From the sequence record OZ346219.1: a stretch of DNA of 64,000 nucleotides. One strand, written 5' to 3'. The notes beneath the pieces were generated by a model, which saw only the letters and a program-made list of their open reading frames with translations, ran no database searches and was not told the DNA's origin. The stretch is from a phage. Shown piece after piece: positions 1-64,000 of this stretch (positions are counted from its first letter, which is position 1; each line of letters starts with the position of its first letter). Both the position numbers and the translations under genes were made by a program.

Positions 1-2817
<2,817 letters not shown>

Positions 2818-2851
2818 ATACGATAATGCATAAAAAGATGAGGAAATTCTA

Positions 2852-4855
2852 ATGACTCTATTATCACCGGGTTTCGAAACGAAAGAAACTACTCTCTCCA
2901 CTACCATTGTGCAATCTGCGACTGGTCGCGCGGCACTGGTAGGTAAATTCCAATGGGGTCCAGCTTTCCAGATTATTCAAGTAACTAATGAAGTTGAATT
3001 AGTTAATAAATTTGGTCAGCCGGATAATAACACCGCAGACTATTTCATGAGCGGGGCTAACTTCCTCCAGTATGGCAATGACCTGCGTGTTGTTCGTGTA
3101 TTGAATAAAGAAAAAGCGAAAAACGCAACTGCCCTAGCTGGTAACATCGAGTTTGAAATCACAAACGAAGGTTCAAACTATGAAGTAGGCGATACCATCA
3201 AGATTAAACATAACCGTCAAGATATTGAAACGGCTGGTAAAGTAACTAAAGTTGATGGTGATGGTAAAGTTAAGGGCGTATTTATCCCAACTGGTAAAAT
3301 TATCGCTCACGCTAAAGCAATCGGTGTATATCCAGAACTTGATGGCGGTTGGACGGCAGAGTTCACTTCTTCGTCAGGTAACGGTAGTGCGGTGCTGTCA
3401 GTAACTAAAATTGTTACTGATTCCGGTCTTCTGTTAACGGATCTGGAAACTTCCCGCGCCAATATCACAAATCAGACTTTCTTGACTAAACTCCAGAAGT
3501 ATGATATGCCAGCGGTAAGCGCGATCTATGCTGGTGAGATTGGCAACTCGCTGGAAGTTGAAATTCTGGCACGTAGCGCGTTCAGTGGCGCGGTAGCACC
3601 TGAATTAACTATGTATCCGTTCGGCGGAACTCGTGCCGCAGCACGCAACCTGATTCCATATGCACCGCAGAATGATAATCAATATGCATTTATTGTTCGT
3701 CGCGATGGTGTTGTGGTAGAATCCTATGTACTGTCTACTCTGAAAGGGGATAAAGACGTATACGGCAATTCTATCTACATGGACGACTTCTTTGCTCGTG
3801 GTTCTAGCCAGTACATCTATGCAACCGCTCAAGGGTGGGTAGATGGTTTCAGTGGTATTATCTCTCTTGCTGGTGGTGTTTCTGCTAACGAAGCAACGAC
3901 TGGTGGAGTTGGTGCTGATCCGTTCATCGGTGCGATGATGCAAGGTTGGGATCTGTTTGCTGAACGAGAATCTATTCACGTAAACCTGTTGATTGCTGGT
4001 GCATGTGCTGGCGAAGGCGATGCGTTCTCTACCGTACAGAAACATGCTGTTTCCATCGGTGATGAGCGTCAGGATTGCTTAGTAATGGTTTCTCCGCCGC
4101 GTAGCACTGTTGTTAATATTCCGGTGACTACTGCAATTGATAACCTGATTGCATGGCGCGAAGGTTCAGGAAACTATAATGAAAACAACATGAACATTAA
4201 TACCACTTACGCGGTTATTGATGGTAACTACAAATATCAGTATGACAAATACAACGACGTAAACCGTTGGGTTCCGTTGGCTGCTGATATTGCTGGTTTG
4301 TGCGCTCGTACTGATGCTGTATCCCAGCCGTGGATGAGTCCGGCAGGTTATAACCGTGGTCAGATCATGAACGTGGTTAAACTGGCAATTGAGCCTCGTA
4401 AGGCGCACCGCGATCGTCTGTATCAGGCCGCAATTAACCCGGTAATCGGTGCTGGCGGTGAAGGGTTTATCCTAATGGGTGATAAAACCGCTACGACTGT
4501 TCCTAGCCCGTTTGACCGCATTAACGTTCGTCGTCTGTTTAACATGCTGAAAAAGAATATCGGCGATTCAAGCAAATACAAACTGTTTGAAAACAACGAT
4601 AACTTTACTCGCGCTTCCTTCCGTATGGAGGTTTCGCAATATCTCAGCACGATTCGCTCTCTGGGTGGCATTTATGACTTCCGAGTACAATGCGACACCA
4701 CGAATAACACGCCGGATGTAATTGATCGTAACGAATTTGTTGCTAGTATGTTCATCAAACCAGCAAAATCGATCAACTATATCATGCTCAATTTCACTGC
4801 TGTTGCAACTGGTTCTGATTTTGACGAAATTATCGGTCCAGCTAACCAGGCATAA
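2852..4855 (+). CDS. 18: tail sheath protein gp18
   Basis: 667 aa; N-terminus MTLLSPG..FQWGPAFQI.QVTNEV and C-terminal NDVNRWVPLAADIAGLCARTD match T4 gp18; RBS gagg upstream. Confidence 0.96.
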   Translation: MTLLSPGFETKETTLSTTIVQSATGRAALVGKFQWGPAFQIIQVTNEVELVNKFGQPDNNTADYFMSGANFLQYGNDLRVVRVLNKEKAKNATALAGNIEFEITNEGSNYEVGDTIKIKHNRQDIETAGKVTKVDGDGKVKGVFIPTGKIIAHAKAIGVYPELDGGWTAEFTSSSGNGSAVLSVTKIVTDSGLLLTDLETSRANITNQTFLTKLQKYDMPAVSAIYAGEIGNSLEVEILARSAFSGAVAPELTMYPFGGTRAAARNLIPYAPQNDNQYAFIVRRDGVVVESYVLSTLKGDKDVYGNSIYMDDFFARGSSQYIYATAQGWVDGFSGIISLAGGVSANEATTGGVGADPFIGAMMQGWDLFAERESIHVNLLIAGACAGEGDAFSTVQKHAVSIGDERQDCLVMVSPPRSTVVNIPVTTAIDNLIAWREGSGNYNENNMNINTTYAVIDGNYKYQYDKYNDVNRWVPLAADIAGLCARTDAVSQPWMSPAGYNRGQIMNVVKLAIEPRKAHRDRLYQAAINPVIGAGGEGFILMGDKTATTVPSPFDRINVRRLFNMLKKNIGDSSKYKLFENNDNFTRASFRMEVSQYLSTIRSLGGIYDFRVQCDTTNNTPDVIDRNEFVASMFIKPAKSINYIMLNFTAVATGSDFDEIIGPANQA

Positions 4856-4889
4856 TCAGTAAATTAGCATAGATTAAAAGTTAAATCAA

Positions 4890-4908
4890 GCGGGGAGAAA
4901 ATCCCCGC
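4890..4908 (+). other. intercistronic GC stem-loop between genes 18 and 19
   Basis: gcggggag aaaa tccccgc inverted repeat; no clear T-run. Confidence 0.5.
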
Positions 4909-4928
4909 TCTATTAAGGAATATCAATT

Positions 4929-5423
4929 ATGGCACTCGATTTGAATGATATTACACGCGGTTTCGAGTCTGGCGATTTTGCTCGTCCTAACCTGTTTGAA
5001 GTTGAGATCCCGTATCTGGGGCAAAACTTTAAGCTGATGTGTAAGGCTGCGACTGTCCCGGCTGCTACCGTAGAAAAAATTGCTGTAGGCTATCAAAACC
5101 GTAAAATTAACATCGCTGGCGACCGTGTATACGACGACTGGACCATCACTGTATTCAACGATGACGCACACAAGATCCGTGATGCTATCGTTGCATGGAG
5201 CGATCAGACACACGGCACTGGTTCGGCGATCACTGGTGCAACTCCTGCACAATATAAGAAACAAGCTATTGTTCGTCAACTTAACCGTAACACCGAATCA
5301 ACTAGCGAAAAAACATTGTACGGTATTTTCCCAACCAACGTTGGTGAAGTAACCCTCGATTGGGAACAAAACAACGAAGTTGAAACGTTTGAAGTTACTT
5401 TTGCTATCGATTGGGTAGAATAA
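4929..5423 (+). CDS. 19: tail tube protein gp19
   Basis: 164 aa; FESGDFARPNLF, NRKINIAGDR, WPTNVGE..LDW..NNE..TFEV match T4 gp19. Confidence 0.95.
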   Translation: MALDLNDITRGFESGDFARPNLFEVEIPYLGQNFKLMCKAATVPAATVEKIAVGYQNRKINIAGDRVYDDWTITVFNDDAHKIRDAIVAWSDQTHGTGSAITGATPAQYKKQAIVRQLNRNTESTSEKTLYGIFPTNVGEVTLDWEQNNEVETFEVTFAIDWVE

Positions 5424-5435
5424 ATATATTATCAT

Positions 5436-5454
5436 GCGGGGAGAAGTTCCCCGC
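5436..5454 (+). other. intercistronic GC stem-loop between genes 19 and 20 (near-copy of the 18/19 stem-loop)
   Basis: gcggggag aagt tccccgc inverted repeat. Confidence 0.5.
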
Positions 5455-5481
5455 CTAATTTCTCCCAATTCGAGGTGAATA

Positions 5482-7047
5482 ATGTTTAGTAGATTAAAAA
5501 TGCTTGCGCGTTGGGCTGATTTTGACAACGACAAATACGAAGAACAAATTAAAGATAAAGCAGAGTCTATCGCCGCACCTAAAAACAATGATGGTGCTAC
5601 GGAAGTAGAAATTAATGATAATTCACCTGCTAGCTCGTGGAACTCTCTTACCCAGCAATTTTACAGCACCGACCAGAAAATCAGCACAACTAAGCAATTA
5701 GTTAACACATATCGCGGTTTGATGAATAACCATGAAGTCGAAAACGCTGTACAAAATATCGTTAACGATGCGATTGTATTTGAAGAAGGTCATGAAGTTG
5801 TTTCATTAAATCTTGAGGCGACTGGCTTTAGTGAATCTGTAAAAGAGCGCATTCATGAAGAATTTAAAGATCTTTTAAACACTATCCAGTTTGATAGGCG
5901 CGGTCAGGATATGTTCCGTCGCTGGTATGTCGATTCTCGTATTTTCTTCCATAAAATCATCGGCAAAAATCCAAAAGATGGTATCATAGAATTACGCCAG
6001 CTTGACCCACGTAATCTTGAATACGTTCGAGAGATCATTACAGAAGACACACCGGAAGGTAAAATTTATAAAGCAACGAAAGAATATTTCATTTACACTG
6101 TAGGCAATAGCTCTTATTGCGCAGGTGGTCAAGTATTCTCTCCTAATAGTCGCGTTAAAATCCCGCGTAGTGCTATTACATACGCTCACAGCGGCTTGAT
6201 GGATTGCGATGATAAATATATCATTGGTTATTTGCATCGGGCTGTTAAGCCAGCAAACCAGCTTAAATTGTTGGAAGACGCAATGGTCGTTTATCGTATC
6301 ACGCGTGCACCGGAACGCCGAGTGTTCTTTATTGATACCGGAAACATGAACAACCGCAAGGCTGCACAGCACATGAACTCAGTGGCACAGTCTTTTAAAA
6401 ACCGCGTTGTTTATGATGCATCGACTGGTAAACTTAAAAACCAGCAAGCAAATCTATCAATGACAGAGGACTACTGGTTACAGCGTCGAGATGGTAAAGC
6501 AATCACCGACGTTACTACTTTACCAGGTGCATCCGGTATGAGTGATATCGATGATATTCGCTACTTTAACCGTAAATTGTATGAAGCGTTGCGTGTGCCA
6601 TTGTCACGTAGCAATCTCTCCGATGCAAATATGGTGATCGGTGGTGACGGTTCAGAAATTACTCGCGATGAGTTGGAATTTTCGAAATTCATTAGAACTC
6701 TGCAATCACAGTTTTCGGAAGTATTGCGCGATCCGCTTAAATATAATCTGATTCTCAAAAATGTAATTACGGAAGACGATTGGGATCGTGAAATAAATAA
6801 TATCAAGGTGGTTTTCCATCGGGACTCTTACTATACAGAAGTTAAAGACGCGGAAATTTTAGAGCGTCGAATCGGTCTAATCGAACGTATTACACCTTAC
6901 ATTGGTAAATATTTCTCTAACCAGACAGTGATGCGTGACATTCTGAAATATACCGATGACCAGATGGACACCGAGAAGAAACAGATCGAAGAAGAAGCGA
7001 ACGATCCGCGCTTTAAACAAACTCCCGATGAAATAGAGGATTTTTAA
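5482..7047 (+). CDS. 20: portal vertex protein gp20
   Basis: 521 aa; RRWYVDSRIFFHKII, IGYLHRAVKPANQLKLLEDA, MTEDYWLQRRDGKA match T4 gp20. Confidence 0.96.
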   Translation: MFSRLKMLARWADFDNDKYEEQIKDKAESIAAPKNNDGATEVEINDNSPASSWNSLTQQFYSTDQKISTTKQLVNTYRGLMNNHEVENAVQNIVNDAIVFEEGHEVVSLNLEATGFSESVKERIHEEFKDLLNTIQFDRRGQDMFRRWYVDSRIFFHKIIGKNPKDGIIELRQLDPRNLEYVREIITEDTPEGKIYKATKEYFIYTVGNSSYCAGGQVFSPNSRVKIPRSAITYAHSGLMDCDDKYIIGYLHRAVKPANQLKLLEDAMVVYRITRAPERRVFFIDTGNMNNRKAAQHMNSVAQSFKNRVVYDASTGKLKNQQANLSMTEDYWLQRRDGKAITDVTTLPGASGMSDIDDIRYFNRKLYEALRVPLSRSNLSDANMVIGGDGSEITRDELEFSKFIRTLQSQFSEVLRDPLKYNLILKNVITEDDWDREINNIKVVFHRDSYYTEVKDAEILERRIGLIERITPYIGKYFSNQTVMRDILKYTDDQMDTEKKQIEEEANDPRFKQTPDEIEDF

Positions 7048-7290
7048 ATGAAACAATTTATCGAAGCAATTAAAACTCGCGATCTAACGCTGATCGAAAA
7101 AGAATTTGATAAGATCATGGAGGCTAAAAAAGCCCAGATCATCGAATCCCAGCGTGTCGAAATCGCATCCAGTATCATGATCGAAGGTGAAGAAGAAAAA
7201 GACCGCGATGATGAAAAAGATATGGATGATGAGGACGACGAAGACGAAGATCGCAAAGACGATAAAAAAGACAAAGAAGACGACGAATAA
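7048..7290 (+). CDS. 67: prohead core protein gp67
   Basis: 80 aa, acidic C-terminal tail; position and composition as T4 gp67. Confidence 0.85.
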   Translation: MKQFIEAIKTRDLTLIEKEFDKIMEAKKAQIIESQRVEIASSIMIEGEEEKDRDDEKDMDDEDDEDEDRKDDKKDKEDDE

Positions 7291-7302
7291 TAGGAAGCCA
7301 AC

Positions 7303-7710
7303 ATGATTAAAGATTTTACTCCTAAAGCTGACTTAGAAACTTTTCTGCCGGAAGCACAGGAAAAATTGGACATGTTGGCTATGTTTGAGTCAGAAGAACT
7401 ATTGAAAATCGTTGAAGGTATCTCCGAGGATGAGCCGGAACTGGCGGTAGCAATGCTGTCTATCATCGACGGAATTACTGTAAATGAAGCAATGGTTAAA
7501 CATGTAAACGCACGCGGGGAAGTTGCACGTAAGAAAGATCGCAAAACCCGTGAGCGTAATGCTTACATGACTACTGGCCTAAGCAAAGCTAAACGCCGTC
7601 AAATTGCCCGTCGTGCTGCAAAAACCAAACGCGCAAATCCATCTATCGAACGTCATGCGGAACGTAAGCGCAAAAAAGCAATGCGTAAACGTAAGGCGTT
7701 AGGATTATAA
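7303..7710 (+). CDS. 68: prohead core protein gp68
   Basis: 135 aa, basic C-terminus; synteny between 67 and 21. Confidence 0.8.
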   Translation: MIKDFTPKADLETFLPEAQEKLDMLAMFESEELLKIVEGISEDEPELAVAMLSIIDGITVNEAMVKHVNARGEVARKKDRKTRERNAYMTTGLSKAKRRQIARRAAKTKRANPSIERHAERKRKKAMRKRKALGL

Positions 7711-7721
7711 CAGGAAACAAC

Positions 7722-8417
7722 ATGGAAAAGAACGAATTACTGATCGAACAATGGGGCGTTCCTTGTGCTCGCGGTAGTTCGTCATTGCTTGAATCATTTG
7801 ATGATAAGGCTACAGGAAATCTCTATATTCAAGGGATTTTCCTGCAAGCCGAAACGGTAAACCGCAATAAACGCTGGTATCCTCGCAGTGTTCTAGAAAA
7901 TGCGGTTACTAAATACATACATGAACAAGTTGAGACACATCAAGCTCTAGGCGAACTTAATCACCCAGCAAGAGCAATGCCAGATCCATCTAATGCTTGC
8001 ATCATAATTGAAAAATTATGGTGGGAAGGTAATAACGTGATGGGTAAAGCCCGTGTTATTGAAGGGGATAAAGGCGCAGGTGATAAACTTGCGGCACTGA
8101 TTCGCGCTGGCTGGATTCCTGGCGTTTCCTCCCGTGGGTTGGGTCGGTTGAAAGACTCTGGTCGCGGATACAATATTGTACAGGAAGGTTTTGTGTTGAC
8201 GGTTGGTGTTGATGTTGTATGGGGTCCGAGCGCACCAGATGCGTGGGTAACTCCGGTGGTTGAGTCAACGGATAGCGATTCTAGCGCGTCAGACGCACCA
8301 GAAATCGATAAAACCGAAAAAGTGACTAACCCTACAGCCTCACAACAAAACATCGTAGAATTGAATAATAGCGCGTTTATGGCGCTCGCAGAAGCGTTAT
8401 CTAAACGCTATAAATAA
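7722..8417 (+). CDS. 21: prohead core protease gp21
   Basis: 231 aa; IEQWG, GIFLQAE.VNRNKR.YP, QALGELNHP, AGWIPGVSSRGLG, WGPSAPDAWVTP match T4 gp21. Confidence 0.92.
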   Translation: MEKNELLIEQWGVPCARGSSSLLESFDDKATGNLYIQGIFLQAETVNRNKRWYPRSVLENAVTKYIHEQVETHQALGELNHPARAMPDPSNACIIIEKLWWEGNNVMGKARVIEGDKGAGDKLAALIRAGWIPGVSSRGLGRLKDSGRGYNIVQEGFVLTVGVDVVWGPSAPDAWVTPVVESTDSDSSASDAPEIDKTEKVTNPTASQQNIVELNNSAFMALAEALSKRYK

Positions 8418-8448
8418 TAACGTCGTTATCAACAAGAAGGTTATAACC

Positions 8449-9243
8449 ATGCTTAAAGAAATGCTGCTCGAAGAAGCAAAACAGATCACCGTAGACGTTG
8501 CTCTCGATGACCTGTTTGAATCCGTCGAACTGTCGCCGGAAGTAAAAGAAAATTTTGGTACTATCTACGCTCAGGCGGTAAAAGCTAATGCTGTTGCTCT
8601 GGCAGAAAGCCACATTGAAAAAATCGCCGCTAAAGCCGATGAACTGGTAGAATCAAAGGTCGAAGAAGCACGCACCGAGATTGAAACCAAACTGTACGAA
8701 GATGCAGATAAATTCCTGAATCACTTAGGCGCTAAATGGCTGGCAGAAAATAAAGAAGCCGTTACCCGTAATATTAAAGCGGATCTGTGCGAATCCCTGA
8801 TTGGTTCTCTGAAAGATGTTTTCGTTACTCACAATGTTGTAGTACCGGAAGAATCTGTAGACGTTGTTGCTGAACTTGACGAAGCACTCAAAGAAGAAAA
8901 AGAAAAAACCTCTGAACTCTTTGATGCCAAACTGCAACTTGAAAGCGAAATTCGTGGCATGAAGCGCGAACAAGCGATCAATGAAAGCACTCGTGATCTT
9001 TCCGATACTCAGAAAGAAAAAGTAACCGCGCTGATTGAAGGTCTGGAATATAGCGAAACTTTCGATAAGAAATTAACTGCAATTGTCGAAATGGTTGCTA
9101 AGAAAGAAGACAAACCAGCGAAGATTGAAGAATCACTAAATACTGATGCCGACAAGCTGAATGTTATTGCAGAAGCTGTCGAAGAATCAGAGAAAAAGGC
9201 AACTGTAGATTCCGGCGTATCCCGCTACCTGAATTTCATCTAA
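8449..9243 (+). CDS. 22: prohead scaffold protein gp22
   Basis: 264 aa, highly acidic, coiled-coil-like; synteny between 21 and 23. Confidence 0.85.
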   Translation: MLKEMLLEEAKQITVDVALDDLFESVELSPEVKENFGTIYAQAVKANAVALAESHIEKIAAKADELVESKVEEARTEIETKLYEDADKFLNHLGAKWLAENKEAVTRNIKADLCESLIGSLKDVFVTHNVVVPEESVDVVAELDEALKEEKEKTSELFDAKLQLESEIRGMKREQAINESTRDLSDTQKEKVTALIEGLEYSETFDKKLTAIVEMVAKKEDKPAKIEESLNTDADKLNVIAEAVEESEKKATVDSGVSRYLNFI

Positions 9244-9261
9244 TGTAATTCAAATCTACTT

Positions 9262-9269
9262 TATAAATA
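9262..9269 (+). promoter_or_regulatory. T4-type late promoter (TATAAATA) upstream of gene 23
   Basis: exact TATAAATA 34 nt upstream of gp23 ATG. Confidence 0.6.
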
Positions 9270-9302
9270 CTTTAGGTTAACAACAAACAAGGTTTAAAGA
9301 AC

Positions 9303-10889
9303 ATGAAAACTACCAAAGAACTGATGGAAAAATGGTCCCCGCTGCTGGAGAACGAAAAACTGCCGGAAATCGCAACTGCGTCTAAGCAGAAACTGGTTGC
9401 TAAAATTCTGGAATCTCAGGAAGCGGATTTTGCTGTAGACCCGATCTATAAGGATGAAAAAGTTGTTGAAGCATTCGGTGGCTTTATCGCAGAAGCCGAA
9501 GTTGCTGGCGACCACGGTTATGACGCATCTCAGATCGCGGCTGGTCAGACCACTGGTGCAATCACTAACGTAGGTCCGGCTGTTATCGGTATGGTTCGCC
9601 GTGCTATTCCTAACCTGATCGCATTTGATATTTGTGGCGTTCAGCCGATGAGCACTCCGACTAGCCAGATCTTTGCAATCCGTTCTGTATACGGTCCTAA
9701 CCCGCTGGCGGCTCAGGCTAAAGAAGCATTCCATCCGATGTATGCGCCTGATGCGTTCCATAGCTCTCTTGCTGCTAAAGGTGCAATTGTCGGTTCTCCG
9801 ACCGGGACTCCGTTTGCTAAACTGGCAATCGGTACTCAGATTGAAGCAGGTGATATTGTACACCACACCTTCGCAGAAACTGGAATTGCATATCTGCAAA
9901 ACGTTACCGCAGAACAAGTAACCCCGACCAAAGCTGGCAGCGAGTCCGAAGATGAAGTTGTCATGAAGCTGATGGAAGAAGGTAAACTGGCTGAAATCGC
10001 TTTCGGTATGGCGACTTCCATTGCCGAAATTCAGGAAGGCTTTAACGGTTCCAGCAATAACCCGTGGGCTGAAATGTCAATGCGTATTGACAAACAGGTT
10101 GTTGAAGCGAAATCTCGCCAACTGAAAGCCCGTTACTCTATCGAAGTTGCACAGGATCTGCGTGCTGTACACGGTATGGACGCTGACGCCGAACTGAATG
10201 CTATTCTGGCTAACGAAGTTCTGCTTGAAATCAACCGTGAAATCGTTGACGTCATCAACTTTACCGCTCAGGTTGGTAAGACTGGTATGACTCAGACCGT
10301 TGGTTCTAAAGCTGGTGTATTTGACCTGCAAGACCCGATCGATACTCGCGGTGCTCGTTGGGCTGGTGAATCCTTCAAATCTCTGATCTACCAGATCGAC
10401 AAAGAAGCTGCTGAAATCGCTCGTCAGACTGGTCGCGGTGCTGGTAACTTTGTTATCGCTTCCCGTAACGTTGTAAACATTCTGGCTTCTGCTGATCAGG
10501 GTATCAGTCTTGCTATGCAGGGTGCTGCAAAAGGTCTGAATACCGACACCACTAAAGCTGTTTTCGCTGGTGTTCTGGCTGGTAAGTACAAAGTGTTCAT
10601 CGACCAGTATGCTCGTCAAGACTACTTCACCGTAGGTTACAAAGGCGACAACGAAATGGATGCTGGTATCTACTATGCTCCGTATGTTGCTCTGACTCCG
10701 CTGCGTGCAACTGACCCGCAGTCTTTCCACCCGGTTCTGGGCTTCAAGACTCGCTATGGCATCGGCATTAACCCGTTTGCAGACAGCAAATCCCAGGCAC
10801 CGTCCGCTCGCATCACCTCCGGTATGTTGAGCAAAGACAGCGTAGGTAAAAACGCATACTTCCGTCGTGTATGGGTTAAAGGTTGCTAA
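9303..10889 (+). CDS. 23: major capsid protein gp23
   Basis: 528 aa; GDHGY, MVRRAIPNLIAFDICGVQPM, DKQV.EAKSRQLKA.YSIE.AQDLRAVHGMDADAEL, YFRRV.VKG match T4 gp23. Confidence 0.97.
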   Translation: MKTTKELMEKWSPLLENEKLPEIATASKQKLVAKILESQEADFAVDPIYKDEKVVEAFGGFIAEAEVAGDHGYDASQIAAGQTTGAITNVGPAVIGMVRRAIPNLIAFDICGVQPMSTPTSQIFAIRSVYGPNPLAAQAKEAFHPMYAPDAFHSSLAAKGAIVGSPTGTPFAKLAIGTQIEAGDIVHHTFAETGIAYLQNVTAEQVTPTKAGSESEDEVVMKLMEEGKLAEIAFGMATSIAEIQEGFNGSSNNPWAEMSMRIDKQVVEAKSRQLKARYSIEVAQDLRAVHGMDADAELNAILANEVLLEINREIVDVINFTAQVGKTGMTQTVGSKAGVFDLQDPIDTRGARWAGESFKSLIYQIDKEAAEIARQTGRGAGNFVIASRNVVNILASADQGISLAMQGAAKGLNTDTTKAVFAGVLAGKYKVFIDQYARQDYFTVGYKGDNEMDAGIYYAPYVALTPLRATDPQSFHPVLGFKTRYGIGINPFADSKSQAPSARITSGMLSKDSVGKNAYFRRVWVKGC

Positions 10890-10974
10890 TATAAGCCATT
10901 CCTGAAAAACTCCGGTCGGGTGCAATACCCGACTTATCATAAACCTTATGACAGTGTAAAGTGTTAATTCCAAA

Positions 10975-11003
10975 GGGAAGACTCGAAAGGGTCTTCCCTT
11001 TTT
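10975..11003 (+). terminator. rho-independent terminator after gene 23
   Basis: gggaagac tcgaaag ggtcttccc followed by TTTTT. Confidence 0.8.
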
Positions 11004-11019
11004 GCGTATTATAACCCGT

Positions 11020-11027
11020 TATAAATA
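11020..11027 (+). promoter_or_regulatory. possible late promoter (TATAAATA)
   Basis: exact TATAAATA in the 23-24 intergenic gap; no nearby long ORF. Confidence 0.3.
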
Positions 11028-11389
11028 AGGTTGCAAGCCTATATTCTATTGTGAGCGAAAATAGATACACACAACAAAGACAGGAAGATGCAGAACATCG
11101 GTGGGTTGCTAGCCTAAATCCGGTGGCTATGATATGTGATTTCTTTTGATGCTGGATTTATTAAAACACAACAAACAATTCCACCAATTTTCGTAGTAAC
11201 TGCATGGCAAAGGGACCAATGAATGAAATGAGCGTTCATGTTGATATTGGGTCGGATAGATTTGGTAGATATACAAGATCTGGTGTATGCCGACCTTGTT
11301 ATGACATTCCAGTGTGACGCTAGCGGTAATTTTTGGTTTTGGTACGCTGTTCCCCGAATTAACCCAAAATTCTCCATAAGGAGGAATGC

Positions 11390-11542
11390 ATGAGTAAGAA
11401 AGAAAACAGCTATGTTATGACTCGTAAGGAATACAACGAATTGATGTTAGCATTAGCTTATGCAATTATTCGTTCTGATCATGCAATTAATCTGGTAAAC
11501 AAAGTTAACCGTAGCGTTGATAATGTTTCTAGGAAGAAGTAA
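11390..11542 (+). CDS. small hypothetical protein (50 aa)
   Basis: ATG preceded by aaggagg RBS; MSKKENSYVMTRKEYNELMLALAYAIIRSDHAINLVNKVNRSVDNVSRKK. Confidence 0.35.
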   Translation: MSKKENSYVMTRKEYNELMLALAYAIIRSDHAINLVNKVNRSVDNVSRKK

Positions 11543-11582
11543 GTTTATTTTTTGGAATCCTTTGGATTCCTTTTTCTTTTTG

Positions 11583-11590
11583 TATAAATA
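11583..11590 (+). promoter_or_regulatory. T4-type late promoter (TATAAATA) upstream of gene 24
   Basis: TATAAATA 38 nt upstream of the gp24 ATG. Confidence 0.55.
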
Positions 11591-11627
11591 TGATATATCC
11601 ATTAAGGCAAATACAGGATTCATAAAC

Positions 11628-12869
11628 ATGACTCATATTTTTACTGAACTGTTGCGGGAATCTACTTCCTCAGTAGCTAACCAGACAGCGCGACCGCAAC
11701 TATTATCATTAACTCGCGCGGTAAACAACCTGATTTTCTCTGATCTGGTAGCAATCCAGCCAACGGATCAACCAGTATCTGCATTGTACGGCCTACGTTA
11801 TCTTAATCATGATGGTCAGATGACTTTCCGAACTGCTGCAACCTACGGTGGCGCGGTTGGTGATCGCACAGAGATTGAAGAGTTTTCAAAAGAAAAATCT
11901 TATGACGAAGGCGCACTATTCAAATCAGGCGATGTTGTATACGAAGTTGTGACAGCTGGTACAGTCGGTGAAGATGCCGCAACTCCAGAAGCTGCGATCT
12001 TTAAAGGCGTAATGACAAACAAAATTCGTTTCTATAGCGATTGTGCATCGGTAGAATACTTTGAAGATAAAAACACCGAAATTGCGTCTACCTCTATGCA
12101 GTTTGACAAGTGGCAAGTTAATGTAGGTTCTCGTAAACTGAAAACCTCATTCACGACCGAATTGATGCAGGATCTTGAGGCAAGCCAAATCAACTCTGAA
12201 AACTCTGTAATTGATCTTCTGGCTACTGTTGCTTCCGAAGAGATCAACAAAGATATTATTCAGAAGTTGATCACTGTATCATCTCGCTATAAAATTAAAG
12301 GGATCACCCCTGATGGCGTACTTTCTCTCGTTAGCGTTCAGGATGCACCAACACAAGCGCGTGAACTTTACCGCTACGCGTGCGAGATGAGCAATCAAAT
12401 GTTGCGGACTTCCTCCTTTGCTGGTACATACGTTTTGGCGTCTTCTCGCGTGGTTGGCCTCCTGCAATCATCCGGTTGGATGGAAGAAACCGACAATGCT
12501 CTAAGCGAAGGTCGTCTACGTTGCGGTCTGGAAGTGTACGCAGACACGACAACACCTTTCGATTATATGCTCGTTGGTTGTAAGCACATGATCGGTGATA
12601 TGGAGAGTGTAGGTTCTCTGTTCTACTCCCCATATACAGAAGCCGACGGCGCTGGCGCGTATAAGAGCGTAATTGACCCTAATAGCTTCCAGCATCATGT
12701 AGCTATTATGAATCGTTATTCACTATCTGTCAACCCATACACATCAAAAGTTGATCAGGAAGAACACCAGGTCATCAAGGGTGACGATTGGGGTAAAATG
12801 GCTGGACGTTCAGAAATGTCCTACATTTTAGGAATCGAACTGCCACCGCTTGAGATTGACAACGCTTAA
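11628..12869 (+). CDS. 24: capsid vertex protein gp24
   Basis: start set at MTHIFTELLRE (track ORF begins 11517); LTRA...DLVA.Q.T.QPV.A, KWQ..V.SRKLKT, MAGRSE match T4 gp24. Confidence 0.9.
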   Translation: MTHIFTELLRESTSSVANQTARPQLLSLTRAVNNLIFSDLVAIQPTDQPVSALYGLRYLNHDGQMTFRTAATYGGAVGDRTEIEEFSKEKSYDEGALFKSGDVVYEVVTAGTVGEDAATPEAAIFKGVMTNKIRFYSDCASVEYFEDKNTEIASTSMQFDKWQVNVGSRKLKTSFTTELMQDLEASQINSENSVIDLLATVASEEINKDIIQKLITVSSRYKIKGITPDGVLSLVSVQDAPTQARELYRYACEMSNQMLRTSSFAGTYVLASSRVVGLLQSSGWMEETDNALSEGRLRCGLEVYADTTTPFDYMLVGCKHMIGDMESVGSLFYSPYTEADGAGAYKSVIDPNSFQHHVAIMNRYSLSVNPYTSKVDQEEHQVIKGDDWGKMAGRSEMSYILGIELPPLEIDNA

Positions 12870-13457
12870 CTAAATATCTAACCAAGACAAGTCAGATCCG
12901 CCCAAGATTTTTTCGACGGCGGATCTATTTTCTTGATGATATAAGTTAAAACATGGTATCCCATGTCTACGGGCAACATAAACAGCAATTCTAGTTCCTC
13001 CAGAAACAATCCCATTAACTTCTTTCGCCCAAAATAACACACAATCTACAGGATCATCAAGTGTCTCACCTAAGACTTGAGCAACATTTCTAGAAAACAG
13101 ATTTTGCATGTATAACGGTATAGAACGAGGATTATCATAAACGTGTTCTAATTCATCCATCGCCAGATTTTTTTGTTCTAAGGTTTGCCATGCAATCACA
13201 TCATGACCGTTATGTTTGTGGTCATAAAACTTCCAATTTGGAATGAAAATTTTTCTATAATCTGGATCGTAATACTTCATGAAAGCATTGTCCATACCGT
13301 AAGCCCCTCCAGAATGCGCTACAACGCGATTTTCTGACAATACCCTCCCAATGGTACTAGCCATTATCAAAATGTCGCTAGGCGCTTTTCTAGAGCCGAT
13401 TAAAGCACATCTACGAAGTGGTTTTACTCCAAATAGATCTTGTAACTGGTCAAACAT
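12870..13457 (-). CDS. SLOG-superfamily (DprA/LOG-like) Rossmann-fold protein
   Basis: 195 aa; CALIGSR...VAHSGGAYGMD and IVSGGTRIAVYVA resemble the glycine-rich motifs of DprA/LOG proteins; RBS ggagg. Confidence 0.55.
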   Translation of the reverse strand: MFDQLQDLFGVKPLRRCALIGSRKAPSDILIMASTIGRVLSENRVVAHSGGAYGMDNAFMKYYDPDYRKIFIPNWKFYDHKHNGHDVIAWQTLEQKNLAMDELEHVYDNPRSIPLYMQNLFSRNVAQVLGETLDDPVDCVLFWAKEVNGIVSGGTRIAVYVARRHGIPCFNLYHQENRSAVEKILGGSDLSWLDI

Positions 13458-13610
13458 AATATTTCCTCCATAGAAAGCAATATCATACTACAAGTTAATA
13501 ACAAATACAAGTATCCGCGTAGCGGAAGCGAGCACAGCGAGCATTAAAAACACTTCCAGTAATTGATTAATAAATGTTCGAAACAAATTTTTATTATTCT
13601 ATAAGATAAG

Positions 13611-13785
13611 TCTTCGTTTTGATCATAATTTAATCATACATGTAAAAACTACACAAAAGGATATCGCTTCGCGAACTCCTACGGAGTATAACATTTGTGT
13701 TACAATATGTAGTGATTAATAATTAACCAAAGATACATTTTCTATGTTCTAAAGATCTTTCTTCGTTTTGATCATAATTTAATCA
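13611..13785. repeat. two 26-bp direct repeats in an AT-rich 410-bp intergenic region
   Basis: tcttcgttttgatcataatttaatca at 13611-13636 and 13760-13785. Confidence 0.7.
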
Positions 13786-13838
13786 AACAGTATTAATATT
13801 GTGCACATGTAAACTAAAATTATGTTAATAACATATAC

Positions 13839-13863
13839 AAAAAAGCCGCCCCGAAGGACGGCT
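13839..13863 (-). terminator. rho-independent terminator (leftward)
   Basis: A-run then agccg..ccccgaagg..cggct hairpin on + strand, i.e. hairpin plus T-run on - strand, just 3' of ORF 13872-14309. Confidence 0.6.
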
Positions 13864-13871
13864 AATGTTAA

Positions 13872-14309
13872 TTATTTGTTGATAACGATCTGATTTCGGC
13901 GAATGGTAACATTACTCTTAGAGATGATCAGATCATCCGGCACTACGTTAGTTTTGTATGGTTGGAAGCGAACAAGCATCTGATTGCGTTTAGACCCTTC
14001 CTTAATCTTGATTTCCATCTGAATATTGTTGCCTACGTGAGCAACCGCAATTTCACCTTTATTCTCATAGACCCACTTGCTGGTAACGTCTCCCGCAAAA
14101 GCCTTAATAACTTGCAATGCTTCGTCGTATGCGGTAGAGCTGTGAACTTTCAGAAGGCCAGCCGTAGCAAGACGGGAGCAAGTGATCGCCGGAGATTGCC
14201 AAACATCAACATTAATTTGCTCAATCAGCGTAACACCGCCCTGATCAACTGCTTTGAATGCTTCGAACATTGCCTTTTTCATTGCTACGTGGTTTTTACG
14301 GAATTTCAT
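13872..14309 (-). CDS. hypothetical protein (145 aa)
   Basis: ORF with terminator downstream; no recognised motif. Confidence 0.55.
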   Translation of the reverse strand: MKFRKNHVAMKKAMFEAFKAVDQGGVTLIEQINVDVWQSPAITCSRLATAGLLKVHSSTAYDEALQVIKAFAGDVTSKWVYENKGEIAVAHVGNNIQMEIKIKEGSKRNQMLVRFQPYKTNVVPDDLIISKSNVTIRRNQIVINK

Positions 14310-14355
14310 AATTAGTCACCTCTATTGATTAGTTATTCAGAATATTAATTACAAA

Positions 14356-14631
14356 TCAGGACATTGCCCGTTTGAATGCGTCCATTATAACAGTGTTATT
14401 TGGCATGTCAACACGTTTTTGAACTTTATTTTTAAATTTTTTGTTGATGTGGTGTTTACGATAAACAACCTTTTCACGGTTGGCGTAATCCTCTCGTGCA
14501 TCTTTTACCATCAACCATGCCTTAGCCGCATCTTGTCCGCTGATCCCGCCAATCTTTTTAGCAATATCAACAAAATTAAGACCGTGGTCTTCGCGTAGCA
14601 TGTAAACCATTAACGCTGTTTTCTTGTCCAT
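14356..14631 (-). CDS. hypothetical protein (91 aa; start at internal Met of track ORF)
   Basis: MDKKTALMVYML...; ATG overlaps the stop of the upstream ORF (ATGA). Confidence 0.45.
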   Translation of the reverse strand: MDKKTALMVYMLREDHGLNFVDIAKKIGGISGQDAAKAWLMVKDAREDYANREKVVYRKHHINKKFKNKVQKRVDMPNNTVIMDAFKRAMS

Positions 14632-14828
14632 CACTTCGCCCCATTGACGATTAACAGGATAGTGATCAGCACCGGAAACTGGATCATGATAGTGCCAATA
14701 AACCGGATAAATGCATTTTCTGACTTCCACACATGACATGCGACTAGCTGATAGACCATTGTTGAAACCAGAACTAGGATATAAACCGAAAGCGGTGTAA
14801 CTTCGATTAGTCGGGAAATCTCATTCAT
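14631..14828 (-). CDS. small hydrophobic (membrane) protein, 65 aa
   Basis: two hydrophobic stretches (LSVYILVLVSTMVYQLVA, IMIQFPVLITILLIV). Confidence 0.4.
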   Translation of the reverse strand: MNEISRLIEVTPLSVYILVLVSTMVYQLVACHVWKSENAFIRFIGTIMIQFPVLITILLIVNGAK

Positions 14829-14992
14829 ACTTCACCTCATACATTCATAAACACAACAACGAATAATACAGTAACAGTTATTAAAGCCATTTTCAACCCC
14901 ATATTCATAATATTTTCTTCGCCTCACTATGACAGTAGCATGTCGATGCGTGCCATTATAGGCATCTAAATCGCTCTGTCAAGCACAAAAAC

Positions 14993-15017
14993 AAAAAAGC
15001 CACCCCGAAGGATGGCT
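14993..15017 (-). terminator. rho-independent terminator (leftward)
   Basis: agcca..ccccgaagg..tggct hairpin preceded by A-run on + strand, 3' of hoc. Confidence 0.6.
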
Positions 15018-15028
15018 GATAGATTTCA

Positions 15029-15769
15029 TTAAGCAGGATGCGTTTCACGAATGCGTAGAACTCGCTCTAACGTCTCTCGGTCCAGCTTATGTAACTCTTT
15101 GGAATGATACATGAAACCATTGCGAGATTCCATGCAAGTGCAATCACTATATTTTTCTTCCGCTGCCGCGATTGTCTCCAGATCTTTGGCGTACTTGCTG
15201 GTAGAATAAACTTCTCGGTCACGCCACTCTAACCCAGCCTCATTGAATTTAACAATCTCGTCAAATACCCACCATCCAATGTAGATAAATGAAGTTTTGC
15301 GCCACGGGATCGGGTGTACGTAACGAAACATTTTAACAACTTCCATTGAACATTTTCTACTTGTACTTGTTGCAACTTCTACTGGTTCATCTTCAATCTG
15401 TTGATATAGTTTAGCAACACACCAGAATTTGGCTGTGTCATCGTAAGTAGCACTCTCTTTGAACAGATGACCGTCTGGCATGATAGAAAATCCTTCCAGT
15501 GCTTCGCCGACCTCACTACCGATTAGAGTCGGTGACGGTTGCCCTTCGCGCTGCAAATACCAGTTATATTTGATCGTCAAATTAGGCATACCGCTAGAAT
15601 CACCTACAATGTCCTCTGACACAACATAATTAAGTGATATCTCATTACCTAGTGCCACGGTCTTTGATTCCACCACATCCTGATCTACGTTCATTGTTGC
15701 CAGCATGATTTTAGTCGATGCGCTAGCGGCTGAATCTTCCGACTCACCCCACACTTTTACAGTATACAC
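15029..15769 (-). CDS. hoc: Hoc outer capsid protein, C-terminal part (after -1 frameshift)
   Basis: YVHPIPWRKTSFIYIGWWVFDEI...ESRNGFMYHSKELH matches T4 Hoc capsid-binding C-terminus; track start is GTG. Confidence 0.7.
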   Translation of the reverse strand: MYTVKVWGESEDSAASASTKIMLATMNVDQDVVESKTVALGNEISLNYVVSEDIVGDSSGMPNLTIKYNWYLQREGQPSPTLIGSEVGEALEGFSIMPDGHLFKESATYDDTAKFWCVAKLYQQIEDEPVEVATSTSRKCSMEVVKMFRYVHPIPWRKTSFIYIGWWVFDEIVKFNEAGLEWRDREVYSTSKYAKDLETIAAAEEKYSDCTCMESRNGFMYHSKELHKLDRETLERVLRIRETHPA

Positions 15770-16242
15770 GCCGTTTTTATCTGCTGTAAATTCTTGGATT
15801 GTAATATCTTTTTTGTGTCTATAACGTCTTCGCCCTTACTCCAACTATAATGTAGTTCATAGTTGTCTGCTGGAGTCTTCCCACCAGAAAAATTTACTGT
15901 TGCATGTAATTCTACGTCTTTTTGTAATGATACGTAGAAATGCTGCGGTTCGGTGATATTTACGATTAATTCAGCTTCTTCCATGAGGAAAACTTCAGAT
16001 TCTACTGATTCCGTCGTATCGGTATCTTGTACCGTTACTTTATAGCTACCTGCATTTTCACTTGTTGCGTCTGCTACAGTTAGCGTAGCTGTGTTATTTT
16101 CATGCGGTTGGTCGTCTTTTGTCCATGTATATGTCAAATTGCTGGGTAATGGTTCGTCACCCGCTACAGTCGCCGTTAAGGTGAAACCATCTCCAGCAAG
16201 AAAACATCTTTTGTTAGATTGTATTGATACTGTGAAAGCCAT
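15757..16242 (-). CDS. hoc: Hoc outer capsid protein, N-terminal Ig-like part (ends at frameshift)
   Basis: MAFTVSIQ...FTLTATVAG...LTYTWTKDD resembles T4 Hoc N-terminus; ORF stops just after an A6 run. Confidence 0.7.
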   Translation of the reverse strand: MAFTVSIQSNKRCFLAGDGFTLTATVAGDEPLPSNLTYTWTKDDQPHENNTATLTVADATSENAGSYKVTVQDTDTTESVESEVFLMEEAELIVNITEPQHFYVSLQKDVELHATVNFSGGKTPADNYELHYSWSKGEDVIDTKKILQSKNLQQIKTACIL

Positions 16243-16411
16243 ATAAAGCCACTCCCATAGAAAATCCGAATTTAATTAATTGAAATAGTTGATTGTCATC
16301 AACCAGATAACCATTGTGAGATTCCAATACATGAGTATTAGAATAGTGATGCAACGAGGCCGAAATAGTATCGGTCTCGTCTGGGTATTTGTTCTGTTTG
16401 ATGTAATACAT
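16214..16411 (-). CDS. small hypothetical protein (65 aa)
   Basis: ORF only; overlaps hoc start. Confidence 0.3.
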   Translation of the reverse strand: MYYIKQNKYPDETDTISASLHHYSNTHVLESHNGYLVDDNQLFQLIKFGFSMGVALYGFHSINTI

Positions 16412-16507
16412 TGATTTTGTTAGACATGTAGTATCCTCTTTTTAATTGCATAACGGAACTACAATTAAAATTATAACAAATATTTCACAACTTTTATCAC
16501 CCAAAAA

Positions 16508-17236
16508 TTACTTGAGTGTGTGGAATTGGCTATGTTTAGTCTCTCGCACCTTGACAGACCCATCGCGTTTGATATAATAGATCAGTGACTTGAGGGTGTC
16601 GTGTACATACGCGTGCGGGAAACGCTCTGGATACTTCTTCCAATCTGGAGTATTAACGATCCAGTCGAAAATCCACCACGGGCAGGAGTAGTAACCACGA
16701 CCGCCACCGATCAAGCAAATGGTCGGACGGAAGCCAGTAAGATCGCAAAATGAATCAGTGTCATGTGCTGGGGAACGATGATCTGCTTCGTCAGAGAAAA
16801 GGTTGGCTACCGGAGATTCCACTTTAACTTCCGGTACATCTACAACTTCAATTGTAACTGGTACTGTGTGTGGTTTGGCTTCTTCTACAACTTCAATTGT
16901 AATTGGTTCTTCTTTTTGTTCTGGTTCTTTCATTGCTTCAACCAGAGACGGATCAACTTCGTCGAATACCACTTTATCATCTGCGGTGTCTGCTGCCAGA
17001 ATAAGATCGTTAATACTGGTTCCTTCTGCCGGAGTTTCTTCTTCCATTTCGGAAGCCAGTTTAGTTAATTCGGTCTCTACGAACTCGATCATGTTCTCTA
17101 GCGAGAGCGTCTTTTTGACCTTAATATCAAATTGTTTCGCGTAGTCCGCTAATTCTGTTTTAGCGGTTTTCTGTGCTTCTTTGTCGTCGGACGCCGCAAT
17201 AGCGCGGAGTTCTTCGAAATATTCTTTATCAAACAT
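16508..17236 (-). CDS. hypothetical acidic protein with Cys/Trp-rich C-terminal domain (position of T4 inh)
   Basis: 242 aa; internal TIEVV repeats; position between hoc and uvsW. Confidence 0.55.
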   Translation of the reverse strand: MFDKEYFEELRAIAASDDKEAQKTAKTELADYAKQFDIKVKKTLSLENMIEFVETELTKLASEMEEETPAEGTSINDLILAADTADDKVVFDEVDPSLVEAMKEPEQKEEPITIEVVEEAKPHTVPVTIEVVDVPEVKVESPVANLFSDEADHRSPAHDTDSFCDLTGFRPTICLIGGGRGYYSCPWWIFDWIVNTPDWKKYPERFPHAYVHDTLKSLIYYIKRDGSVKVRETKHSQFHTLK

Positions 17237-17262
17237 GTTATTCTCCTGATTGGGGGTGTTTG

Positions 17263-17270
17263 TATAAATA
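17263..17270 (+). promoter_or_regulatory. T4-type late promoter (TATAAATA) upstream of uvsW
   Basis: TATAAATA 37 nt upstream of uvsW ATG. Confidence 0.45.
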
Positions 17271-17306
17271 TTTGTATACTGTATTTATTGAGTGAGGCTA
17301 TTCGCT

Positions 17307-18809
17307 ATGCAAGATATTAAAATTCACTTTCTGAACTACTCCCATGTTCAAATTGAATGTAGCGATTCAATTTTATTAGAAATGCGAGATTATTTTAGTT
17401 TTGAAGTTGAGGGAGCGCGGTTTCAAAAAAGATTTAAGTATGGTGGATGGGATGGGCGTATTCGTCTTTTAGATTACAACGGAAAGCTGCCAATCGGCCT
17501 AACTAAAACCGTGGGAATCTTCGCTAAAAATATGGGCTATAGCGTATGGGTAGATCCTCGCTTATTCGAAAAAGAACAAGTTACAGAAGAAGAAATTACA
17601 AAATGGTGTAATGACTTAGAATTATATTCCGGTGCTAACAGGATCACCCCGCATTGGTATCAATCAAAGGCTGTCTTTGAAGGTATTCATCATAAACGCC
17701 GTATGTTAGTTTTGCCTACGTCCGCTGGTAAATCTGCGATTGCTTGTATGTTGTCTCGTTGGTACTTAGAGAACTACGAAGGGAAAGTGTTGATCATCGT
17801 TCCTACCACGTCGCTAGTGCTGCAAATGCGTGATGACTTTGTTGATTATCGCCAGTTTCCTTATGAAGCAATTCATACTATCATGAGCGGTACTAGTAAA
17901 CACGTAGGTGATCGCCTGATCGTTGTTAGTACATGGCAATCTGCATGTAAACAACCTCGTGAGTGGTTCCAGCAATTTGGGATGGTAATTGTTGATGAAT
18001 GTCACAAGGCCACTGCTAAAAACCTGCTAAACATCGTTACTGATATGGATCATTGCCAATTTAAGATCGGCATGACTGGTTCCCCTCGTGACGGGAAAGC
18101 TAACATGATGCAGTATGTCGGGCTTTTCGGTGATATTTCTAAGATCGTGAGTATTGACCGCCTGATGGAAGAAGGTCAAGTGACAAAACTGAAAATTAAC
18201 TGCCTTTTCCTTCGTTATACCGATGAGGAATGTAGCGCGGTTAAGGGGCGAGAATATGCGGAAGAGATCAAGTATATTACATCTAACCCACGAAGAAATA
18301 AGTTTGCTTGCAATTTGGCGCTAAAACTCGCTAAGAAGGGCGAAAACGTATTCCTGATGTTCCGCAATACTAAGCACGGAAAACTTATGTATGATGCGTT
18401 ACAGAAGGTACACAACAAGGTTTATTATATTGACGGTGGAGTTAAGACAGAAGAACGTGATGAATTTAAGAAAATGGTGGAGGGTGACACCGGGATCATT
18501 TGTGTTGCGTCTTATGGTGTGTTCTCTACTGGTGTTTCAATTAAGAATTTGCACCATGTTATTTTCGGTCATCCAGTGAAGGAATCAACTATCGTTCGTC
18601 AGAGTATCGGTCGTGCATTGCGTAAACATGGTTCTAAGGATATTGCAACGGTCTGGGATCTTATAGATCATCTGGCGGTGAAGACAAAGAGCAAGAATGC
18701 TAAGAAACAGTTTAGTCACCTTAATTATGCTCTTAAACATGCCCTTGAAAGAATAAAAATTTACAACACCGACCGATTCGAATATGTCACGAAAACCATC
18801 GAGATTTAA
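17307..18809 (+). CDS. uvsW: UvsW DNA helicase
   Basis: start at MQDIKIHF (RBS gagg); HWYQ, LPTSAGKS, ILIIVPTT, DECH, GMTGS.RDGKAN, VASYGVFSTG, HLNY match T4 UvsW. Confidence 0.93.
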   Translation: MQDIKIHFLNYSHVQIECSDSILLEMRDYFSFEVEGARFQKRFKYGGWDGRIRLLDYNGKLPIGLTKTVGIFAKNMGYSVWVDPRLFEKEQVTEEEITKWCNDLELYSGANRITPHWYQSKAVFEGIHHKRRMLVLPTSAGKSAIACMLSRWYLENYEGKVLIIVPTTSLVLQMRDDFVDYRQFPYEAIHTIMSGTSKHVGDRLIVVSTWQSACKQPREWFQQFGMVIVDECHKATAKNLLNIVTDMDHCQFKIGMTGSPRDGKANMMQYVGLFGDISKIVSIDRLMEEGQVTKLKINCLFLRYTDEECSAVKGREYAEEIKYITSNPRRNKFACNLALKLAKKGENVFLMFRNTKHGKLMYDALQKVHNKVYYIDGGVKTEERDEFKKMVEGDTGIICVASYGVFSTGVSIKNLHHVIFGHPVKESTIVRQSIGRALRKHGSKDIATVWDLIDHLAVKTKSKNAKKQFSHLNYALKHALERIKIYNTDRFEYVTKTIEI

Positions 18810-18815
18810 TAAATA

Positions 18816-18838
18816 GGGGCTTTAATGCCCCCTTTATT
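18816..18838 (+). terminator. stem-loop/terminator after uvsW
   Basis: ggggc tttaat gcccc followed by TTTATT. Confidence 0.45.
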
Positions 18839-18853
18839 CTACGGAGATTAAAA

Positions 18854-19090
18854 ATGATTAGCTTTAAACGTTTTTTGGTTGAGGCCGCTATTGACGGTTT
18901 CATGCGTAAGATTTATTCTTGTAATACTATCGAGGGATTAAATGAACTTGAGGCATATTATGAGAAGCGCAAGAAAGAAACAGAATTGAAACCTGCTGAT
19001 GATATTTCGATCCGTGATGCCATCGCTGGACGCCGTAAGCAATTGGAAGCGGACAACGAGCCAGAAGATGAGCCGGAAGAGGATTTTTAA
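18854..19090 (+). CDS. uvsW.1: UvsW.1
   Basis: 78 aa; follows uvsW as in T4. Confidence 0.75.
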   Translation: MISFKRFLVEAAIDGFMRKIYSCNTIEGLNELEAYYEKRKKETELKPADDISIRDAIAGRRKQLEADNEPEDEPEEDF

Positions 19091-19101
19091 GATATAAAAA
19101 A

Positions 19102-19120
19102 GCCCCATCATTGATGGGGC
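19102..19120. terminator. bidirectional stem-loop terminator between convergent genes
   Basis: gccccatc attg atggggc flanked by A- and T-rich runs. Confidence 0.55.
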
Positions 19121-19153
19121 AAAATAAACCAATTAAAATCGGTTATCAACAAA

Positions 19154-19330
19154 TTACATTAACAGCATTGTTTGCTCTACGAGTTGTTCTTGTTCTTCGC
19201 CGTTCGCATCTTCACTAATCGAACGTTCTGTTACTAGCTGTAAGCAGTAGCCAGTGTGAACAACGCCGTTTTCTGTCTGGACGGATAACGCATCCTCGAC
19301 AGGTTGTTTACAACAAATACAGATTTTCAT
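19154..19330 (-). CDS. small Cys-rich protein (58 aa)
   Basis: MKICICCKQP...; strong RBS caggagg; position of T4 uvsY.-1/-2. Confidence 0.4.
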   Translation of the reverse strand: MKICICCKQPVEDALSVQTENGVVHTGYCLQLVTERSISEDANGEEQEQLVEQTMLLM

Positions 19331-19351
19331 AAAAATTCCTCCTGCATGTAT

Positions 19352-19759
19352 TTAGCGTCCAGATTCCAGCATACGCAATTCTATAGCATTCTTGATCGCA
19401 AATCCACGAGATTTAACGATATCAAGTGCGCGACCAGCAAAATCCATTACCATCTGGTAATATGCAATTTTCGTATCAAGCGGTAAGATCTCGTCGTCTG
19501 CTGCCATGACAACTTTCAATTCTGATTTCTCATATTCAGCGCGACACCAGTCATCACTGCGGTTAGTGTAAAAATCAAGACGATTTTTCATAGCCTTTTT
19601 CTTTTTAGCCTCAAGAGCAATCGTCTCTCTTTTCGCCTCGCTGTAAATCCTTAACCACTTTGAGTATACTACCGGATTATTCAGCGCCTCCCATTGCAAC
19701 TTAGTCGCATCGATCTTCATGTCAGCTTCTAATTGTTCTTTCAAATCGTTTAGGTCCAT
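19352..19759 (-). CDS. uvsY: UvsY recombination mediator
   Basis: 135 aa; KLQ.EA.NN...YSKWL, KSE.K, IKSRGFAIK match T4 UvsY. Confidence 0.9.
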   Translation of the reverse strand: MDLNDLKEQLEADMKIDATKLQWEALNNPVVYSKWLRIYSEAKRETIALEAKKKKAMKNRLDFYTNRSDDWCRAEYEKSELKVVMAADDEILPLDTKIAYYQMVMDFAGRALDIVKSRGFAIKNAIELRMLESGR

Positions 19760-19806
19760 AATATCCCCTTATTCACACTAAGACCTATATCATATCACAC
19801 ACAAAA

Positions 19807-20205
19807 TCACTTTGCAAGTCTTATGCGTAGTTGTTCAAGATCATCTGGGTTATCTATTACTGAAAAGTAGATTGATACTATGATTGAGTTATCGTCGTAC
19901 TGCGGAGTTACTTCTACTGTCAGGTTTCGGACCCGTGGTTCATAGTTTCGGATCGCCTCATTGATGTTTTTTGATAAGGTATCCACTGTCAGTGGGTTCA
20001 TGTTCTCAAACAGTGATTTATTGAGATCGCATCCAAACAGTGGATCAAATGGACGAGATCCCTTGCGAGTGGTCACGATCAGTAGAATAGAATCCTTAAC
20101 CGCTTTAATCCCTATGTTCTTTTTAACGTCGTTATTCCACGATCTGGATATATTGAGATCCAAATCAGTATACATCTGATTAATAGTTGCCATGTTATAC
20201 CTCAA
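19807..20205 (-). CDS. 25: baseplate wedge protein gp25
   Basis: 132 aa; TTRKGSRPFDP.FGCDL, NYEPR, SVIDNPDD.EQ match T4 gp25. Confidence 0.92.
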   Translation of the reverse strand: MRYNMATINQMYTDLDLNISRSWNNDVKKNIGIKAVKDSILLIVTTRKGSRPFDPLFGCDLNKSLFENMNPLTVDTLSKNINEAIRNYEPRVRNLTVEVTPQYDDNSIIVSIYFSVIDNPDDLEQLRIRLAK

Positions 20206-20831
20206 AGAATTTTAAGGAAACTGGATAGACCTGATAATGAATATACACCAGATTCCCCGCATTCGCACTTGATCGGTACTGCCAGCGTGATTTGATTTCT
20301 TGTTAGCTCGTCGATCACTTCTTCCACTTTATCCGTGGTAAGCATATCCAGCACGCGGTCAAAGTCCTGTGCGTTCAGGTCGTCTATATTGAATTGCTGA
20401 TCTCCGATCACGATATATTCGATACATGCAATTACCATCTGCATAATATCAACATCTTCTGTAAACTTAGGTTGACGAAACTTGATTTTTACTTGTCCTA
20501 AGTCCAGAATATACGGTTCAACTTCTGGTATCTGTGTGCGTGAAACATCAAGAGAATATACTTTCTCTTTATTGCATACACCACATACCCAAGTAGCATC
20601 AATTTTCATCTTATTGAGGCTGTGACACCATAAGAGAAGAAAAATATATTCTGCTTCGCATTTCTCTAGCTCTAATGCATTGATCCCCGTACATTCATGT
20701 ATGATCTCTATAACAACCTCTGACAGCTTGCCAGTCTCTTTTGCTGCTACCAGTTTTTGAAATTCGCCGAAGGTGAAAGCACGGGCGTGTATCAACTTTT
20801 CGCCTAATTGGATCTTGAAAAAGTATTGCAT
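20202..20831 (-). CDS. 26: baseplate hub protein gp26
   Basis: 209 aa; synteny, ATGA overlap with gene 25. Confidence 0.75.
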   Translation of the reverse strand: MQYFFKIQLGEKLIHARAFTFGEFQKLVAAKETGKLSEVVIEIIHECTGINALELEKCEAEYIFLLLWCHSLNKMKIDATWVCGVCNKEKVYSLDVSRTQIPEVEPYILDLGQVKIKFRQPKFTEDVDIMQMVIACIEYIVIGDQQFNIDDLNAQDFDRVLDMLTTDKVEEVIDELTRNQITLAVPIKCECGESGVYSLSGLSSFLKIL

Positions 20832-20873
20832 AATAAAACACCCTTTATAAACACATAGAATTATTTAGTATTT

Positions 20874-20881
20874 TATAAATA
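20874..20881 (+). promoter_or_regulatory. T4-type late promoter (TATAAATA) upstream of gene 51
   Basis: TATAAATA 21 nt upstream of ATG. Confidence 0.5.
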
Positions 20882-20901
20882 CCCGAAAGGGGGATTATAC
20901 C

Positions 20902-21672
20902 ATGAATATTATCCGAATAAAACTGCCGGAAGGTGTGCAGAGATTTAAACCATTCACGGTAAAAGATTATAGAGATTTCCTTCTGGTGTCAACTGAAATT
21001 AAGATGAATCCAGAAGAAGAACAAACGATTCTGGATGAGCTATTAGAAGAAATATATCCAGACGTAGATCCGGCATTTCGTGAATATATTTTCCTGAATG
21101 TCTTTATTAGTTCAATTGGTAAAACTAAGATACCGCTTTGTTTTACTTGCCCGACTTGCAACAAAGAAAGAAAAATGTTGCTTAACTTACAGGTTGAAGC
21201 ATTAAAACCAATCGTTCTAGAAGCCGCAGGGCTTAAAATAACTTTCCGGTATGTTAAACCATCAACCGACTATGCAAAAACGTTTCTGGATGCGATAGAG
21301 CGTGTATCCGATGGTATTAATGATTATCTATGGACTGAATTACCGGAAGACGTTAGAGAACAGGTTATCGATTCAATCTCATTTGCTGAATTTGAAGAAG
21401 TTGTTAAGCAGATGCACACAATCAAGATCGAACAAAAGATATCTTGTTGTGAAAGTCATGACCTGAAATACATAGGTCTTCTTCCATTGTTCAAATTGTT
21501 GTTGAATCCAGATGAGTTATTCATCTTTTATCGAATAAACCATCTATTGGCAAAATCAAATTATTCTATCAGTGATCTTATGGACATGTTACCCGTCGAG
21601 AGAAACATTGCACTGACACTGGTCGAGAAAGACGTAAAAGAGGCAAACAATGCAAAGAACGGGGTTTCCTAA
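20902..21672 (+). CDS. 51: baseplate hub assembly protein gp51
   Basis: 256 aa; synteny 26/51/27. Confidence 0.75.
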   Translation: MNIIRIKLPEGVQRFKPFTVKDYRDFLLVSTEIKMNPEEEQTILDELLEEIYPDVDPAFREYIFLNVFISSIGKTKIPLCFTCPTCNKERKMLLNLQVEALKPIVLEAAGLKITFRYVKPSTDYAKTFLDAIERVSDGINDYLWTELPEDVREQVIDSISFAEFEEVVKQMHTIKIEQKISCCESHDLKYIGLLPLFKLLLNPDELFIFYRINHLLAKSNYSISDLMDMLPVERNIALTLVEKDVKEANNAKNGVS

Positions 21673-22759
21673 TGTCTCAATAAAACTTTATCAGGATTAT
21701 GAGGCATTTCTAAATCATCGCTTTATAGAATTGGGTGCTACCTTTGTTACAATGACTCTGCGTGATTCGATTCGTGGAGTGAACGAAGGATTGTTGCAAT
21801 TCTATGATAATAAGGCGATGCATACAAAATTAAACGGGAGAGAGATCATTCAGATTTCGCTATCCACTGCTAATACAGATGAAGTGTTTAACCGAATCTA
21901 TGGGATCTCTCATAGTAATGTAACAATTGACCAAAAATCTGACAACATTTTAACATTCCAGTTAAAGAGCTATCACGAAACATTAAACCTTAAATTTTCT
22001 CGCTCATTGACAAATAACGCGGTTAATAACGTAACTAGCATGATTGATGCCATCTATAAGGAAGTTCCTTTATGGAAACCTACTATAAAGGGTGATAACG
22101 TTGTTATTCCTCGTTGTCCGTGGGTTAGTACCATAAATGACTATATGGATTTTGTGAGGGCATACGGGCAAAGCGTAGAAACCGAGTCTTTCGTGTATTG
22201 CTGGGAAGATTTTGATGGTATAACGATCGCTGGACACGATACAATATTAAAAAATGAGCCAATACCAGCTATAATCTGTGAGCCTAGACTCATGGGGCAG
22301 TTTATTGATATGTCGCCTAATCTGATGGTTTTTAATTTCGAGTGGCAGACTAAGAGCAATGCTAAAGTTAAAAATTCATTTAGCAATGTGACATACACAA
22401 CTATTGATTTTGTTACTAAGCAGTATAATAAAATTATTGTTGGTAATGGGGATAATATTGCACACTTTGCTCATGGTGGCGCTTATGGCGATTTAACTTA
22501 TAAGAATGCGTTTTTGGAAGGTTCTAAACTTGCCACAATAGAACAATATGATTCATATGCTACCGCCGTGTGTCACGGTAATTTTTCGTTGCGCCCCGGT
22601 ATGGTTATTCGATTCTTTGATGAGAAACAACAAGCACGCAATGATTTTATTGTTGACGAAGTGGTGCATGAAATTAGCCGAGAGCAATCATTAACTCACC
22701 TGTATATGATCGGTAACAGCGAAGAATTACAGGAAGTCAAATTTGAAGGTAAGATATAA
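21650..22759 (+). CDS. 27: baseplate hub protein gp27
   Basis: 369 aa; MQRTGFPNVSIKL, RFIELGAT, EGLLQFYD, EIIQIS match T4 gp27. Confidence 0.9.
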   Translation: MQRTGFPNVSIKLYQDYEAFLNHRFIELGATFVTMTLRDSIRGVNEGLLQFYDNKAMHTKLNGREIIQISLSTANTDEVFNRIYGISHSNVTIDQKSDNILTFQLKSYHETLNLKFSRSLTNNAVNNVTSMIDAIYKEVPLWKPTIKGDNVVIPRCPWVSTINDYMDFVRAYGQSVETESFVYCWEDFDGITIAGHDTILKNEPIPAIICEPRLMGQFIDMSPNLMVFNFEWQTKSNAKVKNSFSNVTYTTIDFVTKQYNKIIVGNGDNIAHFAHGGAYGDLTYKNAFLEGSKLATIEQYDSYATAVCHGNFSLRPGMVIRFFDEKQQARNDFIVDEVVHEISREQSLTHLYMIGNSEELQEVKFEGKI

Positions 22760-23277
22760 TGACAGAAACTAAACCTATGTTAAAATTTGTTGTTCCTGTA
22801 AAAAAAATAGAAATAAACGGGAAACATATCAAGATCCCAAAAATGGGGATTAAGCAACATCGATTATTAAAAGATGTTCGTAGCTGTGATGAAACATTAA
22901 AGATTCTTCTTGATTCAATCTGTCCTGGGTTAAACGCTGCCGAGTCTGAATTGGTTATGCTTAACCTTTGTGCGTTTAATGGTAAGTGTCTGGAAGAAAA
23001 AGATGGTCTTAAGCTGTCTGATGTGTATATTTGTACAGAGACTGAATTTACTTTAAATGGTAAAGTCTTTAAATTTAAAAATCCAATGTATACTTCTGAC
23101 CCCATTATCGATGACGCTGATTTCTTGAGTCATCATTATCACGATCCTAGCGTAGACTTCCATGATTTCCCGGCTTTTATTATGGATTGGGCTACAGGAT
23201 TAAGAAAAACTATTGCACTGGATACACCGGAAGGTACTATCTATGGTGGAATTAACATATTGGATCGCCTATCATGA
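22759..23277 (+). CDS. 28: baseplate hub distal subunit gp28
   Basis: 172 aa; synteny. Confidence 0.75.
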   Translation: MTETKPMLKFVVPVKKIEINGKHIKIPKMGIKQHRLLKDVRSCDETLKILLDSICPGLNAAESELVMLNLCAFNGKCLEEKDGLKLSDVYICTETEFTLNGKVFKFKNPMYTSDPIIDDADFLSHHYHDPSVDFHDFPAFIMDWATGLRKTIALDTPEGTIYGGINILDRLS

Positions 23278-25007
23278 ATGACGCATTAACATCATTTCGC
23301 GGGATGCGCAAGGAAGCGGAAGAAAACCCGATTGATAAAATTAACAAATTAGATAAACTTGATTCTATTGATAATTTGCAAGCCGCTACCGAATTGGTGG
23401 CGGAGACAGTAGAACAAAAATCTAATGAAGTTGTTGGTGCGGTAGAGGATAACACCGCAGCCAATGAATTGACGGCAGAAAATACACAATCTACCGCTGG
23501 CAATACCCAAAAAACTTATGAAGAATTGCAAAAACTCAATAATTTCTCTTCTCAGATGAATGAGAAATTACGTGGTTTTGGTGTTATGATGGAACGTAGA
23601 TTTGGTGTTGTCAGTAAAATGGCTAGCGGTATTGGTGCGATTGAAGAAGCACTGAAAAAACCGGAACAACCGCAAACAATGCCATCACCTCAGCCAGTTT
23701 TGCCTACTGTACCGGAACAGCCTAATAATGACAACTATCAAGGTCTTCCAAAGAAAAAACCAGATGTTGATGACCGAAAGAAAAAGAACGCCACAGATAA
23801 GCGTAATGCCGATTCTATGGAAAATCTTCTTAAAGTTGTTCGTGGAGGATTTAAAGAAACCATAGGTATCTCTAATAAGGTCTTAGGGATGTTATTTAAG
23901 ATCACTTTGACCGCTATGGCAGAAGCCGCAAAATGGGGTGCTATTTTGATGGGTATTGTTTTTGTCATTGATACCCTGATGGTTCATTTCAGATATTGGA
24001 GCGATTTATTCGAGACAAAATTCAGTGAATTTATGGATAAGGCCGGAGATTGGGCTGGTCCTATTAGCGATATTTTAACTACTGTTCGTCAGGTTAGAGA
24101 TTATTGGTCTAAAGGAGAATATAAAGAATTAATTAAATCGCTGGTTATGGGTATTGGTGATGCATTCTATAAAACCTTTATCCAACTTGATCGAATTATC
24201 ACTACTGGTATTGCTAAAATTCTTCGCATGATCCCTGGTATGGGTGATTATGCCGATAATTTAGAATACGGTGCTTTAAAGTCTGCTGTTGCTAAAGGCT
24301 ATAAGCCAAATGACAGAGAACTCGAATTAATGGATAAGATCGAGTCTGAACACGAAGAAGACAAATATGGAGAGCGCACAGGATGGACAGGAAAAGCCCG
24401 TGATATTGGCGAAGCTATTGGGGATTCTATTAAGGATAAAGTTAACGAGGGTCTTGTTAGTCTGGGCTGGAGAGATCAAAAGGATGTTGACGCAGAGAAA
24501 CGACAAGAAGAATTAAAACGCGGGGAATACAAGTCTGTTTCTGCTGAACAACGATCTGCTAGTCGTAAACTTAAAATTAGAAGCGAGGGAGCGATCAATA
24601 ATATTAATGAAGTTATGGAGAATTTGAGCGGTGACTATGACAAAGAAAGAATGGAAGAGTTGAAAAAGGATATTGATGTTTACCGTGAGCAAGTTCAAGA
24701 TCCTACATTAGTTGAAAGTGATCGTTCTCAGTTAGAGCGTCTTATTGAAAAATTTGATGAGATGTATGCTGATAAAACTAAGGGTGTGGTTCCAACTAAT
24801 CCTGTTCCTGCAACTGAAACGGAAACAGCAAAACAAGCGGAACGTACTGAACAAATGCAGAAACAAGCTGCAATCCAGCAACAAACGACAAATCAGACCT
24901 CAAACGTAAATAATACACAAATTGTAACAAACAATAGAACTATTAAACAGGGTGCACCAACAACTAGAATTGATGCCCCCGGTACAATTAATATGGGGAA
25001 CTTTTAA
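23274..25007 (+). CDS. 29: baseplate hub / tail length determination protein gp29
   Basis: 577 aa; synteny; coiled-coil and Q/N-rich C-terminus. Confidence 0.8.
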   Translation: MNDALTSFRGMRKEAEENPIDKINKLDKLDSIDNLQAATELVAETVEQKSNEVVGAVEDNTAANELTAENTQSTAGNTQKTYEELQKLNNFSSQMNEKLRGFGVMMERRFGVVSKMASGIGAIEEALKKPEQPQTMPSPQPVLPTVPEQPNNDNYQGLPKKKPDVDDRKKKNATDKRNADSMENLLKVVRGGFKETIGISNKVLGMLFKITLTAMAEAAKWGAILMGIVFVIDTLMVHFRYWSDLFETKFSEFMDKAGDWAGPISDILTTVRQVRDYWSKGEYKELIKSLVMGIGDAFYKTFIQLDRIITTGIAKILRMIPGMGDYADNLEYGALKSAVAKGYKPNDRELELMDKIESEHEEDKYGERTGWTGKARDIGEAIGDSIKDKVNEGLVSLGWRDQKDVDAEKRQEELKRGEYKSVSAEQRSASRKLKIRSEGAINNINEVMENLSGDYDKERMEELKKDIDVYREQVQDPTLVESDRSQLERLIEKFDEMYADKTKGVVPTNPVPATETETAKQAERTEQMQKQAAIQQQTTNQTSNVNNTQIVTNNRTIKQGAPTTRIDAPGTINMGNF

Positions 25008-26065
25008 TGAAAATTAGTGTTATCAATGATGCCGTTGATAGCTTTAAAGCGGGGGTTAAAACCTCCGCTGGTTTTACCTCAAAAAATAAAGGGAAAACAT
25101 TAACCGCTCAATTCCCCGCTGAACGTGCTAGCGGTAATGATGCTAGCGGTTATTATATCAACGACTTATATAATAATGGTCTGTTATTCACTGCATACGA
25201 TTACACATCTCGTACTACTGGATCGTTGCGTGATTTCAGGAAAAAGAAAAATGTTGCTAGTGGTTTTGGTGGTAGCGTTAATATCGCTGGTTTTGATTTA
25301 AATTTGGGTGGGAGAAATGCTGCATTTGACCGAGAGGCAATTGCTAATATTCTTCTTCCTCGTAGTCAATCTGACGTTGACGCTGCTAGCCATAAGTTTA
25401 ATGATGTTGGTGAATCTGTTATTTCTCGCGGTGGTGGTACTTTAGGCGGTGCTCTTTCTAATATGGCATCTACTGCCGTTTTTGGTGGTATCGAAAGTAT
25501 TACTGGTGGATACCTTGCCGATCACGGTGAACAGATTTATAATACTGCGCGAAGCATGTATGCTGGTGCTGACGCACGAACTAAAAACTACGTATGGCAT
25601 CTAACCCCACGTAGTATTGAAGACCTTCGCAATATTCTGATCATATACGAAACGTTTTTAGAATTGTCTTATGGTTCTAGTGGTATTTCCAGCACCGCAA
25701 AAGAATTAAAAGCGGAAGTTGATGCGTGGTATAAAAATACACTATTGAGAAAATCCACCCCAGAGGAAGCGAAGAGAAATGATACTCTGTTTGAAGGGAT
25801 CACCGATTTTCTATCAAACGCAATTACTGTATCTAACCCGACAATATGGATGATCTCTAACTTTGGTAAGCGTACATCGTTTGAAGGGCGTAGCGATGCA
25901 TTTGGTCCCGCTCAGATCTCAAGTGTACGTCTGGACAAGTCGCCTGATGGTAAGTTTAATGGCCTTGCTATTTCTCCTAACTTGCCTAGTACATTTGTTC
26001 TGGAAGTATCATTTAGAGAGATCTTGACACTTTCCCGTGGTACTATATTTGGGAGTGCGGTATAA
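25007..26065 (+). CDS. 48: baseplate tail-tube junction protein gp48
   Basis: 352 aa; synteny 29/48/54. Confidence 0.8.
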   Translation: MKISVINDAVDSFKAGVKTSAGFTSKNKGKTLTAQFPAERASGNDASGYYINDLYNNGLLFTAYDYTSRTTGSLRDFRKKKNVASGFGGSVNIAGFDLNLGGRNAAFDREAIANILLPRSQSDVDAASHKFNDVGESVISRGGGTLGGALSNMASTAVFGGIESITGGYLADHGEQIYNTARSMYAGADARTKNYVWHLTPRSIEDLRNILIIYETFLELSYGSSGISSTAKELKAEVDAWYKNTLLRKSTPEEAKRNDTLFEGITDFLSNAITVSNPTIWMISNFGKRTSFEGRSDAFGPAQISSVRLDKSPDGKFNGLAISPNLPSTFVLEVSFREILTLSRGTIFGSAV

Positions 26066-26997
26066 TGTTTGATTTAAATGACTTTAACGAACAAGCCGCT
26101 AACCTTGACTTTCAGCGATCGAACTTATTCAGCGTGGCATTTGCCACCACTCCAAGTAATAAGACACAAGCGATCCTAGAAAGTATGGGAGGTGCGGTAT
26201 ATGATATTATACCAAATGCATTAAACGACTATTTCGGGATTACTCGTGGTGATTATACTGACGCATTAACAAATCTTGCTGTACAGGGTGTTAGGCGTGC
26301 TGTTGATTCATCTGGTGTCAAAAAGTATCTTTTAGGTGCAATGTCATCCCGCGTAGTTCAATCTCTTCTGGGGCAATTTGATGTTGGTACGTATGCGCTT
26401 GACTGGTTCAATATGGCATATAAGACAAGCGGTCTTCTGGTGTATGCTGTTAAGGTTCCAGAAAATAGATTGAATTATGAAATTGACCGTAACCACAATG
26501 CACCAAACATTCGAATTACCGGACGTGATTTTGATCCGCTTGTATTGAGCTTTAGAATGGACTCTAGCGCATCAAACTATAGAGCAATGCAGGATTGGGT
26601 TAACTCAGTAGAAGACCCCGTTACAGGGCTTCGTGCTCTTCCTGTTGACGTTGAAGCAGATATTCAGGTTAACTTACATAACCGAATGGGAGTTCCTCAC
26701 ACGATCATGATGTTTAATGGTTGTGTTCCTGTTGGTGTGAGTGCACCGGAATTAACCTATGAAAACAACAACGAAATTACAACATTCGATGTTACTTTCG
26801 CATATCGTTCTATGCAAACTGGTGCTGTCGGAGAGCAAGCCGCGCGAGAATGGATTGAGGATAAGGCAATAAACGCAATAACAAACACTTTCGGCAATAA
26901 TTTACTTGATAGTGGGTTATCTGCTGCTGGTAATGCTTTATCGCGTCTAAATGGCGTTGGTGGGCGTGTGGTGAATACTGTCACTAACTGGTTCTGA
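26065..26997 (+). CDS. 54: baseplate tail-tube initiator gp54
   Basis: 310 aa; synteny; tube-protein-like C-terminus. Confidence 0.8.
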   Translation: MFDLNDFNEQAANLDFQRSNLFSVAFATTPSNKTQAILESMGGAVYDIIPNALNDYFGITRGDYTDALTNLAVQGVRRAVDSSGVKKYLLGAMSSRVVQSLLGQFDVGTYALDWFNMAYKTSGLLVYAVKVPENRLNYEIDRNHNAPNIRITGRDFDPLVLSFRMDSSASNYRAMQDWVNSVEDPVTGLRALPVDVEADIQVNLHNRMGVPHTIMMFNGCVPVGVSAPELTYENNNEITTFDVTFAYRSMQTGAVGEQAAREWIEDKAINAITNTFGNNLLDSGLSAAGNALSRLNGVGGRVVNTVTNWF

Positions 26998-27006
26998 TAA
27001 GCGAAA

Positions 27007-27035
27007 GGCGGGGATTATCCCCCGCCTTTTTATTT
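27007..27035. terminator. bidirectional rho-independent terminator between convergent gene 54 and leftward operon
   Basis: ggcgggg attatc ccccgcc followed by TTTTTATTTT. Confidence 0.8.
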
Positions 27036-27515
27036 TGCTAAATCATTGCAATATTTTAGTGCCTTAGTTTGAAACTCTGCGCTGTTAAGTTCTTCATAAC
27101 GGTCATAATCACCGTTTAATGCTGCCTTTCTTGCTTCTTGCTCTATCTGCATGTCAGACATGATAATACAGCGATCCCGTGCTTTCATCTTCTCAAGTTG
27201 TATAGACTCTTCTTTCTGCTTGCGCAATTCTTCTTGACGCTTCTTTTCTTCTTGTGCTTTCTCTTCCCGCGCTTCTTTGATTGCATCCTTGAACATCTGC
27301 GTTTGTGGTGCTAAACCAACTTTAACCCGATCTACGTCTCGACGTTCCATTTTAGAAATAAAGCATGATTCGATCTGTTTATCACTTGCATATGATGCTT
27401 TACATTCACGAAGCAAGAAAACCGGATCTGATTTAGCATTCATCATAGCTTCCATGTTGGTACAACCAGTAAGCATGAATGCAGCCGCAAGACCAATCAG
27501 TTTAATCATTTTCAT
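27030..27515 (-). CDS. putative lipoprotein
   Basis: 161 aa; signal peptide with lipobox LTGC; charged coiled-coil region. Confidence 0.6.
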   Translation of the reverse strand: MKMIKLIGLAAAFMLTGCTNMEAMMNAKSDPVFLLRECKASYASDKQIESCFISKMERRDVDRVKVGLAPQTQMFKDAIKEAREEKAQEEKKRQEELRKQKEESIQLEKMKARDRCIIMSDMQIEQEARKAALNGDYDRYEELNSAEFQTKALKYCNDLAK

Positions 27516-28336
27516 TTAGTCACCTCACCGAAAATTGTAAATTGTCTACGATTCTCATCGCCGAAAGATTCTACTACGTCGTTTACCTTTACGCAAGTCC
27601 CGCGCGGTAAAATTACTTCACATTCGCAAGGATTCCATGCAATTGACCCAACAACAAAACCTTTATGATCTTTTACTTCAATTACCCATGATACATTACA
27701 AGAATGTTGCATCTTTCCGGTCATTGATTCATATCGATTCTCACAATAAAGGCTAGTGCTGTTTGATAGCCATCCTCCAAAGATGATTGGTGTCATGCTG
27801 GTTGACACAAAGTTTTTAAAGGTAAATTCCTTATCTTCAATAATACGCTCTATTGTCTGAATGTCAAGATGTTGACCGCGATAAAGAGTACAGTTTAACT
27901 TTTCGGTTTTATCCATGACACAATCCATCAAATCAACAATCTCTGATATCTCATTGGTCATGTCTTCTTCCCCTAAGAGAGCACCATTTACCCATTCGTA
28001 TTGTTCAGACACATAATCACAGATTGCATTATATTCTGCTGGGGTTATGTTGTTATGTTTGTAATGTTTGAATACATTATCTCCAAAGTCTTCGGAGTGT
28101 ACTTCATACATCACATTAATGATTTTCTTGACAAATCCATAATCTTGTGTCTCTCGCTCAAGGAAGCGGATAACCTTCACATAATCATCAAAGTTAATCT
28201 GATCGCTGATCATCTCAGTGATCATGTAGCCATTAATCCCCTCAATGTCATATGTTTCGATGTAATTATCCATACGTTCCATCATTGATTCGCGTGATTC
28301 TTCTGAAAGACGAAAATCCTGTAATTGTTTGAACAT
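27512..28336 (-). CDS. ADP-ribosyltransferase, short Alt/Mod-like paralog
   Basis: 274 aa; R-S-ExE motifs (LYRGQ, VSTSMTP, ECEVILPRG) shared with adjacent alt. Confidence 0.75.
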   Translation of the reverse strand: MFKQLQDFRLSEESRESMMERMDNYIETYDIEGINGYMITEMISDQINFDDYVKVIRFLERETQDYGFVKKIINVMYEVHSEDFGDNVFKHYKHNNITPAEYNAICDYVSEQYEWVNGALLGEEDMTNEISEIVDLMDCVMDKTEKLNCTLYRGQHLDIQTIERIIEDKEFTFKNFVSTSMTPIIFGGWLSNSTSLYCENRYESMTGKMQHSCNVSWVIEVKDHKGFVVGSIAWNPCECEVILPRGTCVKVNDVVESFGDENRRQFTIFGEVTK

Positions 28337-28414
28337 TTTAAACCTCCCATATAACAGAAAACGGGGCTAGTATAAAACTAGTCCCCGTTTGAGTCAACCA
28401 TTATTTCTTAAAAA

Positions 28415-30466
28415 TTACATTTTAAATTTATCCGGCATTGCGTCTACAGATACCAGATCAGCGATAAGCTGACGTAGAGTTGCCTTATCTGCTTTCTTAC
28501 GTTCGGTTTTAGCTTCGCTAATGAAGCTGGAGAAAGACAGGTCAGAAGCAGGTTTAACAACACCTTCACGGATGAATGCATCACCGTCCGCGATCATCTC
28601 GCCAGATTCTTGTAATGCTGCCAGTTCATTTTTGTTCATAATATGTGCCTCAATGTAATAAGTTTCTTGTGAATCCGTCGATGCAGTAGCACGAGTTACC
28701 GTATCAAAGGATAACACAACACCGCGAGGAAGTAAAATCTCGCATTCTTTGTAAGCAAATGCTTTGTTACCTACTGGCAAGACAGGGATGTTTTCCGCGC
28801 CAGCAATGGAGAAAGCAACATTAGCGCCACCTTCACCGCGAGAGCCAGCCATAGAATCAACACCAGCAACGGCACTAGCCACGTTTGCATTCCAGCCGCC
28901 AAAAATGTTAGGTGCAAGGGAAGTGCTCACATAGTTTTTAAAGTAAAACGCTTTTTGCTTACGTGCAGTTTCCCACATTTGCGACCGGAAGTCCATACCA
29001 CGATACAGAATAGTACCAGGATCAAGTTTAACGCCATAGTTAGAGAAGGCATTATCCAGTGCATCGCACATCTTGACCAGTTCTTCTGGATCTGCGATTC
29101 CTTCAAACTCTTCCAGCTTACGGTCGGTTAGGAAGTTGTTCATGTTGATGTATGCTGCATCGGCATATTCGCTCAACACAAAACCTTCCGCGCCCGGCAG
29201 ATCAAGATCAATATCTGCCATCATTTCACCCATGTTGCTAGCAATTGCTTCAAACATACCGGAAGCAACATTACGTAGGGCATCGGTTTTAATCTGGGTG
29301 ATATGACTACGCAGCATTTCAGCTTTTACATCTGCTGGCATAGACTGGTCTACTCGATCCATTGCCAGAGCGGTGATCTTGTTTTCGAATACTTCCTCGC
29401 TCATGATTTCTTTTAAGCGTTTGATTGATGCTGCGATAACTTCCGCAGACAACGGATCATATTGATCCTGAACTTTTACCAGTTCGCTTACTGCGTATTT
29501 TGCATCGGCTTCGCTTTCAAAAATAGTACGCATGAAACCATAGCGAGTGATAATATCACTTGTCCAGTCATTCAGAGAACGAGCGGTTGAACGTTCTAAT
29601 GCTTGACGATCAATCAGAGTATTAAACTGTTTCTTAGGTTCGGCTTCGGTGATATCTTCTTCTGGTTTAAGATTAATTTTTTCTGGATGATTCACGTAGT
29701 CGCTGTTATATGTCGCTTGAGTTTTCAGCATTTCTTCTTTAGTCAAACGAGATTTAGCCGCTACGCGTTGTTCTGCTTCCGCGTTTCGTTCTTCTTCTGA
29801 CACAAGACTAGCCGCATATGCCTCATCTTTAGTCAGAGATTCACCCGTAGCCTTAGATACCCAGCGATCACCTAAATCACTTTCTACTTTAGTGAACAAG
29901 GATTCATCAAGTTTAATACCTTTAATCTTATCAATCGCCATCCCGCGACGCTTGACAACAACTAAAGCGATCTTTTTGCTGGTCATTACTTCCTGCTGGA
30001 ATACTTCAAACTTCGGTGTACGACGCACCAAACGCTCTATAACGCGCTTAACCAGTTCGGTCTTACCTTTCATGCGGGATACGTTAAAACGGAACATAAC
30101 AGCGTCTAATTGCGCTTTACGGGCTGTTTCCATAACCACATCAAAAGCACTTGCCATAACTGCAATCGGGTTATCGCCTAGACCATTTTTAAGCTGTACA
30201 ATACGACCGCTTTTGTTCATTTCGCACAGTACAACATGTGCGGTCTTGTCACCCATACGAATGATTTTAGGTGTTTTGTTGGTGAAGTTACAAAGACGGA
30301 CAATCACATCTTTATCGCGTGTCTGTACTGCAAAAAGCTGTTTAGGATTCTGCTTAGGCTTTAAGCACTGTACCGGAGCAATACTACCAAAGTTTTCTTC
30401 CTCTTCCGTCAACAGCCATTTCTCGAAAGATTCAATCATTAGATCGTCGATTTCTAAGTTAAACAT
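28415..30466 (-). CDS. alt: Alt ADP-ribosyltransferase (head-packaged)
   Basis: 683 aa; LFTKVES.LGD, ILYRGMD, FYFKNYVSTSLAPNIFGGW, ECEILLPRG as in T4 Alt. Confidence 0.88.
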   Translation of the reverse strand: MFNLEIDDLMIESFEKWLLTEEEENFGSIAPVQCLKPKQNPKQLFAVQTRDKDVIVRLCNFTNKTPKIIRMGDKTAHVVLCEMNKSGRIVQLKNGLGDNPIAVMASAFDVVMETARKAQLDAVMFRFNVSRMKGKTELVKRVIERLVRRTPKFEVFQQEVMTSKKIALVVVKRRGMAIDKIKGIKLDESLFTKVESDLGDRWVSKATGESLTKDEAYAASLVSEEERNAEAEQRVAAKSRLTKEEMLKTQATYNSDYVNHPEKINLKPEEDITEAEPKKQFNTLIDRQALERSTARSLNDWTSDIITRYGFMRTIFESEADAKYAVSELVKVQDQYDPLSAEVIAASIKRLKEIMSEEVFENKITALAMDRVDQSMPADVKAEMLRSHITQIKTDALRNVASGMFEAIASNMGEMMADIDLDLPGAEGFVLSEYADAAYINMNNFLTDRKLEEFEGIADPEELVKMCDALDNAFSNYGVKLDPGTILYRGMDFRSQMWETARKQKAFYFKNYVSTSLAPNIFGGWNANVASAVAGVDSMAGSRGEGGANVAFSIAGAENIPVLPVGNKAFAYKECEILLPRGVVLSFDTVTRATASTDSQETYYIEAHIMNKNELAALQESGEMIADGDAFIREGVVKPASDLSFSSFISEAKTERKKADKATLRQLIADLVSVDAMPDKFKM

Positions 30467-30505
30467 TTTATATCCTCTAGTTGATAACCTATAAACCTAT
30501 ATTTA

Positions 30506-30528
30506 TGAAAAAGGGGCTTAACGCCCCC
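30506..30528 (-). terminator. rho-independent terminator (leftward)
   Basis: A-run + ggggc ttaac gcccc on + strand. Confidence 0.55.
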
Positions 30529-30533
30529 ATTTA

Positions 30534-30746
30534 TTATAATGCACCATCGAGCAATTGCTCTAAGGTGTATCCTGAATAGTCTTTTTCAATCAGGATATAT
30601 TTTCCTACTCGTTTAATACAACCGCGCATTTCAACGTATTCTGCGTAGTTGATGGTACGAGTTGTTCCATCTTCCAGTAATGCAGTACCGATTTCGTTAA
30701 TGCGGTCATAAGTTACGTCGGTAATGATGATTTCGATGTTAGCCAT
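30534..30746 (-). CDS. hypothetical protein (70 aa)
   Basis: ORF with promoter cassette upstream. Confidence 0.5.
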   Translation of the reverse strand: MANIEIIITDVTYDRINEIGTALLEDGTTRTINYAEYVEMRGCIKRVGKYILIEKDYSGYTLEQLLDGAL

Positions 30747-30782
30747 TTGATACTCCTTAGTAGTTCGTTTCGGTATGGGTGT

Positions 30783-30811
30783 ATTATGATATACACCATC
30801 TGTTATGTCAA
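30783..30811 (-). promoter_or_regulatory. sigma70-like early promoter cassette with stem-loop (PeSL-like)
   Basis: on - strand TTGACA-N17-CATAAT; 37 nt upstream of ORF start. Confidence 0.6.
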
Positions 30812-30817
30812 CAACTT

Positions 30818-30997
30818 TTAGAACATTTTTGAAATTAATTCTGCTTTGATTTCGCAGAGAACATCTAAAGATTTCTCGTCACCCGCTTTTGCTGCTTCTG
30901 CTTGCATTTTTGAAATGGCTTCAATGTCAGTGCAATTATAAGCCGCTTGAACTTTAGCGATTGCGATGATTGCCGATTCGATGGTTAAGTGTTTCAT
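30818..30997 (-). CDS. small hypothetical protein (59 aa)
   Basis: RBS ggaga in conserved leader; below track size cut-off. Confidence 0.4.
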   Translation of the reverse strand: MKHLTIESAIIAIAKVQAAYNCTDIEAISKMQAEAAKAGDEKSLDVLCEIKAELISKMF

Positions 30998-31029
30998 GTT
31001 TGATTCTCCTTTCGTTTCGGTATGTGTGC

Positions 31030-31059
31030 ATTATGGGGGATCACCGATCCCCCTGTCAA
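31030..31059 (-). promoter_or_regulatory. sigma70-like early promoter cassette with stem-loop (PeSL-like)
   Basis: TTGACA-N18-CATAAT on - strand; stem-loop gggggatcaccgatccccc. Confidence 0.6.
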
Positions 31060-31066
31060 CAATTTT

Positions 31067-31585
31067 TTAGTTATTTTTTAATTGCTCATCTTGCAATAGG
31101 GCAATCACATGCTGGCGATGTTCTTCCGATTGAGGCACACCGAAAAAGTTTGTTTTGTAGAAATACTCTAATCGGTCTTCTCGTGTGCTCTCTTCCATCA
31201 TGATCGCGGGTAGTCCGAGATTTCGGAAACGTCGCTTTTCTGCTGGCGTAAAATCACTGTAATACAACATAGAATCATCATTACCAGCAATGCTAAACTC
31301 ATCCTTCATAAAGGAGAATATTGCGTTTAAACGCTGTTTACCGTCCACGATTTCGATCTCATAGCGAGAGCCATCATCAATCTTAGCCATTGCGATAGCA
31401 CCAACCGGAAAATCATTAATAAGGTTTTCGATAAACATACGTTTGTTTTCGGTGTCCCATACTAAAGGACGCTGATAATCTGGGTTCATGCTGATATAGC
31501 CATCTTCTAACCATGCATCATAAACAGAGATGACAAAGTTTTTAGTATTGGTATAGTAACGGCGTTTAGGCGTTAAACGGTTCAT
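31067..31585 (-). CDS. DUF262 / ParB-like domain protein (stand-alone)
   Basis: start at MNRLTPKRR (RBS aggaga); motifs DYQRPLVW and IVDGKQRLNAI typical of DUF262/ParB N-terminal domain. Confidence 0.6.
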   Translation of the reverse strand: MNRLTPKRRYYTNTKNFVISVYDAWLEDGYISMNPDYQRPLVWDTENKRMFIENLINDFPVGAIAMAKIDDGSRYEIEIVDGKQRLNAIFSFMKDEFSIAGNDDSMLYYSDFTPAEKRRFRNLGLPAIMMEESTREDRLEYFYKTNFFGVPQSEEHRQHVIALLQDEQLKNN

Positions 31586-31586
31586 G

Positions 31587-31919
31587 TTATAGTCTCCTGA
31601 ATGGATCATCACGTAAATCAATATCTTTTAAGAACTCATCCCATGAATGCCGGATATTGTTCTTAATTCTCCAGATAAGCGCAGGGATTGAACGCTCTCC
31701 CATCTGGAAGTAGGGATCATATGATCCGTATGCCCAATATGCTACTACAATTCCACAATCAGCGCAATAGTATTCTATTTCACTGGCTGGCGACCAAAGT
31801 CCATCAATATGATCGGTGATCTTGCTTTCGATGTTATGGCTATGACAATCAGGGCAACGGATGCAATGACCTTGTTTATCGTAATTTGACGTTAGCGAAT
31901 ACTTAAACAATCTCATCAT
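31587..31919 (-). CDS. zinc-finger protein (CxxC...CxxC)
   Basis: 110 aa; CIRCPDCHSH ... CADCG. Confidence 0.5.
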   Translation of the reverse strand: MMRLFKYSLTSNYDKQGHCIRCPDCHSHNIESKITDHIDGLWSPASEIEYYCADCGIVVAYWAYGSYDPYFQMGERSIPALIWRIKNNIRHSWDEFLKDIDLRDDPFRRL

Positions 31920-32632
31920 AGATCCTTATTTGCTTCAAATACTGCCTTTGCGAATCCTCGCGGGGTAAGTGACCTGATAGTCTTTGTTTTCGTTCCTTTC
32001 CCGCCTAGCTTAGAATGCTGTTTACTGTACCCTTTATTAATCTGCAACGGTTTCTTTTCTGGCATTATAAAGCCTTGTCCGGTCCATAAGCAAGTCTTTT
32101 TCGGGTACATATCACGGGCGGCGATATACTCAGGAAAAGTAGGATGTTTATCATCTTCCGGCAAATAACCGCCATATTCCCACGGGTGGAACATGTAATC
32201 AGGCTTACGCCACATGCTAGAGATAACGCTTACAGGATTCTCTATCATGTAGGGAACTCCTAGCCATTCACCCAAATAAGCGGTTATTTTAGCTGCCCTT
32301 ACATCATGAACTTGAATCAATGGTCCTTGTTCTCGTTTCTTTCGTTCAAAGTGTGCAGCGCCACTAACAGCTAAATTGGTGCACGGTGGGAATGCAAAGA
32401 TAATATCCGGTTTCCCCCATTCAAGGTCCATTGCTCTTTCCAGCCAGTTCAAATCAATCCAGGTGTTTACATAGGTAATGTTTGGATGTTCAAATCTGGT
32501 ATTATACTTTTTGTATGTGCCGTGGTCGCCATCATCAGCATTAAAGCAGATCACCTTATGACCTGCTTTAGCCCATTCTAGCCCCATTATCCCCGATCCG
32601 TCAAAGTTACAGAATATTAATTTTTGTTTCAT
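31916..32632 (-). CDS. C5-methyltransferase-like protein (putative)
   Basis: 238 aa; FCNFDGSG (motif I-like), FAFPPCTNLAVSGA (PC motif IV-like), YMIENPV (ENV motif VI-like). Confidence 0.5.
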   Translation of the reverse strand: MKQKLIFCNFDGSGIMGLEWAKAGHKVICFNADDGDHGTYKKYNTRFEHPNITYVNTWIDLNWLERAMDLEWGKPDIIFAFPPCTNLAVSGAAHFERKKREQGPLIQVHDVRAAKITAYLGEWLGVPYMIENPVSVISSMWRKPDYMFHPWEYGGYLPEDDKHPTFPEYIAARDMYPKKTCLWTGQGFIMPEKKPLQINKGYSKQHSKLGGKGTKTKTIRSLTPRGFAKAVFEANKDL

Positions 32633-32874
32633 ATACGCCCCTTTAATCCAACACAGATTTTAGAAGGTTCTTTGCCGTGCCACATTAAGTAAAGTCCGTT
32701 AATGCGGCCTTGTTTTGTATATGATTCTTTTCTGATCTTCTTATAGTGTCGTGTTTCCTCAACTGATTGTTTAGAATACCAATCATAAAGGAAGAGGCAC
32801 AAAGGCCAACCATTAGCGGCCTTTGTGCAGTTATTAAGAAATTCCTTATTGCGTTTAATTAATTTTCTTTTCAC
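32629..32874 (-). CDS. hypothetical protein (81 aa)
   Basis: ATGA overlaps with neighbours. Confidence 0.5.
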   Translation of the reverse strand: MKRKLIKRNKEFLNNCTKAANGWPLCLFLYDWYSKQSVEETRHYKKIRKESYTKQGRINGLYLMWHGKEPSKICVGLKGRI

Positions 32875-33122
32875 GCTGCCCCCATTGGTTTGATAGTAAC
32901 AGAATCTAAAAGACCTTTGTTAGCCAGTTCGCGGCAAGTTTTCAGATCCGCAACTTCCCAGCCAGCCGCAATCAGGTTATCAATGAGGCTGTTAGCAACT
33001 TCTTCGCTCATGAAAGAGCACTGTTTGCCGATGGTGTAGCGTACACGCTGTAATTTCAGTTTACGGAAGCCTTTAACGTTCAGGTCTTTAGCGATTTTCT
33101 TTGCGGTTTCGATGTTAGCCAT
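32871..33122 (-). CDS. hypothetical protein (83 aa)
   Basis: conserved leader with RBS ggaga. Confidence 0.55.
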   Translation of the reverse strand: MANIETAKKIAKDLNVKGFRKLKLQRVRYTIGKQCSFMSEEVANSLIDNLIAAGWEVADLKTCRELANKGLLDSVTIKPMGAA

Positions 33123-33152
33123 TGTTTGATTCTCCTAAGTGGTATCTCGTCT

Positions 33153-33181
33153 TGATGGTTGTATTGTAGGGGAGTTATCCT
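33153..33181 (-). promoter_or_regulatory. sigma70-like early promoter cassette with stem-loop (PeSL-like)
   Basis: TTGACA-N17-TACAAT; stem-loop ggggagttatcctcccc. Confidence 0.6.
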
Positions 33182-33205
33182 CCCCTGTCAACACTTTTTA
33201 TAAAA

Positions 33206-33373
33206 TTATTTGTTAATTTCCGGTGCGTTGCTCGGATAGTAACCTTCTTTAACACCCAGATATTTTGCAACCATCCCTACAATCTTCTGTGCTACTACAA
33301 TGTCAAATTTCAGATAATCTTCGCCGTGGGTTTCAATGATATATGCTTCACATGCTGCTTTAGTCTCGAACAT
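33206..33373 (-). CDS. small protein (55 aa), copy A of duplicated gene
   Basis: MFETKAACEAYIIETHGEDYLKFDIVVAQKIVGMVAKYLGVKEGYYPSNAPEINK; paralog at 36492-36659. Confidence 0.5.
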   Translation of the reverse strand: MFETKAACEAYIIETHGEDYLKFDIVVAQKIVGMVAKYLGVKEGYYPSNAPEINK

Positions 33374-33407
33374 TTTGATTCTCCTATTTCGTTTCGTTAT
33401 GTGTGTA

Positions 33408-33436
33408 TTATAGGGGATCTCCCGATCCCCGTCAAC
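33408..33436 (-). promoter_or_regulatory. sigma70-like early promoter cassette with stem-loop (PeSL-like)
   Basis: TTGACG-N17-TATAAT; stem-loop ggggatctcccgatcccc. Confidence 0.6.
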
Positions 33437-33449
33437 AACTTTTTTAAAA

Positions 33450-33731
33450 TTATTCGTGATTAGTTTCGATGTTGTGCATTTTGCACCAGTTCAGCCAATC
33501 GCCCAGATCTTGATAGTTGATGCTTTTATCTGCTGCCATCGTTTTTGTCTTGATACCCATATGTGCGTTATGAGTAAGCATTTTTACAGTGAACTCGATT
33601 TTATCGCCTTTAGCTTTAACATCAACCAGTTTTGTCCACTGGCTACCAGCACCGCGAATGTTCATACCAACGATGTTTCCGATGTATGCTTCTTTGTTTT
33701 TCAGGATTTCGGTTGCTTTGATGAATTTCAT
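33450..33731 (-). CDS. hypothetical protein (93 aa)
   Basis: ORF with leader/RBS. Confidence 0.55.
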   Translation of the reverse strand: MKFIKATEILKNKEAYIGNIVGMNIRGAGSQWTKLVDVKAKGDKIEFTVKMLTHNAHMGIKTKTMAADKSINYQDLGDWLNWCKMHNIETNHE

Positions 33732-33763
33732 TTTTGATTCTCCAGTTCGTTTCGGTATGGGTG

Positions 33764-33792
33764 TATTATGCTATGTTCTTACTTTGGTGTCA
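33764..33792 (-). promoter_or_regulatory. sigma70-like early promoter cassette (PeSL-like)
   Basis: TTGACA-N17-CATAAT. Confidence 0.6.
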
Positions 33793-33802
33793 ACAACTTT
33801 TT

Positions 33803-34072
33803 TTAGATATTTTCAGAAATAAATTTTAAAACTTGACGTAAATGTTTCTCATCTTTGATAGTCGCCGGAAGTTCTTCTTTTACTTCCTGTGCAAGATAGA
33901 TATTTCCGTTCCAAGTGAAAGATCCGTCTTCGTTTACGCGATAGCTGAACATCCACTCGCAATCATTTTCGATTTCATATACACACAGAAGGGTGTAATC
34001 GTTAAAGCTATTGATTTCAAGGTCGAAGCCGTGACGTTTTGCAAAGTTGGTAGTGGTTTTAGTCAGCGCCAT
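33803..34072 (-). CDS. hypothetical protein (89 aa)
   Basis: ORF with RBS ggag. Confidence 0.55.
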   Translation of the reverse strand: MALTKTTTNFAKRHGFDLEINSFNDYTLLCVYEIENDCEWMFSYRVNEDGSFTWNGNIYLAQEVKEELPATIKDEKHLRQVLKFISENI

Positions 34073-34111
34073 TGTTTGATTCTCCTAAGTGGTATCTCGT
34101 TTCGATGGGTG

Positions 34112-34140
34112 TATTATGCTATAGGCGTGATCTGGTGTCA
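34112..34140 (-). promoter_or_regulatory. sigma70-like early promoter cassette (PeSL-like)
   Basis: TTGACA-N17-CATAAT. Confidence 0.6.
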
Positions 34141-34164
34141 ACAACTTTTTTAATTTTTTGGAAA

Positions 34165-34190
34165 TAAAAAAGCCGACACTAAGGTCGGCT
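34165..34190 (-). terminator. rho-independent terminator (leftward)
   Basis: A-run + agccgac actaag gtcggct. Confidence 0.55.
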
Positions 34191-34201
34191 AATAAAATCA
34201 T

Positions 34202-34507
34202 TTAGACAAAATAATCATTCAGTGCAATCCGGTCGGCGTATGCTGGTGTTACGTCAATCGCAATCACTTTAACGCGTGCTTTCTTGCGACCTGGGTTTTC
34301 TCGTAACCAGTGCTCATGACCGTGAACATTTTTATACTTTGATGCTTCTTCAAATGTACGGATCGGACCTGGATAATCTGCGTAAAGGATCTCTAGGTCT
34401 TCGGTGATGTAAAAATATACATCATAATTACTGTTCTCTAGTTTAAGCAGAGACTTTCGGAACATTGGGAGATTTTCGCGGGTAAATTCAAAGATATTAT
34501 CTTTCAT
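34202..34507 (-). CDS. small protein, HxHW paralog family member
   Basis: 101 aa; HGHEHWL...RVKVIAIDV. Confidence 0.55.
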   Translation of the reverse strand: MKDNIFEFTRENLPMFRKSLLKLENSNYDVYFYITEDLEILYADYPGPIRTFEEASKYKNVHGHEHWLRENPGRKKARVKVIAIDVTPAYADRIALNDYFV

Positions 34508-34531
34508 AGTATTATCCTCAATAGTTTGATG

Positions 34532-34555
34532 AAAAGGGGTGGGGCTTAACGCCCC
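34532..34555 (-). terminator. rho-independent terminator (leftward)
   Basis: A-run + ggggcttaacgcccc (same hairpin as at 30513). Confidence 0.5.
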
Positions 34556-34560
34556 GTATA

Positions 34561-34848
34561 TTAAAACAGTCCTTCCTGTACACCGTAGTAGAGTTCATCG
34601 CTGATAATTTCATTAATGCGACGGTGTGCATATTCCTGATTTGCGAAGTTATCAGCAAGTTCTACTTTAGTTTCTCCGTCATGAGTCCATTTAGTGATAA
34701 CTTTACCATCTGCAAATTTGAAGTTGAACTCTTTAGCTACTGCATCGCGTACCAGACGTGCGAACTTGTTATTACGGATTGCATTATCGGTTTCGTGTGC
34801 AGCGTGAGCGAATTTGTTAACTTTCAGAGTGATAGTAATGTATGCCAT
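34561..34848 (-). CDS. hypothetical protein (95 aa), AKEFN family
   Basis: RLVRDAVAKEFNFK; paralogous to 37855-38166. Confidence 0.55.
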   Translation of the reverse strand: MAYITITLKVNKFAHAAHETDNAIRNNKFARLVRDAVAKEFNFKFADGKVITKWTHDGETKVELADNFANQEYAHRRINEIISDELYYGVQEGLF

Positions 34849-34894
34849 AATTTGATTCTCCTAGTTAGAAAGTGTATCTCGTTTCGATGGGTGT

Positions 34895-34923
34895 ATTATG
34901 CTATACACCCGATCTTATGTCAA
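34895..34923 (-). promoter_or_regulatory. sigma70-like early promoter cassette (PeSL-like)
   Basis: TTGACA-N17-CATAAT. Confidence 0.6.
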
Positions 34924-34929
34924 CACTTT

Positions 34930-35208
34930 TTATAAAATAATTTTTTGATATTTTTCTATGATGTTTGTGTAGGTCACGTCAACCGCTAGCACCGTTGCTT
35001 CGAATCCACCGTTTAGCCAATGGCTATGATCATGATCGTGAAAGAAACCAAGACCAGTACGAAGACCTTCTTTATATTCGGCGCGTACATTTAGATCATC
35101 ATCGATAAACAGATAAAACCATGAATTTTTACTAGGATTGATGATACAACCTTTCAGATTAGGGAGAATATCACGACTAAGAATAAACTTATCACCTACT
35201 TTGAACAT
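34930..35208 (-). CDS. small protein, HxHW paralog family member
   Basis: HDHSHWL...ATVLAVDV; start set at MFKVGDKF with RBS (track ORF starts 35223). Confidence 0.5.
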   Translation of the reverse strand: MFKVGDKFILSRDILPNLKGCIINPSKNSWFYLFIDDDLNVRAEYKEGLRTGLGFFHDHDHSHWLNGGFEATVLAVDVTYTNIIEKYQKIIL

Positions 35209-35212
35209 AATA

Positions 35213-35533
35213 TTAGTCCTCATTTATAAGGTCAAACCAATTGTTTTTCGCATAATGCTTAATGCGTGCTTGATCTGCTTCCGCTGGTGATAGATTCCAT
35301 GCAACCACTACAACTTCTGACGCATCGTCATCCGTTTCTGATACCCAATGATTGTGATTCATACAGTTATTTGCGATCGAGTGAGCAAATGATTTCATCA
35401 CTGGAGACGTATAATCATAGTAACGGATTTTCAGATTTTCATCAACGTACAAATAGATCGTATAAGGTTTATATTCAGTAACCAGTAACAGACAGTTACG
35501 CAATTCTGGGAAAATCTTTTTAGTTAATTTCAT
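35213..35533 (-). CDS. small protein, HxHW paralog family member
   Basis: MNHNHWV...EVVVVAW; start set at MKLTKKIF with RBS gagg (track ORF starts 35614). Confidence 0.5.
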   Translation of the reverse strand: MKLTKKIFPELRNCLLLVTEYKPYTIYLYVDENLKIRYYDYTSPVMKSFAHSIANNCMNHNHWVSETDDDASEVVVVAWNLSPAEADQARIKHYAKNNWFDLINED

Positions 35534-35534
35534 T

Positions 35535-35753
35535 TTATAATCCTCGGTCGCGGCTATAGTACACGGTACGCCATACAATTTCATGTTTCGTGTCGCTCCA
35601 GCACACGATCTCATTTACTCTTAAATCTTTGTTATCAACAAAAGATGAACATTGTGACGCTTCTTTCATCATTTTATCTGCTGTTTTCTCATCAAATACA
35701 GCACAGATTTCTTTATACACTCGATAATCTTTGAATTGACTCTGAATACCCAT
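35535..35753 (-). CDS. small protein, tandem paralog B
   Basis: FKDYRVYKEICAVFDEKTADKMMKEASQCSSF aligns with upstream paralog. Confidence 0.45.
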   Translation of the reverse strand: MGIQSQFKDYRVYKEICAVFDEKTADKMMKEASQCSSFVDNKDLRVNEIVCWSDTKHEIVWRTVYYSRDRGL

Positions 35754-35976
35754 AATTAACACCATTCCAACCAATTGTTTTTGAGAAAACGTTTATCCAC
35801 TGTTGAGTGTAACATGTTTCTTTCCATGATACAATACGAGTAGAATAATGGTTTTTGTTTCCAGAAAAGGACGGGCATTTTGATGCATCTTCCATCATCT
35901 TTTCGGCGAACTCTGGTGCGTATACTCGCAGGATCTGTTGATATGCTTTGTATTCTTTAAATTTGCTCATAATCAT
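35713..35976 (-). CDS. small protein, tandem paralog A
   Basis: FKEYKAYQQILRVYAPEFAEKMMEDASKCPSF. Confidence 0.45.
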   Translation of the reverse strand: MIMSKFKEYKAYQQILRVYAPEFAEKMMEDASKCPSFSGNKNHYSTRIVSWKETCYTQQWINVFSKTIGWNGVNYGYSESIQRLSSV

Positions 35977-36235
35977 TCACTACCTTATCAGCTTCTTTTG
36001 TTGTTTTTACATCAACTGCGATAACTCGTAAAGGTTCGTCATGGTTCCACCAGTGGTCATGAATATCAGCTTGTGATTTATCACCAAAGGAATCACGAAT
36101 ATCATTTTTACATTTATAGCTAATGTGACCTTCATAGTCAACATAAAGGTAATTATCGAAAATCGGCGTTTTTAAGATCATACCGAAAAATCTTTCTTTG
36201 TGTGTCTTATCCAGCGTTGCAGTAATTCGCATCAT
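35957..36235 (-). CDS. small protein, HxHW paralog family member
   Basis: IHDHWWN...LRVIAVDV; RBS agagga. Confidence 0.55.
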   Translation of the reverse strand: MMRITATLDKTHKERFFGMILKTPIFDNYLYVDYEGHISYKCKNDIRDSFGDKSQADIHDHWWNHDEPLRVIAVDVKTTKEADKVVNDYEQI

Positions 36236-36247
36236 AATATATTCCTC

Positions 36248-36427
36248 TTAGAAAGGGATGGTCATTTCTTGAGCTTGTACGTTCTCGTTAGGATTAAACT
36301 TCATCCAGCCGATATTGTCTACCAGCATATGCACATTTTTATCATATCCTACGTGGGTAGTCAATACTGTATGTGCTTTACCTTCAATGATGAGTTCCAT
36401 GTACTTCTGAACTTCGATAGCTTTCAT
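36248..36427 (-). CDS. small hypothetical protein (59 aa)
   Basis: conserved leader/RBS; below track size cut-off. Confidence 0.4.
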   Translation of the reverse strand: MKAIEVQKYMELIIEGKAHTVLTTHVGYDKNVHMLVDNIGWMKFNPNENVQAQEMTIPF

Positions 36428-36459
36428 TTTGATTCTCCGTTTGTTGTCTTGATGGGAGT

Positions 36460-36488
36460 ATCTTACTACTCCCTTTAATCATTGTCAA
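36460..36488 (-). promoter_or_regulatory. sigma70-like early promoter cassette with stem-loop (PeSL-like)
   Basis: TTGACA-N17-TAAGAT; stem-loop gggagtatcttactactccc. Confidence 0.55.
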
Positions 36489-36491
36489 CTA

Positions 36492-36659
36492 TTATTTGTT
36501 AATTTCCGGTGCGTTGCTCGGATAGTAACCTTCTTTAACACCCAGATATTTTGCAACCATTCCGGTGATCTTCTGTGCTACTACGATATCGAATTTCAGG
36601 TAGTCTTCACCGTGGTTTGCTACAATGTATGCTTCGCATTCTGCTTTAGTCTGGAACAT
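36492..36659 (-). CDS. small protein (55 aa), copy B of duplicated gene
   Basis: MFQTKAECEAYIVANHGEDYLKFDIVVAQKITGMVAKYLGVKEGYYPSNAPEINK. Confidence 0.5.
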   Translation of the reverse strand: MFQTKAECEAYIVANHGEDYLKFDIVVAQKITGMVAKYLGVKEGYYPSNAPEINK

Positions 36660-36691
36660 TTTTGATTCTCCTATCTCGTTGGTATGTGTGC

Positions 36692-36720
36692 ATTATAGGG
36701 GATCACCGATCCCCTGTCAA
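36692..36720 (-). promoter_or_regulatory. sigma70-like early promoter cassette with stem-loop (PeSL-like)
   Basis: TTGACA-N17-TATAAT; stem-loop ggggatcaccgatcccc. Confidence 0.6.
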
Positions 36721-36725
36721 CAACT

Positions 36726-37019
36726 TTATAATGCTTTATATGCGTATTTCATAAATTTGTCTGCCACTTCATTGGCATGTTCAGATTCTACGCCTGATTC
36801 TAGAACAATAGCTAGGTCGGTTTCGTCATTCCCGCCGTACCAATGATTTGATGTTCGATTTTTTTCAATTGGAAATTGGTCACTTTTATCTGTGCGACAA
36901 AATACATCTAAATGCTCGTCGATGTAAAAGATCCAATCTTCATAAAGAATAACGGTATTAGCCAGATTTTTATTGCCTTCAACGAAAGGTTCGGCTACAA
37001 ACAAATTAGTATGTTCCAT
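36726..37019 (-). CDS. small protein, HxHW paralog family member
   Basis: SNHWYGG...LAIVLESGV; start set at MEHTNLF with RBS gagga (track ORF starts 37076). Confidence 0.45.
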   Translation of the reverse strand: MEHTNLFVAEPFVEGNKNLANTVILYEDWIFYIDEHLDVFCRTDKSDQFPIEKNRTSNHWYGGNDETDLAIVLESGVESEHANEVADKFMKYAYKAL

Positions 37020-37035
37020 AGTATTTTCCTCAAAA

Positions 37036-37227
37036 TTATACAGCTTCGTAAACTTCCCAATGTCCAACACCAGCACGCTTAACGAAAAGGTTTTCTTTTA
37101 TGTTATTCATAAACGTCTGGATGGATTTAATGCGGTTTGAAGGTTTCCATTCTTCGTTGGCATTGCGTCGATACATCATAACATTACCAGTTCGCTTATA
37201 TTCAGCAACCATTTTAAGACCACACAT
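37036..37227 (-). CDS. hypothetical protein (63 aa)
   Basis: ORF only. Confidence 0.35.
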   Translation of the reverse strand: MCGLKMVAEYKRTGNVMMYRRNANEEWKPSNRIKSIQTFMNNIKENLFVKRAGVGHWEVYEAV

Positions 37228-37283
37228 AATATTATCCTCAATTTGTGGGAGAGTATTACCCTCCCGATTATTGTTATACTACA

Positions 37284-37586
37284 TTACGCAAAATGGCGTG
37301 TCAATGCTTCTTTTGCTGTTCCGCTAAGATTCTCGATCTCTCCTGGCATAACCTCAACCGCAAGAACTTCTACAACATCCTCTGATCCTAACCAGTGAGT
37401 ATGACCTTTGTAGAACTTGATATCCCATTTATCGCTATCGCTAGCCCACCACACATCACCGTCGATAAAGTTGATGTAAAGCACACTACGACACATTGAA
37501 TTAATTACTTTCAATACTGCGCCTTTCATCTCTTCCACGGTATGGTCTTCCATTTTGAAGACCTCGCCTACCTTAACTTTTGCCAT
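37284..37586 (-). CDS. small protein, HxHW paralog family member
   Basis: GHTHWLGSEDVVEVLAVEV. Confidence 0.55.
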   Translation of the reverse strand: MAKVKVGEVFKMEDHTVEEMKGAVLKVINSMCRSVLYINFIDGDVWWASDSDKWDIKFYKGHTHWLGSEDVVEVLAVEVMPGEIENLSGTAKEALTRHFA

Positions 37587-37603
37587 TTAGTCACCTCTCT
37601 TTA

Positions 37604-37786
37604 TTACATAACAATCACGCCAGCCGTTGAAAGTTGATGTTTCAACTGAGCATTTTCTGCTACCGTCAAATCAATGATTTCTTGTGACGCTGCAATCATA
37701 TAGCCATTGGTGATATTGTTTTGCATCAGTTCAATGGTTTCTTCGTTGTAGCGGATTTTAGCGATGATTTCGTTGAAGTTCATAAT
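37604..37786 (-). CDS. small hypothetical protein (60 aa)
   Basis: start set at MNFNEIIAK after leader RBS ggaga (track ORF starts 37849). Confidence 0.4.
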   Translation of the reverse strand: MMNFNEIIAKIRYNEETIELMQNNITNGYMIAASQEIIDLTVAENAQLKHQLSTAGVIVM

Positions 37787-37817
37787 TGATTCTCCTAGTT
37801 CGTTTCGGTATGTGTGT

Positions 37818-37846
37818 AGTATAGGGGATCGGTGATCCCCTGTCAA
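37818..37846 (-). promoter_or_regulatory. sigma70-like early promoter cassette with stem-loop (PeSL-like)
   Basis: TTGACA-N17-TATACT; stem-loop ggggatcggtgatcccc. Confidence 0.6.
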
Positions 37847-37854
37847 CAACTTTT

Positions 37855-38166
37855 TTAAAGTTTTTCCATGATAACGGTCATAATTACATCTTCTGCGCGA
37901 GCGGTCAGATTATCAGCGTCAGCATGTGGGCGGTTGGTTGTTACAGAGATAACACCGTTGCGCACTGGTTTGATGTTGATATCAAGATGATCCGCGAAAC
38001 GTTCGCCAGTTACAGAATGAATTTTGGTGTTAAATTCTTTTGCCAGTGCCTTGCGAACTTCACGAATCAGGGTAGCGTTTTTCAGTTGGTTCTCCGCGCT
38101 CATGGTCTTCTTGGTGTTCATGGTTCCGTCGAAGTCAATCATTGGCAGCGTTACGATGTATTTCAT
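37855..38166 (-). CDS. hypothetical protein (103 aa), AKEFN family
   Basis: REVRKALAKEFNTK; start set at MKYIVTLP after leader RBS. Confidence 0.5.
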   Translation of the reverse strand: MKYIVTLPMIDFDGTMNTKKTMSAENQLKNATLIREVRKALAKEFNTKIHSVTGERFADHLDINIKPVRNGVISVTTNRPHADADNLTARAEDVIMTVIMEKL

Positions 38167-38211
38167 TTTTGATTCTCCGTTTAAGAAAGTGTGTTTCGTT
38201 TTGATGTGTGT

Positions 38212-38240
38212 AGTATAGGGGATCACCGATCCCCTGTCAA
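38212..38240 (-). promoter_or_regulatory. sigma70-like early promoter cassette with stem-loop (PeSL-like)
   Basis: TTGACA-N17-TATACT; stem-loop ggggatcaccgatcccc. Confidence 0.6.
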
Positions 38241-38252
38241 CAACTTTTTGAA

Positions 38253-38729
38253 TTATTTTTCTTGATGCTCGCGATCGTACTTTTCGAAATAAAATTCTAC
38301 TGGCTGGTCATGAATTGACAGTAAGCCAAAGCGTTTAGCCGCTCGCAATCCCATATTGCGCTGAATGTACTTCTGGAAGTTCTCGCGTATACACTTACGC
38401 CAGTATTCTAAGCCCATACAGCTTTTATAAAGATTGCATTGCACACACGCCGGATTCATGTTATCAAGTATATCATGTTCCGGTTTATGCATTCCTACAA
38501 CCTTATACTTCCACGATCCATCATCATTACGGGCAATTCGTCCATTTTCATCATAGACTACCTTTGAGCGTCGCAATACTGGTTTGATGTGGTCTGCGTG
38601 CCAGCGATCCCCTAGTTCCTCGCCACAATAGGCACAACGTCCACCATATTTCATTTTCAGGATCTGGCGTTGCTCTTTCTTTGACATTTTTTTAGGTTTA
38701 GGGGCTTTCGCCCCTTCATTATCACACAT
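38253..38729 (-). CDS. HNH endonuclease
   Basis: 158 aa; CAYCG...HADHIKP...CVQCN HNH motif. Confidence 0.65.
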   Translation of the reverse strand: MCDNEGAKAPKPKKMSKKEQRQILKMKYGGRCAYCGEELGDRWHADHIKPVLRRSKVVYDENGRIARNDDGSWKYKVVGMHKPEHDILDNMNPACVQCNLYKSCMGLEYWRKCIRENFQKYIQRNMGLRAAKRFGLLSIHDQPVEFYFEKYDREHQEK

Positions 38730-40224
38730 CGAATACCTCTTTTACTGTATTTGCAGTGGTCTTGTCGTATCGAATACGTTTGATGATCGGGAGAAATAAA
38801 GAGAACTCCGGTTCATCTTCTTTACGTGATTTGCTGCGGATATACCCGTTGCATGTCATCTCAATGACTTTTCCAATCAGGTTATGACGGTCAGCCCATA
38901 ACATTTCTCGGTCGAGTTCATTTCGACGATCGAACGGAATTACACGTTCAGTACCATCATCACCTTTTTCGGTTGTAGTGTCGGTTAATCCCGATCCGGT
39001 GTTAGTCATCATTCGTCCGCACGCACTACGGACAGTAAAACCGCCTACCTTATTGGGGTCTTTACTATGCGGATATACATCAACAATTTCCGCGTCGAAG
39101 TCAATCACTTCTTTAAATTTAACCTGATCTTTACTACGGCGATCTTCAAATACACCATGTAAATTTTTAAGGATAATACCTTCTAAGCCCATGTTGACAT
39201 AACGATGATATACTTCGCGAGCTTCATCGATATTGTTAACTACAGTGTTTTCGATGATCTGAACACGAGGATCGTTAAGTTCTTCAACAATCTGTTTTAG
39301 TTCTTCGAATCGATCTTTATATTGCTTCGTTGCTTTCTCGTTTCCGTAATACACATCACGGTCGATAACATCCCAGACAGTGTAAACAATACATTGGGCT
39401 TCTTCTTTTGGAATAGTTCCTTTCAGTGATTTGTTGAGGATACCATTTCCGGTCTGACGATCTGCAACAACGGATTCTTTTACTGCTTCCGCTACTGGCG
39501 TTAATGGCATTTCCTCTTCTTCAAATATCCATGACAGAGTACCATCATAAACGCTTTCAACGAAGTTCTGCGCTGGTGTTTGCGAAAGGGTAGGCATATA
39601 TACCAATTCCCCATCTAGAACAATTCCACGGCCTCGTAGACGCTCTAAAACCGCAAACAAATCATCAAGCCCTTGATAGGTATTACCTGAGCGGGTATAG
39701 ATTGCTAATGTTTCCCCGTCAATATCAGCCATACCACGAGCGCCATCGCTTTTAAGTTGTGCATACGCCGGATACTTGATATTAGCAATAGTCTTATCAG
39801 AACATGACGATGCAAGGTGGCACGGTTGCTGAGGGATCAGTTTCTTCCATACCTTGTTTGCGGTGGTAGCGGAACAACCGCATTCCAGATCACGATTCAG
39901 GACCATCATTGCAACTTTAGCATCATCCTCTGACAAGCAAGTCAGAGTATCGGTAACTAGCTGTAATGCTGCATTACCAGTTACTTGACGCGTGGCAAGT
40001 TTATTTTTAAAGACCTGTAATGCACCGGATAAAGACAATACAGACGAATAGCGAGATGGTTTATCGTATTTCTTTACGCCAAACGTAACCTGTTTGCAAT
40101 ATGCCAGATAAAAGCATTCTTTCAGCGTTTCATTGCTTGCTGATTCTTTCAGAATCTTTTCTTTCAGCGATGTTTTGTCTGTTGCTGCAAGCTGATTAAT
40201 GATATTAAGAATTGACATTTTCAC
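38722..40224 (-). CDS. 30: ATP-dependent DNA ligase gp30
   Basis: 500 aa; adenylation motif AQLKSDGAR; LDGELVY, GLEGIILK, KFKEVID as in T4 ligase. Confidence 0.92.
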   Translation of the reverse strand: MKMSILNIINQLAATDKTSLKEKILKESASNETLKECFYLAYCKQVTFGVKKYDKPSRYSSVLSLSGALQVFKNKLATRQVTGNAALQLVTDTLTCLSEDDAKVAMMVLNRDLECGCSATTANKVWKKLIPQQPCHLASSCSDKTIANIKYPAYAQLKSDGARGMADIDGETLAIYTRSGNTYQGLDDLFAVLERLRGRGIVLDGELVYMPTLSQTPAQNFVESVYDGTLSWIFEEEEMPLTPVAEAVKESVVADRQTGNGILNKSLKGTIPKEEAQCIVYTVWDVIDRDVYYGNEKATKQYKDRFEELKQIVEELNDPRVQIIENTVVNNIDEAREVYHRYVNMGLEGIILKNLHGVFEDRRSKDQVKFKEVIDFDAEIVDVYPHSKDPNKVGGFTVRSACGRMMTNTGSGLTDTTTEKGDDGTERVIPFDRRNELDREMLWADRHNLIGKVIEMTCNGYIRSKSRKEDEPEFSLFLPIIKRIRYDKTTANTVKEVFDV

Positions 40225-40684
40225 CTCGTTTTGTTAAACGTTCACGAATATCATTGAGGATACTACAAAATTCCGATTCAGTCAATATAGTCTTTAACGG
40301 ATCAGTTCCACCTATACTATGACGTAATTTCTTATTTCCGGTAGCGAGTAATGCTTTACAAAATTCTGGGTTATTCCGTGCCATCGTAACAAATGCCAGA
40401 TGCACCAGTCTGTAATAATGCTCACTCATTCGATGAATCGGGCGACCCTGAAAATATAACAGGTGATTCTCAATCTTTTCAGTTCTTCCGGTTCTTTTTG
40501 CTTTGCCACCGTGCATCAAAAAGATTTCTCTTTGTCTCTGAGGGTTCTTAAATCTTAGCCCCTGTAAAAATCCTTCTGTGCTGTTAATATCGCAACCAAA
40601 TAAACGGAATGGTCTTTTATTGAAATTACTCAATTCACCCGATGGATAAGGTCCACCCGCATAGATATCAATTTCAGAAGTCAT
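40205..40684 (-). CDS. NADAR (YbiA-like) domain protein
   Basis: 159 aa; LSNF..RPF.LFG, STEGFLQG, LLATGNKKL resemble NADAR/DUF1768 pattern. Confidence 0.5.
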   Translation of the reverse strand: MTSEIDIYAGGPYPSGELSNFNKRPFRLFGCDINSTEGFLQGLRFKNPQRQREIFLMHGGKAKRTGRTEKIENHLLYFQGRPIHRMSEHYYRLVHLAFVTMARNNPEFCKALLATGNKKLRHSIGGTDPLKTILTESEFCSILNDIRERLTKRGENVNS

Positions 40685-40859
40685 TGAAACTAATCTCGCT
40701 AATCAGAGAGAACGGATCATAATCGTCATTAGGAATATCGATAGTAATCGAATGAGGATTTACCCATACACCAAACTGGTCTTCTTCGGTGAATACTTCG
40801 GTATGGATTTCGTGGATGTTTACATTCATAGTTTTCATAATAAATTCCTTAATAATCAA
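40674..40859 (-). CDS. hypothetical protein (61 aa)
   Basis: ORF only. Confidence 0.35.
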   Translation of the reverse strand: MIIKEFIMKTMNVNIHEIHTEVFTEEDQFGVWVNPHSITIDIPNDDYDPFSLISEISFNDF

Positions 40860-40881
40860 TAACTTACAAAATCATATAGCC

Positions 40882-40908
40882 AAAATATAGGCGGGATTAT
40901 TTCCCGCC
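40882..40908 (-). terminator. rho-independent terminator (leftward) after gene 31
   Basis: A-rich run + ggcggga ttatt tcccgcc. Confidence 0.55.
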
Positions 40909-40919
40909 GTTTAAAATCA

Positions 40920-41243
40920 TTAACCGTAAACTACCACAATATTCTGTTTGTGCGTTACAGTCCATTTCAGGTCGATCTCTTCTTCCTTCTTAACGCCGTT
41001 AATAACGTCTGGATGAGGAACTTTATTCATCTTGCCATGTGGCAGTAGAACAGTTTTACCCAGCAATTCTTTATCTACCGTCTCGCCAATATCAATAATC
41101 TTACCTACCAGCGGAATCTCGCCCATAGTGCGCTTTTGCTCAATAATGATCCCAATAGAGCTTTTTACTTCTGTCCCTGCGCTTTCTGCTTTAGCTTCAA
41201 TGATCACATAGTCACCAAGTGCTTTAGGAGTTTTAACGGTCAT
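40920..41243 (-). CDS. 31: co-chaperonin gp31 (GroES-like)
   Basis: 107 aa; GDYVII...G.II...V..G.....G..V.L; position as T4 gene 31. Confidence 0.75.
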   Translation of the reverse strand: MTVKTPKALGDYVIIEAKAESAGTEVKSSIGIIIEQKRTMGEIPLVGKIIDIGETVDKELLGKTVLLPHGKMNKVPHPDVINGVKKEEEIDLKWTVTHKQNIVVVYG

Positions 41244-41284
41244 AATTTTATTACCTCTTCAAATCAATACAGTTTAATGATGAA

Positions 41285-41605
41285 TTATTTATAAATTTCG
41301 ACGATCTGCGCTGGAGTCAGCCCGTCTACATTAATCAGAGTATCAAGCCCAAAACTACGGAAACCTTCAACTGCAATTTCATATACTGGCAAAGATGTTT
41401 CTGATTCTTTACGCGGTTTTTCAACATTAGGAACTAACCACTTTTCGTATGTTTCAAACGGCATCAGTGCCGGATCTCGCGTGGCGATCATCTCACGGAC
41501 AGTACCATCTTTCTTAGTAAACTGCAAAGAGTGAGTACCGACCGAAAACATTTTCTTTAGTGCTTCACGAAGTGCGATATTATCAACTTGTTCAGTCATT
41601 ATCAA
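41285..41605 (-). CDS. hypothetical protein (position of T4 31.1)
   Basis: 106 aa ORF. Confidence 0.55.
   Translation of the reverse strand: MIMTEQVDNIALREALKKMFSVGTHSLQFTKKDGTVREMIATRDPALMPFETYEKWLVPNVEKPRKESETSLPVYEIAVEGFRSFGLDTLINVDGLTPAQIVEIYK
41286..41293 (-). promoter_or_regulatory. possible T4-type late promoter for gene 31
   Basis: TATAAATA on - strand 43 nt upstream of gp31 ATG. Confidence 0.3.
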
Positions 41606-42098
41606 TACCCTTCAAATCAGTCAATAATGCTTTTGGAATACGCGTGATCGTAATATCTGCATTATTCAGAATATCAGCCCAATCACGCCCACCATTTCGG
41701 TCATATGTGTCGCAATAGTATAGATGTTTGATTCCACTGTTTGCAATTGCTTTAGCGCAATCTGGACAAGGTGAAGCAGTGCACCACATACTAGCGCCTT
41801 CAATCGATACACCGCTACGGGCAGCAAACAAAATAGCATTTAATTCAGCGTGGATCTCGTTTTTATGTGACCATGCACTATGCTCTGGCCGTTTTTCTGG
41901 GATCATTTTGCCGTCATCATCCAGCCAACCGCTTTTATGTGCATGACAGCTACAATTTACTTGCCCTGCTGGAGTGCCGTTAAATCCAGTAGAAATGATT
42001 CGCCCGTCTTTTTCAATTAGTGCGCCTACCTTCCACGAAACACATTTAGAGTTCTTTGCGATTAGATAGGCGATCTGCATGTAAGTTTGTGACAACAT
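41592..42098 (-). CDS. cd: dCMP deaminase
   Basis: 168 aa; zinc-binding HAELNAI and PCPDCAKAI motifs. Confidence 0.88.
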   Translation of the reverse strand: MLSQTYMQIAYLIAKNSKCVSWKVGALIEKDGRIISTGFNGTPAGQVNCSCHAHKSGWLDDDGKMIPEKRPEHSAWSHKNEIHAELNAILFAARSGVSIEGASMWCTASPCPDCAKAIANSGIKHLYYCDTYDRNGGRDWADILNNADITITRIPKALLTDLKGIDND

Positions 42099-42119
42099 AA
42101 TATAATCCTCACATATTAA

Positions 42120-42323
42120 TTAACCGTATACGCGAAAGTATTCTACTGATCCGTCGCTATACTGTTTTACATTGAATGTATTCACGCCATGATCATTGCT
42201 CATAATGACATACACACTGCGACGCTCATCACTAAACGGGTTAACTGGTGCTGGTTCAATTTCAACATTAAAACCACGTTTAGCAAGTGCTTCGCCTAAT
42301 TTCTTGAGTTTATCGGTAAACAT
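42120..42323 (-). CDS. hypothetical protein (67 aa)
   Basis: ORF only. Confidence 0.45.
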   Translation of the reverse strand: MFTDKLKKLGEALAKRGFNVEIEPAPVNPFSDERRSVYVIMSNDHGVNTFNVKQYSDGSVEYFRVYG

Positions 42324-43222
42324 TAAAAGTCTCCGTAGTTAACCTGAAAACATTCTACACCAATTGAGCGATACATGTCAACCACTTGATCACGGTCATC
42401 TACCGCCAAAACAACATGATAACGCGGTGCAATTTCAGAGAAGAAGATCTCTTTCTTCACTTCATGATCAGGACGACGATCATTAGTTTCACGTTGAAAG
42501 TGATCACTCGGTTCAATACCCTGTTCACGCAACCATTGCAGAGTATCTTCTTCGCAAACATCCTCACGCCCTGAGCATGTAATGATACGATAACCATTAT
42601 CACGATACAGTTTAAGCATTTCGACCACTTGCGGACGAGGTTTATCTTCTTTGACCTTTGTCCAGTCAAACGGATGACGACCGCCCTTATCCGCTAATGT
42701 CCCATCAATATCAAAGATCACTGCCTTTGGCAGCATGGTATTCGGTTTGTATACTTCTTGACCCATATATTCCTGCATCAGATAAAATTGGTTGCGCAAA
42801 TGAGAAAGTGGAATTGCTTTCTCACCGCGATAGAAATTACGTTTCTTTAGTGTCTCAAATGATTCATTGAACACTTGTTCAGTATACACCGCGTTAAATT
42901 CTTTTGCAAGTTCTTTGTAGAATACACGATGTTTTTCTTTCAGGTTGGTATCAGAGATAATGATACTTAATCCGCGTGATAGAGTCTCACGAGCAATCAT
43001 TCTCTGAATAGACTCTACCAGCTTTTCTTTTTCCTTAGTATACTTGTATTTCAAATGTGAGTCAACACCAAACAACATAAGACGAAGATCATCACGATTC
43101 ACATTACGATAATTACTAAACCGTTTACATGTTTCCATCGCCCATGTAGTTTTACCGGACCCAGAACAACCAACGGTTAAAATCACTTCACATTTCGGCA
43201 TTATTTCTCCTTCGGTTTGCAC
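42323..43222 (-). CDS. pseT: polynucleotide kinase / 3'-phosphatase PseT
   Basis: 299 aa; P-loop GCSGSGKTTWA; HAD motif AVIFDIDGTLA; RIGVECFQV as in T4 PseT. Confidence 0.92.
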   Translation of the reverse strand: MQTEGEIMPKCEVILTVGCSGSGKTTWAMETCKRFSNYRNVNRDDLRLMLFGVDSHLKYKYTKEKEKLVESIQRMIARETLSRGLSIIISDTNLKEKHRVFYKELAKEFNAVYTEQVFNESFETLKKRNFYRGEKAIPLSHLRNQFYLMQEYMGQEVYKPNTMLPKAVIFDIDGTLADKGGRHPFDWTKVKEDKPRPQVVEMLKLYRDNGYRIITCSGREDVCEEDTLQWLREQGIEPSDHFQRETNDRRPDHEVKKEIFFSEIAPRYHVVLAVDDRDQVVDMYRSIGVECFQVNYGDF

Positions 43223-43533
43223 CGTTCCTCATTAAGTTCTTTTCGATAATAACACATGATCAACTTACTTTCAAGTGTATATCTCTTAATATCCGCAAGC
43301 CAGACTCTGAATTTTTGGGAGTCCTCCCACGACATAGAAACTCTAGGTTTACCGTCTATTGTATCCACTTTCAGGTCAATGTCAACTTTTTCTATTGGTG
43401 CTGGTAGTGGAGGATGTAATTTCGGTTCCTGTGAATAATGGTCCATTGTACACGAAGAAAGCGCAAATACAATAGGCAAAGCGAAGACATGGATTATGGA
43501 GGTCTGAAAATTCTTATGTGCTTTCTTAAACAT
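43201..43533 (-). CDS. putative o-spanin (outer-membrane lipoprotein)
   Basis: start set at internal MFKKAHKNF; lipobox LSSC; Pro-rich PKLHPPLPAP; track ORF extends to 43653. Confidence 0.5.
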   Translation of the reverse strand: MFKKAHKNFQTSIIHVFALPIVFALSSCTMDHYSQEPKLHPPLPAPIEKVDIDLKVDTIDGKPRVSMSWEDSQKFRVWLADIKRYTLESKLIMCYYRKELNEERCKPKEK

Positions 43534-43649
43534 CCAGTGTATCACGAAAATTGAAAACACCATCAGGATAATAATGCTTGCACCTATCCACAGATAATCA
43601 ACCAGATTAAAATTGCTTATCTGCTCTTGTGTAGGCAATATTTCTATGC

Positions 43650-43973
43650 TCATTTAGTAGCCTCCTTTAATTCTTCGGTAAACTCCTTAAATGAATCATT
43701 AAGCTGTTTCTCTACCAACTTTGGTTTTTGTGCTACTACATAGCCTCGTGTAGCGTCTTTCATTGCTTTGTTTTGTTCTTCCGCAAACTTAGTTCTTATT
43801 CCATACATCTCCTTTTGTAGTGAGTCTACGACCTTCATCTTTTCATCGGTCTTTTTCTTATACTCTGTAAATTCCTGATTCAGTCGATCTACCTCCTTTT
43901 TATTTTCCCACCACATATTACCACCTACCCCTAGCAACACAGAGATGATAACAATGTATATCAGCTTTGACAT
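43650..43973 (-). CDS. putative i-spanin
   Basis: start set at MSKLIYIVIISVLLGVGG (N-terminal TMD) then coiled-coil; position of T4 pseT.3. Confidence 0.5.
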   Translation of the reverse strand: MSKLIYIVIISVLLGVGGNMWWENKKEVDRLNQEFTEYKKKTDEKMKVVDSLQKEMYGIRTKFAEEQNKAMKDATRGYVVAQKPKLVEKQLNDSFKEFTEELKEATK

Positions 43974-43988
43974 ATTACCCCCAACGAC

Positions 43989-44011
43989 AAAAGGCGGGGA
44001 ACTAGCCCCGC
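43989..44011 (-). terminator. rho-independent terminator (leftward) after rnlA
   Basis: A-run + ggcgggg aactag ccccgc. Confidence 0.55.
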
Positions 44012-44017
44012 TTATTA

Positions 44018-45187
44018 TTACCAATCAATCTTATCAGCCGGAATAAGTTTCTTATAATTCCGTAGATAGTAAGTTTTCATTGAATCCAGAATACGGTCAT
44101 AATCAAGACCATCAAATGCAATCATCAGACACATGAAAATATATGCTTGTGCATCACCATGTTTACGTGATTCGATAGTCGCATTTGATGCATATGTCTT
44201 TCTGTCTTCTCCCGCGTGTGCGTTATAAAATTCTGTTGCTGTCGTGAAGGCATTGCGAAGAATAGACCTGAATGCTTCCTCGAATAGCTCGATTCGTTCC
44301 AGTGCTTCCGGTTCGCCTTCATATGCAGCACGCAAATCATCGGTTTCGCTTTCTACGACATAGTAGATCAGGTTATTAGGAAACATCGATGTGTTTTTAA
44401 TGTTATGCACACCAATATACCATTCACTCTTCACTTTGAACATTTGACCGTCTTTAGTGCGTGCAACAATTCCTTCGATACCTTCTGCGGTCCGAACTTC
44501 ATCAAGAATATTGCTAAAACGCGCTGAATCAACCTGTAACGCATTTACCAGATGAGGACGTAGGATTGCGTCAGAAAATAGCATTTGATGCGGTACGTAC
44601 TCTCCTGTGACGTTATGGCGTACATTCAGAAGTGTTAGCGACGGTTCAGAATATTCTACAACAATTCGGTTGCTGGGCGCTGTATATTCAAAGTTGAAAG
44701 TATAATCAGACCCAATATCAGCAATCTTAGCGCGTAGATCCGCATACTTCTCTGAATACAGAAGACCGTTTGCTCTCTCTGCCTGGCTTGAGTACAAGGC
44801 CGCTTTAGACTTCAACTGAACATAGCCGTTATCAATGTAGGTGCTTACTAGACTACCGTCCATTTTGTCCATGACCATTTCCACATCTTCCGGCTTAAAG
44901 CGAGCGCGATCATTCTCACCCAAATTAAAAAACTTCTCCATAGGACGAGATGCAATGCGGACAGGTCGGTCTTTATCATCGATTTCAAACATGATCCCGC
45001 GACACTCTAACGCATCTGGTTTATTCCACATTTCCGGTTTGCTCAAGTACAGATAACTAAAAATGCGCATACGGGTTTGCATCGCCGTAATTTCATCTTT
45101 GTAATAGAACGTATCAGATCCGTCACATAGTGCCATCAGATTTTTGAACAATGCTAAAACTTTTTTGTTGTTTTCTTTTGTTGACAT
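44018..45187 (-). CDS. rnlA: RNA ligase 1 (RnlA, gp63)
   Basis: 389 aa; ALECRGIMFE, PVRIASRPMEKFFNL, nucleotidyltransferase KMDGSLV, NFE..AP.NRIV as in T4 RnlA. Confidence 0.92.
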   Translation of the reverse strand: MSTKENNKKVLALFKNLMALCDGSDTFYYKDEITAMQTRMRIFSYLYLSKPEMWNKPDALECRGIMFEIDDKDRPVRIASRPMEKFFNLGENDRARFKPEDVEMVMDKMDGSLVSTYIDNGYVQLKSKAALYSSQAERANGLLYSEKYADLRAKIADIGSDYTFNFEYTAPSNRIVVEYSEPSLTLLNVRHNVTGEYVPHQMLFSDAILRPHLVNALQVDSARFSNILDEVRTAEGIEGIVARTKDGQMFKVKSEWYIGVHNIKNTSMFPNNLIYYVVESETDDLRAAYEGEPEALERIELFEEAFRSILRNAFTTATEFYNAHAGEDRKTYASNATIESRKHGDAQAYIFMCLMIAFDGLDYDRILDSMKTYYLRNYKKLIPADKIDW

Positions 45188-45584
45188 AATTTGTGTTCCA
45201 TTCTGGTTTAAATTTGGTGATCAAAACAGGTTCTTCGATATCGGCAGTGCTTATAATATCCTTACCCGTTGGATTCTCAATATATAACTCAAAGCACTGG
45301 CGGTAATAGAATGTTACTGTCTTACCTTCCTCTAGCGCCTTATGAATATTCTTACTCTTGCGAGTATCCGCTGTTGGTGTTTGTCTGTTAATGCTAGTCC
45401 GGTAATAATTGATCCGCTTTCTGAGATTGACAGTCTGACCAATATATACCAGTTCATCATCAACAACAATAGCGTAAAGAACATTTAAACGGTTCTTCTG
45501 AGGCGGCAGAATCACATCACCATCTTTACACTCTAAACATGAATATTTAACGAATCCATAGTTTTCTATTAGCTCATTAATCAT
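45123..45584 (-). CDS. denA: endonuclease II (DenA), GIY-YIG family
   Basis: 153 aa; NVLYAIVVDDELVYIGQTVNLRKRINYYRT...EEP as in T4 DenA. Confidence 0.85.
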   Translation of the reverse strand: MINELIENYGFVKYSCLECKDGDVILPPQKNRLNVLYAIVVDDELVYIGQTVNLRKRINYYRTSINRQTPTADTRKSKNIHKALEEGKTVTFYYRQCFELYIENPTGKDIISTADIEEPVLITKFKPEWNTNYVNKRKQQKSFSIVQKSDGTM

Positions 45585-45604
45585 TATCCTTTCCTCACGT
45601 CACA

Positions 45605-45627
45605 ACAAAGGCGGGATTTCTCCCGCC
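45605..45627 (-). terminator. stem-loop / terminator (leftward)
   Basis: ggcggga tttc tcccgcc. Confidence 0.45.
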
Positions 45628-45634
45628 CGCCTTA

Positions 45635-46033
45635 TTAACTTTCCAGAATATCGCGAGCTTCGTTACGCTCCTTGATGATTTTCAGGACAAATTCCAGTTT
45701 TTCTTTGTTCAGCGTTCCATTTTCCATTGCTTCTTTGACGGTAAACACTCCGCCACCTTGCCCGTATACAGTGACAGTGATTTCACCTAACATCGTGGTA
45801 TGAAAACCGCCAATTTTCGGTGATTCGAAAGAAACAATTACCTCGCGAACAGTATTACCGTCGTTGATTTCTGAGAGGGTAATGTCGTTTTTGTAGGCGG
45901 TTGCTTTAACCATACGGATCAGCATAGTCTGATCTGGGGAGATGGTCATTTTGTCCATTGCATGTTGCAATGCAGCGTAACCGAAAACTTTAACGAAGTC
46001 CAGAACATCTTTGCGAGTTTGAAATTTAATCAT
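45635..46033 (-). CDS. hypothetical protein (132 aa)
   Basis: ORF with promoter cassette upstream. Confidence 0.55.
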   Translation of the reverse strand: MIKFQTRKDVLDFVKVFGYAALQHAMDKMTISPDQTMLIRMVKATAYKNDITLSEINDGNTVREVIVSFESPKIGGFHTTMLGEITVTVYGQGGGVFTVKEAMENGTLNKEKLEFVLKIIKERNEARDILES

Positions 46034-46066
46034 CTTGATACTCCTTAGTTGTTTTGGTATGGGAGT

Positions 46067-46095
46067 ATCTTACTACTCCCGTGATATGCTGTCAA
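46067..46095 (-). promoter_or_regulatory. sigma70-like early promoter cassette with stem-loop (PeSL-like)
   Basis: TTGACA-N17-TAAGAT; gggagtatcttactactccc. Confidence 0.55.
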
Positions 46096-46104
46096 CTGCT
46101 TTTT

Positions 46105-46254
46105 TTATGCAACCGCAAACATCAACATTTGAACATTCTTGGCTGTCTGGCTTTCAAAGTTCTGACATTCTTTGATAATGTCCTCTACTTTCTCGCCGGA
46201 GATCTCCGCGTAAGTTTCGATTGCCATTTTCAGTACCGCGTCAAAGTTGTTCAT
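46105..46254 (-). CDS. small hypothetical protein (49 aa)
   Basis: leader RBS ggaga; below track cut-off. Confidence 0.35.
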   Translation of the reverse strand: MNNFDAVLKMAIETYAEISGEKVEDIIKECQNFESQTAKNVQMLMFAVA

Positions 46255-46292
46255 TTGATTCTCCTTAAAGTGTATTTCGTTTCGATGGGGGT

Positions 46293-46321
46293 ATATTACT
46301 ACCCCCGTTTCATGCTGTCAA
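46293..46321 (-). promoter_or_regulatory. sigma70-like early promoter cassette with stem-loop (PeSL-like)
   Basis: TTGACA-N17-TAATAT; gggggtatattactaccccc. Confidence 0.55.
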
Positions 46322-46540
46322 CTACTTTTTAATGACAAGTTCGAATTTTGCTACCTTGCGTCCTCGTTTATTGAAAGCAACCCACGGACGGTTTTCAATG
46401 TAGAACAATTCTTCGCCAATAATGAATACTGGCTGATTGTAAAGGCGACCCATCAGGTCACGCTGGCGAATGGTAGTAGATTCGTATACTTCGCCTACTA
46501 CAAAGTGTTTGCTGATAGAGTCGGTGCAAGTAAATTTCAT
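46322..46540 (-). CDS. hypothetical protein (72 aa)
   Basis: ORF with leader. Confidence 0.45.
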   Translation of the reverse strand: MKFTCTDSISKHFVVGEVYESTTIRQRDLMGRLYNQPVFIIGEELFYIENRPWVAFNKRGRKVAKFELVIKK

Positions 46541-46572
46541 TTTGATTCTCCTTTGTTTCGTTTCGATGGGAG

Positions 46573-46601
46573 TATCTTACTACCCCCGTTATTCAGTGTC
46601 A
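46573..46601 (-). promoter_or_regulatory. sigma70-like early promoter cassette with stem-loop (PeSL-like)
   Basis: TTGACA-N17-TAAGAT. Confidence 0.55.
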
Positions 46602-46609
46602 ACTACTTT

Positions 46610-46828
46610 TTACTTGTTGTATTCATTCCACCACTGGGTGAGCTTATCAATTATTTTTGTGTTTCTATCCAACTTCTCCCACCGTTTTCTAGGGTTTATC
46701 AACCGGAATAGGTAAGGTGTACTTGTTAAGTGAACTCGGTCAATGTAGTGATTGATATACTGCTTTTCAATTCTAAGTTTCATCTTTTTACGATGAAAAT
46801 ATGCAATGACTTGTTCTTCTGTTTCCAT
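46610..46828 (-). CDS. hypothetical protein (72 aa)
   Basis: ORF with leader. Confidence 0.45.
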   Translation of the reverse strand: METEEQVIAYFHRKKMKLRIEKQYINHYIDRVHLTSTPYLFRLINPRKRWEKLDRNTKIIDKLTQWWNEYNK

Positions 46829-46852
46829 ATGTTCCTCCGTTTCGATGTGCGT

Positions 46853-46881
46853 ATTATGCTATGGCAAGATCAGATTGTCAA
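46853..46881 (-). promoter_or_regulatory. sigma70-like early promoter cassette (PeSL-like)
   Basis: TTGACA-N17-CATAAT. Confidence 0.55.
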
Positions 46882-46891
46882 CACCCAATAA

Positions 46892-46917
46892 CAAAAAAGT
46901 CGCCACTATGGGCGACT
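46892..46917 (-). terminator. rho-independent terminator (leftward)
   Basis: A-run + agtcgcc actatg ggcgact. Confidence 0.55.
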
Positions 46918-46928
46918 TTGAACAAACA

Positions 46929-47405
46929 TTAATCATGACCGTGATTTGCAATATCCGCTCGCGTCTTATCTTTGTGATTTCCTACGTCAAAGACACGATA
47001 ACCATTTTCACGCAAAACTTTAATCACTTCTGGGTTATCCTCAAAGACTCCGACAACTTCATCTTTATCAAAGGATTTAATTACCTCTAATTTGATGTGA
47101 TAATCTTTACGGGAATCGGTACGGCCTCTCATAAAGATTTTATCAAAACACACCCCGTTAGAAATTAACCAATCAATTGTTTCCATGTAAGCATGTGAAC
47201 TTCGTCCGGTGAGGATGTAAATCAAATGCCCGTTGTCGGAAAGAGCATTGATAACACGGATTACATCGTAAATGGGGGAATCTCCCCCACATGCCTTGTT
47301 ATATTCGATCCATGACTCGACTTTATCAAGATTTTCGGTTGGCATCTTTGCTAGTCGATGCGTTGGATCTGTGATCGTAAAATCTAAATCGACAAAATAT
47401 ATCAT
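46929..47405 (-). CDS. HAD-superfamily phosphatase (PseT phosphatase-domain-like)
   Basis: 158 aa; N-terminal FVDLDFTITD, later ILTGR and GVFEDNPEVI resemble HAD motifs I-III. Confidence 0.55.
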   Translation of the reverse strand: MIYFVDLDFTITDPTHRLAKMPTENLDKVESWIEYNKACGGDSPIYDVIRVINALSDNGHLIYILTGRSSHAYMETIDWLISNGVCFDKIFMRGRTDSRKDYHIKLEVIKSFDKDEVVGVFEDNPEVIKVLRENGYRVFDVGNHKDKTRADIANHGHD

Positions 47406-48562
47406 AGATATTTCCCGAATCGGTTGTAGTCATCGTCTGTTAAATCGGTATTAACCTGAGATACCAGATACATAATCTCTACTTCCTGCGCCGCGTTTTG
47501 AACTTCGTCAGAGTTCAACCATTTACGCATCCACGGTAACGGATGACGACGAACACTAAACGGGCTTTTCAGTCCGGCAGCACGCATACGGGAATCTGCC
47601 AGGTATTCTACATAGGTTTTCAGAATTTCCGGTGACAGGTTAGGAATTGCCCCCATTGCGAATAGGTGGTCTACCCATTCTTTTTCTTGCTCGACAACAT
47701 CCAGAAAGATTTTCGTTGCTTCGTCTTCAAGTTCTTCCGCAATCTGTTTCCACTCATCACCATCAGCCCCCGTTTGCCATTGACGAATAATGTATTGTGT
47801 GCCTTTTAAGTGAAGTTGTTCATCACGCGCAATAAATTTCATGATCTTCGCGTTGCCTTCCAGTAAACCACGTTCGGCAAAGCTGAAAGTACATGCAAAG
47901 GACACATAAAAACGAATTGCTTCCAGTGCATTGACGCAGTGTGCACACAGATAAATCGAAGCCATCAGATCTCGTTTTGTATCTTCAAAAAATCTTCTTG
48001 CATCATCTAATGCTGTCTGGTCGTCTCGTTCTTCCCAATAGCGGAGATCTTCTTTTGCATTCTCATACTTACGAATCCAATAAAGAACATCATCATAATA
48101 TTTCCCGATAGATTCCGCTCGCTTCATGATAGCAGGGTTATCGATGATCTGGTCGAACTCACTAGCCGGATCAATGAAACAGTTACGCATAATGTGTGTA
48201 TAGCTTCGGCTATGAATCGTTTCGCTGAATGTCCATGTTTGCAACCATGTATCGAGAGTTGGATCAGATACAATTGGACCAAATGCTGCGGACGGTGCGC
48301 GACCTTGAATAGAATCAAGTAATGTCTGATACTTCAAGTTTTCAGTAAAGAAACGCTTTTCAACGTCACCCATATTAAGATATTGAATGCGGTCGGTTGC
48401 AAGTGAAATTTCTTCGGGGCGCCAGAAAAATGACAATTGCTTTTCGATCAGTTCTTCAAATACTTGATGACGCTGAATATCATAGCGAGCGATACCCAAC
48501 CCACTACCCAGAAACATTGGTTCGTTCATAATATCAACATGTTCGCGGTTAAATACGCTCAT
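47402..48562 (-). CDS. nrdB: ribonucleotide reductase small subunit NrdB
   Basis: 386 aa; FFWRPEE, ferritin-like di-iron fold sequence; synteny with nrdA. Confidence 0.9.
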   Translation of the reverse strand: MSVFNREHVDIMNEPMFLGSGLGIARYDIQRHQVFEELIEKQLSFFWRPEEISLATDRIQYLNMGDVEKRFFTENLKYQTLLDSIQGRAPSAAFGPIVSDPTLDTWLQTWTFSETIHSRSYTHIMRNCFIDPASEFDQIIDNPAIMKRAESIGKYYDDVLYWIRKYENAKEDLRYWEERDDQTALDDARRFFEDTKRDLMASIYLCAHCVNALEAIRFYVSFACTFSFAERGLLEGNAKIMKFIARDEQLHLKGTQYIIRQWQTGADGDEWKQIAEELEDEATKIFLDVVEQEKEWVDHLFAMGAIPNLSPEILKTYVEYLADSRMRAAGLKSPFSVRRHPLPWMRKWLNSDEVQNAAQEVEIMYLVSQVNTDLTDDDYNRFGKYL

Positions 48563-48577
48563 TAATTCACCTCACTA

Positions 48578-48745
48578 TCACTTTTTAACACAAAAGAACT
48601 TAGTATTTCTGTTAACTTCGATATCCTGCTGCAATTCCTGCACAGCTTCAAAACAATTTTGATGTGATGAAAACTCTACGCTGGTAACAGTTCCTTTATT
48701 ATATGATCCTACGCTAACGGAAAGCAATAACCATAATGTAGCCAT
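48578..48745 (-). CDS. small protein (55 aa), tandem paralog
   Basis: MATLWLLLSVSVGSYNKG...; TAATG overlap with upstream ORF. Confidence 0.35.
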   Translation of the reverse strand: MATLWLLLSVSVGSYNKGTVTSVEFSSHQNCFEAVQELQQDIEVNRNTKFFCVKK

Positions 48746-48918
48746 TAGTTCACCTTTTGTTTTTCAACGCAATATAGATTCATAAAGCGTTTATTGTCTT
48801 CACGGATAATCTCGCGAGCTTTAACGCAATCCTGCTTTGTTGCAAACTCAATGCTTGACATATTTCCGTAATTATACATTGAATTGCTGATTGCAATCAA
48901 TAACCATACAGTAGCCAT
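48745..48918 (-). CDS. small protein (57 aa), tandem paralog
   Basis: MATVWLLIAISNSMYNYG... Confidence 0.35.
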   Translation of the reverse strand: MATVWLLIAISNSMYNYGNMSSIEFATKQDCVKAREIIREDNKRFMNLYCVEKQKVN

Positions 48919-49085
48919 TATTCGACAACCTCAAAGCATTTATCATCAGGAAGAATAGCCCATTCTATGCCGTATTCATCCTCAACGTAGTAGCAAGTCC
49001 CGTCATGTCGAGCATCATATACATCACCAACAACAAAGCTATCAGCTAGCTCAAAATCTACAGCAACACATTTTAATTTGGTCAT
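48918..49085 (-). CDS. small hypothetical protein (55 aa)
   Basis: promoter cassette and RBS upstream. Confidence 0.4.
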   Translation of the reverse strand: MTKLKCVAVDFELADSFVVGDVYDARHDGTCYYVEDEYGIEWAILPDDKCFEVVE

Positions 49086-49117
49086 AATAAAATCCTCACT
49101 TGTTTTTTGATGGTTGT

Positions 49118-49146
49118 ATTATAGCGGGGATTTCTCCCCGCGTCAA
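49118..49146 (-). promoter_or_regulatory. sigma70-like early promoter cassette with stem-loop (PeSL-like)
   Basis: TTGACG-N17-TATAAT; gcggggatttctccccgc. Confidence 0.55.
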
Positions 49147-49154
49147 CACTTATT

Positions 49155-51398
49155 TTACAGCTTGCAAGATGAGCACTCGCTAGCGTCTTCCGTACCATCT
49201 GCACCATCACGCACGTTAGCGTAATACAGTGTCTTGAGGCCGTAATATTGAGCAAACAACATATCATCTAAAACATCAGCAATATCGACTTTACCAGTCT
49301 TATAAGTGCTTGGATCGTAGGATGTGTTGGAACTAATCGCCTGATCTACAAACTTCTGCATGATCGCTGCCAGTGTCAGATAAGGCTTGTTACCTTTCTT
49401 GATCAGTGTCCAAAGCAGGTCAATAACATCAGCATTATTCTCTACGTTCGGAATGACCTGATTAAATTGCCCTTCTTTCGATCCTTTAACCGATACAATC
49501 CCGCGAGGCGGTTCAATACCGTTTGTGCTGTTAGATACCTGAGAAGACGACTCACACGGCATCAGCGCCGAAAGTGTACTGTTACGAATGCCATATTTTT
49601 TCAGGTCTTCGCGCAGTTCTTCCCAATCCATCTCATACACCGGATCAACCAGTTCATCTACTGTCTTTTTGTACCAGTCGATAGGCAGTTCACCGCGACC
49701 ATAGCGTGTTTCGTGCATCAGTTCGCAAGCACCCTTCTCTTTAGCCAGTCGCACACTAGCCTTAATCAGAGCATATTGCAAGCGTTCAAACGTTTTATGC
49801 GTAAACTCGTTAGCGTCTTCATATGTGAAGAAATTATCTGCTAGATATGATGCAAAGTTAGTAACACCAACACCCAGAGAGCGACGTTTTTTGGCTGTCA
49901 GAGCTTGTTCTACAGGATAATCCTGATAATCTAACAGGTTGTCAAGTGCACGCACCATAACCATAGCAATGCGTTCTACTTCTTCCATATTTTCGATATC
50001 GAAATTACCTAAAACATATGCTGCCAAAGTACATAGGCTAATTTCTGAATCATCACGACCCATCGGTTTAGTAGGCAGTGCAATTTCACAACACAGGTTA
50101 GATTGTTTAATCGGTGCTACATTACGAATAAACGCCCCGTGATTGTTCATGTTGTCTGTGAACGTTGGGTAGATTCGACCAGTGTTAAAACGTTCAATTG
50201 CCACCGCTAAAAACAGGTCTTCGGCTTTAACACGAGTTTTACGAACACTCGGATCTTTTTCCAGTTTTTCGTAAAGTTGGCGGAAACCTTCCTCATCTCG
50301 GAAGTATAGATCCCACAACAAGCCACCCGCAACATCTGGACTAAACAGAGTAATGTAATCCCGTTTAAGGAATCGCTCTACCATCAGGTTATTAATCTGT
50401 ACGCCGTAGTCAAGATGGCGAATGCGGTTATCTTCCACGCCCTTATTGTTCTTTAACACAATCAGACTTTCAAACTCTAAATGCCACATTGGGTAATAGA
50501 GTGTCGCTGCCCCGCCACGAATACCGCCTTGTGAGCATGACTTAACGGCAGTCTGAAAATGTTTCCAGAATGGGATAACGCCAGTATGACGAACTTCACC
50601 ATGCCCGATCTTAGATCCTTCCGCGCGAATCATGCCAGCGTTGATACCGATACCAGCACGCTTGCTAATATACTTAATGATTGCATTTGCGGTTTCATTA
50701 ATACCCTGCAATGAGTCATCACTTTCGATCACCACACACGAACTAAATTGGCGTGTTGGGGTACGCACACCTGCCATAATCGGAGTAGGCAGAGAGATTT
50801 GCTTATTCGCAACCGCATTATAAAAATCAATCACATGTTCAAGTCGATTTTCGGTCTCTTCTTGATGCAAGCACATACCGATCAGCATATACGCAAATTG
50901 CGGTGTTTCGATGATTTTCTTAGTGCTGCGATCCTGAACAAGATATTTCTCTTTTAACTGCATCGCACCAGCATAGGTCATTTTAAAATCAAGTTTATGG
51001 TCGATGAATTTCTCCAGATATTCCACTTCTTCACGGGAATACTTTTGCAGAATTTCGCGATCATATTTTCCGGTTGCAATATTACGCTCAATATGGCTGT
51101 AAAAATCAATCGGTTGGAATTGACCGTATACTGATTTGCGAAGCGCGAACATTGCAAGGTTACTTGCTACATATTGATAATCGGGTGTTTCTACAGTAAT
51201 GTTATCTGCTGCGACCTTAATCAATACTTTCTGGATATCGTTGGTAGACATACCTTCTGTCAGAAGTGGTTCAACCATATCAAACAATTCATATGGATCA
51301 ACGTTATGACCTTCGGCTGCCGCTTCCAGAATTTTCATTACTTTTTCTTTTTCAAAAGGAACAGTCAGACCGGAAGACTTAACAACATTTTTAATCAT
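49155..51398 (-). CDS. nrdA: ribonucleotide reductase large subunit NrdA
   Basis: 747 aa; N-terminal ATP-cone, class I RNR core, C-terminal CSSC. Confidence 0.92.
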   Translation of the reverse strand: MIKNVVKSSGLTVPFEKEKVMKILEAAAEGHNVDPYELFDMVEPLLTEGMSTNDIQKVLIKVAADNITVETPDYQYVASNLAMFALRKSVYGQFQPIDFYSHIERNIATGKYDREILQKYSREEVEYLEKFIDHKLDFKMTYAGAMQLKEKYLVQDRSTKKIIETPQFAYMLIGMCLHQEETENRLEHVIDFYNAVANKQISLPTPIMAGVRTPTRQFSSCVVIESDDSLQGINETANAIIKYISKRAGIGINAGMIRAEGSKIGHGEVRHTGVIPFWKHFQTAVKSCSQGGIRGGAATLYYPMWHLEFESLIVLKNNKGVEDNRIRHLDYGVQINNLMVERFLKRDYITLFSPDVAGGLLWDLYFRDEEGFRQLYEKLEKDPSVRKTRVKAEDLFLAVAIERFNTGRIYPTFTDNMNNHGAFIRNVAPIKQSNLCCEIALPTKPMGRDDSEISLCTLAAYVLGNFDIENMEEVERIAMVMVRALDNLLDYQDYPVEQALTAKKRRSLGVGVTNFASYLADNFFTYEDANEFTHKTFERLQYALIKASVRLAKEKGACELMHETRYGRGELPIDWYKKTVDELVDPVYEMDWEELREDLKKYGIRNSTLSALMPCESSSQVSNSTNGIEPPRGIVSVKGSKEGQFNQVIPNVENNADVIDLLWTLIKKGNKPYLTLAAIMQKFVDQAISSNTSYDPSTYKTGKVDIADVLDDMLFAQYYGLKTLYYANVRDGADGTEDASECSSCKL

Positions 51399-51466
51399 AT
51401 TACCTCACTTCATATTTTAGCAGGAACAAGTTTATCCTCCATATTGGGGGCTTTCGCCCCCTTTGT

Positions 51467-52699
51467 TTATACTGCCATTTGAGCGGTGATTGCTGGATGG
51501 CTTTGATAGTTGTGAATTTTAAAGTCTTTCGGAGTCTTTGTCAATACCTCATCTAAAGATTTAAATTCCGGCAACTCAATCGTTGGTTTATCAAACGGAA
51601 CACGGCTTAACTGTTCCATAACTTGATCAAAATGGTTTTTGTAAATGTGAGTATCTCCACCAGAGAAAATCAGTTCTCCTACCTCAAGATCACACATTTT
51701 CGCTATGATGTGAGTTAACAGCGCATAGCTGGCGACGTTAAAGGGCAAGCCTAAAAAGCTGTCTACGCTTCTCTGAAACCACATACAAGACAGTTTACCT
51801 TCATTGACGTAGAATTGCACGAAAGGATGACATACACCCAATACAGCATTATGTGTTCCTTGTACGTTCCATGAGTCAATAATGATCCGGCGATCCGTTG
51901 GATTGTTTTTAATTTGTTCAATCACGTTTTGTAACTGGTCTTCCCAAATCTTCGGGCGATAGACATATTCTTCATCGTCTTTAGTGCTCGATGTGTCTAC
52001 GTCCATACTAGCAAAGATCGTGGTATCTGGTGCTAAAATATCCCCACCCAGATAATCACTATCAAGCAGATAACCGAAATAACCATCATCTACCCATTCC
52101 TGGAATCCCCACAAGCAATATGCATCATTAACAAAATTAGATTGAGTCTTCCAGTGGTCTGCTACTAAGAATAGATTATACTCAGAATCAAACTCTTCAT
52201 AACGCATACCACGCCAGATAGCACATAAACGGTCTTCTGTTTCATTGGTTGGCGTAAAGTCTTCTACCCACGGGTGCTTAAATGTATGTGCATATTTGCT
52301 CTTAACGCGCTTAATTTTGATTTCACCGTGTGGATGAATCGGTTTGCGTCGCCATGCCATACCATACATATTGCCGACATTATAACCATTGAATCGCAAA
52401 GGATTCTTTTCTTTCATATCAAGACAGTTGCCGCGCCAAATGTCGAAGGCTTCTTCGTCAAACTTACCGCGTGTAATTTCCTGTAAGCGACGGCGGTCAA
52501 GTGATCCCTCCATAAACCATAGCAATTCGCCAATTACAGAGGCTGTAGCCATCTTTTTAGTGGTTAGTAAGGGGAAACCCTTGCTTAAATCAATTCGCAT
52601 CTCTGCGCCGAATTTAGAGAGCGTACCTACCCCCGTGCGGTCTTCACGAGGCCAGCCATTATCAAGAACATCACGCAATAGTTTCAAATATTCTTTCAT
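51467..52699 (-). CDS. td: thymidylate synthase with ~120-aa internal insertion
   Basis: 410 aa; DRTGVGT, RRIIIDSWN, catalytic CH, FQRSVDSFLGLPFNVASYALL, GGDTHIY match ThyA; extra segment between WRR and DQLQNVI. Confidence 0.85.
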   Translation of the reverse strand: MKEYLKLLRDVLDNGWPREDRTGVGTLSKFGAEMRIDLSKGFPLLTTKKMATASVIGELLWFMEGSLDRRRLQEITRGKFDEEAFDIWRGNCLDMKEKNPLRFNGYNVGNMYGMAWRRKPIHPHGEIKIKRVKSKYAHTFKHPWVEDFTPTNETEDRLCAIWRGMRYEEFDSEYNLFLVADHWKTQSNFVNDAYCLWGFQEWVDDGYFGYLLDSDYLGGDILAPDTTIFASMDVDTSSTKDDEEYVYRPKIWEDQLQNVIEQIKNNPTDRRIIIDSWNVQGTHNAVLGVCHPFVQFYVNEGKLSCMWFQRSVDSFLGLPFNVASYALLTHIIAKMCDLEVGELIFSGGDTHIYKNHFDQVMEQLSRVPFDKPTIELPEFKSLDEVLTKTPKDFKIHNYQSHPAITAQMAV

Positions 52700-52940
52700 C
52701 CCACTTCACCTTTTTCTTATTGATTGCTTTCTTACGCAGTTTTGCTACTGTCTCGTCAATGTCTATAAAGATAACACCACGGTCGAATACAGTAGCAGGT
52801 CTTGAGATATCGCTATTTTCTTGCACAGGAAGCCATGATGCGCTCGCTTCATCATAGAGATATTGTAAACCGTAATAATCTACGGCTACTGCGTAGTTTT
52901 CACTGGTAGCTGACCATAATTGAATAATACCGACTTTCAT
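52671..52940 (-). CDS. hypothetical protein (89 aa from MKVGIIQ)
   Basis: ORF; overlaps td start. Confidence 0.4.
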   Translation of the reverse strand: MKVGIIQLWSATSENYAVAVDYYGLQYLYDEASASWLPVQENSDISRPATVFDRGVIFIDIDETVAKLRKKAINKKKVKWDERIFETIA

Positions 52941-53032
52941 TATTGCTCCCGTCCACAATGTAAACACCGACTACCAGCAAACATCAAAGATTCACCACAA
53001 TGTTTGCACTCATAATCTGTCAGAATTTTCAT
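52940..53032 (-). CDS. tiny zinc-ribbon protein (30 aa)
   Basis: MKILTDYECKHCGESLMFAGSRCLHCGREQ; two CxxC pairs. Confidence 0.3.
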   Translation of the reverse strand: MKILTDYECKHCGESLMFAGSRCLHCGREQ

Positions 53033-53033
53033 G

Positions 53034-53603
53034 TTACGCCTTCTTACGTTCTAAAATTTGTTCGCTGATCAGGTAATTATCAAGGAAGTGATTATGTTCT
53101 TCTTTGGTTACAAAGTCAAAATATAATTCCTGAATCATTTCCTTAGAGATACCAACATCATATTCAAATGGATCGTTGACCCCTGAACGTTGAACATACG
53201 TTAACACAATACGGTCCGCAAAGTCAACCGCTTTTTCAATCAGGGAAGGTCCGCCGATAACACTTACCAAACCTTGCGTTTTCTCCAGGACTTTTAACAG
53301 ATCCTTTAATTCAATTCCAGTATACACATTAGGCTGGTCGCCGTTTTTGGCTTTCGGTGTCGGCTTGCTGGCATCGGTACTAATAACCACATTAAGACGA
53401 CCTTCCAGTGCTTTAGGCAGACTTTCAAAGGTATTACGTCCCATTACAACAGCCGCAAGTTCAACATCTCCCATAGTGCGCATTTTAAAGTTTTCCATGT
53501 CCTTTTTGATTGGACGCCCCCACGGTAAACCGCCTTTAAAACCAAAAGCCCAATTTTCATCTGACATTTTAGTGTCACCAATCGCAAATACACATTGAAT
53601 CAT
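53034..53603 (-). CDS. frd: dihydrofolate reductase
   Basis: 189 aa; AFG..GGLPWGR, VIGGPSL as in T4 Frd/DHFR. Confidence 0.88.
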   Translation of the reverse strand: MIQCVFAIGDTKMSDENWAFGFKGGLPWGRPIKKDMENFKMRTMGDVELAAVVMGRNTFESLPKALEGRLNVVISTDASKPTPKAKNGDQPNVYTGIELKDLLKVLEKTQGLVSVIGGPSLIEKAVDFADRIVLTYVQRSGVNDPFEYDVGISKEMIQELYFDFVTKEEHNHFLDNYLISEQILERKKA

Positions 53604-53618
53604 AATATAAATCTCCCA

Positions 53619-53948
53619 TCAAATCAGTTTGAAATAGTTTTCGTTTACATTTTCTTCTGTGATTGCTGTCTTAAATTCTTGACCGTTATCCGGTGTGATG
53701 AAATAACGGTCAGAATAATCACGAAAACGTTTTAAGTGAGATACCCCAACATTAACACCATTTTCCCAGAAACGAAAGGTAATCATTTTTGGTTCATATC
53801 GATAATCGCTGGTTAACACAGTACCATCCCCGCGACGGGCTTCATAAACCGTAATACATTCACGATTAGCGGCTTTAAGGCATTCTTCAATAGTGCCGCA
53901 CGAGATAATACTTACTTTTTCATCTACGATTTGTTCTACAGTCCACAT
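53619..53948 (-). CDS. hypothetical protein (109 aa)
   Basis: start set at MWTVEQ after promoter cassette (track ORF starts 53981). Confidence 0.5.
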   Translation of the reverse strand: MWTVEQIVDEKVSIISCGTIEECLKAANRECITVYEARRGDGTVLTSDYRYEPKMITFRFWENGVNVGVSHLKRFRDYSDRYFITPDNGQEFKTAITEENVNENYFKLI

Positions 53949-53979
53949 AATATAATACTCTCTTTGTTTCGATATGTGC

Positions 53980-54007
53980 ATTATACACTATTGCGTTACG
54001 CTGTCAA
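53980..54007 (-). promoter_or_regulatory. sigma70-like early promoter cassette (PeSL-like)
   Basis: TTGACA-N16-TATAAT. Confidence 0.5.
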
Positions 54008-55180
54008 CTCTTTTTCAAAAGATTTTACAATATACATGATAGTGCTCAATTCAGACGGCGCTACTGTCTCTGTGTAGCCGTCCGGCATATCTTCTTTTGA
54101 GATATAGGAAGTTTTACCTTTCATAGCTTCCTTGATCTTGTTCTCTAATTCTAAGATCTTTTGACCATCTTGTAAAGTCAATTCATAAAAGATCTCGTGG
54201 TCGAACTGAGATTTACTGCTTTGTTGTTTTAGTCTTTTGGTGGTATTAGAATTTGTGACCCCAAATTTTACCCCGATTAATAAATGCTCTTTTATTAATT
54301 TTTGAATATACAGAGTTCCTTTTTTTAATGGATTGTACCCATATTTTGCACATTTAGGACATCGAGTTCCGTTCTGAAAATCAGTTATTCTAGGACTAAA
54401 TCCATGTCCATGATCACATAACAACTTTAATCTTGTATTCACACCTTTCCATTCATCTACAAAACCATTACATGTTATATTTTCTTCAACGAAAATTGGT
54501 TTAAGTCTTTCAAGATATTCTTCTTTTGAACGAGCATAGTTTTTTGCACACTTAAAACAACGTCTTCCCGCTTGAAAACTAGATATAATTGGATTAAATT
54601 CATGACCATACTCACACAATAAATTCATTTTTGTTTTGTTGCCGTTCCATTCACCAATAAATCCGTTAAAAATTATGTTCTCTTTTATGAAAATTGGTTT
54701 AAATCTTTCAAGATATTCTTCTTTTGATAAAGCATAATTATGTGCGCATTTAGGACATCGAGTCCCTCTCCGAAAATTTGTTATTGTCGGTGCAAATTCG
54801 TGTCCTTCACAACACACTAAATCTAACTTTGTGAATACACCTTTCCATTCATCTACAAAACCATTACATGTTATATTTTCTTCAACGAAAATTGGTTTAA
54901 GTCTTTCAAGATATTCTTCTTTTGATAAGGAATAATTATGTGCGCATCTAGGGCAACGTTTACCTTTTTGAAAATCTGATATTCTTGGTGTAAATTCATG
55001 TCCTTCACAACACACCAAACCCAATTTTGTTACGTTGCCTTTCCACTCACCAACAAATCCATTAAATACGATATTTTCTTTTTCGAAAATTGGTTTAAGT
55101 CTTTCGTAATATTCCGTAGGACTAATCGAGTTGTATTTTTTCTTAACCCATTCAATCTCATGAGCTTGACGTACTAACAT
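53996..55180 (-). CDS. four-repeat zinc-finger protein with T5orf172/GIY-YIG-like C-terminal domain
   Basis: 394 aa; 4 x ~66-aa repeats (SKEEYLERLKPIF.EENI.CNGFVDEWKG..TKL.L.C..GHEF.P.I..F..G.RCPKCA.NY); C-terminal GTLYIQKL...IGVKFGVTN...TKRLKQ. Confidence 0.6.
   Translation of the reverse strand: MLVRQAHEIEWVKKKYNSISPTEYYERLKPIFEKENIVFNGFVGEWKGNVTKLGLVCCEGHEFTPRISDFQKGKRCPRCAHNYSLSKEEYLERLKPIFVEENITCNGFVDEWKGVFTKLDLVCCEGHEFAPTITNFRRGTRCPKCAHNYALSKEEYLERFKPIFIKENIIFNGFIGEWNGNKTKMNLLCEYGHEFNPIISSFQAGRRCFKCAKNYARSKEEYLERLKPIFVEENITCNGFVDEWKGVNTRLKLLCDHGHGFSPRITDFQNGTRCPKCAKYGYNPLKKGTLYIQKLIKEHLLIGVKFGVTNSNTTKRLKQQSSKSQFDHEIFYELTLQDGQKILELENKIKEAMKGKTSYISKEDMPDGYTETVAPSELSTIMYIVKSFEKELTA
54325..55126 (-). 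repeat. four tandem ~200-bp coding repeats
   Basis: recurring gaaaattggtttaagtctttcaagatattcttcttttga near 54490, 54700, 54890, 55085. Confidence 0.7.
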
Positions 55181-55209
55181 ATTTTATCCTCCGTTGTTTC
55201 GATGTGTGC

Positions 55210-55237
55210 ATTATACATTACAGCATCAGCATGTCAA
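55210..55237 (-). promoter_or_regulatory. sigma70-like early promoter cassette (PeSL-like)
   Basis: TTGACA-N16-TATAAT. Confidence 0.5.
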
Positions 55238-55262
55238 TACATTTTCATAAAATTTTAGGCAA

Positions 55263-55289
55263 TAAAAAAAGCCTCCCCGAAGGAAGGCT
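55263..55289 (-). terminator. rho-independent terminator (leftward) after gene 32
   Basis: A-run + agcctccccgaaggaaggct. Confidence 0.55.
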
Positions 55290-55299
55290 TTAAAATTCA

Positions 55300-56274
55300 T
55301 TACATCCCTAACAGAGCGTCAAGATCATCCAGATCAGAAGCGGAGGAAGTACCGCCACCCAGGTCCAGAGATGCCATCAGATCATCAGCGGAAGAATCTA
55401 ACGCCGTGCTAGCTGCGTTAATACCAACTACAGTGCTAGCTGCGGTAGTACCAGCGTCGAATGCATTCATCTGTGCGTCAAAATCATCAAGCTGGCTGTT
55501 AATCGCTGCCGCAGCACTGGAAGCCGCCGCACCAGCTACCATAGAAACGCCCATAGTTTTCTTAAATTTGGTTTCCAGTTCATCGAACGGTTTAAACTGG
55601 CTAGGCGCTACAATCTCACTCAGATCAACCATGTTTTCCATCAGATATTTCTGATATGCTTCGTCTTCAATTTTCGGAAGCTGTGATTGCTGCATGAAAC
55701 GAGAATCGTCATAGTTCTGGTGTTTATCAACCTTCTTAGCTTTCAGGAGGAAGTTAGCACCGGAGAACACACAAGTTACATCTACCGGAACTTCGCCCAT
55801 GTCGGTATTCACGTTCACCATTGCAACGATCTTATCATAAATTTTCTGACCGAAGCGGAATTTGAATACCTTACCTTCATTTTCTGGTGCTTGAGGATCT
55901 TTCAGTACCAGAATATTTGCGTAGTAAGAGGCTTTACGCTTAATCAGTTGCCATTCTGTTTTATCGGTATTGTACAGGTCTTTTTCGTTAATATATTTGC
56001 ACACAGGGCAAGAATCAAAATCACCGTGGGTGCTTGAGCAGTTTTCCCAATACCATTTACCATTAACTTTGAAGGAATGGTTTACCAGTTTCACAATCGG
56101 CAGACCGTCTTCTGTCTTAGACGGCAGGAAGCGAATCAGGGCTTCACCGTTACCTGCTGCATCAGTCTTAATCTTCCACTCTTTCGGATCTTCTTTGGAG
56201 AAACCGTTGCCACCTTTCAGTGCGGCCAGTTGAGCTTGCAGTTTGGAAGAATCTTGACGACGAAACATGTTCAT
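55300..56274 (-). CDS. 32: single-stranded DNA-binding protein gp32
   Basis: 324 aa; [49 protein letters not shown], acidic C-terminus as in T4 gp32. Confidence 0.93.
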
Positions 56275-56334
56275 AATTATACCTCTTTATACATTAACTA
56301 TTGATTAATTTACGTTTTATACTATATCAGATAC

Positions 56335-56931
56335 TTAATTGCTTGTCAATACTTTATCAATTATATCTAACAGTTTTGGCTTTCTATTTTCAAATTCTAA
56401 CATCTCTTCGGGAGAAATGTCAACTACTTCTGTTTTGTTGAAAAAGTTTGGGTCTATAGCATCAGCAACAAAGTTTCTCGCAAGTGCTGCCGCTTTCTCA
56501 TGGACATATATTCCCAAATATATCAACTTCTTTCTTTCGACCTGAATATTGGCAACATATTTACCATCTCGTTTATAAAGACTAACACCGATATATTCAG
56601 ACGATCGACCTTTCTGTTTACCCATATTTCTTGAGTTTTGTTGCTCGTTCGCATCTCTCAAGTTTTCAATCCGATTATCTGTTATAATTCGGTTAACATG
56701 GTCAACGTATTTTGGCATGTATCCATGATGCATAAAGAAAATTATTCTATGCTCTTTATGATGTTTACCATCGATACACACCAATCTGTATCCATGACTA
56801 GGATTAACTCCACCCGCTCTAGATCCGACTTTATGCTTTCGGTTTGTCGATATCTTGCGAATCAGCTTACCGTTATCATATTTAAAGAGTTCATGACAAC
56901 GAGCATACAATTCAGGATCATATGTTTTCAC
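56335..56931 (-). CDS. HNH homing-endonuclease-like protein with AP2 DNA-binding domain
   Basis: 198 aa; HHKEHRIIFFMHHGYMPKYVDHVNR...DNRIENL (HNH) and EYIGVSLYKRDGKYVANIQ (AP2-like). Confidence 0.65.
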   Translation of the reverse strand: MKTYDPELYARCHELFKYDNGKLIRKISTNRKHKVGSRAGGVNPSHGYRLVCIDGKHHKEHRIIFFMHHGYMPKYVDHVNRIITDNRIENLRDANEQQNSRNMGKQKGRSSEYIGVSLYKRDGKYVANIQVERKKLIYLGIYVHEKAAALARNFVADAIDPNFFNKTEVVDISPEEMLEFENRKPKLLDIIDKVLTSN

Positions 56932-57595
56932 CTTTTAACCTCGATATTTCTTTACACTCTTTAACTACTTTAACAAATAATGCTCTTGCTTTTGCGGCGT
57001 CAATAACAAGTAGTTTCTTGTACGCCTTCATTTTAACACTATAAGTTTGCCAAATCAAGTCTTTGGCTACCTTGTCGTGTTCGTCGATTATATTTAGAAA
57101 GCTATCTAACAACATAAACGACTCAAACGATATAATCCGATTTTGCAGTAGTTTAAAGATACCGCTAGTTTCGGTTGCGGGATTGTATGTAATTAGCTCT
57201 TTAAGAGTAACCCCGCGTTTCTCGGAGAAGTATACCAGACTTTTAATGTCATCGTCAAATCGTGTTGCTGCATCGGTTATCTTTCCTATGTATTCCATAT
57301 AAAAGCCGTATGCGTCAACATCAGTGATTTCACCTACCCATGCATCGGTATTAGCTACCAGATTGCTTAGGAATAGGAAGTATAATTCTCTTAGATTGTA
57401 CTTTTCCGCTAATTTCGCGAAATAATACTTATCTCTGCGTTTATTGAATGCGGCATCAGATAACCGCATCCTCCAATTGTATTTTACGCAATCATAACGC
57501 CCGTTCATATGAGCTTTCATCATGCAATATAACATATACACAGATTTAGCATTAATTCGCATATCTGGATCTGGAGGAAGACGGTTTCTGATCAT
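56918..57595 (-). CDS. 59: helicase loader gp59
   Basis: 225 aa; KSVY.LY.M.K.HMNG.YD..KYNW.MR.SDAA..KRRDKY.F.KL, FISNLVAN.DAW as in T4 gp59. Confidence 0.9.
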   Translation of the reverse strand: MIRNRLPPDPDMRINAKSVYMLYCMMKAHMNGRYDCVKYNWRMRLSDAAFNKRRDKYYFAKLAEKYNLRELYFLFLSNLVANTDAWVGEITDVDAYGFYMEYIGKITDAATRFDDDIKSLVYFSEKRGVTLKELITYNPATETSGIFKLLQNRIISFESFMLLDSFLNIIDEHDKVAKDLIWQTYSVKMKAYKKLLVIDAAKARALFVKVVKECKEISRLKGENI

Positions 57596-57604
57596 ACATA
57601 CCCC

Positions 57605-57874
57605 TTAAATATCGAGAGTGTTGGTCGGTTCGTCGATCACTCCCTTCCTGAGCGTTCTATTTACTATACATTCTTGTGTGATCTTGTCAATAATGGACAC
57701 CGGAATATATTTCTGATAGTGACAATATTCTATAGAGTTTTCCTCTACAAACTGAGTTGTCGCTTCAAGATAAGTCAATCCCTCTTCAACAACCAGTTTT
57801 TCGATTGCAAGACCGTTTGCTGTTTTATTCGCGGCTTTTACCGCATGTTCATTAAGCATTGAACACCCGATCAT
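57605..57874 (-). CDS. 33: late transcription co-activator gp33
   Basis: 89 aa; IEKLV.E.G..YLEATT.F.EENSI, C-terminal NTLD as in T4 gp33. Confidence 0.75.
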   Translation of the reverse strand: MIGCSMLNEHAVKAANKTANGLAIEKLVVEEGLTYLEATTQFVEENSIEYCHYQKYIPVSIIDKITQECIVNRTLRKGVIDEPTNTLDI

Positions 57875-58127
57875 AGAGTTCTACCGCTTCGTCGCGTTCT
57901 GCTTCGAAGGTTTCGCGCTGTTGCTGGTGATACAGTTTAAACAGAATGCCCCACATTTTACCATCTACGCCTAATTCTTCTTTAGCACGCTGTTTGATCT
58001 CTTTGATCTTATCGCCATATGCTTCTTGAATGGTTTTCTGATCGCTGGCTTCTTTAATCAGTTGCGCCAGGGTATTTCCGTGTACATTTTCATCGAATAC
58101 TACTTTTTCTTTTTTCTGTTCAGTCAT
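57852..58127 (-). CDS. dsbA: putative DsbA dsDNA-binding protein
   Basis: 91 aa; position between rnh and 33 as in T4. Confidence 0.55.
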   Translation of the reverse strand: MTEQKKEKVVFDENVHGNTLAQLIKEASDQKTIQEAYGDKIKEIKQRAKEELGVDGKMWGILFKLYHQQQRETFEAERDEAVELYDRVFNA

Positions 58128-58132
58128 AATAT

Positions 58133-58729
58133 TTAACCCTCTTTCGTCATTAATTGAAAACCACGTTCAGCTTTTGAAATTTCGCTAGGACTTAAATCGT
58201 CACCAACATATTCTAGCATCATTTCTCGGATAATGTCAAGTGCTTTTTCATCACCTGATTTTAACTCGAACTCAAGTTCATAGTGAGCCTCTCCCATTCT
58301 TTCGCCGACTTTGCAATAATAGAAAGTGTCTTTGCACATTTCCACTATAGCACCCTCAAGGTCAAGTGTCAATGACTTGCGGTATGTCATTACTTGCAAT
58401 AAAGGAACGATAAGGTCGGAGTTTACGCCTAGACTATCAACATAATGATAGAAATCATCCATTGTTGAAAAAGTAATTTCTTCTCGGTTGAAGAGTCCAG
58501 ATTCACTATCACCTATTTTGACCATGATCAATGATCTATTAACGTCAAGTCGAGCATAAATTCCTTTTCGACGCAGTGCATGATCTTCGGTATCATAATA
58601 AAATTCGTGTTTTAGAGTGTTAGCACGATCTACTAGATTGTACCCGTCATACATTGCTACCCACAAATCACAGATTGTTTCGACGCCAATTTGTGAGTGT
58701 GCATAGTATTTTAATTCAAGTTCTTTCAT
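58133..58729 (-). CDS. CYTH-domain (triphosphate tunnel metalloenzyme) protein
   Basis: 198 aa; N-terminal ELELK (ExExK), YYDTEDHALRRKGIYARLD, C-terminal HYELEFELK. Confidence 0.55.
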   Translation of the reverse strand: MKELELKYYAHSQIGVETICDLWVAMYDGYNLVDRANTLKHEFYYDTEDHALRRKGIYARLDVNRSLIMVKIGDSESGLFNREEITFSTMDDFYHYVDSLGVNSDLIVPLLQVMTYRKSLTLDLEGAIVEMCKDTFYYCKVGERMGEAHYELEFELKSGDEKALDIIREMMLEYVGDDLSPSEISKAERGFQLMTKEG

Positions 58730-58739
58730 ATATCAACCC

Positions 58740-59687
58740 TTAGAACTCACCAATTTTCTGCAACATTTTAACTAACGCATTTGTTACAAAATAGTTATAA
58801 ATTTTACCGCGTGGTGCTGGTTTAGATTTCTCCCATGCTAACAAAATTTCATATTCGATGTTATCAGGAATAAATTCAAAATCAATAAGTTCGCGGTTTT
58901 CGTCAAAGCGTCGTGCTTCTTCCTCTGTCATCAAAGACTTTGGATCTTCGGCATCGAAAATTTGCTCTAACCATTTGGTTGCAATTGGTTTAGCTCGTTC
59001 TCCTTCCAGTCGTGAGATAATGAAATCACTACGGCACTTGATCGAAGCTACACCGTCTTTTGCGTCACCCTTAACACATTTTACCATAAGGTCTTTGTAA
59101 GGGCTACCATATTTGCATTTCTTCCATGCTTTCTGTACTGGTGCCCACTGTTTCACATTTTTGTATTTGTGCAACTGTGTGTAGTCACCATCGCCGGAGT
59201 TGATTAGCACCTGGCGACCTTCTACAGAAAACTTTTTAGTTAACACAGCGATTATATCATCCGCTTCAACTTTGTCAACCTTAATAACGTGATAAGGCAT
59301 GTTCTCTTTAAACTCTTCGGTGATCTTATTGATCGCAGAAAAGATCATCTCCCAATCACGCGGATCTGCGTCTCGTTTTTCCTTACGGTTGCGTTTATAG
59401 TAAGGTGCGATATCACGTCGCCAGTAACCTTTGCTTGAATCAAAGGCAAGTACCGTAATTGGGTATTGCTCTTTGAATTTTGTCATATTATAACGCATGG
59501 TGTCAAGGATAAGATGACGGATCATGCCTTCATTAATAGGATCTTCCGGTTTAAAGGTATGTGAGATAGTAGCAATCATAAGCTGCGACATATCAATCAA
59601 ATGCACACCTTCCGGCAGTTTATCTTCTGGATCATCAAAGAAATCATTAAGTGTAGCGGTAGTTTTTGTAAACGGGTTATACGTCAT
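58740..59687 (-). CDS. rnh: RNase H / 5'-3' flap exonuclease
   Basis: 315 aa; size and position as T4 rnh. Confidence 0.8.
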   Translation of the reverse strand: MTYNPFTKTTATLNDFFDDPEDKLPEGVHLIDMSQLMIATISHTFKPEDPINEGMIRHLILDTMRYNMTKFKEQYPITVLAFDSSKGYWRRDIAPYYKRNRKEKRDADPRDWEMIFSAINKITEEFKENMPYHVIKVDKVEADDIIAVLTKKFSVEGRQVLINSGDGDYTQLHKYKNVKQWAPVQKAWKKCKYGSPYKDLMVKCVKGDAKDGVASIKCRSDFIISRLEGERAKPIATKWLEQIFDAEDPKSLMTEEEARRFDENRELIDFEFIPDNIEYEILLAWEKSKPAPRGKIYNYFVTNALVKMLQKIGEF

Positions 59688-59689
59688 AA

Positions 59690-59875
59690 TTAAGTTCTCT
59701 CCACTCTCACAACAACATATTCGCCAAACGAGTTAGATACTTCACGATCATACCCGTACTTCTCCATAACTCGCAGAATTGCATTGTTTAATTCAGCACG
59801 GAAATAATTATAATCCTTATCAGGGATTCTGTCAACTACCCATTTTGCACCTTCTGACAAATCAACTTTAACCAT
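59690..59875 (-). CDS. hypothetical protein (61 aa)
   Basis: ORF only. Confidence 0.4.
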   Translation of the reverse strand: MVKVDLSEGAKWVVDRIPDKDYNYFRAELNNAILRVMEKYGYDREVSNSFGEYVVVRVERT

Positions 59876-59913
59876 AATTTATCATCCTCTTTTGTTTCTA
59901 TCAAGCCTCATTT

Positions 59914-59921
59914 TATAAATA
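59914..59921 (+). promoter_or_regulatory. T4-type late promoter (TATAAATA) upstream of gene 34
   Basis: TATAAATA 29 nt upstream of ATG. Confidence 0.55.
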
Positions 59922-59949
59922 TGAACATACTATAAAAGGAGACCCAATA

Positions 59950-62900
59950 ATGGCAGATTTTTCTCAACATTTCAAGGCCACATTTGGCTTTGACGCTGGT
60001 AATGAAAAGGTCGTCAATGTAGCATTGGCTGATAAGAATGTCAACACCGATGCGGTCAACGTTGAATTTTTCAATTACCATAATGGTATTACTCAGTATG
60101 ACACAACTCGCGGTTATGATCAATACGGAACTACAATCTATCAAAACCGTCCGTATTATGCAAAAGAAGATATCACAAAGCCAGCAGGAGATTTTGACCC
60201 GACTAAATGGCAAGCACTGCGCACGGACCCACGTTGGGATTATATTGCAGCAACTTCCGGTGATACTCCTTTACAGTCTGGCGATTATATCGCAGCAGAT
60301 GGTCAATTTGCAAACTTGACTTTCTCTATGCCAACTAAACCAGCAGAGGGAGACACTATAACAGTAAAAGATATCGGTGGCAAGTGTGGTGTTAACGAAT
60401 TATCGTTCTTGAGTACAGGACATGAGTTTTACCATAATGGTAATGTGTATAACAGAAAATGGTATTGCACTACCCCGTATGCAATGAACTATTTCATCTT
60501 TGTTCGGAATCGTTGGCATGTTTATCAGACAGGAACAGAGCCACGCGGTGTGTACGCACAGCCAGCGATTGATGCTATTCAAATGCAGAATGGTGATCAG
60601 GTATTTCGTCGTAGTTCGTTGGGTAATATTACCTTAGTGCTTCCTAAGTTTGCCAACAATGGCGACATGATCCAGACTACAGACCTTGACGGATTAACCG
60701 CAACCAACCACGTTACGGTTAAAGTTCATGAGCACGCAGAAGAACAATCAATTGGCACGTCCGGTCTAAAAGAGATTATCGGTAAGCGTAGCGGTCATGG
60801 TGTATTCATCTTTGACAAGACGGAAAACTTATGGCGTTTGTGGGATGGTGATCAGTCTGTTCGTCTTAAACCGATCATCAATGACACTCGCTTGCAACCT
60901 AATAGCTATGTTGCTGTATTTGGTGGTCGTGATGTTACTCTGACGCTGCCGACCAATGTCGAGCCGGGTGATCGTATTCAAGTTTCTATGCAGTATATGC
61001 ACGGAAACCAGACTTGCCGAATCATTACCTCAGAAGAGGATACAAAAATCCTTATGCAGAAAAACATGGTTCAGTTTCCTAAGCGTAGCGAGTACCCATT
61101 CAATGGGACCGATACATGGACTGGAGTGTCTGAATTGTCTTTCAACGCTGCAAATGATTATGTACCTTATCTGGAGTTCTCTTATTCAGAAGGTGATGAT
61201 GGTAAGAAATACTGGTTGGTGGCACATGCTCACCCGATTGTAGAACGAGTAGATCCGACTCGTAAAGATCGTGTTGGTGTAATTGCACTGGCTACCCAGA
61301 CTGAAACGAATAAAAACCATGAAGAGAATCCTAGCGACGAAGTTGCTGTAACACCAAAAATGCTGGCTAATAAAACAGCCAACGAAACTCGACGCGGTAT
61401 TGCTCGCATTGCGACTCAAGCGGAAACGCATCAAGATACTGGTTCCAACTTCCTGGATGATGTTATCGTTACACCCAAAAAGTTAAATGACTGTGTTGCT
61501 ACCGAAGCCCGTCGTGGTGTGATGGAAATTGCAACCCAGCACGAAACCAATGAAGGTTTAGACGATACCCGCGCTATTACTCCTAAGAAATTAGAAGAAC
61601 GTCGCGCTTCCGAAGATCTAGCTGGTATTGCTGAAATTGTTCAGGCTGGCGGTAGTGCTGCCGCTCGACGTGGCGAAGCTGGTACAGGGATCTATAACAT
61701 CAACGACCATGCTAAAATTGTTACGCCACAAAACATCAACGAAGTCAAGGCGACCGAAACTTCCCGTGGTGTTGGCTATCTGGCAACTGACGCGGAAGTG
61801 CAAGGGGCTACAGAATCAACCCCGCAAGATGCTTTACTAATCACGACTCGCACGCTAACGAAACGTACTGCTACCGAATCGCGCACTGGTATCGCTGAAA
61901 TTGCAACTCAGGAAGAAACAAACTTAGGTCAAAGTGATAACCATATCATCACGCCTAAAAAGCTGCATACTCGCCGCGCAACTGAAACTTTACATGGTTT
62001 AGCAGAAATTGCAACTCAACCGGAGTTTGACGCAGGTCGTGACGATTCTCGCATTTCTACCCCATTGAAGATTAAAACCTTCTTTGAGAATGCACAGCGT
62101 TTGAAAGTAGATCCGACTCAGGGGCTTAACCTTACTGGTGATTTGTGGCAAGGTATCATGATCAGCGGTCTGGATGCAACCGAAGACACAAAAGGTGTCG
62201 CTAAAGTTGCGACTACTCAGCTTACTGACGCTGGTCAAGATGATACTACAATCATCACGCCTAAAAAGCTGCAAGGCAAAAAGGCCACCGAAGGTAAAGA
62301 AGGTATTATCCGAGTTGGTACTCAAGCCGAAACCGTGGCTGGTATTATGGACAATGTAGCAATTTCTCCGAAGAACTTCAAATATGTTGTTCAGACAGAG
62401 GATACATGGAAAGCAACCGAAGCGCGTCGTGGATTCTTGAAAGTTGCTACTCAGGAAAACTGTTTTGTTGGTGATAATCTGCAAGGTTCTACTCAAGAAC
62501 TAGGAAACTACCAGCATGACGGAATTGCTGTTACCCCTAAAGGATTAAACTACGCACTTGCTAATTTCTTACCTAAGATGGCAACCGCTCAGAATAGTTT
62601 GAAATTGGGTAACGTAGAGGCCTCTAAATGGGCGCGTAGAGACATTGACCAGACCATTGAGAGCAATTACACGTTTAATAAAAACGTTAACGTGAAGGGC
62701 GATTTAGAGTGCTTAAAATCTGGTTCCTTTGAAACTCTGTCTGTGACTAAGAACTCGACCGATGTTCCGAGTAATGGTCATCTGGTGTTGGGTGAGCGTG
62801 GAGTTGACGGTCACACCGGAATTACTCTGCATGGCACAACCGCATCGGAAGGCATGAAAAACTCTTGGTCTATTATCGTTGGTGGTACTGGAACAGCGCA

Positions 62901-63690
62901 AGTTGTTGATAGTGATGCTATCGCTTTCGGTAAAATCAATGATGGTGGAGTCGTTGAGCATTACGCCTTTGCTATGAAACACAATGGCGACGCGACAGCA
63001 TATAGAGACTTTATTGCAGGTCGTAACCTGTATGCGAAACAAGGCGGTTTATACATTGTTGACCAGTCTAATCCGGCAATGACTCGTTCCCCAGATGGTA
63101 TGCTGAATATCGGTCACGGTGGAAGTGTTAACATCAAGGCAGGGCATCAAACGTTAACTACAGAGATCGCCGGACAGAAGTATCAGATCGTACACGCAGG
63201 AAACGCTGACGAAGTTCTTAACCGTCAGTTTGTTAAGAATGCTGGCGATACAATGGTCGGTAAGCTGACTATGGATAATGCGCCTATTGTTTCTGTTAAG
63301 CATGAAGCTAGCGCGGCAACCGCTCCGGCAATCGGTAACATCGGTTTCTGGAATATGCGAGTTACTACCCAGAACATCAAAGAAACTTATCCAGAGAAGA
63401 AAAACGGTACTCTGATGCAATGGGGTACTGACGCGGACGGGCTTACCCAGCTTTGGTCCCCTGATGGTACTCATAAACATTATATCCGTTCCGGTACTGG
63501 TGGTCAATGGACCGCATGGGGTGAAATTTACACCAAACAGAACAAGCCTACCGCTCAGGAAATCGGGGCAGTAGTTGCAGAAGGTGGTTTAATGAACTCT
63601 ATGACGGTTCGTGATTGGATCAAAGTTGGTAATGTTAAAATCATCGCCAATAATCTGACTCGTACCGTAGACTTTATCTGGGAAGACTAA
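59950..63690 (+). CDS. 34: long tail fibre proximal subunit gp34
   Basis: 1246 aa; NVALAD, FPKRSEYP, RRGIARIAT, ITPKKL repeats, C-terminal DFIWED as in T4 gp34. Confidence 0.93.
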   Translation: MADFSQHFKATFGFDAGNEKVVNVALADKNVNTDAVNVEFFNYHNGITQYDTTRGYDQYGTTIYQNRPYYAKEDITKPAGDFDPTKWQALRTDPRWDYIAATSGDTPLQSGDYIAADGQFANLTFSMPTKPAEGDTITVKDIGGKCGVNELSFLSTGHEFYHNGNVYNRKWYCTTPYAMNYFIFVRNRWHVYQTGTEPRGVYAQPAIDAIQMQNGDQVFRRSSLGNITLVLPKFANNGDMIQTTDLDGLTATNHVTVKVHEHAEEQSIGTSGLKEIIGKRSGHGVFIFDKTENLWRLWDGDQSVRLKPIINDTRLQPNSYVAVFGGRDVTLTLPTNVEPGDRIQVSMQYMHGNQTCRIITSEEDTKILMQKNMVQFPKRSEYPFNGTDTWTGVSELSFNAANDYVPYLEFSYSEGDDGKKYWLVAHAHPIVERVDPTRKDRVGVIALATQTETNKNHEENPSDEVAVTPKMLANKTANETRRGIARIATQAETHQDTGSNFLDDVIVTPKKLNDCVATEARRGVMEIATQHETNEGLDDTRAITPKKLEERRASEDLAGIAEIVQAGGSAAARRGEAGTGIYNINDHAKIVTPQNINEVKATETSRGVGYLATDAEVQGATESTPQDALLITTRTLTKRTATESRTGIAEIATQEETNLGQSDNHIITPKKLHTRRATETLHGLAEIATQPEFDAGRDDSRISTPLKIKTFFENAQRLKVDPTQGLNLTGDLWQGIMISGLDATEDTKGVAKVATTQLTDAGQDDTTIITPKKLQGKKATEGKEGIIRVGTQAETVAGIMDNVAISPKNFKYVVQTEDTWKATEARRGFLKVATQENCFVGDNLQGSTQELGNYQHDGIAVTPKGLNYALANFLPKMATAQNSLKLGNVEASKWARRDIDQTIESNYTFNKNVNVKGDLECLKSGSFETLSVTKNSTDVPSNGHLVLGERGVDGHTGITLHGTTASEGMKNSWSIIVGGTGTAQVVDSDAIAFGKINDGGVVEHYAFAMKHNGDATAYRDFIAGRNLYAKQGGLYIVDQSNPAMTRSPDGMLNIGHGGSVNIKAGHQTLTTEIAGQKYQIVHAGNADEVLNRQFVKNAGDTMVGKLTMDNAPIVSVKHEASAATAPAIGNIGFWNMRVTTQNIKETYPEKKNGTLMQWGTDADGLTQLWSPDGTHKHYIRSGTGGQWTAWGEIYTKQNKPTAQEIGAVVAEGGLMNSMTVRDWIKVGNVKIIANNLTRTVDFIWED

Positions 63691-63695
63691 TTAAA

Positions 63696-63711
63696 GGGGG
63701 CGAAAGCCCCC
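63696..63711 (+). other. stem-loop after gene 34
   Basis: gggggc gaaa gccccc; weak T-run. Confidence 0.4.
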
Positions 63712-63723
63712 TATGGGGTTATT

Positions 63724-64000
63724 ATGACACAAGATATAGAATTACGCAACACTGGAATTAGGTTTGCGCATTTCGACGAAGACTCTGCGACATTTACCAG
63801 CATTTCAGAAAATAACTCTGTGATGTATAAGCTGGAAGTGCGCGGATCTAATGCGGATTCTACCAAACCAGCAAGGATTAGATTTAATGGAGTGGAGATC
63901 GTTGGCACTGGCTATGAAAATGGCCTAAATTTTAAAGTTCTTACTCCAACTGGACAACTACACGAAGAAAAGGTATTCTATGGTCGCGGTGCTGTTTTGG
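63724..64000 (+). CDS. 35: long tail fibre hinge protein gp35 (5' part, truncated by window end)
   Basis: MTQDIELRNTG...NSVMYKLEVRGS resembles T4 gp35 N-terminus. Confidence 0.75.
   Translation, partial: MTQDIELRNTGIRFAHFDEDSATFTSISENNSVMYKLEVRGSNADSTKPARIRFNGVEIVGTGYENGLNFKVLTPTGQLHEEKVFYGRGAVL

Follow-up and report, generated by a model that had tools for sequence, protein, structure and literature searches.

A DprA-clade SLOG protein encoded beside gene 24 of RB49-type phages and its possible role as a binder of ADP-ribose- or AMP-type moieties

Results

The SLOG gene and its surroundings

The window analysed in the present study is a stretch of 64,000 nucleotides of phage DNA (sequence record OZ346219.1). 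Between positions 12870 and 13457, the listing of its open reading frames holds exactly one ORF, which lies on the minus strand, begins with ATG and encodes 195 aa predicted to form a single SLOG (DprA-clade) Rossmannoid domain. This gene is the orthologue of RB49p164 (NP_891735.1). The sequence-only reading had described an ORF of this length with glycine-rich motifs; the length and the quoted motifs were borne out, with ALIGSR at aa 18-23, VAHSGGAYGMD at aa 46-56 and IVSGGTRIAVYVA at aa 150-162, and the minus strand had been left unstated. The gene and gene 24 converge, and their stop codons abut (TAA of gp24 at 12867-12869, TAG of the ORF at 12870-12872). A GGAGG ribosome-binding site (Shine-Dalgarno), read from the sequence, is located at 13465..13469 on the minus strand, 7 nt 5' of the ATG. 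The SLOG ORF is a real gene and not a chance ORF. Gene 24 and small phage ORFs are its neighbours in this phage, the neighbouring leftward gene cluster is on the same strand, and no paralogues of the gene were found within the window.

No promoter-like site on the strand of the gene was detected in the upstream gap by a standard scan, and no strong early or late promoter was found for it. Our own scan gave one weak sigma-70-like candidate, TTGTAT-17-TATGAT, at 13482..13510 on the minus strand; with a match of 8/12, this was the best and the sole promoter-like match near the gene, whereas the annotated early promoters of RB49 are near-consensus. Near-consensus promoters are located farther upstream, at 14411-14384 and 14982-14955, and both an intrinsic terminator in the direction of the gene (13863-13844) and a gap of 414 nt stand between them and the SLOG gene. 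The possibility that this gap represents a decayed rnlB was rejected, as no Rnl2 signal was present in six-frame translations of the window and of 153 kb of RB49. As to known RNAs in the gap, Rfam gave only sub-threshold matches, to the terminator hairpin; the fold z-score of the gap was -2.09.

Occurrence of the family

The window belongs to a Krischvirus genome (RB49, Phi1, kaaroe-like) and, in a comparison of 3.5 kb, shows 99.5% identity to Escherichia phage kaaroe. At 95% identity or more, the SLOG ORF recurs in 59 Krischvirus records, the exact protein sequence is already present in GenBank and UniRef, and the RB49 copy is named "DprA-like DNA recombination-mediator protein" in RefSeq. 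Both the gene and its assignment to the SLOG/DprA-like proteins can already be found in public databases and in published comparative genomics; therefore, the finding as stated adds nothing new. Homologues were found by tblastn in 1,343 phage records, with hosts including Klebsiella, Pseudomonas, Aeromonas, Vibrio and Acinetobacter. The size of the family was revealed by an exhaustive profile search, which, with clusters formed at 50% identity, returned 6,318 representatives at E<=1e-3 and, under the stricter limit of E<=1e-30, 2,139, whereas a word-indexed protein search gave few matches (6, then 32). Most of the family members are stand-alone proteins of 170-195 aa (>80% of the members listed). 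The gene had been proposed from the sequence to be absent from the T4 gene set at this position, and this proved correct, as gene 24 of T4 is directly followed by rnlB; Citrobacter phage Moon has both genes, in the order 24 / SLOG / rnlB.

Fold and family assignment

The profile PHROG 768 matches the protein over its full length (E 2e-60, 204.6 bits, aa 15-187 against profile positions 4-181 of 191). The Pfam DprA profile (PF02481) scores 22.3 bits against a gathering cut-off of 29.6 and covers only 46 residues (aa 15-60), and the NCBIfam dprA model (TIGR00732) reaches 14.4 bits where 191 are required. In the PDB profile search, DprA was aligned at profile positions 6-54 only, and LOG appeared only at E 0.096. 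Comparison of the family with E. coli Smf using hhalign aligned only the N-terminal 64 columns, with a probability of 5.5%; on these two results, a full-length alignment with a true DprA was rejected. Weak partial matches to the DprA-like antitoxins PsyrA and ShosA were obtained with PADLOC over about 45 aa of a shared N-terminal motif. The YAcAr profile (PF10686) matched neither the window protein nor any of 33 homologues, the YpsA profile (PF06908) did not match the protein, and Pfam LOG had no match in the protein or in the homologues scanned. No SAM, DML1/winged-helix or other extra Pfam domain was detected in the 195 aa by the Pfam search or in the structural model.

The AlphaFold2 model, built from an alignment of the 33 homologues (pLDDT 94.1, pTM 0.89), predicts a single domain with a three-layer alpha/beta fold of the Rossmannoid type, and this fold can be superposed on several SLOG families, DprA first. 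The top rank in the Foldseek search was H. pylori DprA (E 9e-6), with a superposition on DprA that covers only about 130 of the 195 residues. In the viral structure library BFVD, TM-scores were 0.7-0.8 for phage proteins of the same family and about 0.45 for YspA/YAcAr SLOG proteins. A glycine-rich, nucleotide-binding type of loop follows each of strands 1 and 2, and a GG(x)T loop follows strand 4. The SLOG (DprA/LOG-like) assignment of the sequence-only reading is thus supported by profile and structure search alike, through the PHROG 768 match, the fold match with DprA first and the conserved pocket loops. Membership of the SLOG superfamily is firm; among the named families DprA comes nearest, though only marginally, and by sequence and structure the protein is nearer to DprA than to ThsA-SLOG or YpsA. 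For this 22-kDa protein, the calculated pI is 6.4, within a family range of 5.0 to 9.5.

The conserved pocket

Conservation was counted over 243 distinct family members, and the near-invariant residues are gathered in short motifs whose codons all lie on the minus strand. First, G21-S22-R23 (codons at 13389..13397) occupies the loop after strand 1, with G in 241, S in 233 and R in 240 of the 243 members. Second, S49-G-G-A-Y-G-M-D56 (13290..13313) forms the SGxAxGxD loop and the helix start after strand 2, and S49, G50, A52, G54 and D56 are each kept in at least 232 of 243. Third, the RNxxQ motif R123-N124-V-A-Q127 (13077..13091) contains R123 in 243/243, N124 in 238/243 and Q127 in 239/243. 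Finally, the GGTxxA motif G153-G154-T155-R-I-A158 (12984..13001) is conserved at G153 (241), G154 (242), T155 (241) and A158 (236). Further near-invariant residues are P73, F77, A162 and N171.

The GSR and SGxAxGxD motifs align with GTR of HpDprA, GSR of Smf and SGxAxGxD of DprA. [quoted passage not shown] By spacing and comparison by eye, in a region where the alignment is not significant, R123 would fall at the place of DprA R143. The RNxxQ motif is the counterpart of FxxRNR of DprA (by eye against FPRRNRII of Smf), of R115-K116 of LOG and of R89-N90 of ORF83, the PhiDruSM1 protein discussed below (LOG and ORF83 site residues from the EVADES preprint). Compared by eye with E. coli Smf, all five motifs of the DprA Rossmann domain have one counterpart each, in unchanged order: VVGSR of Smf corresponds to LIGSR of the phage protein, SGLARGID to SGGAYGMD, GNGLN to the family consensus xxGFN, FPRRNRII to LFSRNVAQ, and SGSLVTARCALEQGREVFAL to SGGTRIAVYVARRHGIPCFNL.

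In the LOG motif PGGxGTxxE, the catalytic Glu lies 3 residues past the Thr (T175/E178 in Cg1261, site residues from the EVADES preprint). The residue at this position in the phage protein (T155+3) is A158, and the family carries Ala here in 236/243 members and Asp or Glu in none; therefore, a phosphoribohydrolase mechanism of the LOG type is unlikely. The strictly conserved polar residues D56, N124, Q127 and N171 would also fit a catalytic activity of an unrecognised kind.

Domain fusions and gene neighbourhoods

Fusions were sampled by scanning 20 multi-domain members against Pfam, namely the longest among the best 150 matches, so that the counts refer to a non-random sample. Domains that process ADP-ribose were fused in 9 of the 20 (NADAR in 6, DUF4326 in 2, Macro in 1). 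RecJ (DHH-DHHA1-OB) was the partner in one member and DUF7831 in two, extra SLOG modules (YAcAr, LDcluster4) were found in two proteins of 1,475 and 1,488 aa, and the remaining members carry extensions without Pfam assignment. The full pocket signature was kept in all of the fusions scanned.

For the viral neighbourhoods, ORFs were called and clustered at 80 IMG/VR loci, giving 49 lineages at <70% identity. Only two genes were recurrently adjacent among these lineages, the T4-type capsid genes (8 lineages), which lie on the opposite strand and reflect simple synteny, and RNA ligase 2 (6 lineages), which was always directly upstream of the SLOG gene on the same strand and only in T4-like phages. 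The stop and start of the Rnl2 and SLOG genes of KP15 overlap, by 11 nt, and the pair lies away from gene 24; as it thus occupies two distinct positions among the phage genomes, the pair travels as a unit. The SLOG gene of the T5-like phage Slocum shares 14 nt with the start of an NAD-dependent DNA ligase gene. At a distance of 2 to 4 genes, NAPRTase/NAMPT (NadV-type, NAD+ salvage) was the most recurrent Pfam family (4/49 lineages, tied with PTH2, also 4), and NUDIX, NADAR, DUF4326, DUF1937, Thg1 and another RNA ligase were each observed nearby once. Pseudomonas phage JG004 shows the order Prs-like, NadV, x, Macro, x, SLOG. Most of the viral neighbourhoods are unremarkable early-gene clusters. 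A bacterial scan with a tighter subgroup of the family yielded 15 loci with a callable SLOG ORF, which are prophage-like (portal, integrase); NADAR was the sole recurrent neighbour (2/15), and DUF4326 and the anti-defence gene Gad1 were each found once. The fusions and neighbourhoods link two functions but do not identify the ligand.

The gene set of RB49 includes UvsX, UvsY, gp32, Alt, ModB, the Tk.4 macro protein, Rnl1, PseT and the gp30 ligase with gp30.3, and no Rnl2 was found in six-frame translations of 153 kb. In the window, gp30.3 (NADAR) is encoded at 40205-40684 on the minus strand (PF08010, E 2e-38). RB49-type phages are without Rnl2, and T4 has AdfN and no SLOG gene at this locus; thus, neither partnership is obligatory.

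Discussion

Comparison with known systems

The DprA-like protein of RefSeq and PHROG 768 belong to the same family as the protein described here, and in Krischvirus it is the same gene; only the interpretation differs. From bacterial DprA/Smf (PF02481; PDB 3maj, 4ljk, 3uqz), the protein is set apart by a family-specific insert at about aa 60-115, by Q127 and N171, which are invariant in the phage family and not in DprA, and by its context, as the phage genes are found among early genes and those of DprA among competence genes. LOG phosphoribohydrolases (PDB 5wq3, 9us2, 1wek) possess the catalytic Glu of PGGxGTxxE, whereas the phage protein has A158. ShosA and PsyrA combine SAM with DprA and are adjacent to a PRTase or RecQ-type toxin gene; the phage protein is without SAM and no toxin gene is nearby.

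The closest published interpretation concerns viral SLOG domains as a whole. Iyer, Burroughs, Anantharaman and Aravind reported in 2022 that these domains are fused to Macro and NADAR and associated with DUF4326, and predicted computationally that they sense or degrade ADP-ribose-derived immune signals (PMC9503650). The present family shares with these viral SLOGs the NADAR, Macro and DUF4326 fusions, the proximity to NAD+ salvage, the stand-alone form in large phages and the co-occurrence with gp30.3 NADAR and Tk.4 Macro. That prediction was made at the superfamily level and for soluble ADPr signals (PMC9503650).

A phenotype has been described for another phage protein with a similar first annotation. 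In PhiDruSM1, deletion of ORF83 (annotated Smf/DprA) or ORF55 (DNA ligase) lowers plating on an Avs type III host (Ojima et al., bioRxiv 10.1101/2024.04.14.589459). CAjan gp82 was taken as the orthologue of ORF83 because R89, N90, T112 and D114 match exactly, and it is a YAcAr protein (PF10686, E 2e-18). The likeness to our protein includes the SLOG domain, the four-motif logic (GGR, GDADGVD, RN, GGxGT), the small stand-alone form in a phage, the first annotation as Smf/DprA and homologues fused to DUF4326. ORF83 has 130 aa and an Asp near the position of the LOG Glu, whereas the PHROG 768 family has Ala there. Homology between the two was considered and rejected, as CAjan gp82 was undetected by the family HMM (E > 1) and by hhalign, and the TM-score to YAcAr is about 0.45. 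ORF83 thus belongs to a different SLOG family (YAcAr), and therefore the Avs phenotype is an analogy and not evidence on the SLOG gene. No SLOG homologue was found in the first 50 kb of the 56.7-kb record of phage 9g, and Smf, DprA and Avs are not mentioned in the preprint by Silas et al.

Proposed function and alternative explanations

We propose that this stand-alone, single-domain protein of the DprA clade would act as a binding module rather than a hydrolase of the LOG type, and that its pocket, formed by GSR, SGxAxGxD, RNxxQ and GGTxxA, would bind the phosphate-ribose-base part of a nucleotide. The ligand might be an ADP-ribose- or AMP-type moiety, most probably carried by single-stranded nucleic acid; candidates include DNA to which DarT-like host toxins have attached ADP-ribose, as well as strand ends that are adenylated or damaged. 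Erasers such as NADAR (the gp30.3 of the phage itself) or Macro (Tk.4), and nick-sealing ligases, might be its partners, through which the lesions would be cleared or repaired. The role would thus be that of an accessory factor in counter-defence or repair and not that of a recombination mediator that loads RecA/UvsX. To this reading, in which the protein binds ADP-ribose/AMP-type moieties without catalysis, probably on single-stranded nucleic acid, and so aids counter-defence or repair, we assign a probability of about 0.4. Since ADP-ribose-removing enzymes recur as fusion partners among its relatives, the probable job of the protein is resistance to host defence and not DNA recombination. 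The database name "recombination mediator" was transferred from a distant similarity and is probably misleading.

Several observations on T-even phages are relevant to this proposal. T4 gp30.3 is AdfN, a NADAR protein that strips ADP-ribose from guanine in DNA and defeats DarTG1, the DarT toxins modify ssDNA, and AdfN is fully effective only in T-even infection, possibly because another phage protein is needed (PMC11825919; PMC11125620). The gp30.3 of the present phage is the orthologue of T4 AdfN. In a more specific and doubtful version of the proposal, the PHROG 768 SLOG protein would be the lesion- or ligand-recognition partner of NADAR/AdfN, of Macro erasers and of nick-sealing ligases; through a DprA-type pocket, it would bind ADP-ribosylated or adenylated single strands and so help to undo DNA/RNA ADP-ribosylation of the DarT-like type.

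The main rival, which we regard as a possible though still improbable explanation, places the same pocket on soluble molecules derived from ADPr. The protein would serve as a sensor, sponge or degrader; it would bind cADPR-type signals or the toxic NAD+ breakdown products of host TIR, SIR2 and ART systems, and would either sequester them or break their ribosyl-adenine bond, leaving the remaining steps to NADAR, Macro or Nudix enzymes. The same fusion and neighbourhood data are compatible with this explanation (cf. Iyer et al., PMC9503650). However, the protein is closer in sequence and structure to DprA than to ThsA-SLOG or YpsA, and counterparts of the two core nucleic-acid-binding arginines of DprA appear to be kept, as judged from the alignment for R23 and by eye for R123. 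The apparent operons with two unrelated nick-sealing ligases, RNA ligase 2 and NAD-dependent DNA ligase, and the RecJ fusion also point to nucleic-acid substrates. Moreover, no acidic catalytic residue is present at the LOG position, so the degradation of soluble ADPr would need a different chemistry.

The function implied by the database name, a true DprA-like recombination mediator or ssDNA binder that coats and protects phage ssDNA and loads UvsX or host RecA, seems unlikely. DprA is the best structural and sequence match, counterparts of the five Rossmann-domain motifs can be recognised by eye in the same succession, a fusion to the ssDNA exonuclease RecJ is known in one relative, and Iyer et al. 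(2021) proposed an extra ssDNA-binding role for DprA/Smf of jumbo phages (PMC7824862). Despite these similarities, the protein remains below the Pfam DprA gathering score with 46 residues matched, has neither a SAM nor a C-terminal winged-helix domain, and the pI values of the family range from 5.0 to 9.5 (6.4 for this protein). In addition, UvsX, UvsY and gp32 are already present in RB49-type phages, and the recurrent fusion partners are ADP-ribose erasers and not recombination proteins. In the related ORF83, the dimerisation and RecA-binding residues of DprA are reported to be absent (EVADES preprint).

Hydrolysis of AMP or of some modified nucleotide by a LOG-like phosphoribohydrolase or N-glycosidase, an activity raised in the sequence-only reading and also put forward for ORF83, is very unlikely for the present protein, since the catalytic Glu of PGGxGTxxE is replaced by a near-invariant Ala (236/243), no member matches Pfam LOG, and LOG reaches only E 0.096 in the PDB profile search. 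Least probable of all is an antitoxin mimic, a phage copy of ShosA/PsyrA that would keep the host toxin ShosT/PsyrT silent during infection, as the matches to ShosA/PsyrA are confined to about 45 residues in the N-terminal motif that they share, ShosA needs a SAM domain (absent here), a dimer interface and RecA binding, and no link to a PRTase toxin is seen in the fusions or neighbourhoods.

Implications for the family

This family ranks with the more widespread accessory proteins of phages, and its functional name is putative. The NADAR, Macro and DUF4326 fusions, together with the ligase operons, place it in the conflict between phages and bacteria over NAD+ and ADP-ribose, a field in which the counter-defence enzymes AdfN, the NARP pathways and the Tad proteins have been characterised only recently. 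RB49-type coliphages are genetically tractable. The size of the family, its putative name and its consistent link to ADP-ribose erasers make it a reasonable and cheap experimental target. If the more specific version of the proposal, with the SLOG protein as recognition partner of erasers and ligases, is true, it would provide a function for a mis-annotated family that comprises over 6,000 sequence clusters, and the SLOG protein might be the 'additional phage protein' that has been invoked to explain the dependence of AdfN on the infecting phage.

Results

The stop codon of gene 24 (plus strand) directly abuts that of the SLOG gene (12870-13457, minus strand; encoding a DprA-like protein of 195 aa) at positions 12867-12872, with a spacer of 0. 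This convergent junction is without a terminator in the window, whereas Citrobacter phage Moon carries a bidirectional terminator at the gene 24/SLOG junction. Three states of the locus after gene 24 were observed: gene 24 is followed by rnlB, the gene for RNA ligase 2, in T4, by the SLOG gene and rnlB in Moon, and by the SLOG gene in the window phage. No RNA ligase 2 gene was found in the RB49-type phages (the RB49 genome and the window), whereas in T4 and Moon this gene occupies exactly the locus where RB49-type phages are without one. Some GenBank records, e.g. for Escherichia phage Skers (P0182) and Pantoea phage Phynn (P0007), name this SLOG protein, or one closely homologous to it, 'putative RNA ligase' or 'RNA ligase'. 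The name was probably transferred from T4 rnlB on the basis of gene position.

The SLOG gene is preceded by a non-coding stretch of unusual length (414 nt, 13458-13871), for which a fold z-score of -2.09 was obtained. It contains two copies of a 38-nt direct repeat (13603-13640 and 13752-13789), the 25-nt core of which was not found elsewhere within the window, together with a 17-nt repeat (13494-13510 and 13824-13840). Comparison of this gap with Rfam gave no match, and a search of the same gap for a remnant of rnlB found none.

Two sigma-70 promoters with a perfect consensus (12/12) on the minus strand (14384-14411 and 14955-14982) flank the small ORFs. Two intrinsic-terminator hairpins, also on the minus strand (13844-13863 and 14998-15017), share nearly the same stem, AGCC(G/A)TCCTTCGGGG(C/T)GGCT. 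Repeated promoter/terminator cassettes of this kind have been described for RB49-type phages, and the arrangement at 13844-15017 looks like such cassettes. The hoc-like gene (minus strand) is represented in the window by two overlapping ORFs, 15757-16242 (161 aa) and 15029-15769 (246 aa), whereas hoc of RB49 is annotated as a single CDS of 1,215 nt; the split is due to a frameshift or else to an error in the sequence determination.

Discussion

SLOG genes were also observed in other phages. CAjan gp82 (plus strand, 6867-7256 of the Escherichia phage CAjan locus, L089) bears the label 'GTP-binding domain', whereas its match to PF10686 (E 2e-18) identifies a YAcAr-family SLOG protein. Because its residues R89, N90, T112 and D114 are those reported for PhiDruSM1 ORF83, gp82 is likely to be an orthologue of ORF83, the deletion of which sensitises PhiDruSM1 to Avs type III (bioRxiv 10.1101/2024.04.14.589459). 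In Pseudomonas phage JG004, a compact cluster (locus positions 1-4082) comprises a Prs-like gene, a NadV-like gene, a Macro gene labelled 'phosphatase' and a SLOG gene, and it resembles an NAD+ reconstitution module with added ADP-ribose-handling genes.

The window also encodes a gp30.3 homologue of the NADAR family (40205-40684, minus strand; Pfam PF08010, E 2e-38), adjoining the DNA ligase gene (38722-40224, minus strand). Its T4 orthologue, AdfN, strips ADP-ribose off guanine in DNA and counters DarTG1 (PMC11825919). The gp30.3 homologue is one protein with which the SLOG protein may act as a partner.

Follow-up and report, generated by a model that had tools for sequence, protein, structure and literature searches.

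The question raised by positions 13458-13871 of the window (that is, the whole 64,000-nucleotide stretch of DNA analysed here, whose source phage is an RB49-like Krischvirus) is what a gap of 414 bp between two genes may be for. The gap is non-coding, its GC content is 29.7% versus 40.6% across the window, and it is flanked by two minus-strand genes, a DprA-like gene (12870-13457) and a homologue of RB49 ORF165c (13872-14309), in agreement with the first-pass annotation, which had described an AT-rich, non-coding region between two leftward genes. GC skew in the window merely tracks gene orientation, and uvsY is found 5.5 kb from the gap. As read from the sequence, the gap contains, in tandem, two copies of a non-coding DNA module that is also dispersed elsewhere, to which its anatomy, dispersal, conservation and pattern of Fis-consensus matches all testify; from this evidence we infer Fis binding, transcription and any role in replication.

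The 26-bp direct repeat reported at 13611 and 13760 is indeed perfect (TCTTCGTTTTGATCATAATTTAATCA) and unique in the window, since a search of the 64 kb at up to three mismatches finds no further copy (0 are expected in shuffled sequences). This 26-mer is the core of a 38-nt repeat (89% identity, period 149) and the left arm of an AT-rich unit of about 76 bp, present in the gap as two tandem copies, units A and B, of 19-22% GC each; the repeat itself is composed of the left Fis-type site and CAAAACGAAGA. Specifically, an exact match to the 15-bp Fis consensus GNNYAWWWWWTRNNC (PMC3302801 and PMC2816674) stands at either end of each unit, the two being inverted relative to each other, and the gap holds four of the six exact matches in the 64 kb, all within 220 bp. 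The right-arm site of unit A also fits the extended Fis consensus GNtYAaWWWtTRaNC (PMC2816674). Among relatives, the exact matches that fall in the homologous gap number 6/7 in L017, 6/8 in L024 and 4/4 in L029 (per relative locus). Across the Fis-type arms of 12 unit copies, G1, A5 and C15 are present in 12/12 and Y4 in 11-12/12, T11 and the W positions are kept, the N positions are free, and positions 2, 3 and 14 vary. The possible regulatory protein binding array of the earlier annotation thus gains computational support, in the form of four exact Fis-consensus sites and a conservation pattern that matches them. The centre-to-centre spacing of the predicted sites is 56 bp in the window, and 60 and 65 bp in L024. 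The Fis consensus is a degenerate one, and a phage-encoded protein of similar symmetry would yield the same pattern.

The module is not confined to this locus. At least four copies are present per Krischvirus genome, at least two of them beyond this gap, at the gene 35/36 and ORF130/gene 3 junctions (copies iii and iv), and all copies lie in late-gene regions (24/hoc, 35/36 and 2/3). It also occurs once in a prophage of about 35 kb in 53 E. coli genomes, to which unit A is 82% and unit B 78% identical, and there it adjoins an iteron array in which TAGTGTAGGTTT is found about nine times. This dispersal, both in the same genome and in E. coli prophages, had been missed by the first reading of the gap. 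No plasmid match was found for the prophage region, and a GTDB pattern scan returned only a chance match inside a coding region; the metagenome scan gave only two close relatives, the divergent ones coming from a protein search and contig look-ups. When scanned against PHROGs and Pfam, the proteins that neighbour the module in phage and prophage could not be assigned to replication or regulation, apart from an Ant/Rha anti-repressor and a weak DprA domain, and no Rep-like or regulator domain was seen in the gap's neighbours.

Conservation in related phages, one of the checks that had been proposed for this region, is found: in the core (13458-13818) 22 of 361 sites are variable, versus 170 of 646 third-codon sites of the flanking genes (Fisher p = 1e-16), a difference which indicates that the core is under purifying selection. 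In unit B only 1 of 73 sites varies across relatives, and the architecture of the gap is retained in relatives with an ORF165c protein that is only 56-58% identical. The spacer between the terminator and unit A has a diversity (pi) of 0.146, in excess of the third-codon rate; in the relative L030 a two-gene cassette is found between ORF165c and the stem-loop, that is, on the other side of the stem-loop from this spacer. The two copies within a genome agree over all 26 bp, although orthologous copies differ from one another.

Table 1. Features of the gap and of its two module copies (positions in the window; strand given where assigned)
Feature	Position	Strand	Basis
Unit A, AT-rich module of ~76 bp; holds repeat copy 2 (13760-13785)	13713..13788	-	Repeat search; nhmmer E = 5.5e-15
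Unit B, second module copy; holds repeat copy 1 (13611-13636)	13564..13639	-	Repeat search; nhmmer E = 4.3e-12
Fis-consensus site, unit A left arm (GATCATAATTTAATC)	13770..13784		Exact GNNYAWWWWWTRNNC match; per-column conservation
Fis-consensus site, unit A right arm (GATTAATAATTAACC)	13714..13728		Exact GNNYAWWWWWTRNNC match; per-column conservation
Fis-consensus site, unit B left arm	13621..13635		Exact GNNYAWWWWWTRNNC match; per-column conservation
Fis-consensus site, unit B right arm (GATTAATAAATGTTC)	13565..13579		Exact GNNYAWWWWWTRNNC match; per-column conservation
Sigma-70-like promoter, unit A: TTGATC-17-TATTAA, 8/12, weak -10	13768..13796	+	Read from sequence
-10-like hexamer, unit A: TAGAAC (TAGAAT in other copies)	13746..13751	-	Sequence; copies iii, iv and prophage compared
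-10-like hexamer, unit B: TAGAAT, 18 nt downstream of TGATCA	13596..13601	-	Sequence
Candidate promoter of DprA-like gene: TTGTAT-17-TATGAT, then GGAGG and ATG at 13457	13482..13510	-	Sequence
Hypervariable spacer, terminator to unit A	13819..13843		12% GC; 16/25 sites variable
PeSL-type stem-loop / intrinsic terminator of upstream ORF165c homologue: AGCCGTCC-UUCG-GGGCGGCU and T-run	13844..13863	-	Terminator scan
Mini-hairpin hp1 (ACTCC-GTA-GGAGT)	13675..13687	-	Hairpin finder
Mini-hairpin hp2 (TCGC-GAA-GCGA), core GCGAAGC	13664..13674	-	Motif count and hairpin finder
Conserved box GCTCGCTGTGCTCGC, GC-NNN-GC mini-hairpin	13528..13542	-	Alignment, motif count and hairpin finder
Mini-hairpin hp3 (TCCGC-TAC-GCGGA), terminator-like, T-rich tail; GCGTAGC on plus strand	13514..13526	-	Terminator scan
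GCGNAGC/CCGNAGG motifs in gap	13517 (+), 13666 (-), 13678 (-), 13851 (+)		Motif count

The units are followed by covarying GC hairpins of 4-7 bp with GNA-type triloops (GCGAAGC, CCGTAGG). Indeed, 26 of the 27 small hairpins counted across copies have loops of 3 nt, of which 22 read GNA or the complementary triplet; the 414-bp gap has 4 GCGNAGC/CCGNAGG motifs, compared with 33 in the 64 kb. The stems of hp1 differ wholly by lineage yet always pair (AAAATCC/GGATTTT, ACATGCC/GGCATGT, GTGCC/GGCAC, GCAACC/GGTTGC and GACGCTC/GAGCGTC), hp2 keeps its core GCGAAGC in nearly all lineages with outer pairs that covary (GTTGC/GCAAC, ATGC/GCAT), and hp3 shows one stem pair changed from C-G to G-C and a loop that flips between TAC and GTA. 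In L023, L027 and the prophage, the strand opposite the conserved box has GCGAAGC, and the terminator scan also called hp3 in L017, L028 and L024. The loop of hp1 is GTA in the window and TAC in copies iii and iv, the loop strand being inconsistent between copies, and in copies iii and iv hairpins are found on one side only. In several lineages hp3 and hp2 resemble ordinary small terminators, which would suit an RNA cassette equally well.

The larger hairpin, in which the gap had been said to end, is a real terminator (13844-13863, minus strand) with an 8-bp stem and a UUCG loop, and it is conserved in all relatives; but it serves the upstream gene, so that in the direction of transcription it marks where the gap begins and not where it ends. 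Its loop is of the RNA type, unlike those of the GNA-type mini-hairpins. It matches the stem-loops at 14991, 34166 and 55265, each of which is followed by TTGACA-17-TATAAT, as in the PeSLs of RB49 and phi1 (Arbiol et al. 2010; PMC2839356). In the gap, no near-perfect TTGACA-N17-TATAAT directly follows the stem-loop and faces an ORF, the best minus-strand match being TTTACA-15-TACTGT, and on this strand the promoter scan found no consensus promoter in the gap. The statement that this is not a promoter-cassette site was too strong, given a PeSL-type terminator and a repeat that holds a sigma-70-like -35 and spacer; a weak PeSL-like arrangement is also formed by hp3 and TTGTAT-17-TATGAT upstream of the DprA-like gene. 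In general, the module resembles PeSLs in being a repeated intergenic combination of stem-loop, AT-rich stretch and sigma-70-type hexamers at gene-content junctions. It differs in that PeSL promoters are near-perfect TTGACA-17-TATAAT facing an ORF, whereas the units score 6-8/12 and their better-conserved promoter faces away from the neighbours, and in that Fis-type sites and triloop mini-hairpins are features of the units, which have no sequence in common with the PeSLs of the window. Downstream of copy iv the phages diverge in sequence, as is seen at PeSL recombination junctions. Neither of the two PeSL papers (one of them PMC2839356) mentions the module, which is common to a lytic myovirus and a temperate prophage and adds, next to the PeSLs, another type of intergenic cassette that is shuffled between genomes.

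Sigma-70-like hexamers are found on both strands of the units, with -35 regions that overlap the left Fis-type site, and since one predicted Fis site covers the -35 and spacer, a plus-strand promoter would more likely be repressed. In the window's own clade these hexamers are weak (6-8/12; TATTAA, GTAAAA, TAGAAC), and the promoter scan called none of those in the units of the gap, nor the promoter of copy iv. Relatives carry TTGATx/TTGCTx-16/17-TATAAT at the position homologous to the unit A plus-strand promoter, with scores of 9-10/12 at this site in most of the divergent ones. On the gene strand TAGAAT is conserved in unit B of the window, in copies iii and iv and in the prophage, and on the opposite strand of copy iv TTGGTT-17-TATATT precedes the start of the divergent ORF130 by about 40 nt. 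At the promoter position of the DprA-like gene, relatives have TTGTTT-17-TATGAT, TTGTTT-17-TATAAT or TTGATT-17-TATAGT.

Several more familiar roles were considered for the gap. The first-pass annotation saw no convincing ORF, and this holds: a single ORF reaches 25 aa or more (13488-13586, minus strand, 32 aa, TTG start), and in most relatives a 1-nt indel in its T-run shifts the frame, on which ground it was rejected as a gene. The mini-ORF from the ATG of the repeat (MIKTKKDL...) and the ATGTTA frame before hp1 were likewise rejected, as they are protein-like in a few lineages but elsewhere show stops, no start or a change of frame; specifically, the 20-codon frame that opens at the ATG of the repeat is interrupted by stops in the window, and in L017, L028 and L029 it is shifted or without an ATG. 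Other genera pack rnlB or small ORFs ahead of the DprA-like gene; the strong conservation argues against a decayed rnlB or other pseudogene in the gap. A RegA-type or translation-initiation mimic (AAAUUAUGAU) was discarded since its ATG is not conserved in relatives, and inspection for a CRISPR-repeat mimic, type III antitoxin repeats, DnaA boxes and IHF sites gave no convincing matches. At the RNA level, Rfam 15 has no gathering-score match in the gap (the best are terminator look-alikes, with 24 bits versus a threshold of 95), nothing was found with Rfam in the relatives and the prophage, and a tRNA search of the gap returned none. For the small-RNA locus of the first-pass annotation the signs are mixed, with promoter-like hexamers, terminator-like hairpins and the covarying hp1-hp3 present, but in a unit that has no consensus fold. 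The unit as a conserved RNA hairpin was rejected, with 0 consensus pairs from RNAalifold over 12 copies, folding energies that depend on the lineage and neither strand steadily favoured. The units align free of gaps and yet have no consensus RNA pairs, which points to a DNA-sequence element.

The reading that we prefer, tentatively and with rather less than even confidence, is that the module may be a promoter-bearing unwinding element bound by host Fis, origin-like in the style of T4 oriF (ori(uvsY)) and oriG (ori(34)); a replication-origin-like element, as had been suggested early on, is compatible with the anatomy of the gap. Host Fis would bind and bend the unit, host RNA polymerase would initiate a short transcript within very AT-rich DNA, and the opened DNA, with the help of highly stable mini-hairpins of the DNA type on its exposed strands, would be an entry point for the phage replisome, so that the origin would be of the oriF/oriG kind, a promoter plus an unwinding element. 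Since hp1/hp2 and the box/hp3 are inverted copies that flank unit B, the proposed origin in the gap would be bidirectional. The T4 origins are also modules of about 100 bp in which a promoter for the host polymerase is joined to highly AT-rich DNA of unconstrained sequence, with several per genome, in late-gene regions, with a non-coding function and no shared iteron motif (PMC3016281). AT-rich, unconstrained sequence downstream of a putative promoter, as in a T4-type DUE, is found here in the AT-rich units and the hypervariable spacer, and the freely varying spacer downstream of the plus-strand promoter is as expected for a sequence-independent unwinding element (PMC3016281). However, the T4 origins are located within genes, no Fis sites or mini-hairpins are known in them, and they have no sequence or motif in common, whereas these modules are homologous copies with a predicted origin role. 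The positional parallel between the module loci and the T4 origins is loose. To our knowledge, the T4 replisome has no need for hairpin signals.

Parallels to other systems are partial. A review links ‘mini-hairpin DNA’ to priming sites of phages and plasmids such as G4 and RSF1010 ssiA (PMC13037366), and the ssi signals (G4 complementary-strand origin, RSF1010 ssiA/ssiB) do have GCGNAGC and CCGNAGG triloop hairpins in common with the module; in RSF1010 oriV, as here with hp1/hp2 versus the box/hp3, two inverted sets on opposite strands flank AT-rich DNA. Known ssi signals are, however, structures of about 40 nt recognised by specific primases, and in the module the loop strand is not conserved between copies. 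We know of no specific ssi-type primase in RB49-like phages. Clusters of Fis sites, such as the upstream activating regions of rRNA/tRNA promoters and the Hin/Gin enhancers, similarly hold several 15-bp sites in about 200 bp of AT-rich DNA beside promoter hexamers, and, as in a Hin/Gin-type enhancer, two predicted sites bracket a segment of about 70 bp. Fis sites are spaced by 48 bp in the Hin/Gin enhancers and stand in the register -71/-102/-143 at rrnB P1, neither of which corresponds to the centre spacing seen in the window or in L024, and there is no invertase or stable-RNA gene near the gap. Finally, iteron origins and operator arrays are also repeated protein-site-like sequences in AT-rich non-coding DNA, and the prophage homologue stands beside a true iteron array; the gap differs from such arrays, which have at least three regularly spaced direct repeats beside an initiator or regulator gene: its direct repeat occurs just twice, with a period of 149 bp, both copies are paired with an inverted arm, and no initiator gene adjoins it.

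The alternative with the best prospects, which we regard as possible though on the doubtful side, takes the module as a second class of promoter-terminator cassette with no replication role, in which the units are Fis-modulated sigma-70 promoters of a short RNA ending at the GC hairpins (~60-95 nt on the minus strand, ~50-70 nt on the plus strand) and/or drive or insulate neighbouring genes, the two copies in the gap being tandem small-RNA genes or ‘empty’ cassettes. The promoter-like sequence ahead of ORF130 in copy iv, the gene-strand conservation of TAGAAT, the terminator-like calls and T-rich tails of hp3 and hp2, the order of stem-loop, AT-rich stretch, -35 and -10, which mirrors PeSLs (PMC2839356), and the junction-like differences downstream of copy iv would all fit such a cassette. 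Less easily accommodated are the stems of just 4-5 bp, short for efficient termination, a putative unit A plus-strand RNA that would be mostly hypervariable spacer, hexamers that are weak in the RB49 clade despite strong conservation of the region, the fact that in three of four copies the better-conserved promoter has no gene on its strand, the lack of an Rfam match, and a GNA-triloop bias that stays unexplained at the RNA level. An array for a phage-encoded or other non-Fis protein, with the inverted TGrTTAAwwAwT arms as operators for the DprA-like and other neighbouring genes, would be suggested by arms conserved at specific positions and by the 26-bp identity within a genome against divergence between orthologues, as in co-evolution with a binding protein or gene conversion. 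However, the conserved positions coincide with the Fis consensus, its extended form included, no candidate phage regulator was found among the scanned neighbour proteins, and the element is common to an unrelated temperate prophage, which favours a host factor over a phage protein, and so we consider such an array improbable.

Two further proposals are weaker. As a cis-acting RNA (acting within a transcript that reads through to the DprA-like gene, as its leader, as a processing site or as an attenuator, with long AU-rich hairpins such as RNase III sites), the element would account for a minus strand that over the whole gap folds better than shuffles (z = -3.2), for the strong unit hairpins of L024 and L027 (z of -4 to -6) and for G-U pairs in the stems of unit B and copy iii; yet RNAalifold gives no consensus pair over the 12 copies, units of L017, L028 and L029 fold no better than shuffles with neither strand steadily favoured, hp3 and a candidate promoter intervene before the DprA-like gene, and unrelated genes follow copies iii and iv, all of which makes it very unlikely. 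Least probable of all would be a selfish or decaying element without a present function, either a MITE-like repeat with TGATTAA...TTAATCA ends or the remnants of deleted cassettes: dispersed copies, inverted ends, the prophage occurrence and copies at recombination-prone junctions are in its favour, but against it stand the strong purifying selection on the core and the preservation of orthologous position and architecture down to about 56% identity of the flanking protein, and no target-site duplication was seen.

Under the preferred reading of a Fis-bound, origin-like module, the finding would bear on T4-type phages that lack MotA. T4 uses MotA-dependent middle promoters, and RB49 is without MotA or middle promoters (PMC1524935). 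The most far-reaching form of the reading, which we hold to be rather doubtful, is that the modules may be the replication origins of RB49-like, MotA-less T4-type phages: Fis-assisted, opened by transcription, flanked by mini-hairpins, at three loci per genome and exchanged horizontally with an E. coli prophage. We know of no replication origins or post-early regulatory signals in the MotA-less pseudo-T-even phages. If the module is merely a promoter-terminator cassette, it would be a modest addition to the PeSL picture. A homologous, conserved, multi-copy module with predicted Fis sites provides three precise loci per genome for the study of origins, R-loops or small RNAs, and it suggests that a virulent T4-type phage may receive growth-phase input through Fis.

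The gap between the DprA-like gene and the ORF165c homologue (13458-13871) contains two copies of a conserved, selected and dispersed DNA module that carries Fis-consensus sites, promoter-like hexamers and covarying mini-hairpins. The window comes from a Krischvirus, an RB49-like phage of the T4 type; over positions 13300-14000 it matches phage FL37 at 100% identity and 59 Krischvirus records at 95-100%. The first-pass annotation described the gap as AT-rich, with a perfect 26-bp direct repeat and a terminator hairpin, and all of this holds. Specifically, its GC content is 29.7% (40.6% for the window), the two repeat copies are exact, with no further copy at up to 3 mismatches in the 64 kb and none in shuffled sequence, and the hairpin is a strong intrinsic terminator serving ORF165c. 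The PeSL (promoter-early stem-loop) cassettes at 14991, 34166 and 55265 have stem-loops of this same type, each followed by TTGACA-17-TATAAT. Further along, the window has a single 127-aa ORF at 14356-14739 where RB49, JSE and others have two, gp24.3/DUF2774 (91 aa) and ORF167c (65 aa); the difference reflects allelic replacement or fusion in the 24.3 region.

Features of the gap, its neighbours and the module copies found elsewhere
Feature	Position	Strand	Remarks
Capsid vertex gene 24	11517-12869		convergent, downstream of DprA-like gene
DprA-like gene (RB49 ORF164c)	12870-13457	minus
hp3 (small hairpin)	13514-13526	minus
AGAAG box	13528-13542	minus
Unit B	13564-13639	minus	~76-bp AT-rich module
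26-bp repeat copies	13611-13636, 13760-13785
hp2 (small hairpin)	13664-13674	minus
hp1 (small hairpin)	13675-13687	minus
Unit A	13713-13788	minus	~76-bp AT-rich module
Variable spacer	13819-13843
Terminator hairpin	13844-13863
ORF165c homologue	13872-14309	minus
Copy iii	between genes 35 and 36		terminator, unit, GTGCC-TAC-GGCAC, GTCGC-GAA-GCGAT, late promoter TATAAATA
Copy iv	between divergent ORF130 and gene 3
Prophage hairpins 1-3	after unit		GCAACC-GAA-GGTTGC, ATCCC-GAA-GGGAT, ACGCC-GTA-GGCGT
Remaining prophage hairpins	after hairpins 1-3		GCGAAGC core, GCGC-TTC-GCGC, ACGGC-TAC-GCCGT with T-tail

The view that the gap lacks a convincing ORF is borne out as well. Just one ORF reaches 25 aa (13488-13586, minus strand, 32 aa); it is called in PHANOTATE-based annotations, and was rejected as a gene because a 1-nt indel shifts its frame in most relatives. 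Database calls also reach into the gap in UPWr_E1 (L006 913-1629) and SSG23 (L007 1467-1628), as an extended DprA-like CDS or a 53-aa ORF. Such calls look like annotation artefacts, since they hinge on a T-run whose length differs among phages.

Conservation in related phages is found at two depths. In an alignment of 12 sequences (the window, ten relatives and FL37), 22 of the 361 core sites (13458-13818) are variable, against 170 of 646 third-codon positions in the three flanking genes (Fisher p = 1e-16), and unit B is the most conserved part (1/73). The spacer directly after the terminator has 12% GC and varies at 16 of 25 sites, far above synonymous sites among near-identical phages; it has the look of either a recombination junction or an AT-rich spacer free of constraint. 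Diverged relatives, recovered by protein searches and contig look-ups (ORF165c identity 92% down to 56%), share one order without exception: ORF165c, a long gap (326-592 bp), the DprA-like gene and convergent gene 24. Other genera lack such a gap; there the DprA-like gene sits close behind rnlB or small ORFs. The gap is functional, non-coding and old. On the minus (gene) strand the conserved order is: stem-loop terminator, variable spacer, unit A, AAATGTTA, hp1, hp2, unit B, AGAAG box, GCTCGCTnTGCTCGC, hp3 with a T-rich tail, TTGTAT-17-TATGAT, GGAGG and ATG. The duplication is not universal, as one relative (L023) carries a single unit. In an 86%-identical relative, ~180 extra bases (L017 2262-2440) separate the candidate DprA-like gene promoter from the start codon, and the protein has a short N-terminal extension (201 aa vs 195 aa). 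A metagenomic relative has a two-gene cassette inserted between ORF165c and the stem-loop terminator (L030 3439-4330), encoding a 197-aa protein (faint CapR and weak DUF723 matches) and a 73-aa ORF, with its own stem-loop, which fits PeSL-style cassette shuffling.

The module is also dispersed. A search of 5426 E. coli genomes found a 76-bp homologue in 53, 80% identical to both window units (13788-13713, 13639-13564). It sits in a ~35-kb prophage, in a 1.27-kb stretch that lacks annotation and separates an Ant/Rha anti-repressor operon from small unknown genes. A pattern scan of IMG/VR returned about 26 such prophages and two more copies per Krischvirus genome outside the window (iii and iv), both present in all 59 isolates; within the window a 13-unit HMM matches just the two copies (E = 5.5e-15 and 4.3e-12). 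Behind the prophage unit comes a series of GC-hairpins on the same strand, then an iteron array in which TAGTGTAGGTTT occurs about nine times (L033 6450-6590 in E. coli strain H2, ~120 bp past the module end, then AT-rich DNA), for which no plasmid homologue was found. The sequence downstream of copy iv varies between phages, with a homing endonuclease in some. The adjoining divergent ORF130 of Phi1 (L064 2498-2752) is an 84-aa gene.

Units of all lineages and paralogues align essentially without gaps, and RNAalifold over the aligned units gives zero consensus pairs; folded singly, units of some lineages give strong structures and those of others none, neither strand being consistently favoured. 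The constraint thus acts on the DNA sequence. At each of its two ends a unit carries a predicted site matching the high-affinity E. coli Fis consensus GNNYAWWWWWTRNNC (PMC3302801; extended form GNtYAaWWWtTRaNC, PMC2816674), so the 26-bp repeat amounts to the left Fis-type site plus CAAAACGAAGA. Of six exact matches in the 64 kb, four are here (13565, 13621, 13714, 13770), and nearly every exact match within each relative's locus lies in the homologous gap. Across 12 copies of the unit, G1, A5 and C15 never change, Y4, T11 and the W positions are maintained and the N positions vary, with R12 present in 12/12 right arms. Site centres within a unit are 56 bp apart in the window, and 60 and 65 bp in L024, a relative. 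A fifth match, GATTAATAAATGCTC (54275-54289), nearly identical to the unit B right arm, stands alone without further features of the unit and is probably intragenic. GATC is present in both copies of the repeat (13622-13625, 13771-13774). G2248 (L002) and PHB13 (L011) no longer have it in either, one copy reading GACC and the other GAAC; these different substitutions fall on an N position of the consensus and may help to escape Dam methylation or a GATC-specific nuclease.

An automated search confirmed hp1, hp2, hp3 and their counterparts everywhere. The hp1 stem differs in almost every lineage with pairing always kept (ACTCC/GGAGT, AAAATCC/GGATTTT, ATAATCC/GGATTAT, ACATGCC/GGCATGT, GTGCC/GGCAC, GCAACC/GGTTGC, GACGCTC/GAGCGTC), hp2 retains GCGAAGC with covarying outer pairs, and in hp3 one C-G stem pair is replaced by G-C and the loop is TAC in some lineages, GTA in others. 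Indeed, hp3 of L017 (2224-2236) and L028 (3807-3819) differs solely in a reverse-complemented loop (GTA vs TAC), a signature of template switching at a hairpin in single-stranded DNA. Loops are 3 nt long in 26/27 hairpins, and GNA or its complement in 22. GCGNAGC/CCGNAGG motifs are enriched (4 in 414 bp vs 33 in 64 kb). A 2026 review (PMC13037366) describes them as 'mini-hairpin DNA', exceptionally stable in DNA form and found repeatedly at priming sites of phages and plasmids, for example the G4 origin and RSF1010 ssiA. The true terminator, unlike these, has an RNA-type UUCG tetraloop; hp3 and some hp2 copies also scored as terminator-like on the gene strand. Since box/hp3 resembles an inverted copy of hp1/hp2, the two pairs flank unit B on opposite strands.

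Promoter-like hexamers occur on both strands, so the unit looks like a compact pair of putative back-to-back promoters whose -35 regions overlap the Fis-type site. Read on the plus strand, the repeat gives TTGATC plus spacer, and at the same place divergent relatives have TTGATx/TTGCTx-16/17-TATAAT or TATATT (score 9-10/12 in L017, L023, L024, L028 and L029); the window's -10s are poor (TATTAA 13791-13796, GTAAAA 13642-13647). In copy iv, TTGGTT-17-TATATT falls below the promoter-scan threshold, is correctly placed ~40 nt upstream of ORF130 and would be its only plausible promoter. On the minus strand, a -10-like TAGAAT lies 17-18 nt past TGATCA, TCATCA or TAACCA in unit B, copies iii and iv and the prophage (TAGAAC in unit A), and L027 has TTGAAC-17-TATAAT. 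RB49 is without MotA and middle promoters (PMC1524935).

We tentatively favour a replication origin: Fis binding and transcription in DNA of 12-22% GC would open the duplex, and the opened module would act like T4 oriF/oriG, which combine a promoter with an unwinding element (PMC3016281). This fits the location of all module copies in late-gene regions, the iterons abutting the prophage copy, and a spacer that is AT-rich yet free to vary. The promoters are weak in the window's clade, the hairpin loop strand is inconsistent, and the positional match to T4 origins is only loose, with uvsY 5.5 kb away. To our knowledge, no phage factor reads such mini-hairpins.

The main rival, which we consider only somewhat less probable, is a second kind of promoter-terminator cassette, making short RNAs or controlling the neighbours. 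An array for a protein other than Fis, a cis-RNA leader and a selfish remnant are less likely. The module is not mentioned in either PeSL paper or in the RB49 genome papers examined. Whether it acts as the origin favoured here or as a cassette, it would belong with known kinds of element, an intergenic regulatory cassette or a promoter-plus-DUE origin, and it offers sharply defined experiments.

Follow-up and report, generated by a model that had tools for sequence, protein, structure and literature searches.

Hoc is a decoration protein that binds the capsid via its C-terminal domain and is non-essential under laboratory conditions, as had also been assumed in the sequence-only reading of the DNA analyzed here; if Hoc is lost, the capsids are expected to be free of it, virion aggregation to increase, and surface adhesion to change (PMC10385173). 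The slippery heptamer A_AAA_AAG, placed without stimulators in a lacZ reporter, gave more than 0.1% shifting, the values for the motif alone being at most approximately 10 times the background of 0.055% and going down to a few tenths of a percent (PMC4066793). The same motif has been cited as supporting more than 1% shifting and was the main site in the approximately 10% suppression of a one-base deletion in lambda cI (PMC10861913). One-base deletions were rescued at 25–60% at C_AAA_AAA in pDEST17 (PMC1851650).

There is precedent for hoc-null phages, for homopolymer frameshifts of T4-type phages, and for incidental suppression at A_AAA_AAG. The locus described below is either a private frameshift of an ordinary kind or a miscall in a homopolymer and represents neither a new mechanism nor a conserved recoding device. 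Its only particular is a coincidence: the lesion itself makes the best E. coli slippery heptamer, and a slip at this position would restore the native sequence.

The split hoc gene of a Krischvirus

The window, i.e., the whole 64,000-nt stretch of phage DNA that was analyzed, belongs to a Krischvirus (RB49-like, T4-type, Straboviridae). The best match to its 1351-nt hoc region was Escherichia phage kaaroe with 99.9% identity, and 57 phage records were at least 90% identical to most of this region. Over the whole 64 kb, the window and kaaroe were approximately 98.5–99% identical and their differences were mosaic, so the window phage is a distinct isolate.

Both the ORF list and the sequence itself confirmed the split that had been proposed, i.e., a 161-aa ORF with an ATG start (15757..16242, minus strand), a 246-aa ORF with a GTG start (15029..15769, minus strand), and a run of six A on the coding strand (15809..15814, minus strand; T6 on the plus strand). 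Compared with the upstream ORF, the downstream one is shifted to the −1 frame, in agreement with the earlier claim, since 16242 − 15769 = 473 = 2 mod 3. This frame opens at 15835, a short way upstream of the run of A, and reads through without a stop (...DTKK/DITIQEFTADKNGVYTVKVWGE). The upstream ORF does end after the run, but the distance of about 13 codons given earlier had to be corrected: the stop lies 16 codons past the last native codon. The 161-aa product consists of Hoc residues 1–145 (Ig domain 1 and approximately half of Ig domain 2), identical in 100% to those of kaaroe Hoc, and of 16 out-of-frame residues (ILQSKNLQQIKTACIL) followed by TAA.

Searching with kaaroe Hoc in tblastn gave two HSPs, both with 100% identity, one covering residues 1–145 in one frame (16242..15808) and the other covering residues 144–404 in the −1 frame (15814..15032). 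Two such HSPs mean that the ORF pair did not arise by chance. According to the same search, the downstream part of hoc (15029..15808, minus strand) encodes residues 146–404 and the stop, i.e., the remainder of Ig domain 2, then Ig domain 3, and the domain at the C-terminus that binds the capsid. Once rejoined, the halves make up the 404-aa Hoc of kaaroe with 100% identity.

On the evidence of the encoded protein and its neighbors, the split gene is identified as hoc. The rejoined protein matched PDB 3SHS (RB49 Hoc residues 1–304) with an E-value of 1e-191, and its residues 296–384 matched residues 281–367 of the capsid-bound T4 Hoc chain 5VF3_Z (E = 5.9e-14); this C-terminal capsid-binding domain is encoded by the downstream −1-frame part only. 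Pfam PKD, Ig_3, I-set, and V-set domains were found in the N-terminal part, with PKD, Ig_3, and I-set at residues 6–85 of the upstream fragment, and together with the 3SHS match they form the string of N-terminal Ig-like domains typical of Hoc. An inh-like ORF (16508–17236) and a UvsW-like ORF (17292–18809) adjoin hoc in the order annotated in kaaroe, RB49, and Phi1, so the gene occupies its conserved position beside inh and uvsW. The one hallmark of hoc that was lacking is a single uninterrupted ORF of approximately 400 aa, as the frame is broken in the window after codon 145.

The coding strand around the run reads GAC ACA AAA AAG ATA. When codons are counted from the ATG at 16242, the heptamer A_AAA_AAG (15808..15814, minus strand) is read directly in the 0 frame and comprises the last base of the ACA codon 143, the AAA codon 144, and the AAG codon 145. 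Both frames are open between 15760 and 15835 (minus strand; ORF list and start/SD scan), the limits being the upstream TAA of the −1 frame (15838..15836) and the TAA of the 0 frame (15759..15757). Any −1 shift inside this overlap would be predicted to give full-length or near-native Hoc.

A Shine-Dalgarno sequence, GGGAG (16252..16256, minus strand), was read directly 9 nt upstream of the hoc ATG. No convincing Shine-Dalgarno sequence was detected for the downstream ORF either at its GTG or at any in-frame ATG, GTG, or TTG of the next 100 codons. The scan of start codons and Shine-Dalgarno sequences agreed with the earlier remark that this GTG has no obvious initiation signal, and we rejected the idea that the C-terminal ORF is translated from a start of its own. 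The terminator scan placed an intrinsic terminator after hoc (14990..15017, minus strand; AGCCATCC-TTCG-GGGTGGCT followed by a T run), and a terminator is annotated at the matching place in phages G37-3 and GEC-3S. Directly downstream of it, a perfect sigma-70 consensus (TTGACA, 16 nt, TATAAT; 12/12) was noticed at 14955–14982 on the minus strand, which presumably serves the small ORFs beyond as an early promoter.

Several other features of the window, remote from hoc, were noted during the comparison with kaaroe. The window starts exactly at the ATG of a 938-aa TerL ORF (1–2817, plus strand), which exceeds a T4-type large terminase by approximately 330 aa and carries LAGLIDADG_3 (aa 364–422) ahead of Terminase_6N (aa 496–698) and Terminase_6C. 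The extra segment looks like an intein or a homing-endonuclease insert. No megablast match in kaaroe was found for positions 493–1794, where kaaroe has two overlapping annotated CDS. At ~31585–31588, a 178-nt segment of kaaroe with the small gene kaaroe_252 is missing, a presence/absence difference between near-identical phages. Two opposite homopolymer changes relative to kaaroe, A5 to A4 at 49057 and T5 to T6 at 49108, are separated by 51 nt; the stretch that holds them, between nrdA and the small genes that follow, is unannotated in kaaroe, and the pair could represent a frameshift and its compensation within a small ORF that escaped annotation.

Alleles at the site and broken hoc copies among relatives

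The 1351-nt hoc region differs from that of kaaroe in two positions only, by the lack of one A from the kaaroe A7 run and by a substitution at 15602. The latter is synonymous, as follows from the 100% identity of both HSPs with kaaroe Hoc. A7 is present at the site in kaaroe, OZ035808, and ELT4, with flanks identical to those in the window, so the length suggested earlier as restoring the frame does occur in relatives, and the loss of one A (A7 to A6) is the most parsimonious event. An origin by deletion of G from the AAAAAAGG allele was considered and set aside as less parsimonious; the flanks are those of kaaroe (GAAGACGTT...TTACAATCC), not those of the ECD7/kvi type (GATGACGTT...TTACGATCC). 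The aligned relatives show an uninterrupted 404-aa Hoc to be the ancestral state, of which the window is one base short.

The occurrence of the split was surveyed by tblastn with kaaroe Hoc among 59 phage records, i.e., 53 distinct phages once the six GenBank/RefSeq duplicates are subtracted. In 58 of these records Hoc was recovered as a single uninterrupted alignment, and the two-frame split of the window was found in none of the 59. The exact 161-aa product had no record in a collection of 153 billion genes. Two further searches did not serve as a census. Megablast with 33–34-nt exact words for A6 and A7 gave no match even for the positive control, A7 of kaaroe, and was uninformative; the homologue search with the 161-aa ORF returned two short proteins and missed known full-length Hocs.

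Direct alignment of the loci of 18 relatives revealed several alleles at the site. Three phages (kaaroe, OZ035808, and ELT4) have A7 followed by G (ACA AAA AAA GAT), five entries (an IMG/VR contig, G37-3, GEC-3S, GoldenSnicker, and kvi) have AAAAAAGG (ACA AAA AAG GAT), and seven phages (Phi1, PHB13, G5211, MIZ6, AV108, JSE, and phiS) have AAAACAG (ACA AAA CAG followed by GAT or AAT). RB49 carries AACACAG (ACA ACA CAG GAT), Brandy carries GACACAG (ACG ACA CAG GAT), and G2248 has a divergent allele. Every allele in this survey keeps the frame at the site. When IMG/VR was scanned by pattern for whatever allele the site might have, one contig, with in-frame AAAAAAGG, was returned; the corresponding metagenome scan returned none. 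With the split absent from the searched relatives and the exact product absent from the gene collection, the A6 allele is, as far as these comparisons reach, private to the window genome and the split is recent and not programmed.

Two other damaged copies of hoc were encountered. The gene of G37-3 (MK327941.1, 301–1511), annotated as two hypothetical proteins, has three frame-breaking deletions (1, 2, and 1 nt), all at other sites, and is either a decayed gene or a low-quality stretch. The contig MAVA01000043.1 (GCA_002832725.1), to which the homologue search led, carries at 2347–3500 a hoc with two single-base deletions, again at other sites, and encodes a truncated Hoc of 161 aa. It is a 3.5-kb contig with a Krischvirus uvsW-inh-hoc arrangement and its ends are mutually reverse complementary, a hairpin-like assembly artefact; it is probably of low quality. 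The recurrence of broken hoc at unrelated sites is compatible with the gene being dispensable, with poor sequence quality, or with both.

The five relatives with AAAAAAGG carry A_AAA_AAG in frame at the site homologous to 15808–15815, and their hoc genes are uninterrupted except for that of G37-3, which is broken elsewhere. From the motif, mRNAs of such hoc alleles should leak a little truncated −1 product ending approximately 12 codons further on.

Origin of the missing base

We favor, at a probability of roughly 55%, a real, isolate-specific A7 to A6 frameshift that would have arisen by replication slippage in a decoration gene dispensable in the laboratory. Of the kaaroe ORFs with 70 aa or more, 109 had a match in the window, and hoc alone was truly split among them. 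A second apparent split (window 34208–34631) was dismissed, as the break falls in intergenic DNA upstream of the annotated start of kaaroe_245. The missing A was the sole coding-interior indel listed relative to kaaroe; the remaining single-base indels were all intergenic or at gene ends. Five further coding runs of 7–8 identical bases, including A8 at 22800–22807, leave their ORFs open and in frame. The presence of a single broken gene and of five long coding runs kept in frame favors a real mutation over an error. As Hoc is non-essential in the laboratory, a real frameshift could become fixed by plaque purification. The hoc sequence has just one further difference from kaaroe and accordingly bears no mark of relaxed selection that would prove the gene dead for any length of time.

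A sequencing or assembly artefact, in which the hoc of the phage is intact with A7 and one base was lost only in the consensus, is a weaker candidate that we still regard as a substantial one. The aligned part of kaaroe contains four runs of seven identical bases and one of eight, so A7 is among the longest homopolymers in the 64 kb and a consensus miscall would be expected exactly there. A single-base undercall in such a run would agree with the protein being otherwise identical to Hoc of an intact relative and with the allele being seen in no searched relative. In other records of draft quality, hoc contains single-base deletions here and there (the three of G37-3 and the two of MAVA01000043.1), which makes it plausible that the broken copies in the databases are errors. 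Against a miscall speak the lack of any further frame-breaking indel in approximately 109 ORFs over the 64 kb and the correct frame of the other five coding runs of 7–8 bases. That the remaining differences in homopolymer length occur only in intergenic DNA and at the ends of genes is the pattern of natural variation filtered by selection, not of random miscalls.

If a mixed or switching population is counted in, a real mutation becomes the likely explanation. Long A runs are classical frameshift hotspots of T4-type replication, as known from Streisinger slippage at the A runs of rII. The A7 tract could on this account be a contingency locus making hoc phase-variable, with the stock being mixed for A7 and A6, or derived from such a stock, and the assembly having caught the OFF state. 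The occurrence of A7 and A6 on one haplotype in two near-identical phages agrees with this, and an OFF state leaky via A_AAA_AAG would give graded display. A contingency locus is expected to keep its tract in relatives and to show recurrent ON and OFF lengths. Here the tract is not conserved, as A7 is present in three of the 18 surveyed loci and the others carry the alleles listed above, and one OFF allele only was met in 59 records, the other broken copies being broken elsewhere. We therefore consider phase variation unlikely. The fuller version, a reversible switch of the kaaroe-type A7 in which A6 switches off stoichiometric display and A_AAA_AAG lets a few percent of ribosomes restore wild-type Hoc, is slightly more doubtful, being little supported for the same two reasons. 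If true, it would mean heritable high-display and sparse-display states of the capsid, which could affect mucus adherence, aggregation, and immune visibility.

The earlier suggestion of slippage-dependent expression was not supported, as an evolved device, by the comparative data. Programmed recoding would mean that full-length Hoc is made via an efficient −1 shift at A_AAA_AAG, or via transcriptional slippage, and that the 161-aa product is a second functional protein. The perfect in-frame heptamer of the X_XXY_YYZ type, the −1 product being exactly wild-type Hoc, and the −1 frame being open from just upstream of the site speak for such a device. Conservation does not: the two-frame arrangement was absent from all 59 related records, and the nearest relative, at 99.9% DNA identity, is uninterrupted. 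No stem-loop or pseudoknot was found 5–9 nt downstream of the heptamer. Folding of the 89 nt downstream revealed no stimulatory RNA structure (MFE of −18 kcal/mol, z = −0.76, with 40 of 200 shuffles folding equally well), and the first downstream helix, which is weak and A/U-rich, starts 18 nt from the heptamer. The only Shine-Dalgarno-like element, AAGGG (15837..15833), ends 18 nt upstream instead of the required ~10–14 nt, and the 161-aa fragment ends inside an Ig domain. Efficient slippage of RNA polymerase takes a run of roughly 8–9 or more A/T; the run here has six A. Programmed recoding is on these grounds highly improbable, and we infer that any slippage at the site is incidental leakiness, not an evolved recoding signal.

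Predicted expression and comparison with known systems

If the frameshift is real, most ribosomes would stop 16 codons past the site and release the 161-aa fragment, which comprises the first Ig domain and half of the second. This main product would end inside Ig domain 2 and lack the C-terminal domain that binds the gp23 hexamer, so the capsids would be mostly bare of Hoc. The deletion would at the same time bring A_AAA_AAG, the slippery heptamer of E. coli dnaX, into exact register with the 0 frame. If the two tRNA-Lys slipped by −1 in tandem, the next codon would be GAT (Asp146) and the product would read DTKKDITIQ..., exactly wild-type Hoc, with the junction peptide ...GEDVIDTKKDITIQEFTADK. 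Because of this exact restoration, the A6 allele is probably leaky and is likely to yield some full-length Hoc, probably at a low level. By analogy with the reporters cited above, the slipping fraction could range from ~0.1% to ~10% depending on the context, and such a minority of ribosomes would provide sparse, sub-stoichiometric Hoc decoration.

For annotation, both ORFs should be labelled as one disrupted hoc (pseudogene/frameshift) and not as two proteins. The isolate may carry little or no Hoc, which is relevant to its use in phage therapy, in mucus-adherence studies, and in capsid display. Should A6 prove real, the phage would be a hoc mutant of natural origin, probably leaky, with an RB49-like background, in which −1 slippage at a bare A_AAA_AAG could be tested in a phage late mRNA.

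The closest known system is Hoc of Krischvirus/RB49 itself (3SHS; kaaroe QHR66045.1). The gene and its locus beside inh and uvsW are the same, the protein has the same three Ig-like domains and C-terminal capsid-binding domain, and the rejoined window Hoc is 100% identical to kaaroe Hoc and approximately 97% identical to RB49 Hoc. The difference is that the frame in the window is broken after codon 145 by one missing A, whereas the genes of the searched relatives are uninterrupted except for that of G37-3.

E. coli dnaX shares with hoc the same heptamer in the correct frame, read by E. coli ribosomes with a single tRNA-Lys (PMC4344849). In dnaX the motif is accompanied by a Shine-Dalgarno-like element ~10 nt upstream and by a downstream stem-loop, and hoc has neither stimulator; the dnaX arrangement is conserved, whereas that of hoc is unique to one genome. 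Laboratory Hoc(−) T4 strains used in display work resemble the window phage in the loss of a decoration protein that is not needed to form plaques (PMC10385173), but they carry engineered deletions or nonsense alleles, whereas the window has a spontaneous (or apparent) one-base deletion in a Krischvirus, which is probably leaky. For this leakiness, the nearest parallels are lambda cI FS8 and C_AAA_AAA of pDEST17, in which a one-base deletion close to a run of lysine codons is likewise rescued by −1 slippage and full-length active protein is made at a few to tens of percent (PMC10861913; PMC1851650). Those values come from over-expression constructs, whereas hoc is expressed from a phage late mRNA.

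Follow-up and report, generated by a model that had tools for sequence, protein, structure and literature searches.

A two-gene unit of a short ADP-ribosyltransferase and a polymorphic lipoprotein beside alt in RB49-like Krischvirus phages

A short ADP-ribosyltransferase (ART2) and a lipoprotein form a two-gene cassette next to alt in an RB49-like Krischvirus, a T4-type coliphage, and the boundaries of this cassette were established in the present analysis. The window, i.e. the whole stretch of 64,000 nucleotides analysed (OZ346219.1), shows 98.6% identity to phage kvi and is matched at 95–99% by 59 Krischvirus records. Both ADP-ribosyltransferases of the locus are ordinary; the noteworthy part is the lipoprotein, which occurs as alleles of about 30% identity in otherwise almost identical phages. 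New here are the conserved pairing of ADP-ribosyltransferase and lipoprotein, the tiny all-helical four-Cys family, the deep alleles, and the finding that these alleles track neither gp37 nor gp5. The RB49 counterparts of the three genes are alt, RB49p183 and RB49p182, and their annotations agree. The features of the locus are, in the direction of transcription:

30512..30528, minus strand: stem-loop and U-tract terminator just 5' of alt, GGGGGCGTTAAGCCCC then TTTTTC, closing the upstream early unit
30500..30507, minus strand: late-promoter-like box CATAAATA, 34 nt 5' of the alt start codon, 7/8 match to the T4-type late box TATAAATA, weak positional evidence
28415..30466, minus strand: Alt orthologue, 683 aa, predicted mono-ADP-ribosyltransferase of the Arg type, with both the N-terminal domain and the C-terminal tail known from T4 Alt (PHROG, Pfam, T4 Alt alignment)
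28359..28397, minus strand: PeSL-type element, promoter and stem-loop 5' of ART2 (promoter scan, RNA fold, conservation)
27512..28336, minus strand: ART2 (RB49p183), 274 aa, Alt/VIP2-family catalytic domain (PF03496, phrog_15144, alignment, AF2)
27030..27515, minus strand: predicted lipoprotein (RB49p182), 161 aa, signal peptide and lipobox LTGC (lipobox rule, phrog_16112, family alignment, AF2)
27040..27485, minus strand: allele-replacement cassette, the part coding for the mature lipoprotein (drop in DNA identity to phage G37-3)
27003..27030, both strands: bidirectional stem-loop terminator with an 11-bp GC-rich stem, common to the ART2-lipoprotein unit (leftward) and late genes 29-48-54 (rightward)

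The three minus-strand reading frames were found where an earlier note on this DNA had placed them. That note regarded them as the start of a leftward operon; they are instead the promoter-distal (3') end of a minus-strand block which starts at about 59.7 kb, extends to 27.0 kb and is split by several promoters and terminators. The idea of a single operon for all three genes had to be abandoned as well, as alt has its own upstream terminator and late-type box. Two transcription units are proposed for the 3' end of the Krischvirus leftward block, one with alt alone and the other with the PeSL, the 274-aa ADP-ribosyltransferase, the lipoprotein and the bidirectional terminator. The model with a packaged Alt, an early ART2 and an envelope lipoprotein is the best explanation of the locus, with roughly even chances of holding as a whole.

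Sequence comparison identifies the 683-aa protein as the orthologue of T4 Alt, because it is collinear with T4 Alt over the full length and its gene has the same position beside gene 54. The two proteins are 27% identical across residues 31–681 (E 2e-61), and alt adjoins genes 54/48/29 as it does in T4. The 'Alt-like' family phrog_802 covered residues 16–683 (E 7e-180), and PF03496 (ADPrib_exo_Tox) was matched with 37.3 bits (E 2e-9) at a gathering score of 23.4 bits. The catalytic motifs quoted previously are all present (LYR489G, S514-T-S516 and E574-C-E576-ILLPRG), and RB49-like Alt had already been annotated as an enzyme before this analysis. The terminator preceding the gene (RNA fold −12.2 kcal/mol, z −2.4) is annotated as such in GEC-3S, TB34 and G37-3. 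The late-type box is located after it; no exact TATAAATA was found there, and the exact boxes of the window precede late plus-strand genes. T4 expresses alt late and makes ModA and ModB early (PMC9697503). Krischvirus Alt is most likely a late product of a T4-type late promoter, packaged in the head and injected with the DNA, and arginines of host proteins would be its sites of mono-ADP-ribosylation; both its packaging and its targets are carried over by analogy with T4.

The second enzyme, ART2, matched PF03496 with 61.9 bits against the same cut-off of 23.4 (E 7e-17) and phrog_15144 with an E-value of 9e-196. Its motifs were also found as quoted (LYR153G, S178-T-S180 and E238-C-E240-VILPRG), and in formal alignments that included T4 Alt, both T2 copies and relatives from metagenomes the triad was invariant for both enzymes. 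The invariant residues are Y152-R153-G154, S178-T179-S180, E238, E240 and L243-P244-R245, and the ExE and YRG motifs align with those of SpvB (2gwl). The fold test covered the short enzyme only. Its AF2 model (pLDDT 81.5, pTM 0.81) matched more than 120 PDB chains of ADP-ribosyltransferases at E<=1e-3, with Certhrax, C3bot2 and Vis on top; in Foldseek these three, CDTa and iota Ia reached E-values of about 1e-10. The dN/dS values of 0.03–0.06 for ART2 indicate strong purifying selection, and the range for the ADP-ribosyltransferase genes is 0.02–0.06. Taken together, motifs and model support the prediction of both proteins as R-S-ExE mono-ADP-ribosyltransferases.

The short paralogue does lack the N-terminal ~340 aa of Alt, as had been proposed, the phrog_802 match covering positions 330–602 only. 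It also lacks the conserved C-terminal tail common to all Alt proteins, which had been overlooked. In the tree, ART2 has a clade to itself, at equal distance from every Alt group; it is no closer to T2 Alt2 (distance 0.73) than to other Alt proteins (0.74–0.80). Phylogeny and domain content thus characterise ART2 as an ancient Alt-family paralogue, evolving separately and reduced to the catalytic domain. The paralogy itself is not new: RB49ORF183c was described as an alt paralogue and grouped with second alt copies by Nolan 2006 (PMC1524935), the RB49 record carries a note to this effect, and RefSeq annotates RB49p183 as an ADP-ribosyltransferase.

The suggestion that ART2 is a non-packaged, Mod-like enzyme survived in part. 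Early expression without packaging is a reasonable prediction given its own sigma-70 promoter, while the likeness to Mod is an analogy of timing only. As a relative of Mod, ART2 was rejected: it is 27–32% identical to Alt catalytic domains versus 13–17% to T4 ModA/ModB. A distinct modB orthologue was also found in Krischvirus, flanked by srd and gene 56 as in T4 (tblastn E 1e-7, phmmer E 1e-9). With this orthologue in place and so low an identity to Mod, the short enzyme is not the Mod counterpart. ART2 would rather be a third ADP-ribosyltransferase besides Alt and the ModB orthologue, probably made early inside the infected cell and not packaged, and would modify arginines of some host protein or proteins.

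The element 5' of ART2 conforms in its sequence to the definition of a PeSL (promoter-early stem-loop) given by Arbiol et al. 2010 for RB49/phi1 (PMC2839356), i.e. a sigma-70-like promoter with a stem-loop. Promoter and terminator activity were measured in vivo in that study for PeSLs other than that of ART2. Here, the −35 box TTGACT (28397..28392) and the −10 box TATACT (28374..28369) are separated by a 17-nt spacer (promoter scan score 10/12). A 13-bp stem-loop at 28390..28359 is followed by UUUUCUGUU and folds with −20.6 kcal/mol (z −4.8). The element is kept with two compensatory pairs in four relatives (L016, L011, L008 and L014) in which the enzyme is only ~46% identical; it is absent between alt and ART2 in another relative, L010. 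The GEC-3S annotation calls the site a promoter, that of TB34 a terminator. The hairpin may well double as a terminator, and late transcripts of alt may run on into ART2. At the other end, the bidirectional terminator folds with −19.2 kcal/mol on the minus and −20.4 kcal/mol on the plus strand, is annotated on both strands in GEC-3S, and has an equivalent hairpin 3' of the lipoprotein gene in all relatives. A late box TATAAATA was sought inside the ART2-lipoprotein unit and none was found. The pattern of promoter, hairpin, terminator and late boxes, together with the timing in T4, predicts a separate early unit for the two genes. A search of the literature for expression, virion-proteome or enzymatic data on any Krischvirus returned none.

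Two other readings of ART2 were considered. The enzyme could be a second virion protein: late transcription running on from the alt promoter would yield it, it would enter the head along with Alt, and the phage would inject both ADP-ribosyltransferases. The gene does come directly after alt in the same orientation, tandem pairs of full-length Alt copies occur in T2 and Moonvirus, and no PeSL separates the two genes in L010. T4 prohead protease cuts at L-x-E-like sites, and such an L-x-E occurs within the N-terminus MFKQLQDFRLSE of ART2. This N-terminus is, however, not conserved among relatives, the protein lacks both regions universal in Alt proteins, and a stable hairpin with U-tract and an own conserved sigma-70 promoter stand between alt and ART2, all of which makes packaging improbable. 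ART2 might otherwise be a functionless, decaying remnant of a second alt copy. In the T4 record, alt.-1 and alt.-2 are explained as a second alt copy that has suffered deletion and frame shift, and RB49ORF183c was grouped with these two genes (Nolan 2006, PMC1524935). Decay is very hard to reconcile with a frame intact in 59/59 genomes, catalytic residues invariant in relatives down to 41–47% identity, the low dN/dS, a confidently predicted ADP-ribosyltransferase fold and an old clade of its own. The reading of ART2 as an early, non-packaged enzyme is thus preferred.

The lipoprotein gene was correctly described as following ART2 immediately: stop and start overlap by 4 nt (ATGA), and its Shine-Dalgarno sequence GAGGT lies within the 3' end of ART2. 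Wherever the upstream gene was visible, the lipoprotein was encoded directly 3' of a PF03496 protein of 271–282 aa or of an ExE-bearing C-terminus. Stop/start overlap or a gap of 1–12 nt was found in every relative examined, down to ~25–30% lipoprotein identity.

The lipobox LTGC proposed earlier was verified in MKMIKLIGLAAAFMLTGC, with Cys18 encoded at 27464..27462. The rule applied demands a basic N-terminus, an uncharged hydrophobic stretch and a Cys-ended lipobox within residues 15–35, and the N-terminus MKMIKLIGLAAAFM-LTG-C18 passes this PROSITE-PS51257-type pattern. G17 and C18 are invariant in 15/15 aligned family members and the lipobox is kept in all of them, with an atypical LNGC in the alleles of G37-3 and JK32. 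These features support the assignment of the 161-aa protein as a bona fide lipobox-bearing lipoprotein of bacterial type. The residue at +2 is Thr here and Thr, Ala or Ser across the family, never Asp. The protein would be exported, lipidated at Cys18 and, because no Asp is present at +2, sorted to the inner face of the outer membrane, as predicted by sequence rules.

Four invariant Cys (38, 51, 116 and 156) and a 48-residue helix, 54% charged, are found in the mature part. The AF2 model is all helix (pLDDT 85.6), its tertiary arrangement being uncertain (pTM 0.51); the predicted product is a helical protein stapled by disulfides, one of its helices being long and highly charged. The protein belongs to phrog_16112, a PHROG of unknown function, and its family is tiny, with 10 representatives at 50% identity among 1.84 billion proteins. 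No relatives outside this family were detected in Pfam, PADLOC, PDB or BFVD. A spanin was also considered and rejected, as the upstream gene codes for an ADP-ribosyltransferase and the protein has no C-terminal TMD. The canonical T4-type pair, an i-spanin with TMD and coiled coil and a proline-rich lipobox o-spanin, is located beside pseT at 44024..43201.

At least three deeply diverged lipoprotein alleles exist in Krischvirus and, judging from the sequences, they have been swapped by recombination. Alleles A, B and C were present in 51, 6 and 2 of the 59 records. Identity between alleles is 29–36%, as low as that to lipoproteins of relatives from other lineages, while Alt, ART2, gp54 and gp5 are 97–100% identical. 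In the comparison with G37-3, DNA identity drops from 97–100% to 13–50% across 27040..27485 with sharp edges and recovers at the terminator; the flanking proteins are 99% (ART2), 100% (Alt) and 99% (gp54) identical against 30–36% for the lipoprotein. Its dN/dS is 0.10 within a lineage, and its pN/pS among near-identical phages is 0.28 versus 0.02–0.04 for neighbouring genes. Each allele itself is under purifying selection.

An exclusion or other envelope role of the lipoprotein, as raised in the earlier note, is plausible. The favoured, though tentative, proposal is an action in the periplasm against incoming phages at an early stage of infection, as a superinfection-exclusion or other envelope-conflict factor. 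The lipoprotein would then fill the role of T4 Imm and Spackle, which is missing from Krischvirus: no homologues of Sp, Imm or Imm.1 were detected in a complete Krischvirus genome. Superinfection exclusion specifically is given a probability of about one third, and no homology or fold match of the lipoprotein to known exclusion proteins (T4 Sp, Imm and Imm.1; annotated PHROG, PADLOC and Pfam entries) was found.

Among the alternatives, the lipoprotein could mask the outer-membrane receptor used by the phage itself, which would keep out phages with the same receptor and save the progeny from binding to debris. An early, predicted outer-membrane lipoprotein in a virulent phage would suit this task, T5 Llp (like Cor of phi80/T1) is a precedent, and discrete alleles could match different receptors. 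The allele did not co-vary with the distal tip of gp37, however: allele-A RB49 shares 94% and 91% tip identity with AV108 and PHB13, both allele-B phages, whereas its values with most allele-A phages are only 72–88%. Nor was co-variation found with gp5, which is at least 99% identical across all alleles. Neither simple masking of the own receptor nor a Spackle-like race with the own gp5 thus explains the diversity. With about twice the size of Llp or Cor, an all-helical structure with a charged helix and no sequence or fold similarity to annotated PHROG or PDB entries, the protein is a doubtful receptor mask. The missing link to these entry proteins would suit an envelope role apart from exclusion, be it lysis timing or inhibition, envelope protection or neutralisation of a host or prophage periplasmic defence, the alleles then reflecting host-strain diversity. 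Deep alleles under purifying selection fit variable host factors as well as rival phages. The protein is no spanin, though, and predicted early expression suits a lysis function poorly, which leaves this reading possible yet rather unlikely. For its anti-defence version, nothing was found that speaks directly against it. Functional coupling, with one protein of the pair needing or controlling the other, was also weighed, since the genes are adjacent in every relative examined and the slot is always filled by a family member though recombination cuts between them. It is about as improbable as receptor masking: ART2 proteins of 97–99% identity occur with lipoproteins only ~30% identical to each other, so that contact specific to an allele is ruled out; the enzyme is cytoplasmic whereas its partner is exported; and such coupling is without precedent. 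An early periplasmic role against incoming phages remains the preferred reading.

T4 Spackle, made early and located in the periplasm, is a helical bundle containing a disulfide, and its homologues are highly conserved (PMC7677548). For the Krischvirus lipoprotein, early synthesis, a periplasmic location, a helical structure and stapling by Cys are predicted as well. This protein has, however, no sequence or fold relation to Spackle or Imm, is twice as long and predicted to be lipid-anchored, and is polymorphic despite a constant gp5, in contrast to the conserved Spackle homologues. Phage lipoproteins acting on the envelope against incoming phage include T5 Llp, phi80/T1 Cor and Ltp of the Streptococcus phage TP-J34; Ltp is helical and blocks injection. 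The Krischvirus protein is also a phage-encoded lipoprotein with a putative envelope role, and differs from these three in size and architecture.

Krischvirus Alt resembles T4 Alt in length, collinearity, R-STS-ExE triad, C-terminal tail, and position and orientation beside gene 54, but the box CATAAATA takes the place of TATAAATA and identity is low. ART2 shares with T4 ModA/ModB the format of a small stand-alone R-S-ExE enzyme with predicted early synthesis in the cell, whereas their alignment is confined to the ExE region. As an Alt-family paralogue directly downstream of alt it recalls the second copy of T2 and Moonvirus and T4 alt.-1/alt.-2; the T2 and Moonvirus copies are, in contrast, full length (686–707 aa), and ART2 has 274 aa, its own promoter and its own clade. 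Fold and catalytic triad are common to ART2 and the C3-like and binary-toxin enzymes (C3bot, iota Ia, CDTa, Certhrax, Vis and SpvB; target TM up to 0.67). Sequence identity to these toxins is 14–20%, the N-terminal helical region of ART2 is longer (~140 aa), and its loop after STS (FGGW..NSTSLYCENRY) is family-specific and modelled with low confidence. Finally, the unit resembles known PeSL cassettes in having a sigma-70-like promoter and a stem-loop terminator before a predicted early accessory unit, but the breakpoints of the lipoprotein allele exchange coincide with the region coding for the signal peptide and with the terminator 3' of the gene rather than with PeSLs.

ORF listing of the window revealed the three adjacent minus-strand genes and the catalytic motifs of ADP-ribosyltransferases (ARTs) that the earlier note had described. 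The locus comprises the following features.

Features of the alt-ART2-lipoprotein locus
30528..30512, minus strand: stem-loop with U-tract upstream of alt (sequence, RNA fold)
30507..30500, minus strand: late-type box CATAAATA, 34 nt before the alt ATG, 7/8 match to the T4-type late box
28415..30466, minus strand: Alt, 683 aa (ORF listing), with LYR489G, S514-T-S516 and E574-C-E576-ILLPRG
27512..28336, minus strand: ART2, 274 aa (ORF listing), with LYR153G, S178-T-S180 and E238-C-E240-VILPRG
27030..27515, minus strand: lipoprotein, 161 aa (ORF listing), N-terminus MKMIKLIGLAAAFMLTGC
27003..27030, both strands: bidirectional hairpin ending the ART2-lipoprotein unit (sequence, RNA fold)

The ART2 stop and the lipoprotein start overlap by 4 nt (ATGA). 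The three genes had been placed at the start of a leftward operon; they lie instead at the promoter-distal end of the block of minus-strand genes, which spans from ~59.7 kb down to 27.0 kb. There they converge with the plus-strand late genes 29, 48 and 54 (23274..26997), the products of which matched the Pfam families T4_Tape_measure, T4_tail_cap and gp19-like. Megablast with the region 27000..30500 returned 59 phage records, all from Krischvirus and all covering the query with 95-99% identity, the closest being phages kvi and FL37 (98.6%). The counterparts in RB49 are RB49p184 (Alt), RB49p183 (ART2) and RB49p182 (lipoprotein). RB49p183 carries the record note 'similar to C-terminal part of T4 Alt protein' and the RefSeq name ADP-ribosyltransferase, and RB49ORF183c was listed, along with T4 alt.-1 and alt.-2, as a paralogue that arose by duplication of the neighbouring alt (Nolan et al., 2006; PMC1524935). 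The tandem arrangement is thus already known, and the ART pair adds nothing new to the RefSeq annotation and to a paralogy in print since 2006. The RB49p182 counterpart is labelled 'putative lipoprotein' in a single record, W115.

Both ARTs scored above the gathering threshold of Pfam PF03496. The 683-aa protein aligned along its full length with the 'Alt-like' phrog_802 (E 7e-180). Its similarity to T4 Alt is collinear from residue 31 to 681 (27% identity, E 2e-61) and takes in the conserved C-terminal tail ending in MPxKF, which identifies it as a full-length Alt orthologue. ART2 covers only positions 330-602 of phrog_802; alignments confirmed that it lacks the N-terminal region of Alt (~340 residues), and the C-terminal tail is missing as well. 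Formal alignment placed the catalytic triad in register, with Y152-R153-G154, S178-T179-S180, E238, E240 and L243-P244-R245 invariant among relatives down to 22-28% identity. With HMMER, the YRG and ExE motifs of ART2 aligned with those of SpvB. Its AlphaFold model (pLDDT 81.5, pTM 0.81) gave structural matches at E ~1e-10 to Certhrax, C3bot2, Vis, CDTa and iota toxin Ia. Purifying selection is strong, with a dN/dS of 0.06 against a gut-metagenome relative and a pN/pS of 0.03 among close relatives. Because the motifs are invariant, the modelled fold is that of an ART and selection is strong, ART2 is predicted to be a live enzyme and not a remnant like T4 alt.-1 and alt.-2. In the R-S-ExE class the ExE motif implies arginine specificity.

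Neighbour-joining of catalytic domains placed the short ARTs in a separate clade, about equidistant (0.70-0.83) from Krischvirus-type Alt, from T4 Alt and T2 Alt1, and from T2 Alt2. This position marks ART2 as an old paralogue. It is not a recent copy of the adjacent Alt, nor a truncated T2-type second copy. A relationship to Mod was also rejected: ART2 is 13-17% identical to T4 ModA and ModB, and RB49 has a separate modB orthologue, located between srd and gene 56. The latter was confirmed in one complete Krischvirus genome (tblastn E 1e-7, phmmer E 1e-9), in which the same searches gave no match for ModA. With Alt, ART2 and the ModB orthologue, Krischvirus therefore has three ARTs.

Regulatory signals were examined by sequence inspection and RNA folding. 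Where the late box occurs exactly in the window, late genes of the plus strand follow it, and a window scan detected no late box within the ART2-lipoprotein unit. The alt-ART2 gap contains TTGACT-17 nt-TATACT with a 13-bp hairpin overlapping the spacer, followed by UUUUCUGUU; the hairpin folds at -20.6 kcal/mol (z -4.8). This element shares the architecture of the PeSL cassettes of RB49 and phi1, in which strong sigma-70-like promoters are combined with stem-loop terminators (PMC2839356). It is annotated as a promoter in GEC-3S and as a terminator in TB34. Nearly identical copies of the element occur in four relatives, of which three have ARTs only 46-62% identical, and two compensatory base-pair changes in the hairpin were found across relatives; the element is absent in one relative, the metagenome contig L010. 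The Shine-Dalgarno sequence of the lipoprotein (GAGGT) is located inside the 3' end of ART2. In T4, alt is a late gene while ModA and ModB are early proteins (PMC9697503). From the promoter and terminator layout and the T4 timing, we infer that Alt would be late and packaged, and that ART2 and the lipoprotein would form an early two-gene unit. The earlier interpretation of the ARTs was largely right but already known, and the term 'Mod-like' holds solely by analogy, in the timing predicted for ART2.

PeSL-type promoters were also observed at two other sites, 31059..31030 and 30811..30783 (minus strand), where TTGACA and CATAAT are 17-18 nt apart and the spacer contains a GC hairpin. The first precedes a small ORFan of 59 aa (30997..30818), the second one of 70 aa (30746..30534). 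Farther upstream, a 184-aa protein (31067..31621, minus strand) is made up solely of DUF262/GmrSD_N, the N-terminal domain of type IV restriction enzymes (PF03235, E 8e-20). Two genes away, a 238-aa protein (31916..32632, minus strand) is a DNA methyltransferase by annotation in related records, and the two might represent an anti-restriction or decoy pairing.

The 161-aa protein proposed as a lipoprotein passed the PROSITE-type lipobox rule, with G17 and C18 invariant across 15 diverse members. In the family, position +2 is occupied by Thr, Ala or Ser but never by Asp; under the E. coli sorting rule, by which lipoproteins without Asp at this position are anchored in the outer membrane, outer-membrane anchoring is predicted. 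The family is very small: a set of 5.8 billion proteins contains 41 clusters of it at 90% identity, and a profile search of 1.84 billion proteins gave only 10 representatives at 50% identity. No Pfam or PADLOC family was found for it, the PHROG is of 'unknown function', and weak Pfam and PADLOC scans of 15 members gave nothing consistent. Members are 155-175 aa long and share four invariant cysteines (38, 51, 116 and 156), the last two exactly 39 residues apart in 14 out of 15, an R/K-D motif (D60), G67 and G135. All contain a central segment of 39-53 residues, 41-62% of which are charged. Wherever the gene directly upstream is visible, it encodes a PF03496 protein of 271-282 aa or the C-terminus of such a protein with the ExE motif. 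This was seen in the 59 isolates, two Hadza-gut contigs (L014, L015) and five metagenome contigs (L008, L009, L010, L011, L016), with junctions of 4-8-nt overlap or 1-12-nt gap and the pair converging on gene 54. The lipoprotein is real and fixed in the genus.

A function as spanin was rejected, as the canonical T4-type i-spanin/o-spanin pair adjoins pseT at 44024..43201. That pair (minus strand) is made of a 124-aa protein with an N-terminal TMD and coiled coil, overlapping a proline-rich lipobox protein (ALSSC); pseT (polynucleotide kinase) occupies 42323..43222. Outside the window, OZ035808.1 contains a 66-aa ORF (72833..73033, minus strand) whose good lipobox (MKKMIAIALLASAC...) makes it the third lipoprotein candidate in the genus. 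Literature searches on Krischvirus lipoproteins, RB49 virion proteomics and Straboviridae exclusion lipoproteins found nothing specific.

When the 59 records were sorted by tblastn of the lipoprotein against phages, three diverged alleles emerged. Allele A, carried by the window, was present in 51 records (94-98% identity), allele B in six (29-30%; G37-3, E26, PHB13, AV108, 011D4 and PTE-Eco09) and allele C in two (~29%; JK32 and Whisky), B and C being 49% identical to each other. Compared with the window, G37-3 proteins are 100% (Alt), 99% (ART2), 99% (gp54) and 100% (gp48) identical, against 36% for the lipoprotein and 30% for its mature part. The values for JK32 are 100, 97, 86, 77, 32 and 29%, respectively. 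DNA identity between the window and G37-3 drops from 97-100% to 13-50% between ~27485 and 27040, just the part coding for the mature lipoprotein, and returns to 97-100%. The type of signal peptide is shuffled between alleles: in the G37-3 and JK32 alleles (4501..5013 in each locus) it reads MK[MI]IKLIGLAALVAMLNGC and places an atypical Asn at lipobox position -2, and Whisky combines allele C with the signal peptide of allele A, so the gene is mosaic between signal peptide and mature part.

Alleles of the genus differ from each other as much as those of distant lineages, in which ART2 is only 46-47% identical, and allele B is farther from the window than is the lipoprotein of metagenome contig L011 (41%). 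Against L014, divergence steps up from ART2 (dS 0.29) to the lipoprotein (dS 1.06, dN/dS 0.10), whose dS is in the range of the baseplate genes (0.74-2.14). Among five near-identical allele-A phages, lipoprotein pN/pS is 0.28 versus 0.02-0.04 for its neighbours. We read this polymorphism as old allele lineages exchanged by recombination, each functional, in a lipoprotein under weaker constraint than the genes around it. Allele exchange was preferred to in-situ hypermutation as an explanation of the diversity, given the sharp edges, alleles as distant as those of other lineages and the within-lineage dN/dS of 0.10. Among the baseplate genes of Krischvirus, gene 29 (23274..25007, plus strand) is by far the most variable, with the tape-measure/hub protein gp29 55-98% identical between phages (G37-3, JK32, L014) and the highest dN/dS of the block (0.18), while gp5 is at least 99% identical.

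Deep alleles in otherwise near-identical phages are typical of loci of phage-phage or phage-host conflict. Masking of the phage's own receptor appears less likely than conflict with other phages, as the alleles did not co-vary with the gp37 tip: the gp37 C-terminal regions of allele-B phages AV108 and PHB13 are 94% and 91% identical to allele-A RB49, and most allele-A tips are only 72-88% identical to RB49 among the matches listed. Tips tracking the alleles would be expected of a self-receptor mask. The C-terminal 400 aa of RB49 gp37 (8718..11657 of its locus) are 72-100% identical among ~30 Krischvirus records listed; several further records fall below this range, their tips being more divergent or replaced, and no gp38-type adhesin is annotated in Krischvirus. 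Nor did the alleles co-vary with gp5, which keeps at least 99% identity across 58 records, among them every allele-B and -C phage, contrary to what a Spackle-like race with the genus's own tail lysozyme would produce. No co-variation was found with ART2, gp54, gp48 or gp29, and near-identical ART2, gp54 and gp48 beside 30%-identical lipoproteins exclude allele-specific contacts with these three neighbours.

No homologue of T4 Sp, Imm or Imm.1 was detected by tblastn and phmmer in one complete Krischvirus genome, the lone Sp match (E 0.049) lying inside gene 41 and being spurious; this weakly suggests that the genus has no other exclusion candidate. T4 Imm.1, encoded by the gene adjoining imm (8119..8499 of the T4 locus), has a lipobox (LAGC) and four cysteines in its mature part, a pattern broadly resembling that of the Krischvirus lipoprotein. 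No homology was detectable (hhalign probability 4.5%), the Imm.1 family being almost invariant and too narrow for a profile. Our tentative best guess, at less than even odds, is that the lipoprotein acts early in the periplasm in conflict with other phages; other envelope or anti-defence roles may apply instead. It is rather doubtful that the lipoprotein would be all of the following: the founder of a new outer-membrane-anchored, disulfide-stapled helical family; a determinant of superinfection exclusion (kin or rival discrimination), polymorphic and allele-specific, that replaces T-even Imm and Spackle; and invariably expressed together with a dedicated short ART of the Alt family from a conserved early cassette of two genes.

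Overall the finding is ordinary, and the lipoprotein polymorphism, for which no earlier description was found and which is the only such observation here, is a modest lead. The lipoprotein is the part worth bench work, being uncharacterised, without Pfam entry, fixed, and split into deep alleles amid 97-100% local identity. Krischviruses are used in therapeutic cocktails, and an allele-specific exclusion factor would matter for combining phages in them. ART2 is a clean candidate for discovering a new host target of phage ADP-ribosylation. Tevenvirinae differ in the layout of the slot taken by the ART2-lipoprotein pair: in T4, T2 and Moonvirus it contains a second alt copy, full-length or decayed, with alt.-3/DUF5498, and T4 alt.-3 was rejected as an equivalent since it is not a lipoprotein. 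While T4 encodes Alt, ModA and ModB, the RB49-like phages have instead Alt, a short Alt paralogue and ModB.
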